Shown piece after piece: positions 1 through 64,000 of a DNA stretch of 64,000 bases. The stretch covers positions 51,488 through 115,487 of the forward strand of contig CALXLG010000003.1 in the NCBI GenBank assembly GCA_944389135.1, given 5' to 3'. Position numbers and translations under genes: made by a program. This DNA comes from an uncultured Alphaproteobacteria bacterium. Its GTDB lineage: Bacteria > Pseudomonadota > Alphaproteobacteria > Rs-D84. Numbering within the stretch: the first letter of the stretch is position 1; each line of letters begins with the position of its first letter. The notes beneath the pieces were generated by a model. The model had not been told where the DNA came from. It was given only the letters and a program-made list of their open reading frames with translations, and made no database searches.

Positions 1-1670
1 ACATTTATCTGGCAAAGGTAATTCGCGTTGAACCTTCCTTGCAGGCGGCGTTCGTAGATTATGGTACTGGGAAAAACGGTTTCTTGCCGTTCTCGGAAAT
101 TCATCCAGATTATTATCAAGTAACACCAGAACAGAAAAAGAAACTGTTAGAACTGGCGCACGCGAATATCGTTGATGACGACGAAGACCCAGATGATGAA
201 AATGACGAAGTCGCAGAATATGACGACCAAAGTGCTGGGGAAGACAACAAAGAATTCACAAAACGTGCACACGAATTCAAAATTCAAGATGTAATTAAAC
301 CAAAGCAAATATTGCTGGTTCAGGGCGTCAAAGAAGAACGCGGTCAGAAAGGCGCATCTATGACAACTTACTTGTCATTGGCGGGTCGTTTTGCCGTTTT
401 GATGCCAAATTCACGCAAACGTAATAGCTATGGTATTTCTAAGAAAATTTCTGACAAAGCAGAACGTGGCAGATTACGTGAAATTCTGCACGAATTGAAA
501 ATACCAAAAGGTATGACAGTTGTATTACGTACAGCCGCAATGAACGCGGCAGCAGCAGATATTGCCAAAGACTATGATTACCTTGTAAACTTATGGAACG
601 AAATTCGCAAGACAACGCTGGAATCTGTGGCACCAGTTACGATACACACAGAAGACTCGTTATTACGCCGTGTTGTTCGTGATTTCTTAGCCGATAAAGA
701 AGATGTCTTGGTAATTCAAGGCGAAGAAGCGTTTGACGCAGCCAAGCAATATTTTCAACAGATGTACGGGCGCGCACCACGCAAACAACTGATACAATAC
801 AAAGACCCTGCTGTTCCATTAATGGTAAAGGCCGGTGTTGAAAAACAACTGGAGGGTTTGCATGGTCCTTATGTTCAATTGCCATCAGGTGGTTCATTGG
901 TAATTAACCAGACAGAAGCAATGGTAACAATTGACGTAAACTCGTCACGTGCAATTAAAGAAAAAGATATTGAACAAACAGCATTGAACACTAACTTAGA
1001 AGCAGCGGAAGAAATTGCATTGCAACTTCGTCTGCGTGATTTAGCGGGTATAATTGCAATTGACTTCATTGATATGGAAGAAGAAAAAAATAACCGCAAG
1101 TTAGAAATGAAAATGCGCGAAGTTATGAAACGTGACCGGGCACGCACTCAGGTTGCAAAAATAAATAACTTTGGTGTTTTGATGCTATCACGTCAACGCT
1201 TGCGCAGCAGCTTTATGGAATCTTCATACGTTCAGTGCCCACACTGTATGGGTGCTGGCGTTGTCCCAAGCATACAGACAGCGGCAATTATTCTGTTCCG
1301 TCACTTGCAAGAAAAACTGCTTGCGAAAAGTGCACAGAAAATCATAATGACAGTTCCAACAGACGTTGCGATTTACTTACTGAATCACAAGCGCGCAGAA
1401 CTGGCAGCAATGGAATCTGAATTTGAAACAGAAATTGTAATTGTTGGTGATGACAGCTTGATGAATATAGACCAATATTCAATTCAACGCGTTGCACCAG
1501 AACAGAATAAGACTGAAGATTTGTTGGGTGCATATGAACCTTCTACAGATGTGAAGAAGAAAAATGCACAACACGTAGAAGCCCGCAAAACGACAATGAA
1601 CGCACCGCGTCGTCGTCGTAAAAATGACAACAAAAAGAAATCCAGCCTGTGGCACAAATTGGTTGGTTAA
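1..1670 (+). CDS. rne: Ribonuclease E (RNase E/G family), 5' end cut by the window edge
   Basis: The frame is open from nt 3 (IYLAKVIRVEPSLQAAFVDYG, an S1-domain motif). An acidic insert follows. CPHCMGAG matches the Zn-link motif and the C-tail is basic. The stop at 1668-1670 is followed by a hairpin terminator. Confidence 0.85.
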   Translation, partial: IYLAKVIRVEPSLQAAFVDYGTGKNGFLPFSEIHPDYYQVTPEQKKKLLELAHANIVDDDEDPDDENDEVAEYDDQSAGEDNKEFTKRAHEFKIQDVIKPKQILLVQGVKEERGQKGASMTTYLSLAGRFAVLMPNSRKRNSYGISKKISDKAERGRLREILHELKIPKGMTVVLRTAAMNAAAADIAKDYDYLVNLWNEIRKTTLESVAPVTIHTEDSLLRRVVRDFLADKEDVLVIQGEEAFDAAKQYFQQMYGRAPRKQLIQYKDPAVPLMVKAGVEKQLEGLHGPYVQLPSGGSLVINQTEAMVTIDVNSSRAIKEKDIEQTALNTNLEAAEEIALQLRLRDLAGIIAIDFIDMEEEKNNRKLEMKMREVMKRDRARTQVAKINNFGVLMLSRQRLRSSFMESSYVQCPHCMGAGVVPSIQTAAIILFRHLQEKLLAKSAQKIIMTVPTDVAIYLLNHKRAELAAMESEFETEIVIVGDDSLMNIDQYSIQRVAPEQNKTEDLLGAYEPSTDVKKKNAQHVEARKTTMNAPRRRRKNDNKKKSSLWHKLVG

Positions 1671-1671
1671 T

Positions 1672-1698
1672 AAAAAATCCCGCAACTGCGGGATTTTT
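1672..1698. terminator. Bidirectional rho-independent terminator between rne and LRR gene 1
   Basis: The sequence is aaaaa-ATCCCGC-aact-GCGGGAT-ttttt, with an A-run and a T-run on either side of a 7-bp stem. Confidence 0.7.
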
Positions 1699-1706
1699 AT
1701 TTATTT

Positions 1707-2714
1707 TTATCTGACATTCATTTTACCGTTTTTTATACGCATCATCATAATTGCCGAATCCTTTTTATTTTTTAACTTTTTATCCCCAAGTGATTGATTT
1801 TCTATCAAAAACTCGTCACAATCTGTTGGCGCACCTTGTAAAGTTTTTAGTTTATTATTTCTACAATCGTATTTTTTTGCTTTCTTTGGACCGCCAACTA
1901 AACTTTCCAATTTATTGATTGAACAATCAAATTCTTCTACTTCTGTTGGGGAACCTTCTAAACTTTCTATATTAGTATGGCTACACTTATATCTTTTTGC
2001 CTTCTTAGGACCACCAACTAAACTTTCTAATTGATTGACCGAACAATCAAATTCTTCTACTTCTGTTGGGGAACCTTCTAAACTTTCTAAAAAATTCCAA
2101 CTACAATCATATATTTTTGCTTTATTTGGTCCGCCTTTCAAGCTTTCCAAATTATTGAAGAAACAATCAAAATTTTCTACTTCTTTTGGTGCACCTTCTA
2201 AACTTTCTAAAGTATTCCAACCGCAATCATATATTTTTGCCTTATTTGGTCCACCAACTAAACTTTCCAACCAGTTATCATTACAATAAAATTCTTCTAC
2301 AACTTCAGGTGCGCCATTTAATGTTTCTAAAACATTCCGACTACAATTATATCTTTTTGCTTTATTTGGGCCACCTTTCAAACTTTCCAATTTATTGTTA
2401 GAACAATCAAAAGTACCAGAAACTTCTTTTGGGGCCCCCTTTAAAGATTTCAAGTTATTATTACTACAATTAAAATTACCTAAACAAACAACTTTCGATA
2501 AATCTGGTAATTTTTTTAAGCCTAAATTAGATATATCTATATTTCCTTTTATTACAAAGGTTTCGTGTGTGTCTAATTCTCTTAAATCATACCACTTATA
2601 ATCTTGAAAAAACATATACTGATTTTCTCTTATTGCTTTGTTACTTGTACCCCAACGAACAAGCTTTGAAAATAAATTAATACATTTACCTTGAAAATTT
2701 TTATCAGATGACAT
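1707..2714 (-). CDS. Leucine-rich-repeat protein, paralog 1 (11 tandem 20-residue repeats)
   Basis: 335-aa ORF. The repeats follow xNxLESLxG(A/G)PxxxxxFxCx with an exact 20-aa period and alternate between two subtypes (GAPKEVxxFDC and GGPxKAKxYDC). The N-terminal 48 aa are identical to paralog 2. Confidence 0.8.
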   Translation of the reverse strand: MSSDKNFQGKCINLFSKLVRWGTSNKAIRENQYMFFQDYKWYDLRELDTHETFVIKGNIDISNLGLKKLPDLSKVVCLGNFNCSNNNLKSLKGAPKEVSGTFDCSNNKLESLKGGPNKAKRYNCSRNVLETLNGAPEVVEEFYCNDNWLESLVGGPNKAKIYDCGWNTLESLEGAPKEVENFDCFFNNLESLKGGPNKAKIYDCSWNFLESLEGSPTEVEEFDCSVNQLESLVGGPKKAKRYKCSHTNIESLEGSPTEVEEFDCSINKLESLVGGPKKAKKYDCRNNKLKTLQGAPTDCDEFLIENQSLGDKKLKNKKDSAIMMMRIKNGKMNVR

Positions 2715-2773
2715 ATTAAAAACCTTTTTATTTATATGTTAATCACATAATAGACAAAAACATGTTAATGTCA

Positions 2774-2796
2774 ATAAAAAATCGCCTTGCGGCGAC
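2774..2796 (-). terminator. Rho-independent terminator downstream of LRR gene 2
   Basis: The minus strand reads TCGCC-GCAA-GGCGA followed by a T-run. The same hairpin recurs at about 3868, 4033 and 4406. Confidence 0.7.
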
Positions 2797-2807
2797 TTTC
2801 TTTATTT

Positions 2808-3800
2808 TTATCTGACATTCATTTTACCGTTTTTTATCCAAGTCTTCACAACAAAACTTTCTATTTCATCAAGGAACGATATATCTACACAAAACTCGTC
2901 ACAATCTTTTGGGGCACCTTGTAAAGTTTTTAGTTCATTATTTCTACAATCGTATTTTTTTGCTTTCTCAGGACCGCCAACTAAACTTTTCAATACGTTA
3001 TTTTCGCAATTAAATTCTATTACTTTTTTTGGGGCACCTTGTAAAGTTTTTAGTTTATTATTGTAGCAATCGTATATTGCTGCTGTCTTAGGTCCGCAAA
3101 CTAAACTTTCCAATACGTTATTTTTACAATTAAAGTTTATTACTTCTTGGGGGGCACCTTGTAAAGTTTTTAGTTTATTATTGCAGCAATTGTATAATTC
3201 TGCTTTCTTTGGTCCACCAATTAAACTTTCCAATTTATTAGAAGCACAATAAAATTCTTTCACTTCTTTGGGGGCACCTTGTAAAGTTTTTAGTTTATTA
3301 TCGCAGCAATTGTATAATCCTGCTTTCTTTGGTCCGTCAATTAAACTTGTCAATTTATTATTACTACAATCAAATTTTTCTACATCTTCTGGGGCACCCT
3401 GCAAAGTTTCTAAATAATTATAACTACAATCATATATTTTTGCTGTCTTAGGTCCGCCAATCAAACTTTCAGCTCTATTGAAAGAACAATTAAAAGTACC
3501 TAATACCTTTTTTGGCGCACCTTTTAAATTTAGCAGTTGATTATAACTGCAATCAAAGTCCCCCAAACAAACAACATTTGATAAATTTGGTAATTCTTGT
3601 AAACTTAAATTAGATATATTTATATCTACTTTTATTACAAAGGTTCCATATAATACATCTAATTCCCTTAAATCATACCACTTATAATCTTGAAAAAACA
3701 TATACTGATTTTCTCTTATTGCTTTGTTACTTGTACCCCAACGAACAAGCTTTGAAAATAAATTAATACATTTACCTTGAAAATTTTTATCAGATGACAT
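2808..3800 (-). CDS. Leucine-rich-repeat protein, paralog 2 (about 12 tandem 20-residue repeats)
   Basis: 330-aa ORF. It has the same N-terminus (MSSDKNFQGKCINLFSKLVRWGTSNKAIRENQYMFFQDYKWYDLRELD) and C-terminal IKNGKMNVR as paralog 1. The central LRR array is diverged. Confidence 0.8.
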   Translation of the reverse strand: MSSDKNFQGKCINLFSKLVRWGTSNKAIRENQYMFFQDYKWYDLRELDVLYGTFVIKVDINISNLSLQELPNLSNVVCLGDFDCSYNQLLNLKGAPKKVLGTFNCSFNRAESLIGGPKTAKIYDCSYNYLETLQGAPEDVEKFDCSNNKLTSLIDGPKKAGLYNCCDNKLKTLQGAPKEVKEFYCASNKLESLIGGPKKAELYNCCNNKLKTLQGAPQEVINFNCKNNVLESLVCGPKTAAIYDCYNNKLKTLQGAPKKVIEFNCENNVLKSLVGGPEKAKKYDCRNNELKTLQGAPKDCDEFCVDISFLDEIESFVVKTWIKNGKMNVR

Positions 3801-3894
3801 ATTAAAAACCTTTTTATTTATATGTTATATCACATAATAGACAAAAATGCATTAATGTCAATAAAAAAATCGCCTTGCGGCGACTTTCTTTATT

Positions 3895-4640
3895 CTGGGG
3901 CGGATGACCGGATTACTTCGTCACCTTGTAAAATTGTGCTATGCACAAGCGGCGTACTCTCGTCCGCCTTTTTACTGCGGTTCGAACGGCTTCTTCGCCG
4001 GTTCTCATCCTATCCTTTCGCAGAATAAAAAAAATCGCCTTGCGGCGACTTTCTTTATTCTGGGGCGGATGACCGGGACACCTGCGCCCAGCAATTTTAT
4101 TGCCGGGCTTCGTATTGTTCGCTTATCGCACCTAACGGTGCTGCTCACCACTCGTTCGCGTTCGACTTCCCTTCGGTCGTCTTACTGACTCGTATGCGAA
4201 CCTCGGTTCGAACCCGACCCGTCCAAAGTTATAAAAAATACCGGCATAACGCCGGCATTTTTTATAACTGGGGCGGATGACCGGATTACTTCGTCACCTT
4301 GTAAAATTGTGCTATGCACAAGCGGCGTACTCTCGTCCGCCTTTTTACTGCGGTTCGAACGGCTTCTTCGCCGGTTCTCATCCTATCCTTTCGCAGAATA
4401 AAAAAAATCGCCTTGCGGCGACTTTCTTTATTCTGGGGCGGATGACCGGGACACCTGCGCCCAGCAATTTTATTGCCGGGCTTCGTATTGTTCGCTTATC
4501 GCACCTAACGGTGCTGCTCACCACTCGTTCGCGTTCGACTTCCCTTCGGTCGTCTTACTGACTCGTATGCGAACCTCGGTTCGAACCCGACCCGTCCAAA
4601 GTTATAAAAAATACCGGCATAACGCCGGCATTTTTTATAA
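3895..4640 (-). repeat. Two apparently identical 373-bp tandem units abutting tRNA-His, each with two modules that end in a copy of the tRNA-His 3' end plus a terminator
   Basis: ctggggcggatgaccgg occurs at 3895, 4060, 4268, 4433 and, in the real gene, at 4641. The identical ORF-track translations at 3904-4188 and 4277-4561 confirm the 373-bp period. Confidence 0.9.
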
Positions 4641-4641
4641 C

Positions 4642-4719
4642 TGGGGCGGATGACCGGATTCGAACCGGCGACATTTGGTACCACAAACCAACGCTCTAAC
4701 CAGCTGAGCTACATCCGCC
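4642..4719 (-). tRNA. tRNA-His (anticodon GTG) with encoded G-1 and CCA
   Basis: The minus strand reads G-GCGGATG-TA-GCTC-AGCTGGTTA-GAGC-G-TTGGT-TTGTGGT-ACCAA-ATGTC-GCCGG-TTCGAAT-CCGGT-CATCCGC-C-CCA, a full cloverleaf with a G-1:C73 pair. Confidence 0.93.
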
Positions 4720-4734
4720 ATACTCAATTCTTCT

Positions 4735-4810
4735 TGGTGGAGCTGATCAGACTCGAACTGACGACCCCTTGCATGCCATGCAAGTGCTCTACCAACTGAG
4801 CTACAACCCC
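4735..4810 (-). tRNA. tRNA-Ala (anticodon GGC)
   Basis: The minus strand reads GGGGTTG-TA-GCTC-AGTTGGTA-GAGC-A-CTTGC-ATGGCAT-GCAAG-GGGTC-GTCAG-TTCGAGT-CTGAT-CAGCTCC-A-CCA. A G3:U70 pair is present. Confidence 0.93.
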
Positions 4811-4891
4811 CTTGCGTTGCATTATTCTATATTTCTTCTTGCCAAATGTCAAATCAATTTGCTAATCTTTTTACACATAAGGAGATTTACC

Positions 4892-5452
4892 ATGGATTAT
4901 CAATCTTTAAAGGCTGAAGTAGAACAAAAAACCTTGCAAACAATTGACGTTCTGAAAAATGAATATGCCGGTCTGCGTACTGGTCGTGCTTCTATTCATC
5001 TGCTGGATGGTGTTAAAGTTCCAGTTTATGGCGCCGATATGCCAATTAATCAAGTTGCAACTGTCGCAACACCAGATAACCAAACCCTGACTGTTACTGT
5101 TTGGGATATTAATAATGCAGGCGCCGTTGAAAAAGCTATTCGTGATTCAGGGCTGGGCTTAAACCCAATGACTGCGGGCGGTGTAATTCGCTTAAATATG
5201 CCTCCGCTTACAGAAGAACGCCGTAAAGAATTGGTAAAAGTTTCTGGAAAGTATGCAGAAGAAGCTAAAATTTCTATGCGTAACATACGCCAAGACGCGA
5301 TGAGCAAAATTAAACGCGCCGTAACTGATAAAGAAATTTCCGAAGATGACCAGCGTAAATTTGAAGACGATTTACAAAAAGTCTTTGATAAACGCGGGGT
5401 TGAAGTTGACGCACTCGCAAAACAAAAAGAAGCAGACATTATGTCCGTGTAA
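4892..5452 (+). CDS. frr: Ribosome recycling factor
   Basis: The ATG at 4892 follows the RBS aaggag. The 186-aa product has RRF-like sequence (LRTGRAS..., ...PPLTEERRKELVK...). The longer ORF in the track overlaps the tRNA and is not used. Confidence 0.9.
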   Translation: MDYQSLKAEVEQKTLQTIDVLKNEYAGLRTGRASIHLLDGVKVPVYGADMPINQVATVATPDNQTLTVTVWDINNAGAVEKAIRDSGLGLNPMTAGGVIRLNMPPLTEERRKELVKVSGKYAEEAKISMRNIRQDAMSKIKRAVTDKEISEDDQRKFEDDLQKVFDKRGVEVDALAKQKEADIMSV

Positions 5453-5474
5453 CTTTATAAAAATCGGGAAAAAA

Positions 5475-6236
5475 ATGTTTAAACTATTTAAAAAGAAAGC
5501 AGAAAATAAAGCTTGCGATGCCGCAAAAATTCCACAGCATATTGCTTTTATATGTGACGGTAATCGTCGCTGGGCAGAAGCACGTGGTCTGCCACCGCTT
5601 ATGGGACACAAGGCTGGAATTTCTAACTTTGAAAATCTGGTTGATTGGTTCATTGCTCGTGGCGTTTCAACCATTACTTTCTTTATATTTTCTACTGAAA
5701 ACTGGAACAGATCAAAAGAAGAAATTGATTTCTTGATGGACTTGTTCTATACGGAACTAAACAAAAATATGAAGCATGCGCTTGAAAAAAATCTGCGCTA
5801 TCGTGTAATTGGTTCACGTGATAGATTGCCAAAAAAATTAGCAAAACTATGCGATAAGCTGGAAGAGTCTTCTGCAGAAAATACAGCGGGCACTGTTGTA
5901 TTTGCTTTGAATTATGGCGGGCAAGACGAAATAGTTAATGCTGTAAATGATGCAATTGCTGCTGGAAAACCGGTTGATAAAGAAACTTTTGAAACATTCT
6001 TAGATACTGGCGACTTGTTACCAATAGATTTAATGGTTCGCACAAGTAACGAATACAGAATTTCTAACTTCTTGTTGTGGAAGTTGGCTTATGCTGAATT
6101 ATTGTTCTTGCCAGAACATTGGCCAGATTTGGTAAAAAGTGAAAAACTGTGGCAATATACACTGGATGAGTTTGCAAAACGCAACAGAAGATTTGGTGGC
6201 GGTAAAAAAGCAAATTATTCTGGTCGTAAAAAATAA
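5475..6236 (+). CDS. uppS: Undecaprenyl-diphosphate synthase
   Basis: Contains the FICDGNRRWA motif, a RISNFLLW motif, and sits in the frr-uppS-cdsA order. Confidence 0.9.
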   Translation: MFKLFKKKAENKACDAAKIPQHIAFICDGNRRWAEARGLPPLMGHKAGISNFENLVDWFIARGVSTITFFIFSTENWNRSKEEIDFLMDLFYTELNKNMKHALEKNLRYRVIGSRDRLPKKLAKLCDKLEESSAENTAGTVVFALNYGGQDEIVNAVNDAIAAGKPVDKETFETFLDTGDLLPIDLMVRTSNEYRISNFLLWKLAYAELLFLPEHWPDLVKSEKLWQYTLDEFAKRNRRFGGGKKANYSGRKK

Positions 6237-6247
6237 GGTGAAATACT

Positions 6248-6892
6248 ATGTCAGACACAAAAAAAAGAATCATTGTTGGCGCATTAATGGCAGCTGTTGC
6301 CGTTTTGGCGGGTGTTGGGGAATACTTTGGTATACCTGCCGTTAGATATCTTGGGATATTCGTTGTTTTGATGATGATTGTGGAAATGCTTTTATGCATT
6401 ATTCGCACACCAAAAGAAACTTTGAAAAAGAATTGGTTGTCTTTTGGCGGATTTTTTGTCTGGCTGTTTGTTATGTTGGCAGCGGTAAATTATGTTGGTA
6501 CACGCCCATGGATTATGCTGTTGTTGCTATTAATCATAAGCTGCGCTGATATTGGTGCTTGGTTCTTTGGACGCTGGCTGGGTGGCGATAAAATGTGGGA
6601 AAGACTATCCGAACACAAAACTTGGTCTGGTCAAATTGCGGGTATAATATGCGGGACATTTGGTTCTGTAATGTATGGATTGCTGGGCGCAGATATGTTC
6701 ATGCCACAATTAATGTGGATTGGTATAAGCATCGCGTTATTAAGCCAATATGGTGATTTAACTGCCAGCTGGATTAAACGCAAAATGGGCTTAAAAGATT
6801 TTGGGCGTATTTTACCAGGTCATGGTGGAATGCTGGATAGATTTGACGGTTGGATTTATGCCCTGCCTTTAATTTGGCTAATAATGCTATAA
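6248..6892 (+). CDS. cdsA: Phosphatidate cytidylyltransferase
   Basis: Polytopic membrane protein with the signature SWIKRKMGLKDFGRILPGHGGMLDRFDG. Confidence 0.88.
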   Translation: MSDTKKRIIVGALMAAVAVLAGVGEYFGIPAVRYLGIFVVLMMIVEMLLCIIRTPKETLKKNWLSFGGFFVWLFVMLAAVNYVGTRPWIMLLLLLIISCADIGAWFFGRWLGGDKMWERLSEHKTWSGQIAGIICGTFGSVMYGLLGADMFMPQLMWIGISIALLSQYGDLTASWIKRKMGLKDFGRILPGHGGMLDRFDGWIYALPLIWLIML

Positions 6893-6917
6893 AAAATTTT
6901 GAAAGGAACGGAAGGTC

Positions 6918-7976
6918 ATGCAAATAATTTTAACCATAATTGCATTGTTAATAGTATTAGGTGTTGTCGTTTTTGTACACGAATTGGGACATTTTTTAGC
7001 GGCACGTTGGGCGGGCGTAACCGTAAATACTTTTTCTATTGGTTTCGGACCAGCTATAATAAAATGGCACGATAAGAAAGGTACTTTATGGAAATTGGCA
7101 TGCTTGCCTTTGGGTGGTTATGTTTCAATTTACGGTCAAGAAGATATGTTCGACCGAAAAAAATATAATGAACTGCCTGCAGAAAAGAAAAAAGGTCATT
7201 ACTTATCCGCACCTGCATGGAAACAATTTATTATCATTGCTGCCGGTGTGTTTATGAATTTCGTTCTGGCATGGGCAATTTACTCAGCAATATTTATGGC
7301 AAAACCAAAGAATGTACAACTACCAGTTGTCGGACAAGTAATTCAGGAAAGCGTCGCTTTTGATGCAGGTGTAAAACCGGGTGATGTAATTATTCGCATT
7401 GACGATGAAAAAATTACAAACTGGGGCGAACTTATCATTGCAAAAGAACTGGCATCAAATAGGGTTGCAAATGTTTCAATCGTTCGCGGTGAAAAGCTGG
7501 TGCAAGTTCAATTATCCCCTGCTGAAAAATGGGGACTGATTGCAGACGGTAGCAAAACAGAACTTCGTCAACTCGGTTTTTTTGGTGCGTTGCATGCAGG
7601 TGCCAGAGAAACTTATTATCAATCAAAAACCTTGCTGGTTGTATTAAAGCAAATTGTTACAGGTGAACGTTCATCTAAACAGTTAGGTTCTTTCATAACA
7701 ATTGCAGAAGTTTCTGGTAAAGCAATGGCAATGGGATTCTTTGCCTTACTATCAATAATTGCATTGCTATCAGTTAATTTAGGTGTTATAAACTTACTGC
7801 CCTTGCCTGTTCTTGATGGTGGATATTTGTTGATTTTGATAATAGAAGCCGTTACCAGAAGAAAGCTGGGTGGAAAAAGTATGGAAATAGCAATAATTGC
7901 TGGTTGGATTTTCATATTGGCTTTATTTGCACTGACAATGTGGAACGATTTGGCACGAGTATTCGGATTAAATTAA
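6918..7976 (+). CDS. rseP: RIP zinc metalloprotease RseP
   Basis: Contains the HELGH motif, a central PDZ-like segment and the NLLPLPVLDGG motif. Confidence 0.9.
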   Translation: MQIILTIIALLIVLGVVVFVHELGHFLAARWAGVTVNTFSIGFGPAIIKWHDKKGTLWKLACLPLGGYVSIYGQEDMFDRKKYNELPAEKKKGHYLSAPAWKQFIIIAAGVFMNFVLAWAIYSAIFMAKPKNVQLPVVGQVIQESVAFDAGVKPGDVIIRIDDEKITNWGELIIAKELASNRVANVSIVRGEKLVQVQLSPAEKWGLIADGSKTELRQLGFFGALHAGARETYYQSKTLLVVLKQIVTGERSSKQLGSFITIAEVSGKAMAMGFFALLSIIALLSVNLGVINLLPLPVLDGGYLLILIIEAVTRRKLGGKSMEIAIIAGWIFILALFALTMWNDLARVFGLN

Positions 7977-7977
7977 A

Positions 7978-10251
7978 ATGGTAAAAAAGCATAGTTTATA
8001 TTTATTAGCAGGTTCTATTGCGGTTGCACCTTATGCAAATGCTGCAACCGTTTCAAGAATTGACGTCAGTGGGAACAAACGTATGGATGCAGAATCTATA
8101 CGAATTTTATCTGATGTAAAAGTTGGTGAAAATGTCGGTACAGAACGTGCAAATCAAATTGCTAAAAAATTGCAAGAAAGCGGATACTTTTCAAAAATTA
8201 GCGTTCGTATGTCGGGCAATGTATTAAAGATAGATATTCAAGAAGCGCCAACTGTAAACATGGTAACGATTGAAGGAAATGATGAAATATCTACTGATGA
8301 TTTGAAAAAAGAATTACGCTTGAAAGAACGTACATCTTATGATGAATCTGTAATTGGTGCTGATGTACAAAGAATGTTAACGCTTTATCAAAGAAAAGGC
8401 TTCTTTGGTACAAAAATAGAACCTAAAAAAATAGAGCTGGAAGACAATAGAGTCAACGTAGTTTATGAAATTACAGAAGGTCATCCGACTTATATAACCG
8501 ATATTGATTTTGAGGGTAATAAAAAGTTTAGTGATAAAACACTGCGTGGGGAAATCTTATCACGCGAGCATGCGTGGTGGCGTTTTATGACGCAATTTGA
8601 TGTTTTTGACGAAGATAGAATTAAATACGATGAACAAATGTTGCGTCAGTTCTATATGCGCAACGGATACGTTGATATCCAAGTTAAAGATGTTACAGGC
8701 GTTTTTACACCAGACCGTCAATATTATTCTGTAAAATTTACAGTTGATGAAGGTGAAAAATATAAATTTGGTGATTTAAAAATAAACAACCCCTTCCCTG
8801 ACGTGCCAGATGAAGCCCTGTATGACGTTATTGTTATGTCAAAGGGTGACGTATACAATATTGATGAAGTTGATGAAACTATATCGGCTTTACGTGGTGC
8901 GGTTGCAGATTATGGTTATGCGTTTATAAACGTTGAACCAATTCCAACCAAAGATGATAAAAATAAAACAATTGGTCTGGAATTCAAAATTCAGAAAACA
9001 AATCGCGTTTACTTAAATACAATAAACATATTGGGTAATGTCAGAACTTTTGACAGTGTAATTGAACAATTAATACCTATGCGGGCGGGCGACCCATTCT
9101 CGTTACAGACAATTGAAGAAGGTCGTCAGAATTTAATGCGTACCCGCTATTTCAAAGATGTACAGATGGTACCAAGTCGCGTTGCAGATGCAAATATGAT
9201 GAACTTGGACATAAAAGTTGAAGAACAACCAACTGGCGAACTTTCTGGTGGTTTTGGTTGGTCAAACATAAATGGTTTTATGGTTGATGCCGGTATTACA
9301 GAAAGCAACTTTATGGGACGCGGTCAAATTGTACAATTGCGTGGTTCAATTGCGCAATATCAAAAGCAGGCTTTGTTCAGCTTTACAGAACCATACTTAT
9401 TTGGACGCCGGTTGTCTGGTGGGGTTGATGTATCGTATACAATGTATGATTACTCTTCTTTGGGTGGTTTTGGTTATGACCGTGATTCTTTAACTGTATC
9501 TGGCAGAATGGGCTGGAAATTAACAGACCATTGGTCACAAAATGTCAGATTGTCCGCATCATTTGACCAGAATTATGATATTCAATCAGAAACGGGTTGG
9601 CGTGACGCAAATCTTTATACATTAGGTACATACCTAAGATATTATAATTTGGACACTAATTTTGAACAAAATACACACACTGGTGTTGTTGGGAACCTGG
9701 GCATTGCTTATACCGGGTTTGGCGGAACAGAAACTTATATGCGATATAGCGGTGATATTATTGGTATGGTTAAATTCTGGGATGACCGTTGGCAATTACG
9801 CTCTTCATTAGAATTTGGAATTCTGCAATCAATCGGTGGCGACTATATTTCACGTGTATATAGATACTTCCTGGGTGGTGAATCACTTCGTGGTTTTGAT
9901 ATTGCAGGTGTTGGTTCCAGAAACTGGGCGTACACAACTTATTCACTTGGTGGGCTGTGGAAAGTTAATGGTTCAACGCAGTTAAATTTTCCTATATTCA
10001 TACCTGATGAATATCAGATAAAGGGCTTTGTATTCTTTGATTATGGTATCCTAGGTAAACCACCAAAAGAAGAATATTATTACGCAGGCAAGCCTAACTA
10101 TATTGACGATGATTTACGTACATCTGTTGGTGTTGGTATTTACTGGAACACACCAATGGGACCAATGAACTTCAGTTGGGGCTGGCCTTTACGAATGACA
10201 AAATATGATAGGGAACAAAGATTCTTGTTATCATTCGAAACCCAATTCTAA
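7978..10251 (+). CDS. bamA: Outer membrane protein assembly factor BamA
   Basis: 757 aa with a signal peptide, POTRA-like N-terminal repeats, a C-terminal beta-barrel and a terminal F. It follows rseP. Confidence 0.9.
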   Translation: MVKKHSLYLLAGSIAVAPYANAATVSRIDVSGNKRMDAESIRILSDVKVGENVGTERANQIAKKLQESGYFSKISVRMSGNVLKIDIQEAPTVNMVTIEGNDEISTDDLKKELRLKERTSYDESVIGADVQRMLTLYQRKGFFGTKIEPKKIELEDNRVNVVYEITEGHPTYITDIDFEGNKKFSDKTLRGEILSREHAWWRFMTQFDVFDEDRIKYDEQMLRQFYMRNGYVDIQVKDVTGVFTPDRQYYSVKFTVDEGEKYKFGDLKINNPFPDVPDEALYDVIVMSKGDVYNIDEVDETISALRGAVADYGYAFINVEPIPTKDDKNKTIGLEFKIQKTNRVYLNTINILGNVRTFDSVIEQLIPMRAGDPFSLQTIEEGRQNLMRTRYFKDVQMVPSRVADANMMNLDIKVEEQPTGELSGGFGWSNINGFMVDAGITESNFMGRGQIVQLRGSIAQYQKQALFSFTEPYLFGRRLSGGVDVSYTMYDYSSLGGFGYDRDSLTVSGRMGWKLTDHWSQNVRLSASFDQNYDIQSETGWRDANLYTLGTYLRYYNLDTNFEQNTHTGVVGNLGIAYTGFGGTETYMRYSGDIIGMVKFWDDRWQLRSSLEFGILQSIGGDYISRVYRYFLGGESLRGFDIAGVGSRNWAYTTYSLGGLWKVNGSTQLNFPIFIPDEYQIKGFVFFDYGILGKPPKEEYYYAGKPNYIDDDLRTSVGVGIYWNTPMGPMNFSWGWPLRMTKYDREQRFLLSFETQF

Positions 10252-10252
10252 A

Positions 10253-10277
10253 ATTGCGGACACGTCCGCAATTTTTG
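10253..10277 (+). terminator. Rho-independent terminator after bamA
   Basis: TTGCGGAcacGTCCGCAA followed by TTTTT. Confidence 0.65.
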
Positions 10278-10286
10278 CTTTTACAC

Positions 10287-10316
10287 TTGACGCGTTTATT
10301 GTATTTTTCTTATAAT
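10287..10316 (+). promoter_or_regulatory. Sigma70-like promoter for the lipoprotein/VirB8-like operon
   Basis: TTGACG, an 18-nt spacer, then TATAAT. It lies about 24 nt upstream of the RBS gggggaaaag. Confidence 0.5.
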
Positions 10317-10339
10317 TTAATTAATCTAAGGGGGAAAAG

Positions 10340-10486
10340 ATGAAAAAGGTAATTCTTGGCATATTCGTTGCATTGGTATTAGCCGGCTGTGGTCAGATTT
10401 ACGACCGTGAACCAGTTGGTGTCGGTTATGACAATAATGAATTAAAATTAAGCCCTTGCGCCTGCATAATGGTATTTCAGGCTTAA
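10340..10486 (+). CDS. Small lipoprotein (48 aa), VirB7-like in size and position (tentative)
   Basis: This ORF is not in the track. It has a strong RBS and a lipobox (LVLAGC). It is the first gene of a four-gene co-directional set. Confidence 0.55.
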   Translation: MKKVILGIFVALVLAGCGQIYDREPVGVGYDNNELKLSPCACIMVFQA

Positions 10487-10512
10487 CTAAATTTATCGTA
10501 GGGGGGTATTAG

Positions 10513-11214
10513 TTGGAATATCCAAGCGATTTTGAAACGCCGGCATTCCCAGCGGGAAAGCGTATTGCTATATCCCGCTTTATGACTATTGGTGTGTCCG
10601 TTTTATTCTTGCTGATATTATTTATGTGCGGAATTATATTCTGGACATCACGTTCCCAAAGTATTGACCCGTTTATCGTATCAATTGATAATTTAACAGG
10701 GAACTGGACAGTTATAAGTAACTCGCACAACAATGCCCCAATTGAATACTCTGCGTTGCGTTCTTTGCAAGAAGCAGTTGTTGGTAAATTTACTTCAAAT
10801 TGGCTAACAATATCCGCAGACGAAGCAACAAATGAAAAAATATGGAAAACATGCGATAGAGAAACATCTTGCACTGGGGAAAAAGCCCCCGCTTATGGAA
10901 ATAATGAATGTGCTTTGTTTTGTGCAGCTGGGGAAAAGGTTTTCTCTAAATTTGTATATGACATAGTACCAGATTATCAAAATCGTGTGGCTGCTGGGGA
11001 AAGCTGGACAGTTGATAAAGCAACAATTATGATAGAACCAGCAAGTACAATTTCTGAAAACGGCGGAACATGGAGAATACGCGCCAGCATACAATCTAGT
11101 GTATCAGGCGAAATTGATATTATCGCATTTGCAAAAATAACTCGTAATACGCGAACTTATCCGCAAACACTGGGGTATTATGTAGAAGACTTTAACGCAT
11201 ATAAGATAAACTAA
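10513..11214 (+). CDS. Bitopic inner-membrane protein, VirB8/DotI-like (tentative)
   Basis: The TTG start follows the RBS gggggg. It has a short cytoplasmic N-terminus, one TM helix and a periplasmic domain. The C-terminal YPQTLGYYVEDFNAY resembles the VirB8 NPxGFxVxxY motif. Confidence 0.4.
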   Translation: MEYPSDFETPAFPAGKRIAISRFMTIGVSVLFLLILFMCGIIFWTSRSQSIDPFIVSIDNLTGNWTVISNSHNNAPIEYSALRSLQEAVVGKFTSNWLTISADEATNEKIWKTCDRETSCTGEKAPAYGNNECALFCAAGEKVFSKFVYDIVPDYQNRVAAGESWTVDKATIMIEPASTISENGGTWRIRASIQSSVSGEIDIIAFAKITRNTRTYPQTLGYYVEDFNAYKIN

Positions 11215-11855
11215 TGAAAAAACTTATTATGTTTTTTTCTGGGCTTTGTGTTTTAATCCTGACATTCGGGATGCTGTACGTGTCAGGTGCTATATTTGAT
11301 GCAGGGAAAAACTTAACCGTACAGCCGTATTTCTTTCAACCAAATTATTTATCAGAAAACCGAACGGGAACACCGCAAACACCCCAAGATATGGGCGACA
11401 CTAAGTTTATGGAATTGTTGGTAAAGAAATACATAACCGAATATTTTTATGCAATTCCAGATGTTGAAAATATTGCCCGTAGAACAACCGAAAGCAGTAC
11501 TTTGTACCAACTATCTTATCCTGCTGCATTTAAGTATTGGTCTGATACAGAAGCACAAGTAATTCAAAAACTGGCGGAAGAAAAGGCATTACGAACAGTA
11601 AAAATTATAGACGAAATATACAAACCAACAGGAAGTGATTATTGGATAATTAACTATGAACTTACGACATGGGAAAAAACAAACGATTTTAATATACAAC
11701 CAATAAAAACTAGGGGAACATTGTACTTAAAAATTATATATGAACCTGGTATGATTGATACGGTTGAGTCTGAACAAATCTATGACTACTTAAAAAGTGG
11801 CGGCGACCCAGCACCAATCTTTAAGTTTAGAGTTACAGAAGTTGTAGAAGGATAA
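11214..11855 (+). CDS. Second bitopic membrane protein with the same architecture (VirB8-like paralog, tentative)
   Basis: Its start overlaps the previous stop (TAATG). It has an N-terminal TM helix and about 180 periplasmic residues. Confidence 0.35.
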   Translation: MKKLIMFFSGLCVLILTFGMLYVSGAIFDAGKNLTVQPYFFQPNYLSENRTGTPQTPQDMGDTKFMELLVKKYITEYFYAIPDVENIARRTTESSTLYQLSYPAAFKYWSDTEAQVIQKLAEEKALRTVKIIDEIYKPTGSDYWIINYELTTWEKTNDFNIQPIKTRGTLYLKIIYEPGMIDTVESEQIYDYLKSGGDPAPIFKFRVTEVVEG

Positions 11856-11858
11856 TAA

Positions 11859-12641
11859 ATGAAAAAAAGTGTTGCTAAAATTTTATTTGTTTTATTTGCC
11901 ACAAATGCAATACCTGCAATTGCAGCAACTGACGAATTTGATTTTAGTAATATCGCCATTACAGAAAGTGGTGATGCAAATTTAACTACTGGTTCTGTAG
12001 TTTTGAATCCAGATACATTTCCTGCAAACGTCAGTAATTTTGATATTGCAGGCATAATGCTGGGGATGTCTTTTGAAGATGTTGAAATACAGTTTTTCAA
12101 ATCAAAAGGTTTATATTCCCCACGGGAAAAAGACAGTATCATTTATACGATACAAAAAGATTGGAAATATAACTTAGATTATGAATGCAGACAGCAAGGT
12201 ATTGTTGCACCCGCAGAATTAGAACAATGTATAAACACGCTGGCAAAAAATCGTGGCTTGTTATATGCATCAGAAGTTCATCTGGTACGCGAAAACACCG
12301 GTGAAACAATTACTGTTTATTTTACCAGTAATGCAACAGATAATTTGGTATGGAAAGTCGTTTACAATAACGATGTAAATGAATTAGAAGGTGCACATGA
12401 AAAGTTTGAAAATCAACGTCAGAAAAAAATATTAGTTTTTTGGCAAAATGTTTTGGATAAATATGGTGCACCAAATTCTGGGGCGGATAAATGGATATCT
12501 TCTGGCAATGCCTATGACCCAATGATGACAGCATATTATGGTTCATTAGAACTGGTTGATATGGGGCGAAATGCGTCTGACGTTGCTAAAAACATTCAAC
12601 AAGCGCGTGAAAACTTTTGGTCGAAACCATACGCATTTTAA
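11859..12641 (+). CDS. Secreted protein of unknown function
   Basis: 260 aa with a signal peptide (...AIPAIAATDE). It starts 3 nt after the previous stop. Confidence 0.6.
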   Translation: MKKSVAKILFVLFATNAIPAIAATDEFDFSNIAITESGDANLTTGSVVLNPDTFPANVSNFDIAGIMLGMSFEDVEIQFFKSKGLYSPREKDSIIYTIQKDWKYNLDYECRQQGIVAPAELEQCINTLAKNRGLLYASEVHLVRENTGETITVYFTSNATDNLVWKVVYNNDVNELEGAHEKFENQRQKKILVFWQNVLDKYGAPNSGADKWISSGNAYDPMMTAYYGSLELVDMGRNASDVAKNIQQARENFWSKPYAF

Positions 12642-12699
12642 ATTATAAAAGTTTATACATTTCTCTTTACAATTAAGATTAAGAATTCTAGAATACGAA

Positions 12700-12920
12700 T
12701 GGATTTCAATAGGGATTGAAGTTCGGGACTTAGAAACTCCCTGAATTTATGTCCGATGCGAAAGCATCGTTATCTTTGAAATGATGCTCTCGCATCGTTA
12801 AACCCGCACAAATGGTCGGGAAGCCGTTGGTTATACAACAGGGCTTATCCGAAGACCAATCGGGGTCATCTGACATAAATGACGTTTCTAACTTCCCGAC
12901 CGCCAAATTTATGGGCGGTT
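12700..12920 (-). ncRNA. Candidate structured RNA element, copy 1 (homologous to 45994-46165)
   Basis: It lies in a 410-nt intergenic gap. Its nested helices, in plus coordinates, are 12899-12904/12914-12919, 12814-12823/12892-12901, 12824-12831/12855-12863 and 12865-12869/12879-12883. The loop motif CCTGTTGTATA is shared with copy 2. Confidence 0.45.
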
Positions 12921-13052
12921 CTTCTTTACCTTTGTTTTCTGAAAATAACCCTAAGTGGTGGATGCGTACGTCATATAACGAAAGCGTATGGAATTGGGAA
13001 AAAGTATTCTGATTGTTTGAACATCCACCACCAAAAAACATAAGGTGAAAAA

Positions 13053-14144
13053 ATGCCAAAAGTATCTATAATTGTTCCTTGTTATAACGTATCACCATAT
13101 CTGGAAAGATGCCTTGACAGCCTTATCCAACAAAATTTAAAAGATATAGAAATAATTTGCATTGATGATAAATCAACGGATAACACTTTAAAAATTTTGC
13201 ATAAATATGCAAAAATAGATTCAAGAATAAAACTTATAGAATTTGAAAAGAACACAGGTGTTGCAATTGCTAGAAATTCAGGTCTTAGAATTGCAAAAGG
13301 TGAATATATCGGTTTTGTTGACCCAGATGATTATGTTGATTTAGATTTTTATGAAAAGTTATATAATGTTGCGAAATCTAGTAAGGCTGACTTTATAAAA
13401 GGTAATGTAATTTCTGTAAACAATAATACCAAAGACATTTCTATAGACAAAAAAATGGAAAATATAGAAAAGCATATCTCTAATTTTTCTAGCGCATTTT
13501 GGTCTGCTATATATAGAAAAGATTTTTTAGAAAAAAATAAAATTCTTTTTCCCCCGGATATAATAACATCTCAAGACGCTGTTTTTTTAGCCCAAGTCGG
13601 ATTAAAGGCAAAAAAAATTAAACTGGTTTACGATACTTATTATCACTATTTCTATCAAAGACCCGGTTCTTTAGATTCTCAATTCTTGCCTCATGAAAAA
13701 GCGGAATCTAAATATAAAGCATTCTGTATAAACATAAACCTAATAGAAAATTCAAAACTATCCGAAGACGATATGAAATTATTTATAGATACTCATGTCT
13801 TATCACATGTTATATATGAAATCTATAAAGACTTTGAATTAGACAGCGACAGAAAAAAGTTTTTTGATTTATTAGTAAATTTAAATAAAAAATATAATTT
13901 AAAGAGATTCTTAACATTACGTTTAGGTAAAAGAAAGTTCAAAAACGTTTTGTATAATGATTATACTAATTTTAGTTTAGCAAAAAAATCTAGAATTTAT
14001 TTATTTGATTTTATACCAATAATTTTAATAAAAACAATTGGATACAACAAAGAAATTAAATTATTTGATTTCTTACCTATATTGAAAATTTCTTATAACA
14101 AAGTATTTTTATTCAATTTTATTTTAATTCTTAAAATAAGGTAA
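13053..14144 (+). CDS. Family-2 glycosyltransferase
   Basis: The N-terminus VSIIVPCYNVSPYLERCLDSLIQQ...ICIDDKSTD...FVDPDD is a typical GT2 (GT-A) signature. The coding sequence is very AT-rich. Confidence 0.8.
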   Translation: MPKVSIIVPCYNVSPYLERCLDSLIQQNLKDIEIICIDDKSTDNTLKILHKYAKIDSRIKLIEFEKNTGVAIARNSGLRIAKGEYIGFVDPDDYVDLDFYEKLYNVAKSSKADFIKGNVISVNNNTKDISIDKKMENIEKHISNFSSAFWSAIYRKDFLEKNKILFPPDIITSQDAVFLAQVGLKAKKIKLVYDTYYHYFYQRPGSLDSQFLPHEKAESKYKAFCININLIENSKLSEDDMKLFIDTHVLSHVIYEIYKDFELDSDRKKFFDLLVNLNKKYNLKRFLTLRLGKRKFKNVLYNDYTNFSLAKKSRIYLFDFIPIILIKTIGYNKEIKLFDFLPILKISYNKVFLFNFILILKIR

Positions 14145-14148
14145 AAAC

Positions 14149-15594
14149 ATGAAAAGAAAATATGACTATATAATATCTTTAGGTGAAAAATGTTTTATTG
14201 CGCAAACACTACATTTTATAGGAGCTAGAAAATTCTCGTCACCTTTTGATTGGGTTGGAATACATGAATTTACCAAAAACTCCTGCGTTGTTGGCAGAAT
14301 AAATTTAATATTAAATAATTTTAAGAACTTTTTTGATAAAAAAGAAGATTTTATACCACTTTATAATGGAGAATCGTATTTTTTTGTAAATAAAAACACA
14401 GGATTCGCCTTTAGACATGAATTTGTTGACCTTGATGATTTTGATAAAAATTTTGACCTTATAAAAGAAAAGTATGACAGAAGATGTAAAAGATTAATTG
14501 AGATACTTCAATCTAATAAAAAAATTTTATTTGTTTATTCCAGCAGTCTTTTCCCCATAAACGATAAAAAACAAGTAATAGAAGCAATTAATTTATTAAA
14601 CAAAAAATTTAATACAAATAAAATTGATTTATTGATAGTTGAAAGTAACAAAAATTTAAATAGACAAAACAACATTAAATATAAAAAGATAAACTCTAAT
14701 ATAATTTGGGTATCTGGTGTAGATTTATATAAACCAGTTTCAAACAAATCACCAGAATATTATATTAAAACCTTATCTAAAATTATAAAAACAAAGGCAG
14801 AAATTAAACCGGACAATGTTCAAACAATAATATCTTTAACAAGTTTCCCCGCCCGAATAAATAATATTCATATAGTTATAAAATCTTTGTTAAAGCAATC
14901 TGTAAAACCAGATAAAATTGTTCTTTACTTATCAGAACAAGAATTTCCTAAAAAAGAAATTCCTACTAATTTACAAAATCTTATCGGACCTATATTTGAA
15001 GTTAAATTTGTAAAAGAAAACTATAAATCATATAATAAACTAATTTATGCAATTAAAGACTTTCCAAATTCAAATATAGTAACTGTGGACGATGATATTT
15101 TATATCCTAAAAATTTATTATCAACTTTATTAAAAGAGCATAAAAAAAATCCAAAAACTATTTGCGCCCACAGAATAAGGAAAATAAATATACAAAATGA
15201 AGTTATAATGCCTTATAGAACATGGAAACTATTCGAAAAAAGAAGTCTTGTTTCAAAACCACTTAAGCCCGACTTTAAAAATTTCTTCTGTGGCGTTGGT
15301 GGTGTTTTATATCCACCCAGGTCTTTACATCCAGATGTTTTAAACTGCGATAAATTTTTAAAATTATGTGCACACCAAGATGATGTTTGGTTCTGGGCTA
15401 TGGCAGTAAAAAACAACTATAAAATATCTGTAACCCGTTTCGGATATAATCTTTTTAAACGAACGATACAATCTTTACAAGAGGTTGGTTTATGGAATAC
15501 AATAAATAGTAATAATACAGAAAGCCCCAATAATAAAGCAATAGAAGCAGTATTAAAAGAATACCCTGAAATAAGAAAGAAAATAGTGGCATAA
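14149..15594 (+). CDS. Two-domain protein: N-terminal DUF1796-like (papain-fold-like) domain plus a C-terminal glycosyltransferase-like domain
   Basis: The N-terminus ISLGEKCFIAQTLHFIGARKFSSPFDWV resembles DUF1796. The C-terminal half contains VTVDDDILYP (a DxD-type motif). The coding sequence is very AT-rich. Confidence 0.5.
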   Translation: MKRKYDYIISLGEKCFIAQTLHFIGARKFSSPFDWVGIHEFTKNSCVVGRINLILNNFKNFFDKKEDFIPLYNGESYFFVNKNTGFAFRHEFVDLDDFDKNFDLIKEKYDRRCKRLIEILQSNKKILFVYSSSLFPINDKKQVIEAINLLNKKFNTNKIDLLIVESNKNLNRQNNIKYKKINSNIIWVSGVDLYKPVSNKSPEYYIKTLSKIIKTKAEIKPDNVQTIISLTSFPARINNIHIVIKSLLKQSVKPDKIVLYLSEQEFPKKEIPTNLQNLIGPIFEVKFVKENYKSYNKLIYAIKDFPNSNIVTVDDDILYPKNLLSTLLKEHKKNPKTICAHRIRKINIQNEVIMPYRTWKLFEKRSLVSKPLKPDFKNFFCGVGGVLYPPRSLHPDVLNCDKFLKLCAHQDDVWFWAMAVKNNYKISVTRFGYNLFKRTIQSLQEVGLWNTINSNNTESPNNKAIEAVLKEYPEIRKKIVA

Positions 15595-15607
15595 AAAGCC
15601 ACTATTT

Positions 15608-16114
15608 TTATGCGGAATACCCATAAACAGACCAATTAACAAATATTTGATTAGTGTTTCCTCCTATATTTCTTACCCCCAATTCTACACTAGAAATACT
15701 TCTTGGACCAGAATTTCCCATTAGTCTTGTATACGAACTGTTACTAAATGGTGTTACTTGAACAGAATAATTTGTATTCAACATATTTAAGCTAAATACG
15801 GCGGTTAAATTCTTTGCGACGCCATCTGCTAAGTTTCCAAAACTTATTGTCCCCCCCTGCTCTACCCAGCCGCTTTTGTACTTGCGGTACCAACTGCTGC
15901 CGTCAGCCGCACGCCAAGTCTCTATAACATAATCTGCTGTATTTATGTCTGATGGTATATCGCTCTTCTTCGCTAATATTGTACCCCCTACTGTCTCGCC
16001 ATCATGAACACGTAACGTTTTGTTCGTCGTGTCCATCGTTATTTCTCCAATCACTCCTGTAAATTCTTCGTGCTCAACAGCACTGCCACGACGTATTTGT
16101 ATCTGTCTGGACAT
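15608..16114 (-). CDS. Phage tail-fibre-like protein (receptor-binding tip)
   Basis: The N-terminus IQIRRGSAVEHEEFTGVIGEITMDTTNKTLRVHDGETVGG matches the common fibre/Mtd-type N-terminal motif. The C-terminal SWYRKYKSGWVEQGG... resembles Gp53-like fibre tips. Confidence 0.7.
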   Translation of the reverse strand: MSRQIQIRRGSAVEHEEFTGVIGEITMDTTNKTLRVHDGETVGGTILAKKSDIPSDINTADYVIETWRAADGSSWYRKYKSGWVEQGGTISFGNLADGVAKNLTAVFSLNMLNTNYSVQVTPFSNSSYTRLMGNSGPRSISSVELGVRNIGGNTNQIFVNWSVYGYSA

Positions 16115-16173
16115 TTTTACTCCTTATATATATACGATACGTTTTCTGATTGTTTGAATTGAATTTCCTTGTT

Positions 16174-16527
16174 ATGATTAACACTATGAATTCTTATAAC
16201 ATCGGTGTTTTTTCAGAACTAATTGCATGTGCTTATTTAATTCTACACGGGTTTCGTATAGTGAAAAGACGATATATTACGGGACGTCTTACTAATCGCG
16301 CAGAAATTGATATCATCGCAAAGAAAAAAGACCTTTTAATATTCGTCGAAGTTAAAAGACGTTCCAATACAACAGAAGCTTTTAATGCTATAACCAGTGC
16401 ACAGATAAAAAGACTTCGCACCGCAGCAGAAACTTATATTTTACAAAAAAATTGGCGTGGCAACGCCAGATTTGATGCGATAATCATAACGCCTAAAAAA
16501 CTTCAATGGATTAAGGGCGCTATATAA
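16174..16527 (+). CDS. yraN: YraN-family (UPF0102) endonuclease-like protein
   Basis: EIDIIAKKKDLLIFVEVKRR and ...ARFDAIII... form the PD-(D/E)xK-like pattern typical of YraN. Confidence 0.75.
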   Translation: MINTMNSYNIGVFSELIACAYLILHGFRIVKRRYITGRLTNRAEIDIIAKKKDLLIFVEVKRRSNTTEAFNAITSAQIKRLRTAAETYILQKNWRGNARFDAIIITPKKLQWIKGAI

Positions 16528-16588
16528 GCTTGCATATAATTTCGTTTTTTTATAATATATAAATACACCGATTAAAAAGGAGATATGT

Positions 16589-16738
16589 ATGAAAAAAATT
16601 ATGTTGGCTTTGTTTGCTGTTTTAACATTGGCTGCTTGCACAGGTTCATATAAGCAAGGTAATTGTGAATATGATTTCTTGTTACATAAAGATATTTCTA
16701 TTTCTAAAATTATCGGCAACGCAACAGGTGGTTGCTAA
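16589..16738 (+). CDS. Small lipoprotein (49 aa)
   Basis: This ORF is not in the track. It has the RBS aaaggag and a lipobox (LTLAAC), and a bidirectional terminator follows at 16744-16776. Confidence 0.5.
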   Translation: MKKIMLALFAVLTLAACTGSYKQGNCEYDFLLHKDISISKIIGNATGGC

Positions 16739-16772
16739 AGAACAAAAAAATCCCGCAAAATGCGGGATTTTT

Positions 16773-17033
16773 TTATTTTATTACCGCTGTCTTAATTAAT
16801 GATACATCGTCTTTGATACCGTCAATTTTTATCTGTAATTGCCCAATACCCGTTTCTAAAATTGTTGTCCTGTTTTCCAGCGTTGTAATTCTATGATCTG
16901 CACGTTCTAATTCCGCCAGTGATGAATCTTGACGTGCAACCCAATATATCATGCCAGCGACAAAGGCGATTAAGAACCAACTATCTCTTAAGAAGTCAAT
17001 AATTCCCATCGCTCCGTTTTGAGTTTGCATCAC
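16773..17033 (-). CDS. Membrane-anchored coiled-coil protein (phage cluster)
   Basis: 86 aa with one TM helix (WFLIAFVAGMIYWV) followed by a heptad-rich tail. It overlaps the upstream ORF by 4 nt. Confidence 0.5.
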   Translation of the reverse strand: MMQTQNGAMGIIDFLRDSWFLIAFVAGMIYWVARQDSSLAELERADHRITTLENRTTILETGIGQLQIKIDGIKDDVSLIKTAVIK

Positions 17034-17221
17034 TTTCCCCGCTGTATCAGAGTTTCAATCTGATGTACAAGAGCTCTTTGTGCTTCTAGACCACGCAATT
17101 CTGAATCACTGGCGTTGGGTCCCAGAACACGCTCTATTGTTATACGCCGCAAATGCGCCAATACTGCTGCACCAGCAGCAGTTGAAAATGTACGCGCATA
17201 ATTTTGTTCAACTTCTTTCAT
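17030..17221 (-). CDS. Small phage-associated protein
   Basis: 63 aa, located immediately downstream of the portal gene. The function was not recognised with certainty. Confidence 0.45.
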   Translation of the reverse strand: MKEVEQNYARTFSTAAGAAVLAHLRRITIERVLGPNASDSELRGLEAQRALVHQIETLIQRGK

Positions 17222-17236
17222 ATCTTTCCCCTTTGC

Positions 17237-18460
17237 TTACAAAACTGTTTCTTCTATGGCCATTTGCGCTATTGGTGCGATATACTTTAATTCCGCATCA
17301 CTATGCAAAGATATTTTTTCTATCACCCCACGACGAGATAAAATCTGTAACCCACGTTCACACAAAGGTCTGATAAATTCATGCAACAGTCTGCCGTATG
17401 TTGCACCAAGTATTCTTACCATATCTGCATTACGTGCCATGATTTCAGTTGCGGTCATTTCTTTTTCAGACAACAAACCAAGTCTATCCGCCAGCAACGC
17501 ATGACGAATACGTTCACGCAAGTCTTTCAATATAATTTGTGATACATCAAAGTCTGCGCCAGAAGATAACGGGGTTAAGCCCGAACTACCTACCGCCTTT
17601 GGTATTATTGCCCCAGGTGTTAAATTAATGTTTGATAAGTTTATAACACCGTCATCATCTGCCTGCCATATACCAGAAACAGCGATTGTTGCGTTTTTTA
17701 ATACTAGTTCTACAACTTTATTTGCGGTCTTGATATCTGGCAAAGCACGCAATACTGGGCCACGTCCGTATAGTTCACCACTGGCAACCGACCAACGAAA
17801 AACTAAGTAAGGGTTCGTTTCAAAAGTACCAGTAGAAATAATATTGTTTTCAATATTTCCACCGACATCCAACCACGCAGTAAAATCTTTACCAACCAAG
17901 CTTTGTACTAATTTCAAAGGCATTTCTGGGTCTTTCTTTATTGCATCACGAATATCTGCAGGTGGTGTCCAAGAAGGATATTTCTCAATAACTTCACGCG
18001 CGGGCATTGAAGTAGTATGAAATATCGCATTCGGTAAAATTGCAATATCTTTCATCGGAATTGCGGTAAAAGAAAATGCGGAATCTGCCCCGATTGGATT
18101 TTCTGACATAAACAGACACGCCGTCCCCAGAATTACTAAATCTAAATAACATTGGTGTATGGTTGTATAGAAATTAGAATCGTTAAGGTTTGCACGTAAT
18201 GCCGCAGTTGCAGAAACAGCATCAGGCGAATCCTCACTTTCAGGTATCAAAGATATCCATAAAGATTCTGGTGGCGTCAACAAAGAATACATTGATGCGG
18301 CTAAATTATCTACGGCATCTGCAGCGGTCGCATCAAACAAAGTTGCGGCATCATCGTCTGCCGTTGGCATGGTATAACGCAATGCACTGTCCCACCTATT
18401 TAACCAAGGTGCACGTAAATCCAGCGCACGACGGTACATTTGTTGTAAATTATTTTGCAT
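17237..18460 (-). CDS. Phage portal (head-to-tail connector)-like protein
   Basis: 407 aa, directly downstream of the terminase nuclease half. Its size, its position and the N-terminal MYRRALDLRAPWLNRWDSALRYTMP resemble podovirus connector proteins. Confidence 0.6.
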   Translation of the reverse strand: MQNNLQQMYRRALDLRAPWLNRWDSALRYTMPTADDDAATLFDATAADAVDNLAASMYSLLTPPESLWISLIPESEDSPDAVSATAALRANLNDSNFYTTIHQCYLDLVILGTACLFMSENPIGADSAFSFTAIPMKDIAILPNAIFHTTSMPAREVIEKYPSWTPPADIRDAIKKDPEMPLKLVQSLVGKDFTAWLDVGGNIENNIISTGTFETNPYLVFRWSVASGELYGRGPVLRALPDIKTANKVVELVLKNATIAVSGIWQADDDGVINLSNINLTPGAIIPKAVGSSGLTPLSSGADFDVSQIILKDLRERIRHALLADRLGLLSEKEMTATEIMARNADMVRILGATYGRLLHEFIRPLCERGLQILSRRGVIEKISLHSDAELKYIAPIAQMAIEETVL

Positions 18461-18481
18461 ATAGTTTGCTCCTTTATTAAG

Positions 18482-19330
18482 TTATAACTTAAAGTCTGTA
18501 TTCGCTGTAAACGGCCTTATTCCTTGTCCTAATGGCCGCACAGGAATTGGGGTTGTTGCGATGGCACCTGCAACTGCATCTAAACCATCGTCATGACCTG
18601 TTGCGCCAACAGGTGACCAACCCAACATTTCTGATAACAGTGGCGTTGATTGAACACGCCGATGCGCATATAATCGCCCCGTTGTCAAAATAGGTTCTAT
18701 TGTTTCTAAAATTCGGGTTTCTTTTTTTGTGTGATTTAATATTTTTTGAATCTGTACTTGAATACCCCGCTGCTGCGTGATTGTACGCATAATTTCTGGC
18801 AACGCATTACCCATACCATTTGTTTCTATACAAATACGATGTAATAAATGTTTTGATAAGAAATCTAAAACCATCTCGCATTGTCTTGCCAGGGGGTGTG
18901 CTTCTTCGTCTGATACCAACAAGTACTTAACATCATGTATGAAAAAACGTTTGTTTTTATCGTCACGATAAATTAATACGCAAACACTGCCGTCAGCTTT
19001 CTTGCGCCCAGAAGATGGGTCCCAATAGGCTGTAACCCCTGTTATTAAAGCGTCTCCTATTTTAGATGTACGAAAATCAAAATCATTGTCATATAAATGT
19101 AAAGAATCGGGGTCTAAGCGGGCTCTGTCTGGAGCAACGAAATTTAACATCATTTGTGCAGAAAAGTATCTATCGCCAACAGTTGCCCGTAATTCTTCTA
19201 TTTTTTCAATTGGAAAAAGTTCCGGCCAAGCTGGTGCACCGTCTGAATCAATAATTGGTATACGTAATTCTTCATAACCGATTAAAAAAGGCGTTGAAAA
19301 AGCAAAATTTTTATATACTATATCTGACAT
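18482..19330 (-). CDS. Terminase large subunit, C-terminal nuclease half only
   Basis: The product starts MSDIVYKNF. It contains AYWDPSSG, ETNGMGNALPE and GHDDGLDAVAGA, the RNase-H-like terminase nuclease acidic motifs. It has no ATPase motifs. Confidence 0.8.
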   Translation of the reverse strand: MSDIVYKNFAFSTPFLIGYEELRIPIIDSDGAPAWPELFPIEKIEELRATVGDRYFSAQMMLNFVAPDRARLDPDSLHLYDNDFDFRTSKIGDALITGVTAYWDPSSGRKKADGSVCVLIYRDDKNKRFFIHDVKYLLVSDEEAHPLARQCEMVLDFLSKHLLHRICIETNGMGNALPEIMRTITQQRGIQVQIQKILNHTKKETRILETIEPILTTGRLYAHRRVQSTPLLSEMLGWSPVGATGHDDGLDAVAGAIATTPIPVRPLGQGIRPFTANTDFKL

Positions 19331-20882
19331 GGACTTTACTCCCAAAACTTTGCCAACGAACCTAGAAGCAGAACAAGCTGTATTGGCTGCAGTTCTAATG
19401 AACAATCGTGCGTTGGAAAAAGTTTCTGAATTTCTGCGTCCTGAACACTTCTCTCACCCAGCACACCAAGAAATCTATAAGCTTGCTGAAAAGCAATTTT
19501 CTGCCGGAATACCATTTGATATAATTACCGCTAAAAATTACCTTGACCAGCAAGGTGTTTTAGAATCCGTTGGTGGCGTAGATTATTTAACTCAGTTATC
19601 CAGCGCAGGTGCAACAGTTGTTAACGTTGAACAGTATGGACGCATTGTTTATGATAACGCTTTACGTCGTGATTTAATAAATTTAGGTCAATCAATTACT
19701 GATGCTGCATTTATTGAAGATTTAGACAATCCTGTTTCTGCACAAATAGAAACAGCGGAACAAAAATTGTTTGAAATGGCGTCAGCAGGAGTTTCTGAAA
19801 AAGAGGTTTCTTCTATTGCCACAGCTCTGCAAAGCGCACTACAAGAAGCTGAAATTGCCTATAAAGCCGACGGAAAGTTATCTGGTCTTACGACTGGTTT
19901 AACTGCACTTGATAAATCTATTAGTGGTTTGCATCATTCTGACTTAATCATCATTGCAGGTCGTCCAGCAATGGGAAAAACAACACTGGCAATGAATATC
20001 GCTTTTAACGCAGCAAATGCTATTTTATACGGGCGCGCAAACGAAAAGTATAAAGGTGCAGTAGCGTTTTTCAGTCTTGAAATGTCCGCATCTCAGTTAG
20101 CTGCCCGTGTATTGTCTTCACAATCTAAGGTTCCTGCCTCTGCCATGCGTGAAGGAACTTTGACGGATGAAGATTTTCTAAAAATGTCGCAATACTCCGC
20201 AGCTATTGGCAGAGTGCCATTGTATATTGACGATACCCCAGGTATGTCTGTACCAATGATACGAACACGCGCCAGAAGATTGGCTAGGAAATGCGGTGGT
20301 ATCGCTCTTATAGTGATTGACTATTTACAGCTGATGACATCACCTGGTGGCAAGCGAAATGATAACCGCGTTCAAGAAATATCCGAAATTACACGTGGTT
20401 TAAAAATGCTGGCCAAAGAATTAGATGTACCTGTAATAGCCTTGTCCCAGTTATCTCGTAGTGTAGAATCACGCGATGACAAACGACCACAACTGGCCGA
20501 CCTTCGTGAATCTGGTTCTATTGAACAAGACGCAGATATTGTTATGTTTACATACCGCGAAGAATACTATCTTGAGAATCGCGACCCGTCACAAAGAATT
20601 TCTGGTAATGCAAACGAAAAAATCATTGAAAGCTATCAAAAACGTTTGGAACGTGCACGTGGCAAGGCCGATGTTATTATCGGTAAAAACCGACACGGCA
20701 GACCAGAAACTGTTCACTTGGCATTCTTTGGCGATTATAGCTTGTTTGATAACTTGGACGAAATGGAAGGACGCACTGCAGATGAATTCTCAGGTAATAC
20801 AATGCCAACCACCTCTTTACCAACAGATGAAATTCCAGAAGCAATTGACCCTGACGCAATTCCAGACGATATGCCTTTGTAA
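19329..20882 (+). CDS. dnaB: Replicative DNA helicase DnaB
   Basis: Contains NLEAEQAVLAAVLMNN, the Walker A motif GRPAMGKTTLA, IDYLQLM and an acidic C-tail. Its ATG overlaps the opposite-strand TerL-C ATG in the palindrome CATG. Confidence 0.9.
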   Translation: MDFTPKTLPTNLEAEQAVLAAVLMNNRALEKVSEFLRPEHFSHPAHQEIYKLAEKQFSAGIPFDIITAKNYLDQQGVLESVGGVDYLTQLSSAGATVVNVEQYGRIVYDNALRRDLINLGQSITDAAFIEDLDNPVSAQIETAEQKLFEMASAGVSEKEVSSIATALQSALQEAEIAYKADGKLSGLTTGLTALDKSISGLHHSDLIIIAGRPAMGKTTLAMNIAFNAANAILYGRANEKYKGAVAFFSLEMSASQLAARVLSSQSKVPASAMREGTLTDEDFLKMSQYSAAIGRVPLYIDDTPGMSVPMIRTRARRLARKCGGIALIVIDYLQLMTSPGGKRNDNRVQEISEITRGLKMLAKELDVPVIALSQLSRSVESRDDKRPQLADLRESGSIEQDADIVMFTYREEYYLENRDPSQRISGNANEKIIESYQKRLERARGKADVIIGKNRHGRPETVHLAFFGDYSLFDNLDEMEGRTADEFSGNTMPTTSLPTDEIPEAIDPDAIPDDMPL

Positions 20883-20949
20883 TATTTTGTGCTTGCTAAA
20901 CTCCTAAAAATTGACTAATATTTTGTCAAGTAATTCAAGGAGATTTGCG

Positions 20950-21954
20950 ATGGCCCAAGAAGAAATAATTTTTCCTAATAACATCAGAAACATTCGTCTT
21001 GCCAATGGTATGAAAATGACTGAATTGGCGCGTCAGGCAAATTTATCTTTGTCTGCTGTTTCAAAAATTGAAAAAGGCGTACGTCGCTTAAATCAAAAGC
21101 AACTATTAAACATCTGTAATATTTTGGGTTGCAAATTATCCGATATCTTTATAAAAGAATCAGATGCTGTTGCAACACAATGGCAAGATGAAATCAAACG
21201 CCGTATGAGCGACAATGAAAACAATGGCTTAAAAATATTTGGCAGTGGGTTACGCAAAATACGTCAGCAAGCAGGTAAAACTATCGCCCAGGCGGCAAAA
21301 GAAGCCGGTATGACATTGTCCGTTTATCATAAAATTGAGGTCGGACAACGTGAAATTTACCAAGATGAAATTGAACCTTTGGCAAAATCATTTGCTTATA
21401 CAACATCTGAATTATTTGATAAAGTTGCAAATCTTTATAAATCTGGCGAACTTAATAAGCAAATTAATAAGGTTAAAGAGCGCGTAAAATCTGTACTAGT
21501 TCCGGACAACCCTTTATCTGGTATTGATCACAGCAGTTTATACGGTGCAAAGCTTTATGATAGCGCCAGAAAAAAATTAGTACCTGTATTTGGCATGCCA
21601 GAAGGTAAAGCCATAGCATTTAAGAAATCTGATGAAACAATGATTGTTGCACCAATGATGCTAGAAGGCAAAAAAGGTATTTATGCTGTAATACCGAACT
21701 CAAAACGTACTAACGGTTTTATTCCTGAAAAAGCGTATGTTTTTGCTGATTCGTGTGCGACTGTAAATACTGGTGATTTAGCAATCTGTATTGATGCAGA
21801 TTTTGATACTTTGGGCACAGAAGATAAAGCAACAGCTCAAATTGTTAGCGTTCGCCAAGATTCTAAGGGTAAAACATACGGTCAAATTTCTTCTCCGGAA
21901 GAAAAAATTATCGGCAAAACATTACACAAAGTTGTAATGATTGTTATGGAATAA
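20950..21954 (+). CDS. Transcriptional regulator with two XRE-type HTH domains and a CI/LexA-like C-terminal domain (no obvious catalytic Ser-Lys)
   Basis: Two segments of the type IRNIRLANGMKMTELARQANLSLSAVSKIEKG and LRKIRQQAGKTIAQAAKEAGMTLSVYHKIEVG are present. The RBS is aaggag. Confidence 0.7.
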   Translation: MAQEEIIFPNNIRNIRLANGMKMTELARQANLSLSAVSKIEKGVRRLNQKQLLNICNILGCKLSDIFIKESDAVATQWQDEIKRRMSDNENNGLKIFGSGLRKIRQQAGKTIAQAAKEAGMTLSVYHKIEVGQREIYQDEIEPLAKSFAYTTSELFDKVANLYKSGELNKQINKVKERVKSVLVPDNPLSGIDHSSLYGAKLYDSARKKLVPVFGMPEGKAIAFKKSDETMIVAPMMLEGKKGIYAVIPNSKRTNGFIPEKAYVFADSCATVNTGDLAICIDADFDTLGTEDKATAQIVSVRQDSKGKTYGQISSPEEKIIGKTLHKVVMIVME

Positions 21955-21981
21955 TAATTCATATTGCCTAGGGGGGACAAC

Positions 21982-22647
21982 ATGAAAGCGAAAGCCAGTT
22001 TAATTGCACAAAAACTTCTTAACTTATATCGTCAAGAGCATGTAATTTTTGGTGGTTGGGCCGCTGTTAATGAAGTATTCGTAAATGAAGCAACCCCTGA
22101 GGTAATAACCGAATTGCGCGAATTGCCAACAGGAAAATTATTAGCAAAACATATAGAAAATCTTCGCAGTGGCAAAACACCTATGAATTCTATTGAACGC
22201 GACCTACTTCCTTATGGTGGTATGATGGCAGAAACAATTGCAACAATTCCGTTAACGACAGAAGAATGGGCGGAATTAGAACAAGGCATACATAATTTCA
22301 CCCCTGATGAAAACGGTCTAAACGAAATACAACAGTTAAATGTTATCAAAAAGTTTGGCGATCAGTGGTTAGTTGCAATACGTGCAGCAATATCGGCAAA
22401 ACCAGAATTATTGGAAAAATGGTCAGTCATTGCAAAAACATACCGCGCATACTATTTATGGAAAGTGGCAAGCGATATGATTAACCAACCACTTACGGAA
22501 CGCGCACGTGCTCAATTACAAGCAGATATGCCAGAATATGAAACATACCTGCCTATGTTTGGCGAAGCGGGCGTAGAATTGTTAGAAAAATTACGTTCTT
22601 TCATAACCACAATGAAATCGGACAAAGAAGAAAATATTTCTGACTAA
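21982..22647 (+). CDS. Hypothetical protein
   Basis: 221 aa with the RBS gggggg and no recognised motif. It is the last gene of the insert that splits the terminase. Confidence 0.5.
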   Translation: MKAKASLIAQKLLNLYRQEHVIFGGWAAVNEVFVNEATPEVITELRELPTGKLLAKHIENLRSGKTPMNSIERDLLPYGGMMAETIATIPLTTEEWAELEQGIHNFTPDENGLNEIQQLNVIKKFGDQWLVAIRAAISAKPELLEKWSVIAKTYRAYYLWKVASDMINQPLTERARAQLQADMPEYETYLPMFGEAGVELLEKLRSFITTMKSDKEENISD

Positions 22648-23261
22648 CTTTCTGATTTAGTTCTATAAATAGTATCCATCGTATGTGGTGTGCCAATATA
22701 TATCATTGTGCCGGTGGGTGAAAGAATAAAATCAAGCTCTCGTAATTTCTCTCGTAATGTTTCTCGCTTTTGTGCGGTGTTGCAAGTATTTGGGACTTCG
22801 ACGTCATCGCATATAATCAAGTCTGCTCGCATACCTGTAATATTTCCATGAACTCCTTGGCATATTACAGATGGTTCGCGAATTCCAACAGGTCGGTTAA
22901 CAGTTATGCGTCCTTGGGCCCATTCTTTTTTCGCGCTTGGAATTAGCTCTTTACACAGCGGATGATTTTCTAGAATATGCCGAATATGTGCAACCATTCT
23001 AGAAGCCAGCCCGCTTTCAGCAGACAAAATTAAAATTCTTGTTTCTGGATGCAAATATAAAACACATGCAGCGAATATTCCAACCACTGTAGACTTACCT
23101 GAATGTCGGAAAGACATTAACAAACCGCGCTTATTTTTGCCTGTCCATATTGAAACAAGAAAATCCATAATTTTTTTATGATGCGTGGGAGTTTTAAATC
23201 CAAGAATCTCGTTCCAATCATCTAAGAAATTATAGAACTCCGTAATCATCACGTGTTTCAT
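22644..23261 (-). CDS. Terminase large subunit, N-terminal ATPase half only
   Basis: It has Walker A (SFRHSGKST) and Walker B (DLIICDDVE) motifs and the coupling motif IGTP. It stops right after ...MDTIYRTKSES. Confidence 0.8.
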   Translation of the reverse strand: MKHVMITEFYNFLDDWNEILGFKTPTHHKKIMDFLVSIWTGKNKRGLLMSFRHSGKSTVVGIFAACVLYLHPETRILILSAESGLASRMVAHIRHILENHPLCKELIPSAKKEWAQGRITVNRPVGIREPSVICQGVHGNITGMRADLIICDDVEVPNTCNTAQKRETLREKLRELDFILSPTGTMIYIGTPHTMDTIYRTKSES

Positions 23262-23778
23262 TTGGCGCCTGCTCTGTTATGCTGCCATAATCATTTATTA
23301 AATTTGGCAAAGCATTATCTAATACCGATAATAAGTTATTATAAAGCCCTAAAACACTGCCACCAGATAATTTATCTTCTATTAGCTTGACCGTATAATC
23401 TATAAAAGATAATACTTTATCATGTACGTTTGCCCACTCTGAAACATTTATATCTATGTTTTGCAGGTCTTTAAAAGCCTCTAATAAAAAATTAAAATCG
23501 GCGTTTAGTGCTTCGGGGTCTATCTTTGCGGTTGGTTGATAATCAACAACACGCGACAAAGCAATTTGTCTAAAAATATCCACTTTTGTGTTTTCTGCTG
23601 GTGGATTTATAAAAATAACTGTTCCACCAGAAAAATCTTCGTTCGCAACAATGGAACATTCGCCGTTCAAACAAAGCTTATCATCTAGCGCAACACGAAT
23701 GTCTGCTTCTTGAAAAAAAGGAAACGCAAATAAGAACTCTGACGTTACCCCATCAGCAATATAAGAGTTTCTGTACAT
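23230..23778 (-). CDS. T7-type tail-fibre N-terminal (tail-attachment) domain protein
   Basis: The N-terminal YIADGVTSEFLFAFPFFQEADIRVALDD matches the pattern of the podovirus fibre N-terminal domain. At 182 aa it has no long shaft. Confidence 0.6.
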   Translation of the reverse strand: MYRNSYIADGVTSEFLFAFPFFQEADIRVALDDKLCLNGECSIVANEDFSGGTVIFINPPAENTKVDIFRQIALSRVVDYQPTAKIDPEALNADFNFLLEAFKDLQNIDINVSEWANVHDKVLSFIDYTVKLIEDKLSGGSVLGLYNNLLSVLDNALPNLINDYGSITEQAPNETRDDYGVL

Positions 23779-23791
23779 TCCTGCCCCCTTA

Positions 23792-24139
23792 TTAACCGAC
23801 TAAATCATCAAATTTATCCAACAAAGACTGTAATAAGTTTGGTTTTTGTACTTTTATCTTCTTTAACTTTTCAGTTTTAGTACGCTTTTTTTCTTCGTAT
23901 GGTTCGGCCGCTTCTTCTTTTAATCGCTTTAGGACTGCCCCTTCGGTCATGCCTTTACCTGACATACCAGACGCACCATATTTAGCACGTTGCGTGGCTA
24001 ATGTTTTTTTTACTAAATTTGTTTTTTCTTTTTCATCAGCTGCCATATCAGACAGTATCTTCTGTCTTTCTGTTTCGGCTTCTTTTTTTGAATCTTTATA
24101 ATTTAAAATATCTGTTACATCTGAAACTATCTGCCCCAT
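23792..24139 (-). CDS. Lys/Glu-rich small virion-associated-like protein
   Basis: 115 aa, highly charged, located between the tubular-B-like and fibre-N genes. Confidence 0.4.
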   Translation of the reverse strand: MGQIVSDVTDILNYKDSKKEAETERQKILSDMAADEKEKTNLVKKTLATQRAKYGASGMSGKGMTEGAVLKRLKEEAAEPYEEKKRTKTEKLKKIKVQKPNLLQSLLDKFDDLVG

Positions 24140-24155
24140 TTTTTTCTCCCTATGT

Positions 24156-25871
24156 TTAAACTAGGTAATATCCATACATTGTTATCGATAAAACCGTTGT
24201 TGGTAATTGTTCACTGCTTGAAATTGTCCAAGGTGCCGTTATGCAATTCCTTTGGCACCCAAGTAAATTTATTGAAACGTCACCACTATAACCATTGGTA
24301 TCATCTGCGAATATTTCGTTTGGAAAATCTGCTCTGGCCCCGTTTATAAATAAAGACTTTGTATTAAGAACACGTGCAGAAATTTTACGAACTTTTATTT
24401 TATTTGCATTATGACCGGACGCTCTTAAAGGTAAAGCTGAGGCGGTATAAGAAAAGCCATACTTATCCGCATCAATTAACACATCGTCTGAAAATTTTTC
24501 TAGCGAATATTTGCCTTCTCGTAAAACCACGACATATGTATCACCGCTACTTACCGCAACAGATTGAAAATTACCTTGAGTTTTATAAGTTGCCCACGCA
24601 GAAATACCAAGTGCGGAATTTTGATTCAAAACCGCCATATCACCAGATTCCATTACAACAAAAAGCTGTCTTGTTTTATCGTTGTATGCTAAATCTATAG
24701 GATTCTGCATTAAATGCTTTGACAATCCACATAAATCTGTCGCATTATAATTTTCACCAAGCTGGTCTAAACTTAATTCACGAATATCTTTTTTACTGCC
24801 AGATATAAAAACTGTCGCACCTTCAATTTTTTGTGGTGGCAAGTAACGTGTTGCTACACTGCCTACAGATGTGTGCTGCTTTATGTCCACAACAGACGGA
24901 GTTAAGGGCTTACTTGAAATTGCCCATTCACCAGCAGATGTAAGTATTTGTAAATTATCGCTACTTACAACAGTACATATCTGTTGACGTTGTTGTGATA
25001 GTAAAGTTATAAAAATTGCTTCATCATCTAAGCCGGTTCCAACATTAAAATTATTATGCCGACCGACCTGCGATAGCCAGACACCACTTGGCCAAGAACG
25101 TGAACCACCAAAAACTAATCTGTCTTGATGAAATGTGATACTGCAAGGCCAGCCTCTGCGTTTACTAAATGCCGCTTCGCGCCAATCAGAAACGGGTTCT
25201 GCCGGTACAGTATACGTACCATTCACATAAGCTTTTACTACTTTCGCACTTATATATTCAGAAATAAGCCATTGCTTACCTAGCAATAAAAAACGACCGT
25301 CTTTATCGTCAGGTGTCCAATAATCAACGTTTGTCGTAAACGTTGCAAAATTATTTCCAGAATCACTTGCAGTAACGGTTATTTTAATGTCTTCTGTATC
25401 ATCAAAACGCATAAACGGTATATTTACAGTCATATCCGAATCGTTACGCGCAAAATCAAACTTTGATAACTCAAAATCATTCCCAACTTTTTTCAGTGTA
25501 TAAGGCTGAAAATCTGGATGCACAAAAATCATCGTACCAAAGCGTTGCGCATATTGAAGTTTTGCTAAATCGTTAAAGCTCCATGGACTTATCAAGTCTT
25601 TTATTCTTTGCCCGTCAAAGTAAATCAATATATGCTGATTAATTAATACCAATAAATAATTTTCTGTTTCACTTACTGAAAAATCTATTAATCTTGCATT
25701 ATCAGACAGGCTTGCAACACTTTTTAGTCCACGTCTGCGAGATAAACCACCGCCTGCAAGAACGTCCATATTTTCTAACTTTGAAAGTCCATTGGTATTA
25801 TCACGTGCAAAAAATTCAGGTGCAACTTCGCCATCTGCAAAAGAATTCTGTGTTTTTATAAAATCTCCCAT
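24156..25871 (-). CDS. Tail tubular protein B (nozzle)-like protein
   Basis: 571 aa. The call rests on its position after the adaptor-like gene and its large beta-rich sequence, i.e. mainly on synteny with T7-like order. Confidence 0.5.
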   Translation of the reverse strand: MGDFIKTQNSFADGEVAPEFFARDNTNGLSKLENMDVLAGGGLSRRRGLKSVASLSDNARLIDFSVSETENYLLVLINQHILIYFDGQRIKDLISPWSFNDLAKLQYAQRFGTMIFVHPDFQPYTLKKVGNDFELSKFDFARNDSDMTVNIPFMRFDDTEDIKITVTASDSGNNFATFTTNVDYWTPDDKDGRFLLLGKQWLISEYISAKVVKAYVNGTYTVPAEPVSDWREAAFSKRRGWPCSITFHQDRLVFGGSRSWPSGVWLSQVGRHNNFNVGTGLDDEAIFITLLSQQRQQICTVVSSDNLQILTSAGEWAISSKPLTPSVVDIKQHTSVGSVATRYLPPQKIEGATVFISGSKKDIRELSLDQLGENYNATDLCGLSKHLMQNPIDLAYNDKTRQLFVVMESGDMAVLNQNSALGISAWATYKTQGNFQSVAVSSGDTYVVVLREGKYSLEKFSDDVLIDADKYGFSYTASALPLRASGHNANKIKVRKISARVLNTKSLFINGARADFPNEIFADDTNGYSGDVSINLLGCQRNCITAPWTISSSEQLPTTVLSITMYGYYLV

Positions 25872-25887
25872 ACCGACTACCCCCAGA

Positions 25888-26406
25888 TTAAAAACGCGCG
25901 TTGATTAAAGAAAAACTTTCTATGTCTTGATTGATTGACGTTGTACTGTCTATAAATTTCGCAGATTGCATTTCTGTTTCATATAAAGCGGCAAGCATTC
26001 TAAATACACTTTGCTCGCCAATAAGTGGTATACAAAATTCCATTGCTAACTTAGTCGCAGCCAGTGAAACAAAATAACTAGGGAAGTTTTCAACAGGAAC
26101 CTTTGTTATCGCCAAAATAGAAATCTTTTCTTCTGCAGAAATAATTTTATTTCCGATAATTTCCCCATTGCATTTCAAAACACGCAAACAATCAATTGGT
26201 ATTAAAAAGTCTCCGTCCGATGTTTTTGTAAGCTCATATTTTTTACATGCAAAGCGCCACGGATGCGAAGACAGCAAGGTATCTATTACTGGGTCAAACA
26301 AAGTCCTACTAAGTTGCGCAGCCGGTGTATCATCTACAAGAGACTGAATAGATTTCTCGCCCAGCTTTAATAACGCCATAGAACATAAATCTATTTTCGT
26401 AATCAT
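25888..26406 (-). CDS. Tail tubular protein A / adaptor-like protein
   Basis: The N-terminus IDLCSMALLKLGEKSIQSLVDDTPAAQLSRTLFDPVIDTLLSSHPWRFA follows the N-terminal pattern I associate with podovirus gp11-like adaptors. Confidence 0.55.
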   Translation of the reverse strand: MITKIDLCSMALLKLGEKSIQSLVDDTPAAQLSRTLFDPVIDTLLSSHPWRFACKKYELTKTSDGDFLIPIDCLRVLKCNGEIIGNKIISAEEKISILAITKVPVENFPSYFVSLAATKLAMEFCIPLIGEQSVFRMLAALYETEMQSAKFIDSTTSINQDIESFSLINARF

Positions 26407-26462
26407 ATTATGCCCCTTATTGCTAAAAATAAAGGCGACATAAAAATGTCGCCTTGGTTTTA

Positions 26463-26690
26463 TTATGCTAAATCAGCAACACTAACATTGCCAGAAACAG
26501 CAACTTTTTTAATAGAAGTATTATCAGACGCATTTATGATTACGATATCACCTGTATTCATTAACGTCTTTACACCATCAAAATAACCAGCCGTTGTAAT
26601 CGCTGTTAACGTTTCGTTTGCAGAATAATGCCACAAAGTAAAACCATTGGCATATGCAATAACAGATAAATTTTTATTCTGAAAAGCCAT
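26463..26690 (-). CDS. Small phage structural-cluster protein
   Basis: 75 aa, directly downstream of the capsid gene, which makes a decoration or cement role possible. Confidence 0.4.
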   Translation of the reverse strand: MAFQNKNLSVIAYANGFTLWHYSANETLTAITTAGYFDGVKTLMNTGDIVIINASDNTSIKKVAVSGNVSVADLA

Positions 26691-26723
26691 TATATAATCC
26701 TTTTATTTCGGTTTTAATTTGTT

Positions 26724-27545
26724 TTATTGATTGTCCAAGCATTTAACACGTACAATGCCATCATTATCAATCAATACTGCACCTTGTGACATGCTGTTGC
26801 TGATAAAGTGCGCAGCACGTTCACCATGCCAAGAAATATCTGTTTTAACTTCTTGACCGCATGCATGACCAACGCTGGTTGCGTGATAAATAAAGCAATC
26901 ACGGTTATCTTCTGTTAAAGGCAAGCCGTTATGCAAAACCCAAGTAATACCTAACCATTTCTTAGAAGCACCACCTGATACCAACGGCAAATCATTACCT
27001 ACGTAATCTGCAGAAACAAATTCGTCCATTGACAACAGTTCATTCCATTGATGAACACCAACAACAGCAAATCTACGACCGTCATCAGGAACATCTTTTT
27101 CATTTAATGCCTCTACTGCAGATAAAATCAAATCTTTTGTAAGACCAGTGCTATAATCACCAACAGAGTTTGTTGCTTTGCTCATTGCAGAGATAATTAA
27201 TTCATCAGTTTTACGCCCAAGCGCATATGCACCAGCAGATGCAACTACACGACGTTCATCAACGTTTGTCTTTAATTCATCCAATGCATCAACCCAATCA
27301 CCTGCATAATAATCTTGCAATATACATTCAACAGGTTCATGGTTTAAGTTCATAACAGGAACTATCCCATGACGAGATTTTGTACTGGCCGTACCACGAC
27401 CAACTTTTTGGAAAGTTGTTGAAGCACCAACAACACCGGACTTACTACGAACAGTTGCACGTAGTTTTGTCCCCATTTGCTGATACGCCAAATGTACATC
27501 GGCTTCGAATTGTTTCACGAAGACCTGATCTATGGAAACAGACAT
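26724..27545 (-). CDS. Major capsid protein-like
   Basis: 273 aa. The N-terminus VFVKQFEADVHLAYQQMGTKLRATVR is a pattern I recall from podovirus capsid families. The gene follows the scaffold gene. Confidence 0.6.
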   Translation of the reverse strand: MSVSIDQVFVKQFEADVHLAYQQMGTKLRATVRSKSGVVGASTTFQKVGRGTASTKSRHGIVPVMNLNHEPVECILQDYYAGDWVDALDELKTNVDERRVVASAGAYALGRKTDELIISAMSKATNSVGDYSTGLTKDLILSAVEALNEKDVPDDGRRFAVVGVHQWNELLSMDEFVSADYVGNDLPLVSGGASKKWLGITWVLHNGLPLTEDNRDCFIYHATSVGHACGQEVKTDISWHGERAAHFISNSMSQGAVLIDNDGIVRVKCLDNQ

Positions 27546-27788
27546 ATATTATTCCTTTTTATAATCAAGTGAATTTAATGCGTATAAATAACGCGGCTAA
27601 AATTTTGTATCATGGTTATGCGCTTTAACGCGCCAATATACAAAATACCAAGGTCCTAAAAAGGATTGTCTTGAGAAATTCTTAGTCATACTAAACAAAA
27701 ACATATGACTAAAAATTTCAAAAAATAAAACCGCATAAAAATGCGGCTGTATAGAAAAAGTAAATCCCCGCAATTGCGAGGATTTATA

Positions 27789-28082
27789 TTATTTTTTCTT
27801 TGCACATGCTTTCTTAGCAACTGGTTTTTTTACAGCTACTTTTTTTGCACATACTTTTTTTGCTGCTGGTTTCGCTGCTACTTTTTTTACAGCTACTTTC
27901 TTTGCAACTGGTTTTTTTGCAACAACTTTTTTTGCAGCTGGTTTTGCAGCTACTTTCTTTGCAGCTGGCTTTGCAGCTGGTTTCTTTGCAGCTGGTTTAG
28001 CTGCTGCTTTTTTTGCAACCGGTTTTGCAGCTGGTTTTGCAGCTGGTTTCTTTGCGGCTGGCTTCAAGAATGAAAATGCCAT
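27789..28082 (-). CDS. Lys/Ala-rich histone-H1-like (AKKPAAKPAAK repeat) basic protein
   Basis: The ATG at 28082 follows the RBS aggaga. About 85 aa consist of (A/V)AKKPAAKP-type repeats. The gene has its own flanking terminators at 27741-27788. Confidence 0.7.
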   Translation of the reverse strand: MAFSFLKPAAKKPAAKPAAKPVAKKAAAKPAAKKPAAKPAAKKVAAKPAAKKVVAKKPVAKKVAVKKVAAKPAAKKVCAKKVAVKKPVAKKACAKKK

Positions 28083-28185
28083 TCTTCTCTCCTTTTTATT
28101 TTTTGGATAGAACAAATTTGTTTTGTTCTTACTTTATATTTTATATGAAACAAAAATATTAGTAAAGAAGAAAGTGCATTTTTTT

Positions 28186-28842
28186 CTATGAATATAATTT
28201 TTTAAAACCATTTTCTATCTTTCTAACATACTCTGGATCTTGGTCGCGCCAATATTTTGGATCTTGCATCATGCGTCTTAAATCATTATCTGTTAAATTT
28301 TTTGATGCGAAATCATCTGTACGAACACTTGGTTCCATTGATTGCATCATTTTGTAGACACCTTGAATTCCCTGGGCTGTAGAACACAACTCTTCAAAAG
28401 CATTTGCAGGTAAATATTTTTCACCAAATGATTTTATTGCATGCAATGCTTCATTCATTTTTTCTTCACCACCAAAAAAATTTTTTAATTCCATAATTTC
28501 TTTATTTTCATTTTGCACATTAAATAAATCTGAAATTATTGGTGATAAATAATCTTCTGCAAGTTTATAAATTTTTTCAACCTGCGAAGATGTTAAACCA
28601 ATTTCAAAAAATTTATTACGCAAATCTTCATCATCAAACATCGGATTTGCAGGATATGCATCTGCGCTTTCTGGGACACCAATTGCGCGATAAAATTTTG
28701 TGCGTGTTTCTTTGTCTGCATCATCAGCAGGTACAGAAATCATCGTTCCAATCTTTTTTTCTAATTCAGAATAAGATTTTAATAATGCATTTGTATTTAA
28801 AGTTCCGTCTTCATTTAGAAATTTTTCTGGAATTTTTTCCAT
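28186..28842 (-). CDS. Phage scaffolding (capsid assembly) protein-like
   Basis: The product starts MEKIPEKFLNEDGTLNTNALLKSYSELEKKIG, a typical scaffold N-terminus, and is acidic and helical. The longer track ORF has an implausible hydrophobic extension. Confidence 0.55.
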   Translation of the reverse strand: MEKIPEKFLNEDGTLNTNALLKSYSELEKKIGTMISVPADDADKETRTKFYRAIGVPESADAYPANPMFDDEDLRNKFFEIGLTSSQVEKIYKLAEDYLSPIISDLFNVQNENKEIMELKNFFGGEEKMNEALHAIKSFGEKYLPANAFEELCSTAQGIQGVYKMMQSMEPSVRTDDFASKNLTDNDLRRMMQDPKYWRDQDPEYVRKIENGFKKLYS

Positions 28843-29032
28843 TTCGTCTTCCTTTTGTTTCGCTTGATTTACGCAGAAAATAAATTCCGCCCAAAGTAAA
28901 GATTGCTTGCAACATTGTAAATATATCTGTGTCACCAACCAGATATGCACCAATAGCAGATAATATACCAACACCTGATATTATATAAGTTCTATGACCT
29001 GCTAAAAAACCACCTTTGATAATTTTATTCAT
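28811..29032 (-). CDS. Holin-like small membrane protein
   Basis: 73 aa with two TM segments and a basic C-tail. It lies immediately downstream of the cell-wall hydrolase gene. Confidence 0.5.
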   Translation of the reverse strand: MNKIIKGGFLAGHRTYIISGVGILSAIGAYLVGDTDIFTMLQAIFTLGGIYFLRKSSETKGRRNGKNSRKISK

Positions 29033-29041
29033 CTCAAAATC

Positions 29042-29443
29042 CTATGCATAAAAAAGCAAACCGTCTATATCGGCAACATATCCAATTGATTGCGCCCATA
29101 TCGGCATTTCTTCTGCATGATGAAAACGTGTGGCACCATTACAAGCATCAATTAAACCACCTTTTATCATTCTGCTTACTACACGCAAGCACATTTGAAA
29201 ACCACGACTATTTATATCTATGTCTGCAATTTTTTCTTTATTTCTTAATGCTGGAAATATATCTGCATCGTTTGCAATGTCTTCAAAAGTTCTACCACTA
29301 CGACAAGATATATTTTTTATCATTGATGTAATAGCTTCTACTGCAGGCAAAGATATAGCACGTGTTTCTGAATAAACAACGCGCGCAATTTTATATGTTA
29401 TTCTTTTATTTTCATCTGTGTTTTTTATCAGTTCCAATTGCAT
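29042..29443 (-). CDS. SleB-type cell wall hydrolase (endolysin-like)
   Basis: The sequence IARVVYSETRA...NGATRFHH...W...IG..LFY follows the Hydrolase_2 (SleB) pattern. Confidence 0.65.
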   Translation of the reverse strand: MQLELIKNTDENKRITYKIARVVYSETRAISLPAVEAITSMIKNISCRSGRTFEDIANDADIFPALRNKEKIADIDINSRGFQMCLRVVSRMIKGGLIDACNGATRFHHAEEMPIWAQSIGYVADIDGLLFYA

Positions 29444-29602
29444 CTGACGCCGACCTTTATTTTTGAAAAATAAAAAGCCGCACAAAATGTGCGGCTTAAA
29501 AAAAATCCGTAAAACTTTACGGACACAATCTTTACTGTTTATGTTTTATATAATATCATATTTTACATATTAAGTCAAGTTTTTTATTTTGTTAGTGGCT
29601 TT

Positions 29603-30268
29603 TTATAAAGATATTTCATCACCATATGTTAAAAAATACTCTGCACCTTTTCTTAATATCAAAGCACCGTTTTCATTGATACCAATTAAATCTACTGTAT
29701 CACCACGATATTTTACTTTGCCTTTTAACCCAGTTGCCAAGTCCATCCAACGCGCCCGAACATCTGCAAAATCTTTTTTACGCCATTTATCTAAATTATT
29801 CATCAGTCTTTTTAACACATCAGATTTTTCAACTTTTATATAATTATCCAATTTTGTGGTTTGATAATCTTGAACAGTCGGATTAGATTTAATGTTAATT
29901 CCAATACCAACAACAACATAATTTCCAGAATATTCTGTCAAAGTACCAGATACCTTTTTGTTATCTATTAATATATCATTAGGCCACTTTATTGTCGGTT
30001 TTATTCCAAAACTAATTAAAGTTTCCGCAATTGCGACTGCAACGGTATAAGAAAGTTTTGGGTCGCGCTCTTCTATCTCATAAATAAAGCTGACATATAA
30101 ATTACCATGATGCGAAACCCATTTACGTTTATATCTGCCACGTCCTGCACTTTGTGCTTCTGCCATAACCGCGACATGATCACCTGCCCGCCCACTTGCA
30201 ATTAAGTCCAATGCATATGTCTGGGTACTGGGTATTTTATCAAAAGAAATTAATTTATAGTTTGCCAA
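29603..30268 (-). CDS. birA: Biotin--[acetyl-CoA-carboxylase] ligase, group I (no N-terminal HTH)
   Basis: Contains the motif QSAGRGRYKRKW (GRGRxGRxW). The only start that retains the N-terminal STQ region is the TTG at 30268. Confidence 0.85.
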   Translation of the reverse strand: MANYKLISFDKIPSTQTYALDLIASGRAGDHVAVMAEAQSAGRGRYKRKWVSHHGNLYVSFIYEIEERDPKLSYTVAVAIAETLISFGIKPTIKWPNDILIDNKKVSGTLTEYSGNYVVVGIGINIKSNPTVQDYQTTKLDNYIKVEKSDVLKRLMNNLDKWRKKDFADVRARWMDLATGLKGKVKYRGDTVDLIGINENGALILRKGAEYFLTYGDEISL

Positions 30269-30674
30269 TTATATAAACACCATTTTTATTCTGAATAAAA
30301 TCTTTACCGTAATTTTTTCTTAATTGATATATTGCAGTATCAACAGCGTGCGTAGTCATATTAGGCATATAGCCTAAAACCTTTTTTAATGCATTCAAAG
30401 AAAGCCCACCCGTTTTATATAGCCAAACAACAATCTGCGCCTGTAATTGAGGCAAATAAACTGCTTTGCCGAAAACATCTTGCAATATTTTTGTGTTATC
30501 CAATGCGCTAAGTATAACTGCTTTTAAATCAAGTGCAGAAATAGGGATTTCCAGACTTATATCATCTAAATTAACTTCTGCTGTATCTGGCGCATCCAAG
30601 ACAACCGCGTTCAAATCCGCCAATATATGTCGCCAAACAACATCTGAAGAATATATTCTAATTCCCGTCAGCAT
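30255..30674 (-). CDS. Orphan winged-helix DNA-binding protein (OmpR/PhoB-type effector domain, no receiver)
   Basis: The C-terminal ...THAVDTAIYQLRKNYGKDFIQNKNGVYIIG follows the trans_reg_C pattern. It overlaps birA by 14 nt. Confidence 0.55.
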   Translation of the reverse strand: MLTGIRIYSSDVVWRHILADLNAVVLDAPDTAEVNLDDISLEIPISALDLKAVILSALDNTKILQDVFGKAVYLPQLQAQIVVWLYKTGGLSLNALKKVLGYMPNMTTHAVDTAIYQLRKNYGKDFIQNKNGVYIIGKL

Positions 30675-30760
30675 AAGTCTAAGATTAATAAAAAATATTT
30701 AATTGTCCATAAAAAAAGCCACGACCAAATGCCGTGGCCCTGTATCCAAAACAACAAGAT

Positions 30761-31006
30761 TTATTCACGACCTTGGTTCTGTGGTTCTATAAACTTAGTA
30801 AAATCTTGTATGCTTGCACCCGTAGAAGACAATATCTTTGAAATACTGTTTGTTGACGGCCATCTTGGCTGCCCTTCCTTTGACCAACGTTTGCTTTTAT
30901 TAAACGTTGTTGGATCCAATCCACTACATTTTGCTAATCCGGAACAAGACATTCCGTGTTCTGTTGCAAAGCGTTCTATTGCCCGCCATACATCTTCATG
31001 GGTCAT
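30761..31006 (-). CDS. Small HTH DNA-binding protein (phage-repressor-like N-terminal domain family)
   Basis: The sequence WRAIERFATEHGMSCSGLAKCSGLDPTTFNKSKRWSKEGQPRWPSTNSISKIL is a family pattern conserved in alphaproteobacteria. Confidence 0.65.
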   Translation of the reverse strand: MTHEDVWRAIERFATEHGMSCSGLAKCSGLDPTTFNKSKRWSKEGQPRWPSTNSISKILSSTGASIQDFTKFIEPQNQGRE

Positions 31007-31170
31007 TTTTCTCTCCTCTGGTTAACAATAGCGTCCAAAGCCTTTATATAGAGCTACGACGTTCTACCTATTGTTGATTTTATTCAAGGGGACAAATCTT
31101 ATCAATAAGGACCATTTCCTACAAAAAACAAGCACAAAAAATATACTAAAAATTTTTTTGACAAAAATAC

Positions 31171-31199
31171 TTGACAAATATAAAAATATGTATTACATT
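31171..31199 (+). promoter_or_regulatory. Sigma70-like promoter of the sRNA candidate
   Basis: TTGACA (31171-31176), a 17-nt spacer, then TACATT. A second overlapping TTGACA lies at 31158. Confidence 0.5.
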
Positions 31200-31204
31200 T
31201 CGAT

Positions 31205-31395
31205 TCGTCAAAAGGAAACACCTGATGACTGGTGTGAAAGCACCATGGGGTTCGGGGATTCAGACTCCCTCCTACATTCTCTCTCCTCTGGACTCTGGGC
31301 CCCAAAAACTTAGTTTAGAATGCCCAATTTCTTTTTCTCCTTTCCTTCCTTTCGGGGCATTCGGAAACACCGCCGGAAACGGCGGCGTTTTTTTT
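31205..31395 (+). ncRNA. Candidate trans-acting sRNA with two CU-rich hairpin loops
   Basis: Hairpin 31261-31268/31290-31297 has the loop CUCCUACAUUCUCUCUCCUCU. Hairpin 31318-31325/31355-31362 has the loop ...UUCUCCUUUCCUUCCUUUC.... The terminator is CCGCCG-GAAA-CGGCGG plus T8 (31370-31395). No credible ORF is present. Confidence 0.5.
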
Positions 31396-31405
31396 ATTTC
31401 TTTTT

Positions 31406-32332
31406 TTATTTCTTTTGAAAAACGGAAAATAATTCCCAATGCGAACTGCCAACGAACTGGTCCACTGGGCGCAACTCTTTTAACTCGTAACCACCGCGTA
31501 ATAATATAGCCATATCTCGCTTAAAAGTATCGGGGCTACAAGAAACATATATTATGCGTTTCACATTACTTTTTACTAATTCTTTGCACTGCGCCAACGC
31601 ACCTGCACGTGGTGGGTCCATAACCACACAATCGTATTGTTGCAACATACCAACAGTCAGTGGACTTTTAAATAAATCACGTTTTATACCAGTACCAACA
31701 ATATCAAAACCAGTAGCATTAAGTACAAATGTAAAATTTCCAAGTCCACAAAACAAATCTGCAATTTTATGATACCCTTTTGCAGCATTTACAACCATAT
31801 CTCTTAACTCTTTCTCACTTTGCATTGTTGGTTGTAAAAAAGCACCAGCTGGATATTCAACTTTACGGTCATCAAAACTTATAACAGGCGTTTCTGTTTG
31901 CTTTACAGGCTTGCCGTTCCAAGTAAATCTTATAACAGGCAGGCTTAAAACAGCTTTCTTTAATTCAGTTGAAAAATAAGGCGTATTAGAAGTAACAGCA
32001 ACATCTATTCCGTTATCACATAGCGTTACCAAACAAGCCCCCGCCCCACACCAAGGCAACCTAGCCAGCTTACTTAAAAGACCATTTATTTCCGGCATTA
32101 ATAACGGGCAATTGCTTATCGAAATTATTTTTTTAGAACCTTTCTCATAAAAACCAAAATCACCGTCTGCAAAGGCAAAATCTGCCCTGCGTCTTGTGCC
32201 ACTTTCAGTCCAAAACGGCTCTTTAGTTATAGGTAAATCTTCTATAAGCTTTAGCTTTTCACTGTGATAATTTTGCGCTGTAAAGTCATACTTACAGCCA
32301 CCACACAAACCAAAGAACGGACACTTTCCCAT
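31406..32332 (-). CDS. RNA (uracil-5-)-methyltransferase, RlmD/TrmA family
   Basis: It has an N-terminal Fe-S Cys cluster (CPFFGLCGGCKY), the SAM motif DLFCGLGNF, and MDPPRAG and YVSCSP motifs. Confidence 0.8.
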   Translation of the reverse strand: MGKCPFFGLCGGCKYDFTAQNYHSEKLKLIEDLPITKEPFWTESGTRRRADFAFADGDFGFYEKGSKKIISISNCPLLMPEINGLLSKLARLPWCGAGACLVTLCDNGIDVAVTSNTPYFSTELKKAVLSLPVIRFTWNGKPVKQTETPVISFDDRKVEYPAGAFLQPTMQSEKELRDMVVNAAKGYHKIADLFCGLGNFTFVLNATGFDIVGTGIKRDLFKSPLTVGMLQQYDCVVMDPPRAGALAQCKELVKSNVKRIIYVSCSPDTFKRDMAILLRGGYELKELRPVDQFVGSSHWELFSVFQKK

Positions 32333-32346
32333 ATTAATATATCAAC

Positions 32347-32994
32347 TTAAAAATTTACACGTGCACCGACACGAAACTGATGTGCTGTTGGTGTTAAATC
32401 TGATATTACATCAAACTTTGGGCTAAACATATATAAATATCTATATCCAAAATCTAATGCAAAGTATTCACCTAATTCTACGCCCAGTCCAGCCATAAAA
32501 GATGCAACTGGTGTAATTTTGTTTTCAATACTTACTTCATCAACAGAATTCCACGATATACCAGCACCAATTCCAACATAAGGTACCAAACGCTGGTTAT
32601 AAAATAAGCGATAAAGGTTATCTATTCTTGCGTCAAAAATTGCGTTTACCATTGCAACATCTGATGTCATATCAAAAGCGTTCCATTTCGCAACAGTTCT
32701 GGCATAATTTGCTTCTAACCTAAAAATATCATAAAGGCGAGTACCTGCAACAACATCAAAAGAAGATGCATTTTCACCTTTTAGCTGAACACCACCATCA
32801 TAATAATTATCCCACATAGAAAAGGTGTAATATCCACCAACATAAAAGCGATGCTGTCTGGCAAAGGCTTCGGAATCTTTACCAGTGATTGTTGTTTCTT
32901 CTAACACAACAGACTGTTCTACACGATAAGGAATTTCAGCATGCGCCATTACTGGCAACATTAATAAAACACCAAGTAAAATTTTTGTTTTCAT
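32347..32994 (-). CDS. Outer-membrane beta-barrel protein (OmpA-like/porin family)
   Basis: It has a signal peptide, alternating hydrophobic strands and a C-terminal ...GARVNF. Confidence 0.65.
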   Translation of the reverse strand: MKTKILLGVLLMLPVMAHAEIPYRVEQSVVLEETTITGKDSEAFARQHRFYVGGYYTFSMWDNYYDGGVQLKGENASSFDVVAGTRLYDIFRLEANYARTVAKWNAFDMTSDVAMVNAIFDARIDNLYRLFYNQRLVPYVGIGAGISWNSVDEVSIENKITPVASFMAGLGVELGEYFALDFGYRYLYMFSPKFDVISDLTPTAHQFRVGARVNF

Positions 32995-33015
32995 TTTTTA
33001 ACCCTTATCTTATTT

Positions 33016-33780
33016 TTAGAAATTAACACGGAAAGAAGCAACGATATTGCTAATATTATCAACACCGCCTTCTCTTACATTCCAGCCAAAACCGTTACCT
33101 ATCATCATTTGATATTGATACATGACATCAATTCCAATCAAATCATTTAGCATAACATTAAACCCAAGCGTTGCACGTGGTGCAGCAACAACAAAACCAT
33201 CTGCCCCCGTTTCACCGTCAAATCTGTATTGTCCCAACGCAGCACCAATTCCCATAAATGGAACAAAAGTTCTTCTGGTTGTAATATCACCAGACATAAC
33301 ATAACGTCTTGCAAAATCAAAATACAACATTCCACCAACAGTTTGATATGAAGCCTGCATATCATCTAAACCAGAAAAATTAAATGTAGATTCTTGTAAA
33401 TCAATTTCGGTTCTGACATATGAGGAAAGATTCCACCCTAAACCAATCTGCGTTGTCCAACTGCCCGAGCTTTCATATTCTTTATCACCAATTTTTGCTT
33501 TATCCGTTGCAAAGCCTAGATTAAAACCGCCCCCCGCACGGATATACATAGACGTTGGTATAAACAACTGCATATCTTCATTTGGCACATTATCCGCAGT
33601 CCGATAAACTTCCAACCCCATTTCACCAGAAGCAGCCTCTGGTAAATCGACGTTTTCACGTGCAGAGACCAAATCTAGTCCTTCTATAATTTCTGCTTTA
33701 AACGCATCAGGACTATAACCCGCAAAGACCGGGATTGAAAATGATATCATCAATATGCTTAACAAAGATATTTTCTTCAT
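33016..33780 (-). CDS. Outer-membrane beta-barrel protein, paralog-like
   Basis: It has a signal peptide and a beta-strand pattern, and its C-terminal ...SFRVNF matches the end of its neighbour. Confidence 0.65.
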   Translation of the reverse strand: MKKISLLSILMISFSIPVFAGYSPDAFKAEIIEGLDLVSARENVDLPEAASGEMGLEVYRTADNVPNEDMQLFIPTSMYIRAGGGFNLGFATDKAKIGDKEYESSGSWTTQIGLGWNLSSYVRTEIDLQESTFNFSGLDDMQASYQTVGGMLYFDFARRYVMSGDITTRRTFVPFMGIGAALGQYRFDGETGADGFVVAAPRATLGFNVMLNDLIGIDVMYQYQMMIGNGFGWNVREGGVDNISNIVASFRVNF

Positions 33781-33865
33781 ATTTTTTCACCTGTACTCAT
33801 TATTAATAAATTTTATCATAAAATGAAACTTGATTCCAGCCAGATTTATTCGTACCATATCTCAT

Positions 33866-34690
33866 ATGAAGAAAAACACAGATAAAAAAATAGCTATTAT
33901 TGCCGGTGCATTAGACTTGCCTTTTTTTACGCGCGATGCATTACGTAAAAATGGTTGGGAAGTATATGTTATCGGTCTAAAAAATTTTTATGACGAACAT
34001 CTAAAACCAGATTTAGTTATTAGATTAGGCGGTGGCGGGCGTGCCGCACGTGAATTAAAAAAACGTGGCATACGAAAGATTACTTTCGTTGGGGCATTAG
34101 GGCACCCGAACCTATCAGATATAAGACCTGATTTATGGTCTTTATCTGCGTTAATTAGTATTATGAAACACCAGCGGGGGTATGATTCTATGGCAATCGC
34201 ATTAAATAAAGTTATAGAAAAACGTGGTTTTGAGGTTGTTGCTGCACAAGACGTTGCACCAGAACTGACTTTTGAAAAAGCAGGGGTACAAACAAAAACA
34301 AAACCTAGCGCCAAAGATAAAAAAGATATAGAACGGGCAATAGAAGTGTCACACACAATTGGTAAACAAGACATAGGTGCATCCGTTGTTGTAGACAAGC
34401 AAGTTATCGCTGTAGAAGCAGCCGAAGGTACAGCAAAAATGCTTGAACGCGTAATTTCAATGCGCAAAGGGCACAAAAAAGCAAGCGGTGTTTTTGCAAA
34501 AATGACAAAACCAGGCCAAGACTTACGTATAGATATTCCTGCAATTGGCGTAGAGACAGTAAAAGCAGTAGCGACCGCAAAACTGCGTGGTATTGTTGTT
34601 AACACAAAAACATGCTTTGTCGTTAACAAACCTGCTGTTATAAAACAAGCCGACAAACTTGGTATTTTTATTTTGGCAAAAGACGAATAA
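33866..34690 (+). CDS. lpxI: UDP-2,3-diacylglucosamine pyrophosphatase LpxI (DUF1009 family)
   Basis: KIAIIAGALDLP at the N-terminus, together with ...IGKQDIGASVVV...QVIAVEAAEGT...MLER..., is the typical LpxI pattern. Confidence 0.75.
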   Translation: MKKNTDKKIAIIAGALDLPFFTRDALRKNGWEVYVIGLKNFYDEHLKPDLVIRLGGGGRAARELKKRGIRKITFVGALGHPNLSDIRPDLWSLSALISIMKHQRGYDSMAIALNKVIEKRGFEVVAAQDVAPELTFEKAGVQTKTKPSAKDKKDIERAIEVSHTIGKQDIGASVVVDKQVIAVEAAEGTAKMLERVISMRKGHKKASGVFAKMTKPGQDLRIDIPAIGVETVKAVATAKLRGIVVNTKTCFVVNKPAVIKQADKLGIFILAKDE

Positions 34691-34736
34691 AAAACAAAAA
34701 AACAAGATATAAAAAAACCGGCATTTGCCGGTATTT

Positions 34737-35066
34737 TTATTCTTTAACAATATCTTGTACAGTTACTTTAAATACAACTGCTTTACCAGCCAATTCTGGA
34801 TAATAATTCTGTGGGAAAGTTATATTAACATCACGACTTTCGCCTTTTTCTGCACCAATCAACTGTTCTTCAAAACCTGGAACGAACTGGCCACTACCCA
34901 ACTTTAATGGGAAACCTGTTGCGGTACCACCTTCGAACTGTACCCCATCCATAAAACCTGCAAAATCAATAATTACAGTATCACCATTTTGCGCACCTGC
35001 ATTACTATCACACGCACCCAAAAATATTGCACCGCAAACTGCAACCGCAGACATTAGTTTTTTCAT
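34737..35066 (-). CDS. Lipoprotein consisting of a trigger-factor-type FKBP PPIase domain
   Basis: It has a lipobox (IFLGAC). The rest, DTVIIDFAGFMDGVQFEGGTATGFPLKLGSGQFVPGFEEQLIGAEKGE...ELAGKAVVFKVTV, follows the pattern of the trigger-factor PPIase domain. Confidence 0.7.
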   Translation of the reverse strand: MKKLMSAVAVCGAIFLGACDSNAGAQNGDTVIIDFAGFMDGVQFEGGTATGFPLKLGSGQFVPGFEEQLIGAEKGESRDVNITFPQNYYPELAGKAVVFKVTVQDIVKE

Positions 35067-35089
35067 TATTACCCCCGTTTTTAATTTAA

Positions 35090-35653
35090 TTAATCGTTAT
35101 AAACACATCTAAAACCATATTCACGCATAGTTGCCCCTTCAGACTCTATACGATAATCAAAATACGGTGTTGGACGCATAACTTCAAAAGAAGGTCTGTC
35201 GTATACCATAACTATGCTATCAGCATTACGACCACAAACACGCTTCATTTCATAATCAGCAACTTTTGCCAAAATAGTACGTGCATCGCCATCAACATCC
35301 ATACCGTCCGCATTCTGCATTAAGCGCAAACGCATTTCACGTAAATCTGTATTACCCAGCAATATCTGAACACGAACCATGGTGCCCCTATATTCCTGCC
35401 AACGCGTTTCCATATGCGCAGTATTCCAGCGATTATCACTTTGTTCTTTTTCTTCGGCTGTCTTTGGTTTATACGAATCGATGTTAGAATATTGGTTGTC
35501 TGACTGCATAAAAGTACTTGTACGCTCGTTATACAAAGGCGCGTCTGCACCACCTTGGGCAAAATCTGTTGTGTTATATGGCGCATCTGTATCTGTTGTG
35601 CACGCCCCCAAAACAAAAACTGAGCACAGCACAAAAAGTAATGATTTTTTCAT
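35090..35653 (-). CDS. Lipoprotein of unknown function
   Basis: The product starts MKKSLLFVLCSVFVLGAC (lipobox) and is 187 aa. Confidence 0.55.
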   Translation of the reverse strand: MKKSLLFVLCSVFVLGACTTDTDAPYNTTDFAQGGADAPLYNERTSTFMQSDNQYSNIDSYKPKTAEEKEQSDNRWNTAHMETRWQEYRGTMVRVQILLGNTDLREMRLRLMQNADGMDVDGDARTILAKVADYEMKRVCGRNADSIVMVYDRPSFEVMRPTPYFDYRIESEGATMREYGFRCVYND

Positions 35654-35729
35654 ATTAATCTCTCTTTTTTTTAATTTTATCAAATAAACCTTTTTGATTC
35701 AAGTCAGGATTTATGATAAAATTAGTTTG

Positions 35730-36689
35730 ATGGCAAATGTAGTTTTAGACTCTTTATTAAAACCGCTAGAAGAATTTTACAAACCTTCGTTTGTAGAAGA
35801 GATTGCAATAAACCATGCTGGTGAAGTATGGATGCGATTGCACGGTGCACGTGTTCCTTGGGTTGCATATAATTCAGAAGTATTAACCAAGCAATACTTA
35901 ATTGACTTAATTCATACTGTTGCAAACATTTATGAACGACCGTTTGACCCAGTGCATGGCACGCCAGTTGTTTATGCCACATTACCTGGTAATCACAGAT
36001 TCACAGCAATTGCTGGTCCAAACGTACAATATGATGAAAATGATATAACAGGTGGGGTCGCATTAAATATACGCGGGACCAGTGCCCCAGATACATCTTT
36101 TGCAAACTATCACTTAAAACGCGGTGAAAAATTATTAAAAGTCAAACCACGCGAATCAAAGCGTCCTGATGACCCTTATGACAGGTTAATGACGGCAATA
36201 AATGACGGCAGTCCAATTTTAATAAGTGGTGCAACCGCAACTGGTAAGACAACTTTCTTAAATCATATGTTAAAACTAATTGACCAGAACAGCCGTGTTA
36301 TTACAGTTGAAGACGCACGTGAAATCAAAGTACCACAAAAAAACCGTGTTCACTTCGTTTTATCTAGAACAGAACAAACAAACGACTTTAATTACGCCAG
36401 ATTATTAGATTTGGTCGTACGTATGACACCAGACGTAATAATTGGTGGTGAAATTTCAACTGACAATGCATCTGTTCTGTGGGAAATGTTAGGAACTGGG
36501 CACGACCACTTTTATACAACAATTCATGCAGAAAGTGCCGAAGCAGCATACGCGGCTTTTGCAGACAGAATTTTACATACACAGCCGGCTTATGACCGCA
36601 GTGATTTAATAAAAGAGATGAAAAAGAAAATTCGCGTGGTACAATTATCTCGTGATGGTGCGCTGCGCGCAGTGACGGAAGTTGTATAA
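35730..36689 (+). CDS. VirB11/TrbB-family secretion ATPase (orphan)
   Basis: It has the N-terminus LKPLEEFYKPSFVEEIAINHAGEVWM, the Walker A motif ISGATATGKTTFLN, and ITVEDAREI and His-box-like motifs. Confidence 0.75.
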   Translation: MANVVLDSLLKPLEEFYKPSFVEEIAINHAGEVWMRLHGARVPWVAYNSEVLTKQYLIDLIHTVANIYERPFDPVHGTPVVYATLPGNHRFTAIAGPNVQYDENDITGGVALNIRGTSAPDTSFANYHLKRGEKLLKVKPRESKRPDDPYDRLMTAINDGSPILISGATATGKTTFLNHMLKLIDQNSRVITVEDAREIKVPQKNRVHFVLSRTEQTNDFNYARLLDLVVRMTPDVIIGGEISTDNASVLWEMLGTGHDHFYTTIHAESAEAAYAAFADRILHTQPAYDRSDLIKEMKKKIRVVQLSRDGALRAVTEVV

Positions 36690-36701
36690 AAAGGACAAAA
36701 A

Positions 36702-36896
36702 ATGAATTATCAAGTAAATTATGATTTATCACATGACAGATACGCAAAAATATACGATTCAAAAATAGAAAAAGATTTACAAGAACATGATAAAGAGAAT
36801 ATGTATTTAGCAGAGAAAAAAGAACAAGAACTGTTAAATAGAACTTTTCTTATTGAAAGGATAATAAATTACATAAGTAAAAAACTGCAAAAATAA
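36702..36896 (+). CDS. Small charged hypothetical protein
   Basis: 64 aa, starting 12 nt after the virB11-like stop. A terminator follows at about 36897-36925. Confidence 0.35.
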   Translation: MNYQVNYDLSHDRYAKIYDSKIEKDLQEHDKENMYLAEKKEQELLNRTFLIERIINYISKKLQK

Positions 36897-36923
36897 AAAA
36901 GCCGGATAAAACCGGCTTTTCTT

Positions 36924-37244
36924 TTATTTTAACAATTTTGATTTTAATTTTTCATACTCATCTTTTGTAATCGCTTTGTCTTTATATAGACGAGATAATT
37001 TTTCCAGCTTATCTAAATTATCTACATCTTCAACACAACTACCTTGCCAAATCAAAGATAATATTAAGGCAACAATCCATGTTACGCCAAACAGCACACC
37101 CATCAAAGACAAAATTATAATAGCCGTTTTTTCACCGCCACATATACCACGTGCATTTGCTATCATAATAGGTATGCATAGTATAGATAAGCAAACCATA
37201 ACAAATACAAACATTAATACAAAAGCTAAAAAAATGTCCCCCAT
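36924..37244 (-). CDS. Membrane protein with a C-terminal SHOCT domain
   Basis: It has two or three TM helices. The C-terminal LEKLSRLYKDKAITKDEYEKLKSKLL follows the SHOCT pattern. Confidence 0.6.
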   Translation of the reverse strand: MGDIFLAFVLMFVFVMVCLSILCIPIMIANARGICGGEKTAIIILSLMGVLFGVTWIVALILSLIWQGSCVEDVDNLDKLEKLSRLYKDKAITKDEYEKLKSKLLK

Positions 37245-37301
37245 ATTTTACTCCTTTATACACATATTATAAGAAATCTGATTTTATTTTCAATATGCAG
37301 T

Positions 37302-39515
37302 CTACATAAAATTCTGCGGTCCAACATCTACTTTTACACGAACATTTGCAGGAACTTTTACCTTGGTCAGCCAGTATTTAACCAAAGCTTGAAGGTTAGA
37401 TTTAACATCACCTGTTATTAAAAATCTCATTCTGTACCAATTTCTAATTTGATAGACTTGTGCAGCAATAGGTCCCATAATTTTGGCTCCATTTGCACTT
37501 GGCGCACAATAAGCAAGTTCTTTACAAAACTTATTTAGTACGCTTTCTTTTTGTGCTTCTACAATTACCGCTATCAGCTGACCAAAAGGGGGCATTTTTG
37601 CAGATTTTCTAGCTGCCATATCACCCGCCATAAATTCGTCCCGATTGCCAGCGCAAATTGCCTTTAGTACTGGGTTATCTGGCTGATAGGTTTGCAATAA
37701 AACCCGTCCTGGAAACTCGCCACGCCCTGCCCTGCCTGCCACTTGAAACAACTGCTGAAAAGTGTGTTCTGCCGCACGAAAATCAGTACCGTATAGACCT
37801 GCATCTGCCTCTACCACACCAACCAGTGTTAAGTTGGGGAAATGGTGGCCTTTTGCTAAAATCTGGGTACCAATAACAACATCTATTTCACCAGATTCCA
37901 TTTTATCTACCAGTCTTTCTAATGCCTGCCTTGACAGCATTGTATCACTAGATACCAGCGCAGTTTTAGCTTTTGGAAACTTTATATTAACTTCTTCTTG
38001 AATTTTTTCTAGCCCTACCCCACGCATAGAAACCGTATCACCACATTCTGGACACTTATCAGGCAACGAGGCAGTACGTCCACACATATGACACAATAAC
38101 TTATTCAACCGTTTATGATACGTCATACCGACACTACAATCAGGGCAAGTTGCGACCCAACCACATTTCTTACATTGTACAATCGGTGCAAACCCACGCC
38201 TATTTATAAACAACATCACCTGCTGACCAATTTCTAATGTTTCAGAAATAGCTCTACATAAATCAGGCGACAAGGCCCCATTTTGTTGCACATCTTCTTT
38301 ATTATCGCTTTTAACAACATAAGACTCTGGCTTACTCTGGCGCATATCAATTGTTTCTATCTTCGGCAAAGACGCCCCGCCAAATCGTGATGTTAAGCGT
38401 AATAAATTATACTTACCGTCAGAAACATTCTGCAAAGTTTCTGCGGACGGTGTAGCGCTGGCCAAAACAATAGGAAAACCTGCTATCTTTGCACGTAGAA
38501 CAGCCATATCACGTGCATGATAAATTCCCATATCTTCTTGTTTATATGACGAGTCATGCTCTTCATCCACCACTATCAAGCCCAAATTCTGCCATGGCAA
38601 GAACAACGCACTGCGCGTACCAACCACCATCCGAATATCACCGTTTAAGACCCCACGCCATATTTCACGACGACGAACCGCTGTTAAATTACTGTGCCAC
38701 ACAACGGGCGGCGCCCCAAAACGTTTTTGATAGCGTGCCATAAATTGCGCAGTTAGTGCAATTTCCGGCATCATTAACAAAACAGACTTACCTTGTTTAT
38801 ATGCCCGCCATGCAGAATCAAAATAAACCTGCGTTTTGCCACTGCCTGTTATTCCATCTAGTAAGAACGCAGAAAAGCCACCTTTTTCAATAGACTCGCC
38901 TATTTCTTCGGCTGCAAAGGCTTGCTCTGCATTAAGTTGTACACTGCCAGTGTCTTGATATTGAAAAATAAACTCGTCAGATTTCTTTACCCTGTAATCA
39001 CACGGAACCAATGTTCCATTTTTTATCATAGTTTTAACTACTGCACTGCTAACACGTGCAATATTCTGAACATCTGATGCAGACATCGCATCATTATCAT
39101 TAGAAGCAAACGCATCAAATACCGCCTGTCTTGCATCTGTCATACGTATTTTATCGTCTTTTTTCAATACGTATAATTGTTCTAGCTTTGGTTTAGAAAA
39201 CGCATCTGGAACATTTACTATCAAACGCAACACCGCCCCAGGTGCCATTAATGTCCAATCTGACATTCTTTTTATCCATTGTAAATCATTAACAGATAAC
39301 CCGGACGAAAAAACTTCTGATACATTTCTTATTTTATTATCAGGCAAACCGCTATCACCAATTCCATAAACAACACCTATATAAGACCTATTCATAACCA
39401 ATACGCGTACAAAAGTACCAAGGTTAGCATCCGCAGTTAGCCGGTAATCATAACCTGTATTTATTACGTTCGGAATTAAGACTTTTACAACATCACCTGA
39501 TTTGAACATATCCAC
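37302..39515 (-). CDS. priA: Primosomal protein N' (replication restart helicase PriA)
   Basis: It has Walker A GITGSGKTQVY, VVDEEHD, and Cys clusters CKKCGW..CPDCS...CHMCG..CPECG. Confidence 0.9.
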   Translation of the reverse strand: MDMFKSGDVVKVLIPNVINTGYDYRLTADANLGTFVRVLVMNRSYIGVVYGIGDSGLPDNKIRNVSEVFSSGLSVNDLQWIKRMSDWTLMAPGAVLRLIVNVPDAFSKPKLEQLYVLKKDDKIRMTDARQAVFDAFASNDNDAMSASDVQNIARVSSAVVKTMIKNGTLVPCDYRVKKSDEFIFQYQDTGSVQLNAEQAFAAEEIGESIEKGGFSAFLLDGITGSGKTQVYFDSAWRAYKQGKSVLLMMPEIALTAQFMARYQKRFGAPPVVWHSNLTAVRRREIWRGVLNGDIRMVVGTRSALFLPWQNLGLIVVDEEHDSSYKQEDMGIYHARDMAVLRAKIAGFPIVLASATPSAETLQNVSDGKYNLLRLTSRFGGASLPKIETIDMRQSKPESYVVKSDNKEDVQQNGALSPDLCRAISETLEIGQQVMLFINRRGFAPIVQCKKCGWVATCPDCSVGMTYHKRLNKLLCHMCGRTASLPDKCPECGDTVSMRGVGLEKIQEEVNIKFPKAKTALVSSDTMLSRQALERLVDKMESGEIDVVIGTQILAKGHHFPNLTLVGVVEADAGLYGTDFRAAEHTFQQLFQVAGRAGRGEFPGRVLLQTYQPDNPVLKAICAGNRDEFMAGDMAARKSAKMPPFGQLIAVIVEAQKESVLNKFCKELAYCAPSANGAKIMGPIAAQVYQIRNWYRMRFLITGDVKSNLQALVKYWLTKVKVPANVRVKVDVGPQNFM

Positions 39516-39577
39516 AAAGTACTTGTTTTTTTGATTTTTTTCAATACTATTCTATAACATAATATAAAGAGATATTT

Positions 39578-40288
39578 ATGTGGAAATTATTCTTTGAAAT
39601 TTGTGATTTTTTATGTGTTCTAATTCCAAATAAAAAACTGCGCAATAAAATTCGCACCGAAAACTTATACGATTGGAAAAATAAATATAACGCCTTAAAA
39701 AAGAAATACCCAGAACTTAATTTTAGAAAGACTAAAATGATAAAAGGTGGTTGGAACATCGGCTTTATAGTTGATAAAAAATACGTCTTCAAAATAAGAA
39801 AATCTTTTGATAACTCTTTGCCAACCGATAAAATAGAACGCGAGAAAAGAATAACAGATGCTTTTGCAGGTATATCACCACTAAAAATTCCTAAAATTGA
39901 AATCATAAAAGCTGGTAAATACGTCTTTTTTAAATATGACTTTATCCCAGGCAAAAATTTAAATACTTTTTCATCACATAAAATAAAACAAAACAAAGAA
40001 AAGTGGGGCAAACAACTGGCCGAATTTATATACGCCATACATAATCATAATCCAAAAGAAATAAATGATTTAAAGGGCGAAAATATTGGCGATGGTTGGA
40101 ACCACAACGATATATGCAACAATATCATAGTAAATAAGAAAACTATGAATATCATCGGGATAATTGACTGGGAATATTCCGGATGGGGATTGTTGGAAAC
40201 AGAATTTATAAATTGCGTAAAATTTTCCGAAAAGATTAAATCCTCTGGAATTTTACCAATCATAAAAAACGAATATAAAAAGCTGTAA
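39578..40288 (+). CDS. Aminoglycoside/choline-kinase-type phosphotransferase family protein
   Basis: GWNHNDICNNIIV...IIDWEYSGWG matches the HxDxxxxN...DWE catalytic pattern. The gene is AT-rich. Confidence 0.65.
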   Translation: MWKLFFEICDFLCVLIPNKKLRNKIRTENLYDWKNKYNALKKKYPELNFRKTKMIKGGWNIGFIVDKKYVFKIRKSFDNSLPTDKIEREKRITDAFAGISPLKIPKIEIIKAGKYVFFKYDFIPGKNLNTFSSHKIKQNKEKWGKQLAEFIYAIHNHNPKEINDLKGENIGDGWNHNDICNNIIVNKKTMNIIGIIDWEYSGWGLLETEFINCVKFSEKIKSSGILPIIKNEYKKL

Positions 40289-40362
40289 ACGCCCAACAAA
40301 AGATTGACAAAACCACATATTTGTATATCATAAATTTAGTCTTGTAAAAAAGAGGGCTTTTT

Positions 40363-40914
40363 ATGAACAACAAACGAAATAAAATATCAGCTGCACAGAA
40401 AACATTTTCTGCTTATACAAAATACATAACAGAAGAATTCTTGGAAAAATATGGTGCTTCTTATTCAAATGCAGAAAGCGTAAAAAACACTTGGCGCCAT
40501 AAAACACCATACTATAAAGAAATTGAAGATTTTTTGATTTTTAAGTCAAAAATGTTTATACGCTTGCTTGATACAAGAGATTCTAATTCTACAAACCCAG
40601 AATTTTTAAAAGCTCTGATAGACCTGATATCAGATTATTTATCTGCATATACTCAGAAAAGTTCAGAAAAAATAAAACGGAAAAAAGCAAAAGAACAGCT
40701 TAATCGCATTCTTTACAATCAGTCTGCATATATTCAAACATTATTAGAGAAGCAAGCAATAAACCGCGCAAAACGCAACCACAGACAGACCAAATATATA
40801 CGAGAAACCAGAAGTAAAAAAAGCGAAACACAAAACGCACTACAAAATTTCAACTGCACCAAAAAATTCACCAAAGTACAATTCATTGAAATGTGCTATA
40901 TTAAGAACAAATAA
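40363..40914 (+). CDS. Basic hypothetical protein
   Basis: 183 aa, Lys/Arg-rich, with no recognised motif. Confidence 0.4.
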   Translation: MNNKRNKISAAQKTFSAYTKYITEEFLEKYGASYSNAESVKNTWRHKTPYYKEIEDFLIFKSKMFIRLLDTRDSNSTNPEFLKALIDLISDYLSAYTQKSSEKIKRKKAKEQLNRILYNQSAYIQTLLEKQAINRAKRNHRQTKYIRETRSKKSETQNALQNFNCTKKFTKVQFIEMCYIKNK

Positions 40915-40923
40915 TAATTCTTA

Positions 40924-41814
40924 TTATTTTACGAAAGTCTTTATTTCTTCATCGGCAGTGAACTGTGTTCTAAACCAAGTTCTCTGTCGTTTTGCATATT
41001 GATTGGTTTTTGTAATCCAGTTTTGAATACATTCTTCTTGCGTTATTTCCCCACGCAAAAAAGAACACAACTGATGCGCACCAATTGCACGCATTTCATC
41101 CCAACCTGATTCAATTACAGCACGCGCTTCTGCCATTGCACCACCAGCTAACATTTTTGGTATTCTGTTTGCAATACGCTGACGTAATAAATCTGCCGGC
41201 GGATTTATTAATATTCTGTGTGGTGTTGGAACAATTGCACCAACACGTGGTAAAGACTGCCAATAAGTTATATGCTTGCCTGTTTCAAAAAAAACTTCCA
41301 GCGCACGCGCAACACGTTGTGGGTCTGTTGCCGAAAAGTCATCCGGCAAAAGCTTGCGTGCAGCAATTATATCTTCTTCTGCCAAAGTTCTTGCTTTACT
41401 TCTGCTTTCCTCTGAAACATCTGGCATCGGAGATATACCATTTATAATAGCATTTATATAATAACCCGTTCCACCAACAAATATTGGTGTATAACCAGAT
41501 GCCTTGGCCTTATCATACTCTTGTCGCGCCAAACGCAAATAATCAACAACGCTTATCTGGGTATCCAACGGTAATATAGAAAATAGCCGATATGGTACAC
41601 CCTCTATCTTATCTGTAATTGGCAGACCAGCAAACGGACTAGCAGAGATATTTTCAATACCTTTATAAATTTGAACACTATCGGCATTGATTATAACCCC
41701 ATTTATTTGCTTTGCCAAGTTGTGCGCAAAGTCAGATTTTCCTGACGCTGTTGGTCCTGTAATAATATAAGAATCAAACTTTTCCATTTGCGTAATTATA
41801 GAACACAACGCCAT
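40924..41814 (-). CDS. miaA: tRNA dimethylallyltransferase
   Basis: It has the P-loop ITGPTASGKSD. The alternative ATG at 41787 may be the true start. Confidence 0.85.
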   Translation of the reverse strand: MALCSIITQMEKFDSYIITGPTASGKSDFAHNLAKQINGVIINADSVQIYKGIENISASPFAGLPITDKIEGVPYRLFSILPLDTQISVVDYLRLARQEYDKAKASGYTPIFVGGTGYYINAIINGISPMPDVSEESRSKARTLAEEDIIAARKLLPDDFSATDPQRVARALEVFFETGKHITYWQSLPRVGAIVPTPHRILINPPADLLRQRIANRIPKMLAGGAMAEARAVIESGWDEMRAIGAHQLCSFLRGEITQEECIQNWITKTNQYAKRQRTWFRTQFTADEEIKTFVK

Positions 41815-41913
41815 AAAATCAAGCCCTGTGCAAAGATATAAAAAATAATTGCAGAATCTGGTCAGAGTGCTAAAATACCCCCGTCCAATAAGATAAAAAC
41901 GAAAGGAAAAAAT

Positions 41914-42915
41914 ATGTCAAAAATAAGAGTTGCTATAAACGGTTTCGGGCGTATTGGTCGCTTGGTTTTACGCGCCGCCTTGGAATCAGGTCGTGATGAT
42001 ATTGAATTTGTTGCCGTTAATGATTTAGCACCAGCAGAACAAAATGCATATTTGTTACAATACGATTCTGTTCACGGCAAATTGCCAATGGACGTTAAAC
42101 TAGACGGTGAATATATTTTGGTTGGAAACCAGAAAATTAAATGCATTGCAGAAAAAGACCCAACAAAATTACCATGGGGTGAATTGAATATTGATGTTGT
42201 TATGGAATGCACAGGTATTTTCACAGCAGCAGAAAAAGCAAAAGTTCATTTAGATTGTGGCGCAAAACGCGTATTGGTATCTGCACCATCTGCAGGTGCT
42301 GATAAAACAATCGTATTTGGTGTAAACCAAGATACATTGACATCCGAAGACTTGATAGTATCAAACGCATCTTGCACAACAAACTGCTTGGCACCTGTTG
42401 CAAAAGTATTAGACGACACATTTGGCATTATATCTGGCTGGATGACAACTGTTCACGCTTATACTGGTGACCAACAATTGTTAGACAAAAACCACAAAGA
42501 TTTCCGTCGTGCACGTGCAGCAGGTTTATCAATGATACCAACCAGCACAGGTGCTGCAAAAGCAATTGGTTTGGTATTACCAAAATTAGCTGGCAAACTT
42601 GACGGTATGGCAATTCGCGTACCAACACCAGATGTATCTGTTGTTGAGCTGGTTGTAAACTTGGAAAAATCTGCAACAGTTGAAGCAGTAAATGCAGCAA
42701 TGAAAGCAGCAGAATCAAAGACATTTGGTTATAATGACAAGCCATTGGTATCCGTTGACTTTACAGGCGATGCACACAGTTCAATATTTGACGCATCACA
42801 AACAAAAGTCTTGGAAGATAAACTTGTACACGTAACAGCATGGTACGACAACGAATGGGGTTTCTCAAATCGTATGGGCGACACAGCGGTTGCGATGGGG
42901 AAACTTATAAAATAA
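41914..42915 (+). CDS. gap: Glyceraldehyde-3-phosphate dehydrogenase
   Basis: It contains the NGFGRIGR motif and the active-site motif SNASCTTNCLAP. Confidence 0.92.
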   Translation: MSKIRVAINGFGRIGRLVLRAALESGRDDIEFVAVNDLAPAEQNAYLLQYDSVHGKLPMDVKLDGEYILVGNQKIKCIAEKDPTKLPWGELNIDVVMECTGIFTAAEKAKVHLDCGAKRVLVSAPSAGADKTIVFGVNQDTLTSEDLIVSNASCTTNCLAPVAKVLDDTFGIISGWMTTVHAYTGDQQLLDKNHKDFRRARAAGLSMIPTSTGAAKAIGLVLPKLAGKLDGMAIRVPTPDVSVVELVVNLEKSATVEAVNAAMKAAESKTFGYNDKPLVSVDFTGDAHSSIFDASQTKVLEDKLVHVTAWYDNEWGFSNRMGDTAVAMGKLIK

Positions 42916-42920
42916 GTTAG

Positions 42921-42947
42921 AAAATCCGCCGACTTGGCGGATTTTTT
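42921..42947 (+). terminator. Rho-independent terminator after gap
   Basis: ATCCGCC-gactt-GGCGGAT followed by T6. Confidence 0.7.
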
Positions 42948-43009
42948 AATATTTATAAAAAAAGTCTTGCAATTATGTTTATAACATTATAATATATGGC
43001 TTGCTTTAA

Positions 43010-43087
43010 GGGGTTGTAGCTCAGCTGGTTTAGAGCGTCTGCCTGTCACGCAGAAGGTCGCGGGTTCGAGCCCCGTCAATCCCGCCA
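43010..43087 (+). tRNA. tRNA-Asp (anticodon GTC)
   Basis: The sequence is GGGGTTG-TA-GCTC...TCTGC-CTGTCAC-GCAGA-AGGTC-GCGGG-TTCGAGC-CCCGT-CAATCCC-G-CCA. Confidence 0.9.
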
Positions 43088-43261
43088 GCAATTTCGCACC
43101 GCATGGTGCGTTTTTTATTGACGGGGCGAAGAACCCGTGCGGGTTCGTGTGCGGAGTTGGCGAAAGCGCGCCCCGGCGCGGTTAAGCCTTACCGAGCCGA
43201 AAGGGGCCCGCCATGCCACCAAGGCATGGTGGGAATTTACAACCCCGTCAATCCCGCCAGC
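43071..43261 (+). repeat. 19-bp direct repeat of the tRNA-Asp 3' end flanking a terminator plus a GC-rich ~125-nt module
   Basis: ccccgtcaatcccgccagc occurs at 43071-43089 and 43243-43261. The module starts TTGACGGGG, which is complementary to the CCCCGTCAA of the repeat, and contains GCGGGTTCG, identical to the 5' half of the T-arm. Confidence 0.85.
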
Positions 43262-43396
43262 TATTTAACGTCACTGAAAAATCAGTGACGTTTTTTATTT
43301 AAGAATATTTCCCAAAGAAAACTTTTATAATTATTGATATAATTTATATCGCTGGTATACTTAATTAGCATAAGGAATAAACAAAAGGGGGAAACT

Positions 43397-43861
43397 ATGA
43401 ACATAAAACCATTTGCAATAATTGCTGGCGTCTTGGCATTGGCAGCTTGCAGCGACAACACACCTAATCCAGAAATGTTAAAAGGTGAAAGCTTTGTATC
43501 CGCTGCCGAAGGTACAGATATTACTTTGACATTTGACCCAACAGAAATGCGTGTTAATGGTCAAGTTGTAAATTTATATAACGGCACATATCAAGCAGAA
43601 GGCGACAAGATAACATTTGGGCCAATGGCATCAACAATGATGATGGGTCCAATGAATGCGATGCAAACAGAACAAGATTATTTTCAATTCTTAACAACAG
43701 TTGAAACATATAGCTTAGAAGACGGTCGCTTGACCCTGAAGAATGCAGAAGGCAAAGAAATTGTATTTCAACAGGTAGAAGAAGACCCAACGGTTGTTGT
43801 AGAAGAAACCGAAACAGTTGAAGAAATAGATATGAACGCACCTGTTGCGGCACAAAACTAA
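43397..43861 (+). CDS. META-domain (HslJ-like) lipoprotein
   Basis: It has a lipobox (LALAAC). The sequence ITLTFDPTEMRVNGQVVNLYNGTYQAEGDKITFGPMASTMMMGP...EQDYFQFL follows the META pattern. Confidence 0.65.
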   Translation: MNIKPFAIIAGVLALAACSDNTPNPEMLKGESFVSAAEGTDITLTFDPTEMRVNGQVVNLYNGTYQAEGDKITFGPMASTMMMGPMNAMQTEQDYFQFLTTVETYSLEDGRLTLKNAEGKEIVFQQVEEDPTVVVEETETVEEIDMNAPVAAQN

Positions 43862-43891
43862 AAAAGAAAGATTAACTGGCATTAAAAAGCC

Positions 43892-43920
43892 TTGACAAAG
43901 GTAAAAATGCCAGTTATAAT
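43892..43920 (+). promoter_or_regulatory. Consensus sigma70 promoter upstream of tRNA-Glu
   Basis: TTGACA (43892-43897), a 17-nt spacer, then TATAAT (43915-43920). Confidence 0.7.
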
Positions 43921-43955
43921 TCGGCAGCGTTTTGAGTAAGAAACGCGGCAGTTTT

Positions 43956-44031
43956 GGCCCCATCGTCTAGAGGCCTAGGACACCGCCCTTTCAAGGCGAG
44001 AACACCAGTTCGAATCTGGTTGGGGCTGCCA
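43956..44031 (+). tRNA. tRNA-Glu (anticodon TTC)
   Basis: The sequence is GGCCCCA-TC-GTCT-AGAGGCCTA-GGAC...CCTTTCAAGG...CCAG-TTCGAAT-CTGG-TGGGGCT-G-CCA. A terminator follows at 44038-44064. Confidence 0.9.
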
Positions 44032-44115
44032 AAATAAATAACGACCTTCGGGTCGTTTTTTGTTTTGTTTATCTTAACAACTGTGCTAATATTTTAGTAT
44101 CAACGAGGAATCAAG

Positions 44116-44691
44116 ATGAATCCGATAAAAAAACTACCCAAAGTTATAAAAACTGAACGACTAGAAATGCGACAACTGGACGCTACATCAGAAAATGCAA
44201 AGTTAGTTTTTGATGCGGTAAAAAATGAAAATCCTGATGATTTTTATTATAATCCTATTGCAAAAAACGCCATACCTAAAACATCGTCAGAAATGTTAAA
44301 GAAAATGCAACAAGAAGATGAATACTCAAAATCAACAGGTGCAAATTATTATATATTTCATGACGCTAAACTAATCGGATATCGCAGATTTCATTTCTTT
44401 GACGATGCCACAAAAACACTTCAAATGTCTATAGTATGGTTGGTGCGTTCTGCGTGGGGCAAAGGTTTTGCAAAAGAAACGTCCGATAAAATAGAAGAAA
44501 TTGCTTTTAATATTCTGGGAGCAAATAGAATAACCCGCCAATGCAGCACAGAAAACGTTCGATCTGCAAACTCTATTAAATCATCTGGTTTTCATCTTGA
44601 CGGCGTTTCACGTCAGGGTGGTGTATATCCAGACAATAAAGTATATGACGTTATGTTCTGGTCAAAACTTAAGTCAGAGTATAAAAAATAA
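44116..44691 (+). CDS. GNAT-family N-acetyltransferase (RimJ/RimL-like)
   Basis: 191 aa. The ...WGKGFAKE... segment is typical of the acetyl-CoA binding region. Confidence 0.6.
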   Translation: MNPIKKLPKVIKTERLEMRQLDATSENAKLVFDAVKNENPDDFYYNPIAKNAIPKTSSEMLKKMQQEDEYSKSTGANYYIFHDAKLIGYRRFHFFDDATKTLQMSIVWLVRSAWGKGFAKETSDKIEEIAFNILGANRITRQCSTENVRSANSIKSSGFHLDGVSRQGGVYPDNKVYDVMFWSKLKSEYKK

Positions 44692-44712
44692 AATCCCCAT
44701 TTTGGGGACTTT

Positions 44713-45486
44713 TTAATTTTCTGCGGCTTGTATTTTCTTGCGTAATTCTTTTTCGTTTTCTTTACAATAATTATAAGAGCTTAACATAAAATCTTTCATA
44801 TTTTTGCGATTTATAAATAAATTCTTCATTGTATCAAATAATTGTTCGCCGTTTATTTCCATATTATAAAAATAACTATACGCTATATATTTCGTATCAG
44901 ATGAAATTAAATCTATAAGTTCAGAATTTCTTATTATAGTTTCAACGACTATTTCTGATACAAGCCATTTTAAATGAGGATGTTCATATTCTTCATAATC
45001 ATCGTTAAAATATTTCTGCCAAAAATAAAACCACACAAAATGCGTTATTTCATGCAATGCCGTTTCTATTACACCCTTGGCAGAACTTTTATAGTAAACA
45101 GAAAAATTATTTTCACTTAAATCACGCGGACATACCGGATTCAATCCTACCAAAGCTCGCATATCATTCAAAATAATTTCACAATTTTCACCGAATACTG
45201 CTGTATAAATATTATTTATTCTATCTGATATATCCAACCAATTCTGTTCAAAAATTTTCACAGCAGAATCTATTTCTGTTTCCCTGTTTTCAGCAATTTC
45301 AGACATTTTCTTTCTGATATACTCGCATCTTTCTTCCAGAGAAAGATTATAGCAATATTCGTAATCCAGATCTGGATATTGTTTAAATAAAAGTTTACGC
45401 CACCAAGTAGGAGTATCGTCTTGCTGATGAAATAAGATAAAATCTATATCGTCTTCAAAATTCTTCCTTTCCCATTTCAAATACAT
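44713..45486 (-). CDS. Hypothetical protein with an HExxH motif (putative metallopeptidase)
   Basis: 257 aa. ALHEITHFVW is the only recognisable motif. Confidence 0.4.
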   Translation of the reverse strand: MYLKWERKNFEDDIDFILFHQQDDTPTWWRKLLFKQYPDLDYEYCYNLSLEERCEYIRKKMSEIAENRETEIDSAVKIFEQNWLDISDRINNIYTAVFGENCEIILNDMRALVGLNPVCPRDLSENNFSVYYKSSAKGVIETALHEITHFVWFYFWQKYFNDDYEEYEHPHLKWLVSEIVVETIIRNSELIDLISSDTKYIAYSYFYNMEINGEQLFDTMKNLFINRKNMKDFMLSSYNYCKENEKELRKKIQAAEN

Positions 45487-45600
45487 ATCATAAAGCCTTT
45501 ATTTATATCTTATTCTATACGAATACATACATATTTCAATACTTAAAAAGCATATCACACTGCCAAGATAAAACGACCCTTTCGGGTCGTTTTTTGTTTC

Positions 45601-45969
45601 TTATATACATTTATCAACCGCATACATTGATACACCATCAATAACCGGTTCTTTAACAATAATTCTATAACCCGTTGTGTCCTTGCCACATTCGTCTTTA
45701 ACAATATTTACATAAATATGTTCTTTATCTTCTCTTACATATTCCGAAAAATTCTTTTCACCAAAATCCCCCTCTATAAACATCACATTAGGTGTTTCAC
45801 TTTGAATAACTTCTAATTCGGAAACAATCGGGCATCTTACCAAAGAAGACATTTCACCGTCTGCAACCCATTCACATTCAACGCCAAAGACATCTACTAT
45901 TTTTGTGTTTTCCCCATTACATGCAGCAGATATTAAAATAACAGGTATAACCAATAATAATTTTTTCAT
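45601..45969 (-). CDS. Lipoprotein of unknown function
   Basis: It has a lipobox (LISAAC), is 122 aa, and is followed by a terminator at about 45572-45597. Confidence 0.55.
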   Translation of the reverse strand: MKKLLLVIPVILISAACNGENTKIVDVFGVECEWVADGEMSSLVRCPIVSELEVIQSETPNVMFIEGDFGEKNFSEYVREDKEHIYVNIVKDECGKDTTGYRIIVKEPVIDGVSMYAVDKCI

Positions 45970-45993
45970 ATTTTCTCCTTTATTATAAAAATA

Positions 45994-46165
45994 ACCGCAA
46001 AATTATGCGGTCAGGGAGTTCAAAAATCATATAGGTCAATGACTCTGCTACTTTCGGAATATTCCTGTTGTATAGTAGACAGCTCCCCGACCATAGCCAG
46101 GGATATAACGATGCTTGCGCACCGGACCTATTGGGCTTTTAAAACACCCGAACCAAGAAACCTTA
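45994..46165 (+). ncRNA. Candidate structured RNA element, copy 2 (homologous to 12700-12920 minus strand)
   Basis: Its helices are 45994-45999/46006-46011, 46009-46018/46083-46092 and 46045-46051/46075-46082. It shares CCTGTTGTATA (46064-46074), ATAACGATGC, CCGGAC and CCCGAAC blocks with copy 1. Confidence 0.45.
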
Positions 46166-46240
46166 AGTTCAATATAAACTATATCAATTTTTTACGTTTT
46201 TGGCAAAACTTTTTAACAAACCGCCCATTTGGGCGGTTAT

Positions 46241-48013
46241 TTATATCAACTTTGCTTCTTTTAGTAATTCTTCTAAATACGTTCCTTTTACTTTTTTCAT
46301 TCCTTGCTTTTCTAACAACTTTAATACCCACGGCACATCTACATCCTTTAATTTCTTCCCGTCGTTCAAGTAATAAATACTTTGCAACAACATACGAACA
46401 TCAAAGCATGAATCAAACACTTCTGGTACACCCCGTTCTATACCCAATAAAGTATAAACCGCTTCCATCGCCGTTCTAACAGAGTACTCCGTAGTAAACA
46501 CTGTATCTCTTTCTGTTTCTGCATAATTACCTATAAACGCAAGATTTACAGAACCAGTTGGTACAACCATTGGTCTGTCCCCCAGCGCACGTGGCATAAA
46601 GTATGTCGTTATATATGGCATATGGCTTGGCACAGTATTTGCACCGTTATGTGCAATATCTTCTATATCTTTTTCTGGAACGCCGATATGATATAACCAT
46701 TCTGCACAAAGTTCTGCCCCAGTACAATCTGCTATCTTTTTCTTTACATAATTACCTTCGGTATCTGATAACAAACCGTACGTCCATACTATTATTTCAT
46801 TTGGTTTCTGACTGCGAAAATGTGGCTGACGTGAAATACTGAACCCATACAACCAATTAGAATCTTTTATCGTCACTGGACCACTACTTACAATAGAACC
46901 GCTGTGTGGATTTTTCTTACATATCTTTTCTATATAAGGTACAACCCTATCATCCGTAAGTGTAATAGTTGCAGACATCACCCAATTGGCATCTGGTATA
47001 TTTTCGCAGAATTTTTCTGGACGACCAAACTCTTTGTTTTGCTTTGCTATATTCTTCCACAATTCCCAACTGCCACCAAGTTCATGATGTGTATCTGCTG
47101 GTGTATCGTTATCACCGTATGTCGTACTTTCTGTAATAGACCCATTAGTTACAAAAACTAAATCATCAGGCGTCAAGCTAATCTCTTTACTGCGCCCAGA
47201 TTTTATCATCTCTATTTTCTTTGCAACCTTCTTTTTGGTTTTGCAATCAACTACTACGTTCGTTATACGTGCATCAAAATGGAACTTTACGTTATTTTTT
47301 TCTAACCAACGTACAAGTGGCGTAATTAAAGACTCATACTGATTATATCTTGTGAACTTTAATGCGGACATATCGGCCAGCTTCCCGACATGGTGTATAA
47401 AGCGCAATATATAACGACGCATTTCCATCGCACTGGACCACTTTTCAAACGCAAACATTGTTGCCCAGTATAACCAGAAATTAGATTCAAAGAATTCTTC
47501 TGTAAAGACTTGGTCTATTTGAACATCTTGTAATTTTTCTTCGGGCGTTAAAGCTAAATCTATTAATTCTTTAATTGCCTTTGGTGTCAAAGTTAATTTA
47601 CCGTCATCTTTCATTCGCTTGCCACGCTTTTCAATGGCACGACAATGAGAAAAACTTGGGTCGTCTTTATTCAACCAATAAAACTCATCCAAGACAGAAA
47701 CACTTTCGTCTTCTAAAGAAGGTATAGAACGAAATAAATCCCACAGCGTTTCAAAATGCGCTTCCATTTCGCGACCACCACGAATTATATAACCACGTTG
47801 CGGGTTTAATATACCGTCCATACTGCCACCTGCCAATGACAGCTCTTCAAAAATATGAATTTTATTACCCTTCATCTTACCATCACGAATTAAAAAAACA
47901 GCTGCTGCCAACCCAGCCAAACCACCACCTATTATGTATGCAGATTTTTTCTCTACACCTGCTGGTTTACGAGGATTTGCAAACGCTTCATAATTTCCGT
48001 TGCTGTGATACAT
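46241..48013 (-). CDS. ohyA: Oleate hydratase (MCRA family, FAD-dependent)
   Basis: 590 aa. The N-terminus is [16 protein letters not shown], the FAD motif is [16 protein letters not shown], and the family length fits. Confidence 0.85.
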
Positions 48014-48101
48014 ATTGTCTCTCCTTTGCTATGTACAAAGAAATTTTAATATATAAGAACTTTTTATAACATAGGAGAGAAATCTGCCAAAAAACCAGAA
48101 A

Positions 48102-48129
48102 TTGACAGCGGTAATATTACGAGTATAAT
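48102..48129 (+). promoter_or_regulatory. Near-consensus sigma70 promoter for the small lipoprotein gene
   Basis: TTGACA (48102-48107), a 16-nt spacer, then TATAAT (48124-48129). Confidence 0.6.
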
Positions 48130-48136
48130 AAAAAGT

Positions 48137-48256
48137 ATGAAAAAAACATTCTGGGGTATCTTATTAATAATTACTTTGGCCGTATCTGCATGCGGTGTAA
48201 AATCCGAATTGGCGCGACCAGATGAATCTTTTCCACGTAATTACCCAGTATATTAA
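48137..48256 (+). CDS. Small lipoprotein, LptM/YifL-like (39 aa)
   Basis: This ORF is not in the track. MKKTFWGILLIITLAVSACGVKSELARPDE follows the lipobox-plus-CG.K..L..P pattern. Confidence 0.55.
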   Translation: MKKTFWGILLIITLAVSACGVKSELARPDESFPRNYPVY

Positions 48257-48269
48257 AAGACTGAAATTT

Positions 48270-48354
<85 letters not shown>

Positions 48355-48634
48355 TTGTTTAAACTTTATTGCTGGCTCACATCCAGCGCGTCTACCAATT
48401 TGTTCGCTTTTCGCAACTGTCGTTGCTGCTCACCACTCGTTAGCGCTCGGCTTCGCTTTCGCTTGTCTTGCTTACTCGTATGCGCCATATGCCCTTGTTT
48501 AAACTTTATTGCTGGCTCATATCCAGCGCGTCTACCAATTTGTTCGCTTTTCGCAACTGTCGTTGCTGCTCACCACTCGTTAGCGCTCGGCTTCGCTTTC
48601 GCTTGCCTTGCTTACTCGTATGCGCCATATGCCT
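48355..48634 (-). repeat. Two 140-bp tandem units upstream of tRNA-Leu, each holding nt 1-12 and 13-33 of the tRNA separated by an 81-nt GC-rich core
   Basis: gccatatgccc ends at 48354, 48494 and 48633. atccagcgcgtctaccaattt starts at 48322, 48381 and 48521. The cores lie at 48402-48482 and 48542-48622. Confidence 0.9.
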
Positions 48635-48743
48635 AATAAAAAGCGCATTTAACATAAGCGAACTTAATCTTATTATAAAATTTACTTGATTTCCAGTAAA
48701 ATTTAACATAAAATTTGTCGCAGAATAATAAAAGGTTAATAAA

Positions 48744-48923
48744 ATGGCATCTAAAAAAGGCAGTAAAGAAGTTGTAAAGCTTGAAAACAAAGAAACTGGC
48801 TACTTTTATACAACTACAAAAAACACAAAGTCAGAAAATACAGCTGGCAAAATGAAATTCCGCAAATATGACCCAAAATTACGTAAACACGTGGTCATGA
48901 CAGAAGCGAAAATGCCTCACTAA
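48744..48923 (+). CDS. rpmG: 50S ribosomal protein L33
   Basis: This ORF is not in the track (59 aa). ...YFYTTTKN...KMKFRKYDPKLRKHVVMTEAK follows the L33 pattern. Confidence 0.85.
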   Translation: MASKKGSKEVVKLENKETGYFYTTTKNTKSENTAGKMKFRKYDPKLRKHVVMTEAKMPH

Positions 48924-49018
48924 TATCATAATTAGTTCGGTATTTGTTATTAAAATGTGCCGTTTAGGCACATTTTTATTTCACTTCATAATAAAAACCC
49001 CAGTTTTTGGGGCTTTTA

Positions 49019-51250
49019 TTATTTTCCAAATTTTCCACTTCGCGGAAAACCAACTGGTATTGTACGCCCTTGTGAAGCACGCTTGCCCACCCAAGGTTGC
49101 CAATCTTCCAATTTTGTTGTTCCACGCCCTGTCGTCCATCCAAAACCGTCCGCTGCATTAAAGAACATAACATCCAAAACATACGTTCTTTCTGCATTAT
49201 ATTTCTGTAGTATAACACCTTTACCACGTGTCATTTCTGGTATTTCGGACGTTGCGAATATTAACAATTTATCATTTGAGCCAGATAATGCGATACTATC
49301 ACCTGTAACTGGTACACACATTATTGCAGGATTCTTTGCATCCGTGTTCATTACTTGTTTACCAGTACGTGTCTGTGCCAAGCAATTTTCACCACTTACT
49401 ATAAAACCTGTTCCATGGCGACCAACCAGCAAATATTTTGCACTGGTATCTAAAACAAATGCACTTACAATATTTTCATCTGCCCCGATATCTGCCATCA
49501 TACGAACAGACTCACCAAAACCACGTGCCGAAGGCAACTCGTTCGCAGGTAAAGTAAACATTTTACCACCACTTGCAAATAAGTTTATCTTGTCCGTAGA
49601 CATTGCATGGAATGCAAACAACAATTCATCGCCTTCTTTGAATTTTAAATCAAGGTTATTCAAATCCATATGACCTTTTGCAGCACGTATCCAACCCATT
49701 GCTGATATAATAACTGTTAGCGGTTCTTTTTCTATAAACTCCTCAGCATTAACGATGATTTCTTCTGTCTGTGGCTGCCACTGAGTCCTGCGACGCCCCA
49801 AAGCAGTTTTTTTATCATAACGTTTCTTTATATCCGCAAACCACGCTTTTAACTGTTCGTTCTGCATCTCTTCACTGGCAAGCAAATCTTGCAATTGTTT
49901 TTGTTCCGCCAACAAAGCCGCATCTTCACGACGAATTTCCATTTCTTCCAATTTGCGTAACGAACGCAAACGCGTATTTAATATCGCTTCAACCTGAACT
50001 TCTGTTAAATTAAATTCCGCAATCAAAACAGCCTTGGCATCGTCTTCATTTCTAATTATTTCAATAACTCTATCCAAATTCAGATATACTATTAATAACC
50101 CACCAAGTATTTCTAATCTACGCGCAATATTGCCTAAGCGCCAGTTAGTTCTGCGTATTAAAACATTCTTTTGATGTGCAATAAACTCACGCAGAACATC
50201 ACCAATTCCCATTACACGTGGCGCCCCTTTTGTATCAATGACATTAAAGTTCATATTAAACTTGTATTCCAAGTCCGTCATTGCAAACAAATGCGCCATC
50301 ATCTTATCTGCAGGCACGTTGCGACTTTTTGGTGTAATAACAATTCTTATATCAGTAGTAGATTCGTCTGATATATCGTCTACCAATGGCAACTTTTTTG
50401 CATCAATTAAATTTGCAATCTGCTCTACCAACTTAGATTTAATTATCCCATATGGAATTTCTGTTATAACAACCTGCTCTGCCCCGCGGTCAAGTTTTTC
50501 AACTTCCCATTTTGCACGAATTCTAAATGCACCACGCCCTGTATCGTAATTCTTTACAATTGTGTCAAAAGAATCTATCAGAACACCACCTGTTGGAAAA
50601 TCTGGTCCAATCATTTTCTTCATAATCTGGGCAGTCGTTGCTTCGGGATTATCAACCACCAATGTTAACGCATCACAAACCTCTGCAACATTATGCGTTG
50701 GGATATTAGTCGCCATACCAACCGCAATTCCCATACCACCATTTGCCAACAAATTAGGAAACGCCCCCGGCATAACAACAGGTTCAACCGTTGTGCCATC
50801 AAAATTCGGCATCATATCAACACTATCTTCGTCAATGCCTTCCATAATTAGCATTGCCGCATCTGTCATTTTTGATTCGGTATAACGATATGCAGCCTGT
50901 GGGTCGCCATCAATATTACCAAAGTTCCCCTGACCATCAATTAACGGATATCTTACAGAAAAGTCCTGTGCTAAACGCACCATCGCATCATACACCGAAG
51001 AGTCCCCATGCGGATGATAATGTCCAAGAACATCACCGACAACTGTCGCGCACTTACGAAACGCGGCTGACGGTGACAGTTTCTGACGCAACATAGAATA
51101 TAAAATTCTGCGATGCACGGGCTTTAACCCATCGCGAACATCAGGAAGTGCGCGCGAAACAATCGTGCTGACCGCATAAGACAAATAACGTTCAGACAAA
51201 GCGTCTGACAACTGTTGTGAATCAATTCTTTCTTTAATTTCTTTACTCAT
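49019..51250 (-). CDS. parC: DNA topoisomerase IV subunit A
   Basis: 743 aa. It contains [23 protein letters not shown] and AAYRYTE (the active-site Tyr). Its length fits ParC rather than GyrA. Confidence 0.85.
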
Positions 51251-51586
51251 GATATAGGAAAATTAAAACATTTCTTAAAAAATAACAACAGAAAAAAACA
51301 CATAATCGGTTATCAATTTTATGTAAAAAAATTTTTTCAAAAAAAATAAAAAATTTTTCTTGAAAATTCTTTTTTTAACTTTATATGTATATACAAACTT
51401 TGGTTCCCCGATTCGGGGCGGGCTGCTAAAAAAAATTAGTAAGTCGGGGCAGATTGGTTTTTCCTTTTTGTCTGAATGTACGTTGCAAATTGCTCAGCGC
51501 AAAGAACAAATTAAAAAACAAAAAAACATATAAAAAGCACAACGGTAAAAATCGGTGTGTCTGTTTGATTGCAAAGGAGGAAAAAA

Positions 51587-52291
51587 ATGAATTTTAAACG
51601 CACTATTCCATATTTGATTACCACAAGTGCAATGCTTTTTAGTTTTGTTACAAAAGCAGGTTCTTCAGACAAACCAATTCAAGACTTTGAATCTAAAATC
51701 ATGAAAAAGCAACTAATGAAAACCCCCGATATAAAATCGGATACCACAACATTAAATCTTACCCAAGCCATTATTGATATGACCGTTCAAAATAGTGGTA
51801 TTGTATATACAAAAGCAAATGGGGAACAGGTTTTACGCAGTGGTGGCAGTATAGCTTGGCGTAACAACAACCCTGGGTGTTTAAGATATTCAAAATTTAC
51901 CATTTCAAAAGGTGCGATTGGCAAAGCATACGGTTTCGCGGTTTTCCCCGACGAAGAAACAGGTATGCGTGCAATTGCTGCATTACTACAATCAAATAGT
52001 TATAAAGATTTAAGTATTGCAGAAGCTATATTTAGATATGCACCACCACACGAAAATGACACCGAAAACTATAAAAAACACCTAGAAAAGATGACTGGAC
52101 TGACTGCTGATAAAAAAATATGCACCTTAACAAACGCGGAACTTTCAAAGGTTGTTCAAGCTATACGCAAGGTAGAGGGTTGGCGTCAAGGCACAGAAGT
52201 TCAAATAACACCAGTAAAACCAAAATCTTTCCATGATTTTGATAATGTTTATGCATATACGCGATTTAACAACTTACAAAAAACACTATAA
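51587..52291 (+). CDS. Secreted protein with a conserved C-terminal WRNNNPG...GFAVFPDEETGMRAI domain (paralog of 53891-54916)
   Basis: The ATG at 51587 follows the RBS aaaggagg. It has a signal peptide, and the C-terminal ~130 aa are about half identical to the paralog. Confidence 0.6.
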   Translation: MNFKRTIPYLITTSAMLFSFVTKAGSSDKPIQDFESKIMKKQLMKTPDIKSDTTTLNLTQAIIDMTVQNSGIVYTKANGEQVLRSGGSIAWRNNNPGCLRYSKFTISKGAIGKAYGFAVFPDEETGMRAIAALLQSNSYKDLSIAEAIFRYAPPHENDTENYKKHLEKMTGLTADKKICTLTNAELSKVVQAIRKVEGWRQGTEVQITPVKPKSFHDFDNVYAYTRFNNLQKTL

Positions 52292-52315
52292 AAAATGCGC
52301 CTTGGGCGCGTTTTT

Positions 52316-52591
52316 TTAATTTAATTTATTCTTTATTTCACGAATGCGAGCTAAAATTTCTTTTAATTCAGCCTCGGTCGCGGCAGGTGCTGGTCTATTA
52401 TGAACCTCATCTGCTAAGACAATGCAAAGTGTTGCCAACAAAGACGTTTCTGGCAAAGGTCCTATTTTATCCAGTATTTCACGCGCGCGGGCATCAACCA
52501 TTTTTCCTAGTTCTATCAAACGAGATTCCTGCCCGTCTTCGCATCCCATGGGATATGATTTATTAACAATAGGTATAGATACTACACTCAT
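52316..52591 (-). CDS. zapA: Cell division protein ZapA
   Basis: 91 aa. SIPIVNKSYPMGCEDGQESRLIELGKMVDARAREI follows the ZapA pattern. Confidence 0.65.
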   Translation of the reverse strand: MSVVSIPIVNKSYPMGCEDGQESRLIELGKMVDARAREILDKIGPLPETSLLATLCIVLADEVHNRPAPAATEAELKEILARIREIKNKLN

Positions 52592-52797
52592 TTCATCTTC
52601 TTTAATATTGAAATAGATTGTTCTATCATTTCTGTGGCACGTGCATTCTTTTCACGCAGATTCTTTACCTGTTCGGTCAAAATAGCAACTTCTAAATCAG
52701 TTTGCTTACCTGCATTAACTGCAACGGCGCGTAACCGACCCGCCTGTTCTTCCAAAGCATTTAACTCTTGAAAAATTTGCTGCTTTACATCTGCCAT
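52588..52797 (-). CDS. Small coiled-coil protein upstream of zapA (ZapB/DUF4164-like)
   Basis: The product starts MADVKQQIF, is 69 aa and helical, and overlaps zapA by 4 nt. Confidence 0.5.
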   Translation of the reverse strand: MADVKQQIFQELNALEEQAGRLRAVAVNAGKQTDLEVAILTEQVKNLREKNARATEMIEQSISILKKMK

Positions 52798-52880
52798 ATT
52801 ATTAATATTAAGATATTTTTTATATGCGTTCAACACTAAAATGTGATATAATATCGACATCTAGTGGGGGATTTATTTCT

Positions 52881-53873
52881 ATGAAAACTAAAATCATATA
52901 TATTTCTGGCAACGAAGTCTTTGATATGACTGATATTCGGGCCGCTTTTGAAGAAGTTAGAAATACTTTAGGACTTGGGGCAGATACCGTTTTATTCGGT
53001 GTTCCTGTTGATAGTGATGATGCTTTGGTAAGCTCTGCGCCACAAACAACAAGCAATGATGAAGCACGCACAGAACCTGCAACTGTTATAGCAGAATCTG
53101 AAGAAATTATTGATACAGATTTCGTGGAAGAACCTGTTGTTGAAGTACCCCAAGAAAAAAAGCCTAAAAAGGCGTCTGCTAAGAAATCTCGTGAAATTGC
53201 AGAAAAGAAAGAAGAAAAAACAGTAGAAGTAAAAGAAACAATTGAAAATCAACCAGAAGAAACTTCAGATAATACATCCGAAGAAAAAATTATTCCCATA
53301 TTGTCAGTACTTGCTACAAAAAAAGAAGAACCAGAAGACTTGCAGCCAGAAATAACAGATGAAAAAGATACTGACGCTGAAACAAACGTTTTTTCTGAGA
53401 CAGAACCAGTAGTCCAAGAAGAAATCCAATCTGTTACTATCGAAGATATGATTAATGATGAGGCACCAAGTGAACCAATAGAAAAAACATTGGAACAATT
53501 GTTGGAAAGTATGACACCATTACGCGAAGATATGCCCGAAGAACACATCTCTGAAACAGAAGATGAAGCGGTAACAGAAGAACAAGAAGAACCTGTAATA
53601 AACATGGAAGATGAAATAGCCACAGACAATACAGATGCAACGCTTGAACAACTGGCGGCAGAATTTGCGGAAACAGAAGATACAATTCCTGTTGCCCCCC
53701 AAACAGAAAACCACAGCAAAATCGGTAAATTAAAAAATATTTTACCATTTAAAAAAGCAAAACGTGAAGACACTGGTTTAATGGGTGATTTGTTTGGTTG
53801 GGCCGGTATTGCCGCCAATGACGATGACTTTACAATGCCAGGTTTCTTTACAAACGCTGCATCTAAGAAATAG
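52881..53873 (+). CDS. Highly acidic (Glu/Asp/Thr-rich) low-complexity protein
   Basis: The ATG at 52881 follows the RBS gtggggga. It has a structured ~45-aa N-terminus, about 250 aa of acidic low complexity, and the C-terminal motif GLMGDLFGWAGIAANDDDFTMPGFF. Confidence 0.55.
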   Translation: MKTKIIYISGNEVFDMTDIRAAFEEVRNTLGLGADTVLFGVPVDSDDALVSSAPQTTSNDEARTEPATVIAESEEIIDTDFVEEPVVEVPQEKKPKKASAKKSREIAEKKEEKTVEVKETIENQPEETSDNTSEEKIIPILSVLATKKEEPEDLQPEITDEKDTDAETNVFSETEPVVQEEIQSVTIEDMINDEAPSEPIEKTLEQLLESMTPLREDMPEEHISETEDEAVTEEQEEPVINMEDEIATDNTDATLEQLAAEFAETEDTIPVAPQTENHSKIGKLKNILPFKKAKREDTGLMGDLFGWAGIAANDDDFTMPGFFTNAASKK

Positions 53874-53890
53874 GTAAAATATGAGTTCTA

Positions 53891-54916
53891 ATGAATATAG
53901 ACACAATTCTTAGACTATTAAAAAACGCTGGTTTTAACGTCATTAATTGGGACGGGGACTTTCTATATCTAGAAGACCCGTCTTGTATATTACGCAGCTT
54001 TGAAACATTTATTGAATATGCATGGATTGTAATTACTTGTATCACTGGTTTATTGCTGTTTGGCTGGGCAATATCAATGATACGTGGGGCAAAAAACGAT
54101 ATTTTTACAAATTTACGAACGCTTATAATAATGTTTGGTGTTTTATCAGCCGCAATACCAATAGTTAATACTATCTGGGGTGATGATTTATTTGCTAGTG
54201 GTTGCAGAACTATAACCGTACCAATTGCAGAAGTTAATGAAATACTTAACGCAAGAAAACTGAAACTATCAGACCAAGACGAATATAACCTGTACGAAGA
54301 ATTTGATATTTATGATTCTGGCGTTTCTTATGATATGCAACAACCGCATGAAATACCATATGCACAGGCGCCATTAATTGCACCGGATGTTCCGGTCGAT
54401 ATAAACACAACTGTTTCTGAAGACACGAATACTTTCAGACGTGACCCACGAACAACAACCTATTCAAACAGCCGCCCAAACCGCGCTACAGAAATGTCAA
54501 AAGATGTAGTTTATACGCATACAGACGGCACAACACAACGAAGAACCGGTGGAACACGTGCCTGGCGTAATATGAACCCTGGAAATATAAGATACAGTGA
54601 TTTTTCTCGTCGTATGGGGGCAATCGGGGAAGCCGGTGGCTTCGCCGTTTTCCCAGATGAAGAAACAGGTATGCGCGCAATCGAGACCTTATTAAGAACA
54701 GAAACATATAACAAGCTTACCATTGCAGGCGCAATCAGCAGATATGCACCGCCGTCTGAAAATAATACTGCGGGCTATCATAAAAAGATACAAGACCTGA
54801 CAGGACTATCAATTAACAAAAGAATGCGTGATTTAACAGACGCAGAAATTAGTCGCGTTGCCAGCGCAATTCGTACAATAGAAGGTTGGAAACCTGGGCA
54901 AATAATATATGAATAA
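53891..54916 (+). CDS. Membrane protein with a C-terminal WRNMNPG...GFAVFPDEETGMRAI domain (paralog of 51587-52291)
   Basis: It has two TM helices in the N-terminal half and the conserved ~130-aa domain at the C-terminus. Confidence 0.6.
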   Translation: MNIDTILRLLKNAGFNVINWDGDFLYLEDPSCILRSFETFIEYAWIVITCITGLLLFGWAISMIRGAKNDIFTNLRTLIIMFGVLSAAIPIVNTIWGDDLFASGCRTITVPIAEVNEILNARKLKLSDQDEYNLYEEFDIYDSGVSYDMQQPHEIPYAQAPLIAPDVPVDINTTVSEDTNTFRRDPRTTTYSNSRPNRATEMSKDVVYTHTDGTTQRRTGGTRAWRNMNPGNIRYSDFSRRMGAIGEAGGFAVFPDEETGMRAIETLLRTETYNKLTIAGAISRYAPPSENNTAGYHKKIQDLTGLSINKRMRDLTDAEISRVASAIRTIEGWKPGQIIYE

Positions 54917-54928
54917 GGACGCAAGCAA

Positions 54929-55558
54929 ATGATTGCAAAAAATACAAATTACGAAAGAGGCTCTGCCATATTAACAATCTTATTAATAATAATGGTAGTT
55001 GTAATTGGCTTTCTGATTTATTTATTGGCTGGTGGCAGTATACCTAAAGCAACTAAGACCGTTGGCGTAGAATCACCAACAATGGAAATCTCGGCATCAA
55101 AAACAGAAAACGAACAATTTTCAGACGGTCTTACCAACCTCGTTTCTTCAAAAAAGTTTAATTTAAATGAATTCGGCGAAGGAATTGCAGAACAAAACAT
55201 ATATGAATACGATATAAATAACGATGGGAAAAAAGACAGAATTACACGAACAAAAAACGAAAATGGAACACCTCACTTTTATTATGAATACAAAATAGAA
55301 TTAAATAAAAACGGGTCTTTTGTTGATATAACACCTGAGGGTTTTCGAACAACAGAAGGTGCAGAATGCGCGCTGCAGAAATTACAATTTGTATTCAAAC
55401 CAGATTTTAAGGTAATAAAAATTTCACGCGATTGGAAAGATTCTTGGGACACACCAAGTCTTGCCATACAAACAACGTATAATTTTTCAGACGGTAAAAT
55501 AATATCAACATCCGAAAAAGAACTACAAACAATATGTGATGTATCTGAATTATTTTAA
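54929..55558 (+). CDS. N-terminally anchored protein with a PilX/TadG-like hydrophobic N-terminus and a DxDxDG-like loop
   Basis: It contains NYERGSAILTILLIIMVVVIGF and YDINNDGKKDRI. It is 209 aa. Confidence 0.4.
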   Translation: MIAKNTNYERGSAILTILLIIMVVVIGFLIYLLAGGSIPKATKTVGVESPTMEISASKTENEQFSDGLTNLVSSKKFNLNEFGEGIAEQNIYEYDINNDGKKDRITRTKNENGTPHFYYEYKIELNKNGSFVDITPEGFRTTEGAECALQKLQFVFKPDFKVIKISRDWKDSWDTPSLAIQTTYNFSDGKIISTSEKELQTICDVSELF

Positions 55559-56230
55559 TAAATATAAATTACGTGCAGAATAAACTATTCCACCAGATAC
55601 AACATAATGGTCATACAACTCAATATCTAATGAAGTTAACACATCTTGTACTTGAGTGGTTAATTTTATGTCATCACTTGAAAAAGAAGTATTTGATGTC
55701 GGATGATTATGCAACAAAAGCACATATCTTGCATTAAGGTCTAATGCACGCTTTACAATTTCACGTGGATATACAGCTGCCCAATCAATTGTACCTATGC
55801 TATGTAAATCATCTGCCAACAAATGCATTCTGGCGTCAAAATATAAAACATGAAATTCTTCAACATTTTTACCTGCTAATAATAATTTACAATAATTAGC
55901 AAGTACTTTCTCATCATGAAAAACAGGTGCTTCATCAAGCTGTGCTTTATAACCTGATATCATAATACTATGAACCAGCTTTATAAAAATTGCTGTATTT
56001 TTACCAATACCTTTATATTCTGTTAATTTTTCTAGCGGTGCCGTTAAAACTTGTGAAATACTGCCGAATTTTGCCAGCAAACCACGCGCCAGCGGTCTGA
56101 CATCACGTCTTGGGATAACAAAACTTAATAATAATTCTAGCTTCTCGTAATCAGTAAGCTTATTATCCAGAAATTTCTGACGCAATCTTTCCCTGTGTCC
56201 TAAGTGAAAATTTAAATCTTCTGATTTCAC
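55550..56230 (-). CDS. radC: RadC-family (JAB/MPN) protein
   Basis: It has an N-terminal HhH region (LTDYEKLELLL) and the motif LLLHNHPTSNTSFSSDD. Confidence 0.85.
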   Translation of the reverse strand: MKSEDLNFHLGHRERLRQKFLDNKLTDYEKLELLLSFVIPRRDVRPLARGLLAKFGSISQVLTAPLEKLTEYKGIGKNTAIFIKLVHSIMISGYKAQLDEAPVFHDEKVLANYCKLLLAGKNVEEFHVLYFDARMHLLADDLHSIGTIDWAAVYPREIVKRALDLNARYVLLLHNHPTSNTSFSSDDIKLTTQVQDVLTSLDIELYDHYVVSGGIVYSARNLYLLK

Positions 56231-56249
56231 AACGGACCCCCATTTACAA

Positions 56250-57011
56250 TTAGCACATTTTTTCAGTAAATATAATTACGCCGTCTTCGGTTATACCCAA
56301 AGTGTGTTCCCATTGCGCCGACAAACCACCGTCTATTGTTCTTGCTGTCCAACCATCTGGGTCAATTTTACATTCTGGCCTGCCAGTATTAATCATTGGC
56401 TCTATAGTAAATACCAACCCTGGTACCATTTTTATTTTATCATATGCCTTATCATAAAAATGACAAATCTGCGGCTCATCATGCATAACTTTACCTATAC
56501 CATGGCCAACAAAGTCTCTGGAAATAGAAAAACCATGTGGTTTTACAACAGCTTCTATTGTCTTGCCTATTTCTGACAACGGAACCCCCGGCGCGCAAAC
56601 TGCAATGGCCGCATTCAAGGCATCTTGACACGTCTGAACTAATTCACATGCTTTTGGGGAAACATTGCCAATCATAAACATACGTGAAGAATCACCATGA
56701 AAGCCCTTATACTCTGCTGTTAAATCAACATTAACAATATCGCCATCTTTCAATATAACATCGTCGCTTGGTATTCCGTGCACAATAACATCATTTACAG
56801 ATGTACAAATATTTTTTGGATACCCTTGATACCCCAAATCAGAAGAACGTGCCCCGTTTTCTTTCAAAAAAGCCGCAACCATTCTATCAATTTCACCAGT
56901 AGAAATTCCGGCTTTTATATAAGGCGTAATATAATCAAAACAACGTGCAACCAAATCACCGACAACACGCAATCTTTTGAAATCTTTTGGGGCATAAACA
57001 GAAGCTAGCAT
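56250..57011 (-). CDS. map: Type I methionine aminopeptidase
   Basis: It shows the MetAP fold pattern (VIVHGIP, DIVNVDL, GHGIG, FTIEP, QWEHT). The ATG at 57011 is preferred over the upstream start at 57050, which overlaps holA. Confidence 0.88.
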   Translation of the reverse strand: MLASVYAPKDFKRLRVVGDLVARCFDYITPYIKAGISTGEIDRMVAAFLKENGARSSDLGYQGYPKNICTSVNDVIVHGIPSDDVILKDGDIVNVDLTAEYKGFHGDSSRMFMIGNVSPKACELVQTCQDALNAAIAVCAPGVPLSEIGKTIEAVVKPHGFSISRDFVGHGIGKVMHDEPQICHFYDKAYDKIKMVPGLVFTIEPMINTGRPECKIDPDGWTARTIDGGLSAQWEHTLGITEDGVIIFTEKMC

Positions 57012-57015
57012 TTTA

Positions 57016-58005
57016 TTATTTCCTTCTTTTAATAGATAATTTAGCGGCACGAACGGCCAACTTTAAAGCAAAATCTCGTAATAAAATTTCAGACGGCATA
57101 CCTGTTGTACGCAATTGCTTTTCTAGCTCGTTCAAGCGAACTAATACTGCCGTAATTTCAGACTCTGGCCATATCTTAATTGCCATATTAAACTTTTCTG
57201 CAACTTTCCAGAAAAGTCTTGGCAACTGCCCCTCAACAACTGCCGTTAATAATTTCTTAAAGTGTATATCCAACATTCTGACCAGCATATTTGGTTCAAC
57301 ATTATCATACAACAATCTGTCCAAAGCCATCATTGTTTGCTGAATATGCCCCGCTGTCAAAGAATATAAAAAGTCATCAGTATCTGCAGCACCAGTATCT
57401 GGCAAACACTTTTCAACATCTTCTAGTTCAACTATTTTTTTATCATCAACGTACAGTGCTATTTTTGCCAAGAACCCGCGGGTAATCCCCCTATCACCAC
57501 CAAGATGCGATGTCATATACGCCATTGCATCTGGCGTAATTTGCTGTATACCCGCTGCTGCAGAAAGTTCTTTCCTAATTATATTCGCCAAAGAACGCGC
57601 ATCATCTGTATAACATGGCAAGGCAGCAATATTTTCACCACTTTCAAATAAAGACCGCAACCCACCACCAGAACGCAAATCCCCAGCTGTCACAATAACT
57701 GTTGCGCACAAACCATTATGATTTATTAAACTTGCAATATTTTTAGCGTCGCTGTCACCAGCATTGGATATCAAAATAAGTTTGCGACCACCAAACATTG
57801 ACGGACTGCAAGCCTCTGCAAATAAAGCATCTTGCTTGTCCCGCAATTCGTCTGAATCTAAGGCAAAAAGATTATCCCTGTCTATTTCTAATTTTTCAAC
57901 GGCTTTATCACACAGTTCGTCTACCTGCCCTGCATCTTGCCCATAAATTAACACAGCTTTGATGCGCTCAATTCCGCTATTAAAATCTGCTTCTTTCCAC
58001 TTCAT
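57016..58005 (-). CDS. holA: DNA polymerase III subunit delta
   Basis: 329 aa. The N-terminal ...VLIYGQDAGQVDE... is clamp-loader-like, and the gene overlaps lptE by 4 nt in the conserved lptE-holA order. Confidence 0.65.
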   Translation of the reverse strand: MKWKEADFNSGIERIKAVLIYGQDAGQVDELCDKAVEKLEIDRDNLFALDSDELRDKQDALFAEACSPSMFGGRKLILISNAGDSDAKNIASLINHNGLCATVIVTAGDLRSGGGLRSLFESGENIAALPCYTDDARSLANIIRKELSAAAGIQQITPDAMAYMTSHLGGDRGITRGFLAKIALYVDDKKIVELEDVEKCLPDTGAADTDDFLYSLTAGHIQQTMMALDRLLYDNVEPNMLVRMLDIHFKKLLTAVVEGQLPRLFWKVAEKFNMAIKIWPESEITAVLVRLNELEKQLRTTGMPSEILLRDFALKLAVRAAKLSIKRRK

Positions 58006-58487
58006 TTTTTGTCGGCACCACCATTTTCATAACGATATGTCTCTGCAATCGTTCTGGTTCCTATTTTATCTGCCAAAACTTTTATCGTATTCTGAACGGC
58101 ATTATTATAAGATGCATTTGCTGCAACAAGATAACGCACAAAAGAATACGATTCAGATGCAGCTTCACGCCCCTTGGCAATTTCTTTACCATCAACAGTT
58201 AACACATAATCCGCATTTAATACAATTTCTTGCCAAGTTGCATCACCTGTTGACTCCAGTGCTTTATATTGAGTTTCAGGAACATGCAAATTAACAGTAA
58301 GCGTATACTTTGCATTTGCTTCCCTTTGACCGCCAAATTTAGCATTTAAACTATTACGCAGCTCTATGCCATTAATACCACTTATTGGCGCAACGTATAT
58401 ATCTGTATCCTGCCCGTAAAACATAGGCTTAAAACCGCATGCCGATAAAACGAAACAAAGGAATAAAATTATTTTTTTCATATTCAA
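58002..58487 (-). CDS. lptE: LPS-assembly lipoprotein LptE
   Basis: It has a lipobox (VLSACGFKPMF). Its size and its position upstream of holA fit LptE. Confidence 0.65.
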   Translation of the reverse strand: MNMKKIILFLCFVLSACGFKPMFYGQDTDIYVAPISGINGIELRNSLNAKFGGQREANAKYTLTVNLHVPETQYKALESTGDATWQEIVLNADYVLTVDGKEIAKGREAASESYSFVRYLVAANASYNNAVQNTIKVLADKIGTRTIAETYRYENGGADKK

Positions 58488-58549
58488 ACCGTTTTCCTAT
58501 TGCATTTTATCCTTATATTACCTAGACTTTTAATAAATCGCAAGAGGGA

Positions 58550-59791
58550 ATGATGAATATTTTTATTATGATGTTAGTAGCTATATTCATGTTGGGCTTT
58601 TATGTTATCAACAGCCCCAGTCAACGCGTTCCCGAACAAGAAACAGAATACGCGATAAACAAATCTGATTTACGCTCTATTGCCGAATGCGCTGTTGCAA
58701 AGCACAACGCACAAATTAAGGGGTACGACTTTCAAGATATTTGCATTGAACAAAACGAAATCAAAAGTCAATTTGTTTGCTTAAACTCTAGTATGCGAAT
58801 AACCTCTTGTGAAATGGTCAGGAATAAAAAGCCGGATTACAGTTATATCATAACTACTACCAAACCACTTGCTGGTGATAACTATAACAATATGCTTGAA
58901 ATAATTGAGCAATACTTTCCAGACACAGGGGCTTTTGGTATCTTGCTAGATAATAAAATTATGTCTGGTAATCAATCAAACGCCAACACTATTCCCAAAG
59001 CAATTATTGACGAGTTAGAACTAGAAAGTGGGCAGTTAATTTATTTTACTCAGTATGAATTACCTGACACAGAAACAGAATTCGCCACTCCTTCTGAAAC
59101 AGAATTAAATTGCCCTGTTGGCACTGTAAAAACATACAGATTTAGCCGTTGGCAATGCATCCCATACAACACTAAGACAGATTGTGGGGGTGATACTATA
59201 TGGGATTCGGATTTAATGGAATGCGTTGCAGACGAATCAAAAAAGCCTTTGTGTGCTTCGCAACAAACTGCAGTATTAGTTGATAGCGTGTGGGAATGCG
59301 TTAACCCGTTCCCAGAAAAAGTTTGCCCTAATAACATGGTTGCGAAATTAAATTATGCAACTTTGGAATGGGAATGTGTCGCAGACCCTAATTCAATAGA
59401 GACTGTAAAAAAATGTCAAAATGTAACCCAAGGGGCAATATACGGTGGAATTGGTTCTACTGTGCGCGTACCATCAAATTCTTGTACAGATTGTGAAAAA
59501 ATGTTAACTGACCCAGAAACATGCGTTTCAATATGTGTCCCAGACCCCAGTAAAGTAAATTCACCTAGTTGCTATCCAGGAGACGTAAAAGCATGTAGTG
59601 GAAATTCAAAAGCTTTATACTTTGGCTTCCCCAGCTATTCATATGCAGCAAATGTTGAAGAAATAAAAGATAAAAACCTGCAACTAGATAGAAAGCACTC
59701 GCAAAATAGAAAATTTAATTGTTTAGATTGTGGGGACGGCGAAATAGACGAAGCAAGGTCTTTTCCACCATACATTGCCAACTGCAAATAA
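58550..59791 (+). CDS. Cys-rich repeat protein with an N-terminal hydrophobic anchor
   Basis: 413 aa. The N-terminus is MMNIFIMMLVAIFMLGFYV. The C-terminal half has recurring W(Q/E)C(I/V) modules (RWQCIP, LMECVAD, VWECVNP, EWECVAD) and about 25 Cys. Confidence 0.5.
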   Translation: MMNIFIMMLVAIFMLGFYVINSPSQRVPEQETEYAINKSDLRSIAECAVAKHNAQIKGYDFQDICIEQNEIKSQFVCLNSSMRITSCEMVRNKKPDYSYIITTTKPLAGDNYNNMLEIIEQYFPDTGAFGILLDNKIMSGNQSNANTIPKAIIDELELESGQLIYFTQYELPDTETEFATPSETELNCPVGTVKTYRFSRWQCIPYNTKTDCGGDTIWDSDLMECVADESKKPLCASQQTAVLVDSVWECVNPFPEKVCPNNMVAKLNYATLEWECVADPNSIETVKKCQNVTQGAIYGGIGSTVRVPSNSCTDCEKMLTDPETCVSICVPDPSKVNSPSCYPGDVKACSGNSKALYFGFPSYSYAANVEEIKDKNLQLDRKHSQNRKFNCLDCGDGEIDEARSFPPYIANCK

Positions 59792-59812
59792 AAAGCGCCT
59801 TGTGGCGCGCTT

Positions 59813-60358
59813 TTATTTTTCTAGTGCTTTTATTTCTGAAAGAATTCTGGCTGCTTGTAAAGACAAATCGTTATACTCTGCATCAAATTTTTGCAAATCA
59901 TTTTCAGCTTGCGCGTATACTTCCGCACTTCTTTCCAATTTATCCATATTTATTTCACAAGCAAACATATTATCTTCTAGTTTAGATAACTTTGATTCTA
60001 GCTGTGCATATTCTTCTTGCAGGGCGTTTATCTTTGGCTTATGAACAACTTCTTTATATTTTTTATAAAAACTTTCTGCACTGGATAATTCTTCTTTGAC
60101 TTTTTCTATACCTGATTTAAAACCTTGCAAAGAATTAATTTTATCCTCATATTCTGAAATATCGTGTCGCGCATCCATAACTTCTTCACGGTCATGGCGA
60201 TTCCTTTCAATATAGCCCTGCAAATCAATAATTGCACGTTGGAATTGCGCAATCTTTTCATCGGCTTCTTGTGCCTTTTGCTTTTTTTGTTTTAGCTCTG
60301 GCACTTTTTTATCAACCACACCTTTTAATATACCAAAAATATTTTGAACATTTTTCAT
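59813..60358 (-). CDS. Coiled-coil protein of unknown function
   Basis: The ATG at 60358 follows the RBS aggtgg. The product is heptad-rich and charged. The terminator at 59789-59815 is shared. Confidence 0.45.
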   Translation of the reverse strand: MKNVQNIFGILKGVVDKKVPELKQKKQKAQEADEKIAQFQRAIIDLQGYIERNRHDREEVMDARHDISEYEDKINSLQGFKSGIEKVKEELSSAESFYKKYKEVVHKPKINALQEEYAQLESKLSKLEDNMFACEINMDKLERSAEVYAQAENDLQKFDAEYNDLSLQAARILSEIKALEK

Positions 60359-60446
60359 ATAAACCACCTATTAATACATAATATACCATTTTTTATAAAA
60401 GTATCATATAAAAAAATCTGGGGATATAACCCCAGATTTATCCTAA

Positions 60447-62039
60447 TTATTCACCTTGACTGTGATGAACAAATTCACCCCTGTCCAACATTTCACGAAC
60501 AGCAAAATGCTTTATCTTCTTTGCAGAAGTCTGTGGCAATTCTTCTTCTGTTATTGCGAAATGCTTTACCCATTTATAAGGCGCAATTTTTAAGTTAGAT
60601 GCTTTTAATAACATCGCAACTTTTGCAACTGTTGTGCCTGGTTTTACTTGGAATACCGCAAAAGGTACAATTTTACCTTTTATAACATATTCAAAGACCG
60701 CTGCAGCCAAAATATCTTCGTTCTGCAAATATAAGTCTTCCAATTCATCTGGGTATACGTTTTTACCGCTATCTAAAACAATTACTTGTTTTTTGCGTCC
60801 TTTTACAATCAAGCGCCCGTATTTATCTAGCTTGCCCAGATCACCTGTTTTAAACCAACCGTTTTCAAACGCGGCTGCATTAGCCTCATCGTTTTCAACG
60901 TATCCCGGCATAACCAGATTACCACGAACCCAAATTTCACCGATACCATGCTTATCAGGATTATGAATTTCTATTTCATTACCTGGCAACGGTCCCGCAT
61001 AATGCATTGAACCATCAGGCATACGAAATGCGAAATTAAAGTTCGCAGGTCCTGTTGTTTCTGTTAACCCGTAACAATCACCAACTACAAAGCCCAAATT
61101 TTCAAAAAACTTTCTAATAGAAGGTTTTAACGTTGCCCCAGCAGATACCAAAACTTTTGTATTTCCACCAAACAAATCGTGAACAGGTTTAGTTACTTTA
61201 TTCACCAACCAACCCATACCAATCGAACGTAAAACCGTTCGTAAAGAAACAACTACACGCATTAATGTATAAACGTGCTTTTCTTTGGCGGCTGCTACAA
61301 TTTTCTTATAGAAAGCCTCCCAGATACGTGGAACTGCTGGTATAACTTCTGGTCTAAATTCTTGGAAGTCTTTCAAGAATTCGCGCGGGTTTAAAATTGG
61401 TTGTAACAGCAATTTACCTTCCAATACTAACGGTGCAATAATATTAATAACCACACCATATATATGATATAAAGGCAAAAAACCATAAAAAGTATATCCT
61501 GGATGTATTACAGGTTTATAAAACAAAGCCCCCTGCCCCAGCGATAAAATATTGTCATGCGTTAACCCAACAACTTTTGGATTTCCTGTTGAACCAGACG
61601 TAAAAGATAACATTGCAATATCTTCACGTGTTGCATCAGCCACAACAAATTCACTTTCATCGGTATCATCAGGCGTTTCAATGTCGTACATTTTTGGCCC
61701 GCCTTCTATGAAATAGTTCTTTTGTGCCAATGCAAGTTTACAATCGGTGCGCTTCATCATATTCAGATGTTCTGTTTGAGACAAACCTGTATCTAACATC
61801 AAAACACGCGCCCCCTGTGAAGTAATTGCAAAATAAGACTTTATAAATTCAGGTGTATTGCCAGATAAAATTGCAACTGTATCACCCTTTTTTATACCGA
61901 ACTTTTTTGCTAGTAAAACAGCACGCTGCTTTACTTTTCTTAATAAATCTGCATACGTTTCATTCTGTCTGACAAAGAAAATACGGTCTTTGTTCTGAGA
62001 ACAAACGTCCTGCAACATTTCATATATGTTTTTCATCAT
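60447..62039 (-). CDS. AMP-dependent synthetase/ligase (long-chain fatty-acid--CoA ligase-like)
   Basis: It has the AMP-binding motif SFTSGSTGNPKVV and a GWFKTGDLG motif. It is 530 aa. Confidence 0.8.
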   Translation of the reverse strand: MMKNIYEMLQDVCSQNKDRIFFVRQNETYADLLRKVKQRAVLLAKKFGIKKGDTVAILSGNTPEFIKSYFAITSQGARVLMLDTGLSQTEHLNMMKRTDCKLALAQKNYFIEGGPKMYDIETPDDTDESEFVVADATREDIAMLSFTSGSTGNPKVVGLTHDNILSLGQGALFYKPVIHPGYTFYGFLPLYHIYGVVINIIAPLVLEGKLLLQPILNPREFLKDFQEFRPEVIPAVPRIWEAFYKKIVAAAKEKHVYTLMRVVVSLRTVLRSIGMGWLVNKVTKPVHDLFGGNTKVLVSAGATLKPSIRKFFENLGFVVGDCYGLTETTGPANFNFAFRMPDGSMHYAGPLPGNEIEIHNPDKHGIGEIWVRGNLVMPGYVENDEANAAAFENGWFKTGDLGKLDKYGRLIVKGRKKQVIVLDSGKNVYPDELEDLYLQNEDILAAAVFEYVIKGKIVPFAVFQVKPGTTVAKVAMLLKASNLKIAPYKWVKHFAITEEELPQTSAKKIKHFAVREMLDRGEFVHHSQGE

Positions 62040-62405
62040 AACCTATTTACCCTTGGTTTCGGTTAAATCAAATCTAGACCACCATGGTCTAAACACAGTT
62101 AAAGTATACACCGTTTTTCATCGGAAAAACAACCTATTTAACAAAACAAGAAAAAATGAAACCAAAAAGCACTTTTTGTCAATATATAGACAACGATTCG
62201 TTATTTTTTATCTATATTTTGTATTTTTATAAAAAAACGAATCTTTTATTCATAAAAAATTAATATATTTACAGTACAAAAATACGTTTGGTGTCTTGTC
62301 TTTATAAGCCGATTGTCTTCCTAAGCCTTGAAAAGTGGGCTGTTCAAAAAGTAAAGCAAAAAATGCAAAAAAATTTTATTTTTAATTATTGATAGAGAAT
62401 CGGTT

Positions 62406-62421
62406 ATACTATATATTGTAA
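62406..62421 (+). promoter_or_regulatory. NrdR box 1 (candidate)
   Basis: atACTATATATTGTaa fits the NrdR-box consensus acaCwAtATaTwGtgt in about 13 of 16 positions. Confidence 0.55.
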
Positions 62422-62438
62422 TCAAATCAACAAACAAA

Positions 62439-62454
62439 CTACTATATATTGTAT
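62439..62454 (+). promoter_or_regulatory. NrdR box 2 (candidate)
   Basis: ctACTATATATTGTat has a 12-nt core identical to box 1. It lies 33 bp downstream of box 1, about three helical turns, and 25 nt before the nrdD ATG. Confidence 0.55.
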
Positions 62455-62478
62455 TTTTAAGAATTTCGGAGTTAAGCC

Positions 62479-64000
62479 ATGTCTATGACATCAGAAGAAA
62501 ATAAAATACAGATAATTCTTACACTTAGCACCAAGCTGAAGGTTGTGCAAAAGCGTTCTGGTGAAACTGTCCCATTTGATGCTAAAAAGATATTTGATGC
62601 AATAAAGAAGGCTGTTGCGGTTACCAAAGAAATAACAGACGAGCAAGTAGCACATATTACCCAAAATGTTCTACAAAAACTGGAAGCAAAATTTATTGAT
62701 AAAACACCAACTGTTGAAAACGTTCAAGAAACAGTTATTGAATCTTTGATGGATGCCAAAGCTTATAAAACAGCGGAAGCTTATATAATTTATCGCCAGA
62801 AACGTACTGAGATTCGTGATTCTTATGTAGATGCTGTTGAAGTCATAGAAGGTTATGTTGGCGGTTCAAATTGGCGCATAAAAGAAAATGCAAATATTGG
62901 TTATTCTATTGGTGGTTTAATTTTACGTACAAGTGAAAGAGTAACTGCAGAATATTGGCTGAACTTGTACCCAAAAGAAATCGCAGAAGCACATAAAAAT
63001 GCTGCCATTCATATTCACGACTTAGGTTGGCTGACAGGTTATTGTGCAGGTTGGTCTTTGCGTGAATTATTATACGAAGGTTTTAATGGCGTTCCTGGTT
63101 ATTTACAGTGTGGACCTGCAAAACATATGGCAACGGCAATTTCACATATGGTGAATTTCTTGGGCACCCTGCAGAATGAATTCGCAGGCGCACAGGCTTT
63201 CTCATCAGTTGACACATATCTTGCACCATATGTAAGAATTGATAACTTATCTTATGCAGATGTAAAAAATTCAATGCAGACGCTTATCTTTAACTGCGCA
63301 GTTCCTTGTCGTTGGGGTACACAAACACCGTTTATTAACTTTACATTTGACTGGACTTGCCCAGAAGACTTAAAGAAACAACGTCCTTTTGTTGGTGGAA
63401 AGCAGGTAGACTTTACATACGGTGATTTACAAGCAGAAATGGATATGATTAATAAGGCTTTCTTGGAAGTTATGACCGAAGGTGATGCTCAAGGACGCCC
63501 ATTTACATTTCCAATTCCAACATACAATATAACTAATGATTTTCCTTGGAACCACCCAAATGTAAAACCATTATTTGATTTGGCCGCAAAATACGGGATA
63601 CCAAATTTCCAAAATTTCTTAAATTCTGATTTAAACCCAACAGACGTTCGCTCTATGTGTTGCAGATTGCGTCTTGATGTCCGCGAACTATTAAAGCGTG
63701 GTGGTGGTTTGTTTGGTTCTGCAGAAAAGACAGGTTCTATCGGTGTTGTTACAATTAACCTGTCAAGACTGGGTTATACACACAAAGGCGATAGAGATGG
63801 CCTATTTACAGAACTAAAGCGTTTATTAGAAATGGGGCGTGATTCTTTGGAAATTAAGCGTCGTATAATAACAAAGAATATGGAACGTGGATTATACCCG
63901 TTTACAAAACGTTATTTGGGTAATTGGAATCATCACTTTTCAACAATTGGTGTAAATGGTGCAAACGAAATGGTTCGTAATTTTACAAACGACAAAGAAA
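62479..64000 (+). CDS. nrdD: Anaerobic ribonucleoside-triphosphate reductase (class III), 3' end beyond the window
   Basis: This ORF is not in the track because it has no stop in the window. It has an N-terminal ATP-cone (KVVQKRSGETVPFDAKKIFDAIKKA) and the SMCCRLRLD motif. Confidence 0.85.
   Translation, partial: MSMTSEENKIQIILTLSTKLKVVQKRSGETVPFDAKKIFDAIKKAVAVTKEITDEQVAHITQNVLQKLEAKFIDKTPTVENVQETVIESLMDAKAYKTAEAYIIYRQKRTEIRDSYVDAVEVIEGYVGGSNWRIKENANIGYSIGGLILRTSERVTAEYWLNLYPKEIAEAHKNAAIHIHDLGWLTGYCAGWSLRELLYEGFNGVPGYLQCGPAKHMATAISHMVNFLGTLQNEFAGAQAFSSVDTYLAPYVRIDNLSYADVKNSMQTLIFNCAVPCRWGTQTPFINFTFDWTCPEDLKKQRPFVGGKQVDFTYGDLQAEMDMINKAFLEVMTEGDAQGRPFTFPIPTYNITNDFPWNHPNVKPLFDLAAKYGIPNFQNFLNSDLNPTDVRSMCCRLRLDVRELLKRGGGLFGSAEKTGSIGVVTINLSRLGYTHKGDRDGLFTELKRLLEMGRDSLEIKRRIITKNMERGLYPFTKRYLGNWNHHFSTIGVNGANEMVRNFTNDKE

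Follow-up and report, generated by a model that had tools for sequence, protein, structure and literature searches.

The central finding of this study is that the chromosome of Candidatus Enterousia carries what is likely a domesticated, GTA-like podovirus cluster, in which a cassette of cellular genes would have split the large terminase gene (terL), leaving it to specify a two-chain ATPase-nuclease motor. The window, by which we mean the whole 64,000-nucleotide stretch analyzed here, is chromosomal DNA of these gut Alphaproteobacteria of the order Rs-D84, whose genomes are smaller than 1 Mb. As the initial annotation had it, one TerL is encoded by two uninterrupted minus-strand ORFs placed around a three-gene plus-strand cassette, and the positions and strands of all five ORFs were confirmed in the window. 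TerL-N (22644..23261, 205 aa) comprises the N-terminal three quarters of the ATPase domain, with Walker A, Walker B, and motif III (GTPH), and closes with a short acidic tail that follows DTIYRT. The split is less clean than the annotation's division into an ATPase ORF and a nuclease ORF, because the break lies inside the ATPase domain and TerL-C (18482..19330, 282 aa) therefore carries the last ATPase β-strand and the lid helices; its RNase-H-like nuclease domain starts only around residue 100. The cassette between them consists of dnaB (19329..20882), encoding a 517-aa replicative DNA helicase of the cellular alphaproteobacterial type; a regulator with two Cro/CI-type HTH domains and a C-terminal domain without assignment (20911..21954, the true start being probably the ATG at 20950); and, as last gene, unk227 (21964..22647), which encodes a conserved protein of 227 aa.

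Judged by profiles, alignments, and predicted fold, the two ORFs together make up one complete T7-type large terminase, from which nothing is missing. Against the NCBIfam model termin_lrg_T7 (NF033889), TerL-N matches positions 1–192 of 500 with 230 bits (cutoff 150) and TerL-C matches positions 224–500 with 110 bits, the model being covered only by both halves taken together, while in the PHROG 38 profile the halves match positions 272–459 and 469–706. Once concatenated, they give a protein of 487 aa, the size of one normal TerL as previously estimated, which aligns as a single unit with intact T7-like TerLs (796 phage records). Alignment to the closest intact homologues (480–505 aa, about 50% identity), a check that the annotation had suggested, reveals no missing segment and puts the breakpoint in a surface loop that is variable and follows ATPase motif III. 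All of the residues that are invariant across 76 intact homologues are kept in the window TerL, namely, in joined numbering, GKST (55–58), CDDxE (151–155), GTPH (190–193), WDP (308–310), and DDxxD (452–456). An AlphaFold2 model of the joined halves, which was built as a single chain from the alignment of these 76 intact proteins and cannot prove two-chain assembly, has a pLDDT of 90.1, and its sole weak internal stretch is the junction loop (residues 201–220). The top Foldseek matches are full-length terminases, with the PhiV-1/T7 type first (E = 7e-28).

Is this enzyme nevertheless made as one polypeptide? It is very unlikely that the halves are joined by intron splicing, trans-splicing, or a split intein, although there are two suggestive precedents. 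The architecture of herpesvirus UL15 is very similar, this ATPase-nuclease gene being likewise found lineage-wide in two pieces, exons separated by a 3.5-kb intron in which UL16 and UL17 run the other way (PMC3079670), and in Jug jumbo phages two or three terL ORFs, split by group I introns, form one enzyme (PMC12880540). However, UL15 yields a single polypeptide by spliceosomal mRNA splicing, whereas each piece of the Enterousia terL has its own start or stop and no splicing signal, and the Jug-type insertions, whether group I introns, homing endonucleases, or inteins, are selfish, share the strand of terL, and are spliced out. The Enterousia insert, by contrast, is an operon of cellular genes that runs on the opposite strand and stays in place. 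An Rfam search at gathering or permissive thresholds detected no group I or group II intron or other structured RNA, and no intein blocks were found at the junction, where the halves align straight into the loop of intact TerLs, leaving no spare sequence for intein halves. The gap itself is filled by three conserved protein-coding genes. A second route to a single chain, in which an intact terL is rebuilt in particle-making cells by excision or rearrangement of the 3.3-kb cassette, like the skin element in sigK, is similarly improbable. The halves do abut exactly, and loss of dnaB would be tolerable in GTA producer cells, which lyse anyway. Yet no direct or inverted repeats bracket the cassette, and no recombinase is present in the conserved block, a probably essential gene lies inside the putative excisable insert, and its junctions are interlocked. 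The 11/16-base match that had been offered as a hint of a junction duplication is at chance level, being reached by 27% of shuffles. Furthermore, TerL-C has its own conserved ATG and Shine-Dalgarno (SD) sequence, which would be needless for a fusion, the TerL-N stop codon is conserved while the acidic tail preceding it is variable, and a fused terL is absent from about 120 assemblies. In every relative, it is this conserved stop and conserved start that separate the two ORFs, and no single polypeptide with both domains is encoded.

The second important finding, which the initial annotation had missed, is that the split is ancient and fixed across the whole genus, with both halves under purifying selection as estimated from sequence divergence. 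A comparison of synteny in relatives, as had been proposed, covered about 20 kb of each related genome. In every one of the 80 GTDB species-representative loci that extend far enough to show it, the gene order is the same: capsid, tail, TerL-N, the opposite-strand unk227, HTH, and DnaB, and finally TerL-C and portal. The same split and cassette occur in five further loci (L001–L005) and in about 35 IMG/VR contigs, and one such locus sits in a circular long-read genome of 958,618 bp. All of the 120 best homologues of TerL-N are about 200 aa long. Synonymous sites are saturated (pS of about 0.72), with pN of only 0.14 for TerL-N and 0.26 for TerL-C, and dN/dS is 0.10 and 0.16, respectively, compared with 0.06 for DnaB, 0.125 for the lipoate-protein ligase LplA, 0.07 for both capsid and portal, and 0.07–0.18 for the structural genes as a group. 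Median identity to the window is 88% for capsid, 84% for DnaB, 83% for portal, and 79% for TerL-N. TerL-C evolves faster than TerL-N, with a divergence of about 1.8x vs. 1.4x in intact homologues. These values make it very improbable that we are looking at an ordinary decaying prophage, whose terL was destroyed by rearrangement and whose two ORFs are functionless remnants. Such decay would fit the interrupted terminase, the absence of many phage genes from the cluster, and the further deletions in one relative (L062), where capsid, tail, portal, and the greater part of TerL-C are gone and the element is therefore dispensable. However, both ORFs are intact in every other sampled species despite the saturation of synonymous sites, all catalytic residues are kept, capsid and portal are conserved on a par with DnaB, and Enterousia genomes show no pseudogene build-up (PMC12306168). 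Constraint from the opposite strand could explain conservation only in TerL-C codons 5–15. A missing essential segment, or relatives with frameshifted decay, had been named in the annotation as signs that would reduce the split to decay or rearrangement; neither is seen.

The genes in the cassette look cellular, as had been supposed for dnaB. Its product scores 618.6 bits against NF006606, the alphaproteobacterial replicative-helicase equivalog (cutoff 540), and 509 bits against TIGR00665 (cutoff 385), but only 408 against the phage_DnaB model, which is under the cutoff of 499. It carries both Pfam domains, DnaB and DnaB_C, its best solved structures are bacterial DnaB, and the best phage DnaB proteins are 44–50% identical to it. 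No further dnaB-sized gene was found among window ORFs of at least 110 aa, the protein-family search being one of the locus neighborhood, and dnaB is probably essential. The HTH regulator has a median identity of 80% across species and a dN/dS of 0.08. Profile and structure searches gave no family or structure match for unk227, which is present in all related loci.

Both cassette junctions lack a spacer. The start codons of dnaB and TerL-C overlap in the tetranucleotide CATG, an overlap already noted in the initial annotation, which is real and kept in 69/71 related genomes, the TerL-C ATG being conserved in the same fraction of loci (69/71). At the other end, the stop codons of unk227 and TerL-N overlap by four nucleotides (CTAA in the window) in 44 of 78 loci, with a range of −84 to +10. 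The predicted dnaB promoter (19286..19321, plus strand, a pattern match) lies within about TerL-C codons 4–15 and is embedded in the TerL-C start, whose first 13 residues are encoded antisense to it. It consists of a −35 box TTGAAA (19294–19299), a 16-nt spacer, and a −10 box TACTAT (19316–19321) that ends 7 nt upstream of the dnaB ATG. This DNA is near-invariant in about 70 species, with variation of the −10 box only as TAnnAT, and synonymous-codon entropy falls to 0.08 in TerL-C codons 5–15 vs. a gene mean of 1.28, the deepest trough of the eight genes scanned. Conversely, the SD-like GGGAG of TerL-C (19338..19343, minus strand) is antisense to dnaB codons Thr4-Pro5 and has left a footprint there. 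Thr4 is ACC or ACT in 72/72 genomes, whereas ACA and ACG make up 60% of other Thr codons, and Pro5 is CCC in 51% vs. 11% elsewhere, so that synonymous positions of dnaB hold the antisense GG[A/G]G constant. With its own conserved ATG and this footprint, TerL-C is predicted to be translated independently. Because the dnaB promoter lies within TerL-C and the TerL-C ribosome-binding site lies within dnaB, the two units are physically interlocked. Any transcript encoding TerL-C and portal must cross the dnaB promoter antisense, and a scan of dnaB codons 1–120 gave no conserved promoter for TerL-C.

We propose that, in the genus ancestor, a cellular cassette (dnaB with its promoter, the double-HTH regulator, and the unknown gene) lodged in reverse orientation inside terL, in the variable surface loop right after motif III. 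The terminase would have been expressed as two polypeptides ever since, with TerL-N stopping at the cassette and TerL-C taking its start, ATG and SD included, from the strand opposite the beginning of dnaB and its promoter. These chains would then assemble noncovalently into one ATPase-nuclease motor, to which TerL-C contributes the last β-strand and the lid. More tentatively, and we consider this rather doubtful, the nesting might be no frozen accident but a regulatory device, a bistable and self-reinforcing switch. Since the dnaB promoter is within TerL-C and no strong minus-strand terminator was detected from the tail genes to portal, transcription of the late operon, running through tail, TerL-N, antisense over unk227, HTH, and dnaB, and on into TerL-C and portal, would have to collide with and occlude dnaB and the HTH gene. 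Commitment to particles would thereby shut down chromosome replication and the putative repressor, and terminase and portal would in turn stay silent as long as dnaB is actively transcribed.

Another outcome of this study, also absent from the initial annotation, is that the surrounding genes seem to form a domesticated, podovirus-derived, GTA-like element. All lie on the minus strand. The conserved block begins (29603..31006) with genes for the cellular LplA (29603–30268), a 139-aa protein (30255–30674), and an 81-aa protein that is HTH-like by eye (30761–31006). The head and lysis module (26724..29485) encodes an endolysin-like protein (29042–29485), a T7-type scaffold (28186–28974), an AKP-repeat histone-H1-like ORF (27789–28115), and the major capsid protein (26724–27545), and the tail module (23230..26690) encodes proteins of 75 aa, 172 aa (tail-tube-A-like), 571 aa (nozzle-like), 115 aa (Lys/Glu-rich), and 182 aa, the last with a tail-fiber N-terminal domain and a 32-nt overlap with the start of TerL-N. 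Beyond TerL-C follow the portal or head-tail connector (17237..18460, 21 nt downstream) and, at the distal end, a Bbp19-like protein (17030–17221) and a conserved 86-aa protein, p86 (16773–17033). The cluster thus holds endolysin, scaffold, capsid, tail tube, nozzle, fiber, terminase, and portal, with the cellular genes LplA, DnaB, and YraN interspersed, and profiles and annotation of the conserved block revealed no replication, integration, or lysogeny module. Because this gene set is that of a GTA, and vertical inheritance in the same order in 80 species comes with purifying selection, we favor a GTA-like element that would produce particles and transfer genes. Neither a small terminase (TerS) nor internal core (ejection) proteins were recognized in the cluster, so the particle may be incomplete or work differently. 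These gaps also leave some room, albeit limited, for a working split terminase in a cluster that is not a GTA, such as a defective phage or satellite mobilized by a helper, or a killing or delivery particle. That alternative, which we regard as unlikely, would suit the variable receptor-binding genes (the Mtd_N fiber, and variable ORFs from p86 to YraN in L001 and L003) and the predicted need of Enterousia for partner cells (PMC12306168). However, the gene order is the same in all species and cellular genes are interleaved, which disfavors a mobile satellite, and the combination of terminase, portal, and endolysin suggests DNA-filled particles freed by lysis. In its delivery variant, the recipient would be the partner cell on which the reduced-genome host depends.

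A GTA-like element in Enterousia has parallels in RcGTA-type elements (Rhodogtaviriformidae), BaGTA (Bartogtaviriformidae), and FpGTA, a podovirus-like element of Faecalibacterium, which are likewise chromosomal, vertically inherited clusters of about 10–15 kb (PMC9662315, PMC12946183). Like the Enterousia cluster, they are under purifying selection and combine genes for terminase, portal, scaffold, capsid, tail, and lysis while lacking modules for replication or integration. BaGTA is also physically linked to a replication function, and a podovirus-like, GTA-like operon of 10.5 kb is documented in gut Faecalibacterium (PMC12946183). The differences are substantial. The proteins of these GTAs are unrelated in sequence to the Enterousia cluster, RcGTA being an HK97-type siphovirus, BaGTA having TerL, portal, and capsid proteins of 447, 620, and 372 aa, respectively, and FpGTA residing in a Firmicutes host, and none of them has a split terL or an essential cellular gene nested in it. 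Homology lies instead with T7-type large terminases (NF033889) and with small (32–35-kb) podoviruses of Pelagibacter and Vibrio, in TerL, portal (Head-tail_con), scaffold (Phage_T7_Capsid), capsid (Phage_capsid_2), and nozzle, the capsid being 45% identical to that of Pelagibacter phage EXVC031P. However, these are complete viruses with an intact terL and early and replication genes, and TerLs of cultured phages are at most 28% identical to that of Enterousia. A homologous gene set (capsid 63%, portal 44%, and TerL about 40–50% identical) is also present in three other Alphaproteobacteria MAGs (L087, L172, and L173), where compact clusters of some 11 kb occupy a single fixed place in the chromosome, flanked by housekeeping genes. 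They differ in having an intact terL, no dnaB cassette, an S24/CI-like repressor upstream, and the gene order TerL, lysis, portal, capsid, tail.

No proteins of tailed viruses are more conserved than the large terminases, which are treated as single-chain, two-domain motors. If our interpretation is correct, Enterousia would provide a natural, lineage-wide example of an ATPase core built from two separately translated chains, which would bear on motor folding and domain communication. The locus is also a rare case of a cellular gene that is probably essential, dnaB, being physically interlocked with virus-derived genes. Finally, bacteria whose genomes are among the smallest in the gut would join the hosts of podovirus-derived, GTA-like elements, and that about 10 kb of virus genes have been kept in such small genomes implies a real benefit.

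The main finding of this analysis is that the split terminase is real and odder than the initial annotation supposed. The five ORFs described there were confirmed in position and strand: TerL-N (22644-23261, 205 aa) and TerL-C (18482-19330, 282 aa counted from the ATG) lie on the minus strand and, between them on the plus strand, a cassette comprises dnaB (19329-20882), a gene for a regulator with two HTH domains (20911-21954), and a gene for a 227-aa protein, unk227 (21964-22647). TerL-N and TerL-C match, respectively, positions 1-192 and 224-500 of the T7-type terminase model NF033889 (500 positions) and positions 272-459 and 469-706 of PHROG 38; TerL-N can also be aligned to the T7 gp19 model (residues 30-212) and to the solved structure of a related terminase, PhiV-1 TerL (entry 8dgc). 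The proposal that the halves amount to one normal TerL holds: the joined 487 residues align unbroken to intact T7-like terminases and match 796 phage records containing them, at identities of 28% or less. The G+C content of the cassette does not differ from that of its flanks.

In an exhaustive search of representative proteins, the closest TerLs that are intact proved to be 45-51% identical (480-505 aa), and alignment of the halves to five intact relatives places the break inside a short variable loop, 3' of the conserved GTPHT..TIY of motif III and before PFL.GF..L.IP..D..G.S.WPE, with all conserved segments present. The Terminase_6C nuclease domain begins only at about residue 100 of TerL-C. 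Two ORFs there are, but their original description as an ATPase ORF and a nuclease ORF is inexact because pieces of the ATPase are also found on TerL-C, the cut passing through the ATPase domain. An AlphaFold2 model of the joined halves as one chain, based on an alignment of 76 intact homologues and preferred to a single-sequence model (pLDDT 34) that was dropped, has a mean pLDDT of 90.1 and a pTM of 0.76, and its sole weak internal stretch (residues 201-220) is the junction. In this model, TerL-N supplies the motif III strand (180-189), while TerL-C supplies a strand (225-229) and helices (246-265) that precede the nuclease fold. The best Foldseek matches are full-length terminases—PhiV-1/T7-type first (E = 7e-28), then T4 gp17, D6E, Sf6, and HK97—and the P74-26 ATPase domain (250 residues) aligned over ~275 columns. 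All residues invariant among the 76 intact homologues are retained in the split protein. The terminase fold, as modeled, is complete across the two ORFs; a one-chain model speaks for completeness of the fold, not for assembly of two chains.

The best 120 homologues of TerL-N, one of them from Candidatus Enterousia avicola, are all close to 200 aa in length, with identities of 75-92%. Scanning a single genome for each GTDB species gave 80 loci, from Enterousia or gut Alphaproteobacteria MAGs of chicken, human, and ruminants, including one circular genome of 958,618 bp (OZ007020.1); the order Rs-D84, to which Enterousia belongs, has genomes smaller than 1 Mb and a predicted dependence on partner cells (PMC12306168). 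Over the ~20 kb examined in each related genome, the split and the cassette are kept and gene order is constant, in every locus long enough to show it: p139, LplA (lipoate-protein ligase), endolysin, scaffold, capsid, p75, p172, nozzle, p115, in some cases a fibre gene, and TerL-N; then, on the opposite strand, unk227, the two-HTH regulator, and DnaB; then TerL-C, portal, Bbp19, and p86 (p proteins are conserved cluster proteins named by length in aa). The arrangement is identical in ~35 IMG/VR contigs. Median identity to the window and dN/dS (from pairs with dS < 1.5) are 88% and 0.07 for the capsid, 84% and 0.06 for DnaB (the lowest dN/dS in the region), 83% and 0.07 for the portal, 80% and 0.08 for the two-HTH regulator, 79% and 0.10 for TerL-N, 67% and 0.125 for LplA, 62% and 0.16 for TerL-C, and 61% and 0.21 for unk227. 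These ratios are rough because synonymous sites are saturated (pS ~0.70-0.74, with nonsynonymous differences of 0.085-0.26), but the contrast is still clear. That the two ORFs are remnants of a decaying terL is ruled out by this contrast, by retention of the invariant residues, and by the behavior of intact terminases, in which the C-terminal part likewise evolves faster (pairwise identity of 56% vs 68%). The two-ORF terminase is fixed and under selection.

Compared with locus L063, one Enterousia locus (L062, JAZLBQ010000007.1, 9641-14336) shows two deletions, one spanning capsid residue 69 through fibre residue 112 and one TerL-C residue 89 through Bbp19 residue 15, the latter removing the portal. 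In L062, the dnaB cassette and TerL-N are still present, as are TerL-C codons 1-89, which include the dnaB promoter, and a near-identical relative is intact; the deletions either arose naturally, as loss of the element, or are artefacts of assembly.

Routes by which the halves might be joined were looked for, and no sign of one was seen. An intron or ribozyme was rejected, since Rfam searches at gathering and permissive thresholds revealed nothing relevant and no intron-like or structured RNA, as was an intein, since alignment to intact TerLs leaves no spare sequence for intein halves. No flanking repeats or att sites bracketing the cassette were found, nor any recombinase within the conserved block. 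The resemblance between the end of TerL-N (MDTIYR) and the start of TerL-C (SDIVYK), previously offered as a hint of junction duplication, carries no weight: 27% of shuffles do as well as its DNA match (11 of 16), and the TerL-C codons concerned form the dnaB promoter's -10 box. A 26-nt inverted repeat (81% complementary, 22438-22463/22661-22686), the longest in the region, has its arms inside the unk227 gene and in the last TerL-N codons (HTMDTIYR), and may be due to chance in AT-rich DNA. The closest architectural parallel is herpesvirus UL15, the two exons of which are ~3.5 kb apart with UL16 and UL17 between them on the opposite strand (PMC3079670), although UL15 is rejoined by splicing. 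A literature search for phage-like or GTA (gene transfer agent) genes in Enterousia, or for a terminase split in this way, found nothing.

The junctions show terL and the cassette to be physically interlocked. The CATG shared by the dnaB and TerL-C start codons, already pointed out in the initial annotation, is kept in 69 of 71 genomes. Of 78 genomes, 44 have a 4-nt overlap between the stop codons of TerL-N and unk227, and the distance never exceeds 10 nt. The first 13 codons of TerL-C are the DNA immediately 5' of dnaB, which is near-invariant over ~70 species (GGCG-TTGAAA-AAGCAAAATTTTTATA-TACTAT) and has the features of a promoter: a predicted -35 box, a 16-nt spacer, and a -10 box varying only within TAnnAT. 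Synonymous-codon entropy at TerL-C codons 5-14 is 0.08 vs a gene mean of 1.28, the deepest trough among eight genes scanned; the second deepest (0.43) is at the start of TerL-N, where the fibre gene overlaps it. Roughly half of the genomes, the window's among them, place the -10 box 7 nt from the dnaB ATG, a spacing that points to a dnaB mRNA without a leader. In the rest, a 24-nt insertion adds an AAGGA Shine-Dalgarno for dnaB and eight N-terminal residues to TerL-C (MSNSFFGS); this indel polymorphism, noted at 19305-19331 of the window and at the matching site in L019, L023, L025, and other loci, divides the genus into two groups of about equal size. The N-terminal 13-21 residues of TerL-C appear to derive from the antisense of the dnaB promoter/leader rather than from terL. 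All 72 genomes encode Thr4 of DnaB with ACC or ACT, although ACA and ACG account for 60% of its other Thr codons, and Pro5 is CCC in 51% vs 11% elsewhere, which fixes GG[A/G]G antisense to Thr4-Pro5, 8-9 nt before the TerL-C ATG. Because this motif is fixed ahead of its ATG, TerL-C is predicted to be translated on its own. An ORF reaching upstream of that ATG is explained by DnaB codon content, its conservation mirroring the DnaB N terminus on the opposite strand, and DnaB codons 1-120 bear no synonymous-site footprint of an antisense promoter for TerL-C. TerL-C has separate translation signals, and the dnaB promoter is embedded in it.

DnaB is, as first proposed, of the cellular replicative type: it passes the alphaproteobacterial equivalog NF006606 (618.6 bits vs a cutoff of 540), lies above the cutoff of TIGR00665 and below that of phage_DnaB, and has bacterial DnaBs as its best solved relatives, phage DnaBs being at most 44-50% identical. 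The unk227 protein has no match in Pfam, PHROGs, NCBIfam, PADLOC, or PDB.

The surrounding cluster is phage derived, with an endolysin-like gene, T7-type scaffold, Phage_capsid_2 capsid (45% identical to its closest cultured relative, in a 34-kb Pelagibacter podovirus), two tail proteins (PHROG 394 and 376), fibre N-terminal domain, TerL, T7-type portal, Bbp19, and Mtd_N fibre. It yielded no genes for replication, integration, or lysogeny, and the cellular genes LplA, DnaB, and YraN are interleaved with it. LplA (29603-30268, minus strand), the second host gene inside the phage-derived block and common to all relatives, lies between putative regulators and the endolysin. Those regulators are candidates only: two small conserved proteins of 81 and 139 aa at the cluster head (30255-31006, minus strand), matching no family library, the former with a Cro/CI-type HTH look by eye and the latter with a C terminus like a winged helix. 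Strong hairpin terminators lie 3' of LplA, an AKP-repeat ORF, and p75; between p172 and p86, the minus strand yielded none. The AKP-repeat ORF (27789-28115, minus strand, 108 aa, AKKPAAKPAA type), between the scaffold and capsid genes with strong terminator hairpins on both sides, weakly matches histone H1-like HC2, and relatives have a similar-sized ORF there; its product may condense DNA, either in the particle or in the cell. At the other end, glycosyltransferase-like genes (13053-15594, plus strand) form an island of very low G+C (23-27%) next to a gene whose 168-aa product has an N-terminal Mtd_N tropism-determinant domain (15608-16114, minus strand), and the stretch from p86 to this fibre gene differs among relatives, which suggests that surface glycan and receptor-binding genes change together.

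Judged from its genes, the cluster fits a gene transfer agent: its gene set and size, its fixed position, and the selection on it all agree with one. RcGTA is a siphovirus of the HK97 type. Identity with BaGTA was rejected: gene sizes differ, and the nearest cultured-phage TerLs here are T7-like (≤28% identity), unlike the reported phage relatives of BaGTA TerL. Activity was recently demonstrated for a 10.5-kb operon, podovirus-like and GTA-like, of another gut bacterium, Faecalibacterium (PMC12946183). Homologous clusters of ~11 kb with an intact TerL lie among housekeeping genes (PBP1A, release factor, hydrolase, YhdP) at one shared chromosomal site in three divergent genomes (L087, 8862-19446; L172, 8841-19649; L173, 8743-19277), whose TerLs are only 57-59% identical to that of L087. 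Their order is TerL, endolysin, a weak GTA_holin_3TM match, portal, Bbp19, scaffold, capsid, tail tube, and nozzle, with an S24/CI-like gene upstream on the opposite strand; relatives in IMG/VR whose TerL is unsplit span 10-18 kb. These three clusters look like an undescribed family of podovirus-derived GTA-like elements.

In the mechanism that we propose, TerL-N and TerL-C would assemble as two chains into one motor, and the cluster would produce DNA-filled particles. The mRNA for TerL-C and portal would necessarily traverse the dnaB promoter in antisense, so that late-gene and dnaB expression would interfere mutually. We rate the locus as a GTA-like domesticated phage cluster in which the terminase is obligately split and interlocked with dnaB.

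Follow-up and report, generated by a model that had tools for sequence, protein, structure and literature searches.

The 5' leader of the tRNA-Leu(UAG) gene in the window (i.e., the whole 64,000-nucleotide stretch of DNA analyzed here) carries two copies of a conserved, structured unit of ~80 nt, hereafter the core, which interrupts partial copies of the tRNA. We also recovered the core from the tRNA-His(GUG) locus of the same window and, in ~80 further copies, from public genomes and metagenomes of Candidatus Enterousia and its relatives. We hypothesize, with a confidence that stands at about even, that the core is a new, lineage-specific structured RNA that is co-transcribed with tRNAs, released by processing, selected by the host, rarely spread to new loci, and varied in unit number by crossover.

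The leader of the intact tRNA-Leu(UAG) gene is a two-unit tandem array, with the following features:

48270..48354, minus strand: intact tRNA-Leu(UAG) gene, anticodon tag in the DNA (ARAGORN; Rfam tRNA, 57.5 bits)
48355..48494, minus strand: Leu unit 1, tRNA-proximal, 140 nt (direct repeats D1-D3, sequence)
48355-48380, minus strand: hairpin and spacer part of Leu unit 1
48371..48387, minus strand: hairpin GCUGG-AUGUGAG-CCAGC (DNA GCTGG-ATGTGAG-CCAGC; sequence)
48381-48401, minus strand: tRNA nt 13-33 part of Leu unit 1
48402..48482, minus strand: core copy of Leu unit 1, 81 nt, helices P1-P4 (covariance model R1, 99.4 bits)
48483-48494, minus strand: tRNA nt 1-12 part of Leu unit 1
48495..48634, minus strand: Leu unit 2, promoter-proximal, 140 nt, with the anatomy of unit 1 (repeat analysis)
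48542..48622, minus strand: core copy of Leu unit 2, 81 nt (covariance model R1, 103.9 bits)
48672..48700, minus strand: promoter-like site TTTACT-17-TATAAT upstream of the Leu array (promoter search)

Read on the tRNA strand, each unit consists of tRNA nt 1-12, the 81-nt core, tRNA nt 13-33, and a hairpin followed by an AT-rich spacer, an anatomy that had been proposed in a preliminary description of this DNA and that the repeats and the sequence confirmed. The two units are 99% identical. The nt 1-12 part reads GGGCATATGGCG / GGGCAUAUGGCG (AGGCATATGGCG in the distal copy), and the nt 13-33 part, an exact 21-nt repeat, reads AAATTGGTAGACGCGCTGGAT / AAAUUGGUAGACGCGCUGGAU. The hairpin stands in place of the anticodon arm of the partial tRNA-Leu copy, and its counterpart in strain L006 is GCUGGAU-GUA-AUCCAGC, followed by a U-run. 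The rpmG gene beside the array also occurs on many metagenome contigs, which share the gene order of this locus, MCRA - tRNA-Leu - rpmG - parC.

The preliminary description had located the same ~80-nt core in the tRNA-His array at 4117-4196, where we found it as well, together with another copy at 4490-4569. The features of this locus are:

3895-4020 and 4268-4393: two copies of His module B
4060..4226, minus strand: His module A, copy 2 (part of an exact 373-nt tandem duplication)
4117..4196, minus strand: core copy of His module A copy 2, 80 nt (covariance model R1, 105 bits)
4433..4599, minus strand: His module A, copy 1 (sequence)
4490..4569, minus strand: core copy of His module A copy 1, 80 nt (covariance model R1, 105 bits)
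4642..4718, minus strand: intact tRNA-His(GUG) gene (ARAGORN, Rfam)

Module A is built of a T-arm-like 5' part ending in GGUUCG, the core, AAUACGAAG, a covarying hairpin, and the 3' 17 nt of tRNA-His, which include CCA; its copy 1 lies between terminator hairpins at 4600-4642 and 4394-4435. An 18-mer common to the Leu and His cores, AACGAGTGGTGAGCAGCA, occurs four times in the window (0.05 expected by chance). The covariance-model scan with filters off gave four core copies in the whole 64-kb window (two Leu and two His), and neither nhmmer nor this filter-free scan detected any further core above noise there.

When 185,579 species genomes were searched for CATACGAGT-N30-42-AACGAGTGGTGAGC, 52 loci were recovered, almost all of them in metagenome-assembled genomes of Candidatus Enterousia (order Rs-D84 by taxonomy lookup) or other gut Alphaproteobacteria sampled from human, chicken, sheep, deer, and horse. 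JGI metagenomes added 17 true core copies by the covariance model, all at tRNA-Ser, and one IMG/VR contig (L011) also carries a copy; this contig is host DNA with a prophage, including a large serine recombinase, 3' of tRNA-Ser. The core occupies three kinds of loci. At tRNA-Ser(UGA), in ~40 species, it lies 36-47 nt upstream of the gene, in 1-3 or more tandem units. At tRNA-Leu(UAG), represented by the window, L006, and L008/L027, it is also upstream, at a distance of 47 nt. At tRNA-His(GUG), with 13 loci, it follows the gene by ~70 nt and is separated from it by a terminator hairpin. The tRNA-Ser(UGA) leader is probably its main and ancestral home. Of the 64 nhmmer copies, all whose contig reaches a tRNA gene fall at these three loci on the strand of that tRNA, and the 17 metagenome copies agree. 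Thus, the claims that the core always lies on the tRNA strand and is embedded in tRNA-derived repeats at unrelated tRNA loci (Ser, Leu, and His) both hold. Among the 52 genome hits, each genome has only one to three core loci, all flanking tRNA-Ser, tRNA-His, or tRNA-Leu, a distribution that argues against the dispersed-repeat family that the preliminary description had named among the findings that would refute a structured unit.

An alignment of 53 distinct cores supported four helices. P1 (CAUACG with CGAGUG) never varies, so it is without covariation support; P2 has six pairs, five of them with double changes; both pairs of P3 covary; and four of the five P4 pairs covary. P1, P2, and P3 together form one long irregular hairpin, closed by P1, and P4 is a separate 5-bp hairpin located 11-12 nt from the 3' end of the core. 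The variants of P4 are GCAAC/GUUGC, GCACC/GGUGC, GUACC/GGUAC, GUGCC/GGCAC, GUAAC/GUUAC, and GCAGC/GCUGC. The difference between the Leu and His hairpins that had first suggested a structure (GCAAC-GACA-GTTGC vs GCACC-GTTA-GGTGC) is therefore real and represents one instance of covariation across the 53 cores. The further copies leave this hairpin intact, with P4 paired in 99.6% of cells. Over all pairs, 98.7% of cells were paired, compared to 87.4% in shuffled controls, and none of 500 shuffles reached the observed value; when the partners were slid, only 15-39% were paired. Double changes occurred at 11 of 18 pairs, in 117 cells, and the top mutual-information pairs were exactly the proposed pairs. 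Together, these covariation data support the discrete structured unit of ~80 nt that the preliminary description had put forward.

The variable pairs included 12 cells of the G-U type vs one of the A-C type, and the U-G pair of P1 was found in 53 of 53 copies, so the fold belongs to the tRNA sense strand, either as RNA or as that DNA strand. Both general marks of a structured non-coding RNA, namely compensatory changes and a strand-specific G-U signal, were thus found, and selection acting on the core as single-stranded DNA would give equal covariation and some strand bias. Single-sequence folding performed no better than shuffled sequences for either the unit (z = -0.2) or the core (z = -0.5), and the support for the fold is comparative rather than thermodynamic.

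Conservation was compared among 24 species that have lgt - array - tRNA-Ser synteny. The mean pairwise identity of the core was 83.4%, between that of tRNA-Ser (94.5%) and that of the lgt 3' end adjoining the array (70.7% for DNA and 74.4% for protein). Thirty-two of ~80 columns are invariant, including CAUACGAGU, AACGAGUGGUGAGC, and the 3' CGAAC, and, in contrast, the spacers drift, as does the D-arm in partial tRNA copies. One locus (L062) has a perfect core and has lost the tRNA fragment 5' of it, and three others (L023, L043, and L063) keep only part of this fragment. The conserved object is the core and not the pseudo-tRNA. Judged from these identities and the synteny, the core is under purifying selection and mostly vertically inherited.

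Almost every full-length core interrupts the loop of a tRNA arm in a partial tRNA copy, between G and AA. The junction lies in the anticodon loop of a 5' partial tRNA-Ser(UGA) copy at Ser (GGUCUUG^core^AAAACCGU), in the D-loop of a 5' partial tRNA-Leu(UAG) copy at Leu (AUGGCG^core^AAAUUGG), and in a T-loop-like part of a 3' partial tRNA-His copy at His (GGUUCG^core^AAUAC). The GAACCGGAGGUUCG^ flank recurs at a diverged core (L081), whose module is enclosed by two tRNA-Glu-like 3' ends. The core boundaries are sharp and conserved (G^CAUACG and CGAAC^AA), and the left flanks agree only in their final G (CUUG, UUCG, and GGCG). Target-site duplications are absent, as neither G nor AA is duplicated, and terminal inverted repeats are likewise missing, as had been noted before: the core ends CATACGAGT... 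and ...AAGCGAAC are not complementary, nor is there an overall palindrome. The recurrence of an exact G^AA junction across four loop contexts suggests a process of site-specific insertion.

The number of units varies among close relatives, and the comparison between strains that the preliminary description had in mind gave zero, one, or two Leu core units across strains and species. The window has two, L006 (by sequence, of the same species) and L008 have one each, and L002/L007 have none. Ser arrays have 1-3 units, with a single unit in many species. A sister group (L001, L003-L005, L009, and L010) has one to four or more 67-nt mini-units at Leu, which begin at the same point, after tRNA nt 12, and retain only a P1-like hairpin, ACUACG-AAGCRAAG-CGWAGU; in the L003 mini-unit, its A.A mismatch has become A-U. 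Decayed cores are found at the promoter-proximal ends of Ser arrays (e.g., L017 714-780, 28 bits). The decayed core of L017 interrupts the UUG^AAA loop of the hairpin downstream of a core, and an apparently similar nested insertion was seen in L049. The copy-number variation is accounted for by tandem amplification through unequal crossover between the tRNA-derived repeats.

Upstream of tRNA-Leu, the tRNA strand gave a single sigma-70-type promoter-like match, TTTACT-17-TATAAT, and the DNA from this site to the tRNA showed no terminator-like site. The Leu leader also contains GUUCGCUU (complement of 48654-48661), which is complementary to the core 3' tail AAGCGAAC and forms inverted repeat I1 with it; the region of the promoter-like site and I1 is conserved in L006 and L008. 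Ser arrays lie between the tRNA and a TTGAC.../TAnAAT promoter-like site just after lgt. Because the arrays at both loci lie between a promoter-like site and the tRNA, the Leu and Ser units are predicted to be part of the tRNA precursor. The window tRNA-His(GUG) and tRNA-Ala form one predicted transcript from a promoter at 4852-4824, and no promoter was found at the His modules, which follow strong terminator hairpins. Their transcription would need read-through, which is a weakness of the RNA reading. Within the 64-kb window, the core has no complementary target.

We then compared the core with known families. The Rfam 15 scan of the window at gathering thresholds returned five tRNAs only, and scans at E-values up to 10 over 48200-48750 and 3850-4660, with ribozyme models among those searched, gave nothing credible on the core. 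The sole Rfam overlap with the core was snoRNA sR16 at the His copies, at chance level (14.8 bits vs a gathering threshold of 70; E = 4.5). STnc430 scored 41 bits on His module B plus terminator (gathering threshold of 47), a match driven by the tRNA 3' end and the terminator rather than by the core. Likenesses to SRP RNA, T-box, hammerhead, K-turn, and 5S loop E were judged by eye and are without model support. A phage or plasmid origin was set aside: in blastn searches of phage and plasmid collections, the unit matched nothing but 21 nt of tRNA-Leu. Protein coding was also rejected: the Leu copy is open in one frame, in which the His copy has a stop, and core lengths of 68, 80, 81, 82, and 84 nt break any reading frame. 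RPE-like or MITE-like dispersed repeats do not fit four copies in 64 kb that are all at two tRNA loci and have no terminal inverted repeat, palindrome, or duplication. The arrays also do not resemble those of type III toxin-antitoxin systems (ToxI-like), as they are followed by the tRNA and then housekeeping genes, no toxin ORF is present, and there is often a single unit. A retro-copy origin, in which unit boundaries would equal transcript ends, is left as speculation, since the promoter-proximal ends of Ser arrays are truncated cores rather than starts of transcripts. Pfam scans of ~57 larger window ORFs detected no reverse transcriptase, transposase, integrase, or HUH protein, and the 10 ORFs of L011 included no reverse transcriptase, transposase, or HUH protein, their only recombinase being the prophage serine recombinase.

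Several described systems share some of these features. Rickettsia palindromic elements (RPEs) are, like the core, short (~100 nt), structured, of non-coding size, and found in reduced-genome Alphaproteobacteria, and they have reportedly been seen inside a stable-RNA gene. However, RPEs are palindromic overall and occur as tens of dispersed copies per genome, mostly in-frame in protein genes, whereas the core is restricted to 1-3 tRNA-flanking loci, is never in an ORF, has no palindrome, and shows genus-wide syntenic conservation. Intervening sequences (IVS) of rRNA genes are also structured inserts of ~100 nt, sporadic in occurrence, in a hairpin loop of a stable RNA gene. IVS interrupt functional bacterial 23S/16S rRNA genes and are excised by RNase III; in contrast, the tRNA copies that hold the core are always truncated and non-functional, with an intact gene alongside, and the core has invariant single-stranded blocks. 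At integrase att repeats, as at the core loci, partial tRNA copies adjoin an intact tRNA (the 3' 17-24 nt are repeated at His and Asp), but the core loci differ in their 5' copies upstream of the gene (Ser and Leu), the insert in a loop, modules of 140-210 nt, and covariation. IS200/IS605-derived PATEs and REPs moved by HUH Y1 enzymes resemble the core in having no terminal inverted repeat or target duplication, in strand specificity, in a hairpin ~10 nt from one end, and in insertion beside a short specific sequence in single-stranded, hairpin-forming DNA. The core departs from them in its very low copy number and in having a simple hairpin (P4) at the 3' end only, with no match at the far end, and no TnpA/RAYT transposase gene was seen among the window ORFs. 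YrlA Y RNA (PMC4201824) and engineered tRNA scaffolds are, like the core, structured RNAs inside tRNA-derived helices; the core, however, has no Rfam YrlA match and no rsr gene nearby, and the Ser and Leu units have no 3' half for a tRNA-like fold. The searched literature contained no description of the element. Its RNA family is new. In kind, as a structured non-coding RNA within tRNA operons, the core varies on known themes, and for the loop-embedded, tRNA-derived cassette architecture we found no described precedent in the literature.

Under our preferred reading, the host-selected RNA, the promoter of the tRNA itself would drive sense-strand transcription of the core, and RNase P, RNase E, and 3' trimming nucleases, in cutting out the tRNA, would free the core from the precursor. 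The freed core may be a small stable RNA, most likely protein-binding, that the host keeps through purifying selection, and unequal crossover between tRNA-derived direct repeats would alter the number of units. Moves to new tRNA loci would be rare, with perhaps three or four events in the clade. Since only arrangements with an intact single-copy tRNA survive, each move would leave a truncated, interrupted tRNA copy beside the intact one, an arrangement that could arise via unequal exchange or via a single crossover with a small circle carrying the interrupted fragment. Genomes of <1 Mb with a coding density of ~90% seldom retain useless DNA. Those of Enterousia are 0.75-1.0 Mb with ~90% coding density (PMC12306168). 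Given this genome size, conservation above that of coding DNA, compensatory pairing, and invariant loops, we consider the core a strong candidate for a functional RNA of gut Enterousia, a group of widespread, uncultured bacteria of the human and animal gut.

The site-specific insertion process indicated by the junctions is absent from this explanation and counts against it. It is central to a different account, rather unlikely in our view yet a serious one, in which the core is a selfish, non-autonomous mobile element acting at the ssDNA or RNA level, specific for G^AA in hairpin loops of tRNA genes and moved by an enzyme encoded elsewhere; its structure would then be conserved because the mobilizing host- or element-encoded enzyme requires it. 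Such an element would account for exact boundaries in four contexts (GGUCUUG^AAAA, GGCG^AAAU, GGUUCG^AAU, and the tRNA-Glu-like module) and for the nested insertions in L017 (UUG^AAA loop) and, apparently, L049, and the strict strand, the hairpin 11-12 nt from the 3' end, and the missing terminal inverted repeats and target duplications are as in HUH-type elements. Similarly, inserts at the T-loop G^A of His module B, the Asp module, and L065 (described below) suggest a process defined by its target. However, a selfish element does not explain the low copy number, with one to three loci per genome and tRNA flanks only, nor the tRNA-Ser synteny in 24 or more species, which indicates vertical descent, nor conservation above that of neighboring coding DNA, which rare transposition cannot maintain. 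Moreover, the left end lacks a second hairpin like those of IS200/IS605 ends, and neither the scanned ORFs of the window nor the surroundings of the loci examined yielded a transposase, reverse transcriptase, or HUH gene.

The remaining explanations are each less likely than the selfish element. The location of the core in tRNA-Ser and tRNA-Leu leaders would suit a cis-acting leader or trailer element through which the neighboring tRNA is regulated in its transcription or maturation, for instance if the partial copy competes with the genuine half for pairing and the core senses a ligand or protein. Consistent with this, the anticodon-stem 3' strand of the unit has three possible, mutually exclusive pairings (the anticodon stem, the downstream hairpin, and the 7-bp CGGUCUU/AAGACCG), and the hairpin after the core in L006 has a terminator-like U-run. 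We nevertheless regard cis control as improbable: opposite contexts, a 5' leader and a 3' trailer behind a terminator, are hard to reconcile with one mechanism, the L062 core is kept without its 5' tRNA fragment, and the three loci have unrelated hairpins behind the core, most of them without a U-run. A view of the arrays as degenerate traces of phage or island integration (att sites) at these tRNA genes, with the core as a leftover end of the integrative element, is very improbable, even though downstream 17-24 nt copies of tRNA 3' ends with a terminator are a classic att signature (His and Asp here; Ser, Ala, and Glu elsewhere) and the L011 prophage with its large serine recombinase lies just 3' of tRNA-Ser. 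This signature fails at Ser and Leu, which duplicate the tRNA 5' end upstream of the gene; no crossover segment is duplicated around the core, which occupies a loop of the partial copy; the core ends are not inverted repeats, unlike the two halves of a serine-integrase attP; and in scars, 32 unvarying columns and compensatory pairs would not persist across ~50 species with genomes of <1 Mb. Least probable of all is an intron-like or self-cleaving RNA excised at both boundaries, although the boundaries G^CAUACG and CGAAC^AA are sharp and conserved, the anticodon loop of the tRNA copy is the bacterial tRNA intron site, and the size is in the small-ribozyme range. Group I, group II, and ribozyme Rfam models score nothing at E = 10, and 80 nt compares with a ribozyme core of at least 200 nt in group I/II tRNA introns. 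The boundaries (G^C and C^A) also do not fit the ends of group I (U^...G) or group II introns (GUGYG...AY) or the archaeal bulge-helix-bulge rules, and thus the earlier view that this is not a group I intron stands. Splicing would also yield nothing useful, because the interrupted tRNA copies are without the other tRNA half.

Structured inserts at the T-loop G^A of partial tRNA copies form a pattern that is wider than the core. Behind the window tRNA-Asp come, in order, a terminator, GCGGGUUCG^, ~94 nt of GC-rich insert, CCCCGUCAAUCCCGCCAG, and another terminator, and this module has a fold with z = -3.5. In L065, a distant relative of the core (26.8 bits) occupies the T-loop of a 3' partial tRNA-Ser copy (GGGUUCG^...^AAUCCCUC). 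Downstream copies of tRNA 3' ends, which comprise 17-24 nt at the window His and Asp genes, are also found at tRNA-Ser (11 loci), Ala, and Glu. We tentatively suggest, as a speculative and unlikely reading, that in Enterousia-type bacteria a new kind of process opens the loops of tRNA arms at G^A(A) and inserts cargo coding for structured RNA, with the core as the best-preserved cargo or as the agent. The loops may be opened as single-stranded DNA of the gene, or as precursor RNA that is then copied to DNA; tRNA-derived cassettes, in which 5' or 3' partial tRNA sequence surrounds a structured insert, beside Ser, Leu, His, Asp, and Glu tRNA genes would be its products, and the core could be a very small mobile RNA or ribozyme-like element. 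These loci raise the question of how loop inserts arise, and whether duplicated tRNA genes serve as cradles or scaffolds for new RNAs. In His module B, the order is the tRNA-His acceptor 5' strand, GAACCGG, GCCGUUCG^, an insert of ~70 nt, and ^AAUCCGGUCAUCCGCCCCA, and between species, covariation was seen in two of its hairpins. An acceptor/T-stem-like closing helix ending in CCA can form in module A as well as in module B. As a minor observation, the His modules of one further locus (L061) are recombined at their common GAACCGG.

Partial tRNA copies with a structured insert are not confined to the modules that carry the core, the ~80-nt structured element ending in CGAAC. Module B of the array behind tRNA-His(GUG) lacks the core and is conserved and structured between species, and behind tRNA-Asp lies a third module, built on the same plan as the His modules.

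Modules without a core match in the window
3895-4020 and 4268-4393, minus strand: His module B
43088-43300, plus strand: module behind tRNA-Asp
43139-43147, plus strand: GCGGGTTCG of the tRNA-Asp module
43148-43242, plus strand: GC-rich insert of the tRNA-Asp module, ~94 nt
43243-43259, plus strand: copy of the last 17 nt of tRNA-Asp, inside a 24-nt direct repeat

Module B looks like an acceptor/T-stem minihelix of tRNA-His with a CCA end, and its insert of ~70 nt is placed at the T-loop position UUCG^AA. Cross-species comparison revealed covariation in two of its hairpins, one with the variants GGCG/CGCC, GGCA/UGCC and GGUG/CACC, and the other with UUGUGC/GCACAA and GUCUGC/GCAGA; recombinants between modules A and B were present in a related locus (L061). 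We also considered the enterobacterial sRNA STnc430, for which Rfam gave a match of 41 bits (E = 6e-5), below the gathering score of 47, at 4227-4389 on the minus strand, spanning module B and the terminator after it. Because this alignment is carried by the tRNA 3'-end-like CCGGUCAUCCG and the terminator, the likeness is probably one of context only, and we rejected this identity. The tRNA-Asp module runs from a terminator through GCGGGTTCG, the GC-rich insert and the tRNA-Asp 3' end copy to a second terminator, and it folds with z = -3.5; the covariance model built on the core gives no match on it. Two diverged relatives of the core were found by this model in other loci, at L065 3860-3980 (26.8 bits) and L081 3620-3880 (27.3 bits). 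In L065 the genuine tRNA-Ser has a 3' partial copy of itself downstream, whose T-loop holds the relative; in L081 the relative belongs to a module with a terminator and a tRNA-Glu-like 3' end at its borders, each present twice.

At tRNA-Leu, a sister species group (L001, L003-L005, L009 and L010) carries 67-nt tandem mini-units, one to four or more and varying in number from sample to sample, at the same point as the core units, after tRNA-Leu nt 12. They retain only a P1-like hairpin (ACUACG-AAGCRAAG-CGWAGU) and a copy of the native leader. In the window, GUUCGCUU of the leader (48654-48661), which is conserved in two tRNA-Leu loci with one core unit (L006 and L008), is complementary to the core 3' tails. 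Judging from sequence, the immediate 5' flanks at His (GUUCG) and Ser (CUUG) could pair with the same CGAAC core end.

Features of the tRNA-Leu leader
~2700-2900 of the 6180-nt loci: mini-units
48402-48409 and 48542-48549: core 3' tails AAGCGAAC

Phage-type genes were encountered in two places. In L011, an IMG/VR contig of host DNA, tRNA-Ser(UGA) has a core upstream, and the region immediately 3' of it (7445-9076) contains phage-type genes (ParB-methylase, DUF2924) and a gene for a large serine recombinase with Resolvase and Recombinase domains, which indicates that a prophage inserted adjoining this core-bearing tRNA. Separately, at ~15600-29000 of the window, this reduced genome holds a cluster of phage-like structural genes, with dnaB and a gene for an HTH regulator interspersed among them. 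Neither an integrase nor a reverse transcriptase was seen in this cluster, which encodes a Mtd_N tail-fibre-like protein, a T7-type portal, a terminase large-subunit fragment, a capsid protein and a T7-type scaffold protein, and is a prophage remnant or gene-transfer-agent-like locus.

Directly downstream of the His array sits a pair of tandem paralogous ORFs.

1707-2714, minus strand: 335-aa paralogue
2808-3800, minus strand: 330-aa paralogue

Neither has a Pfam match. Their N-termini are identical, and both repeat LESL(x)GAPKEV units that, by their sequence, look like leucine-rich repeats.
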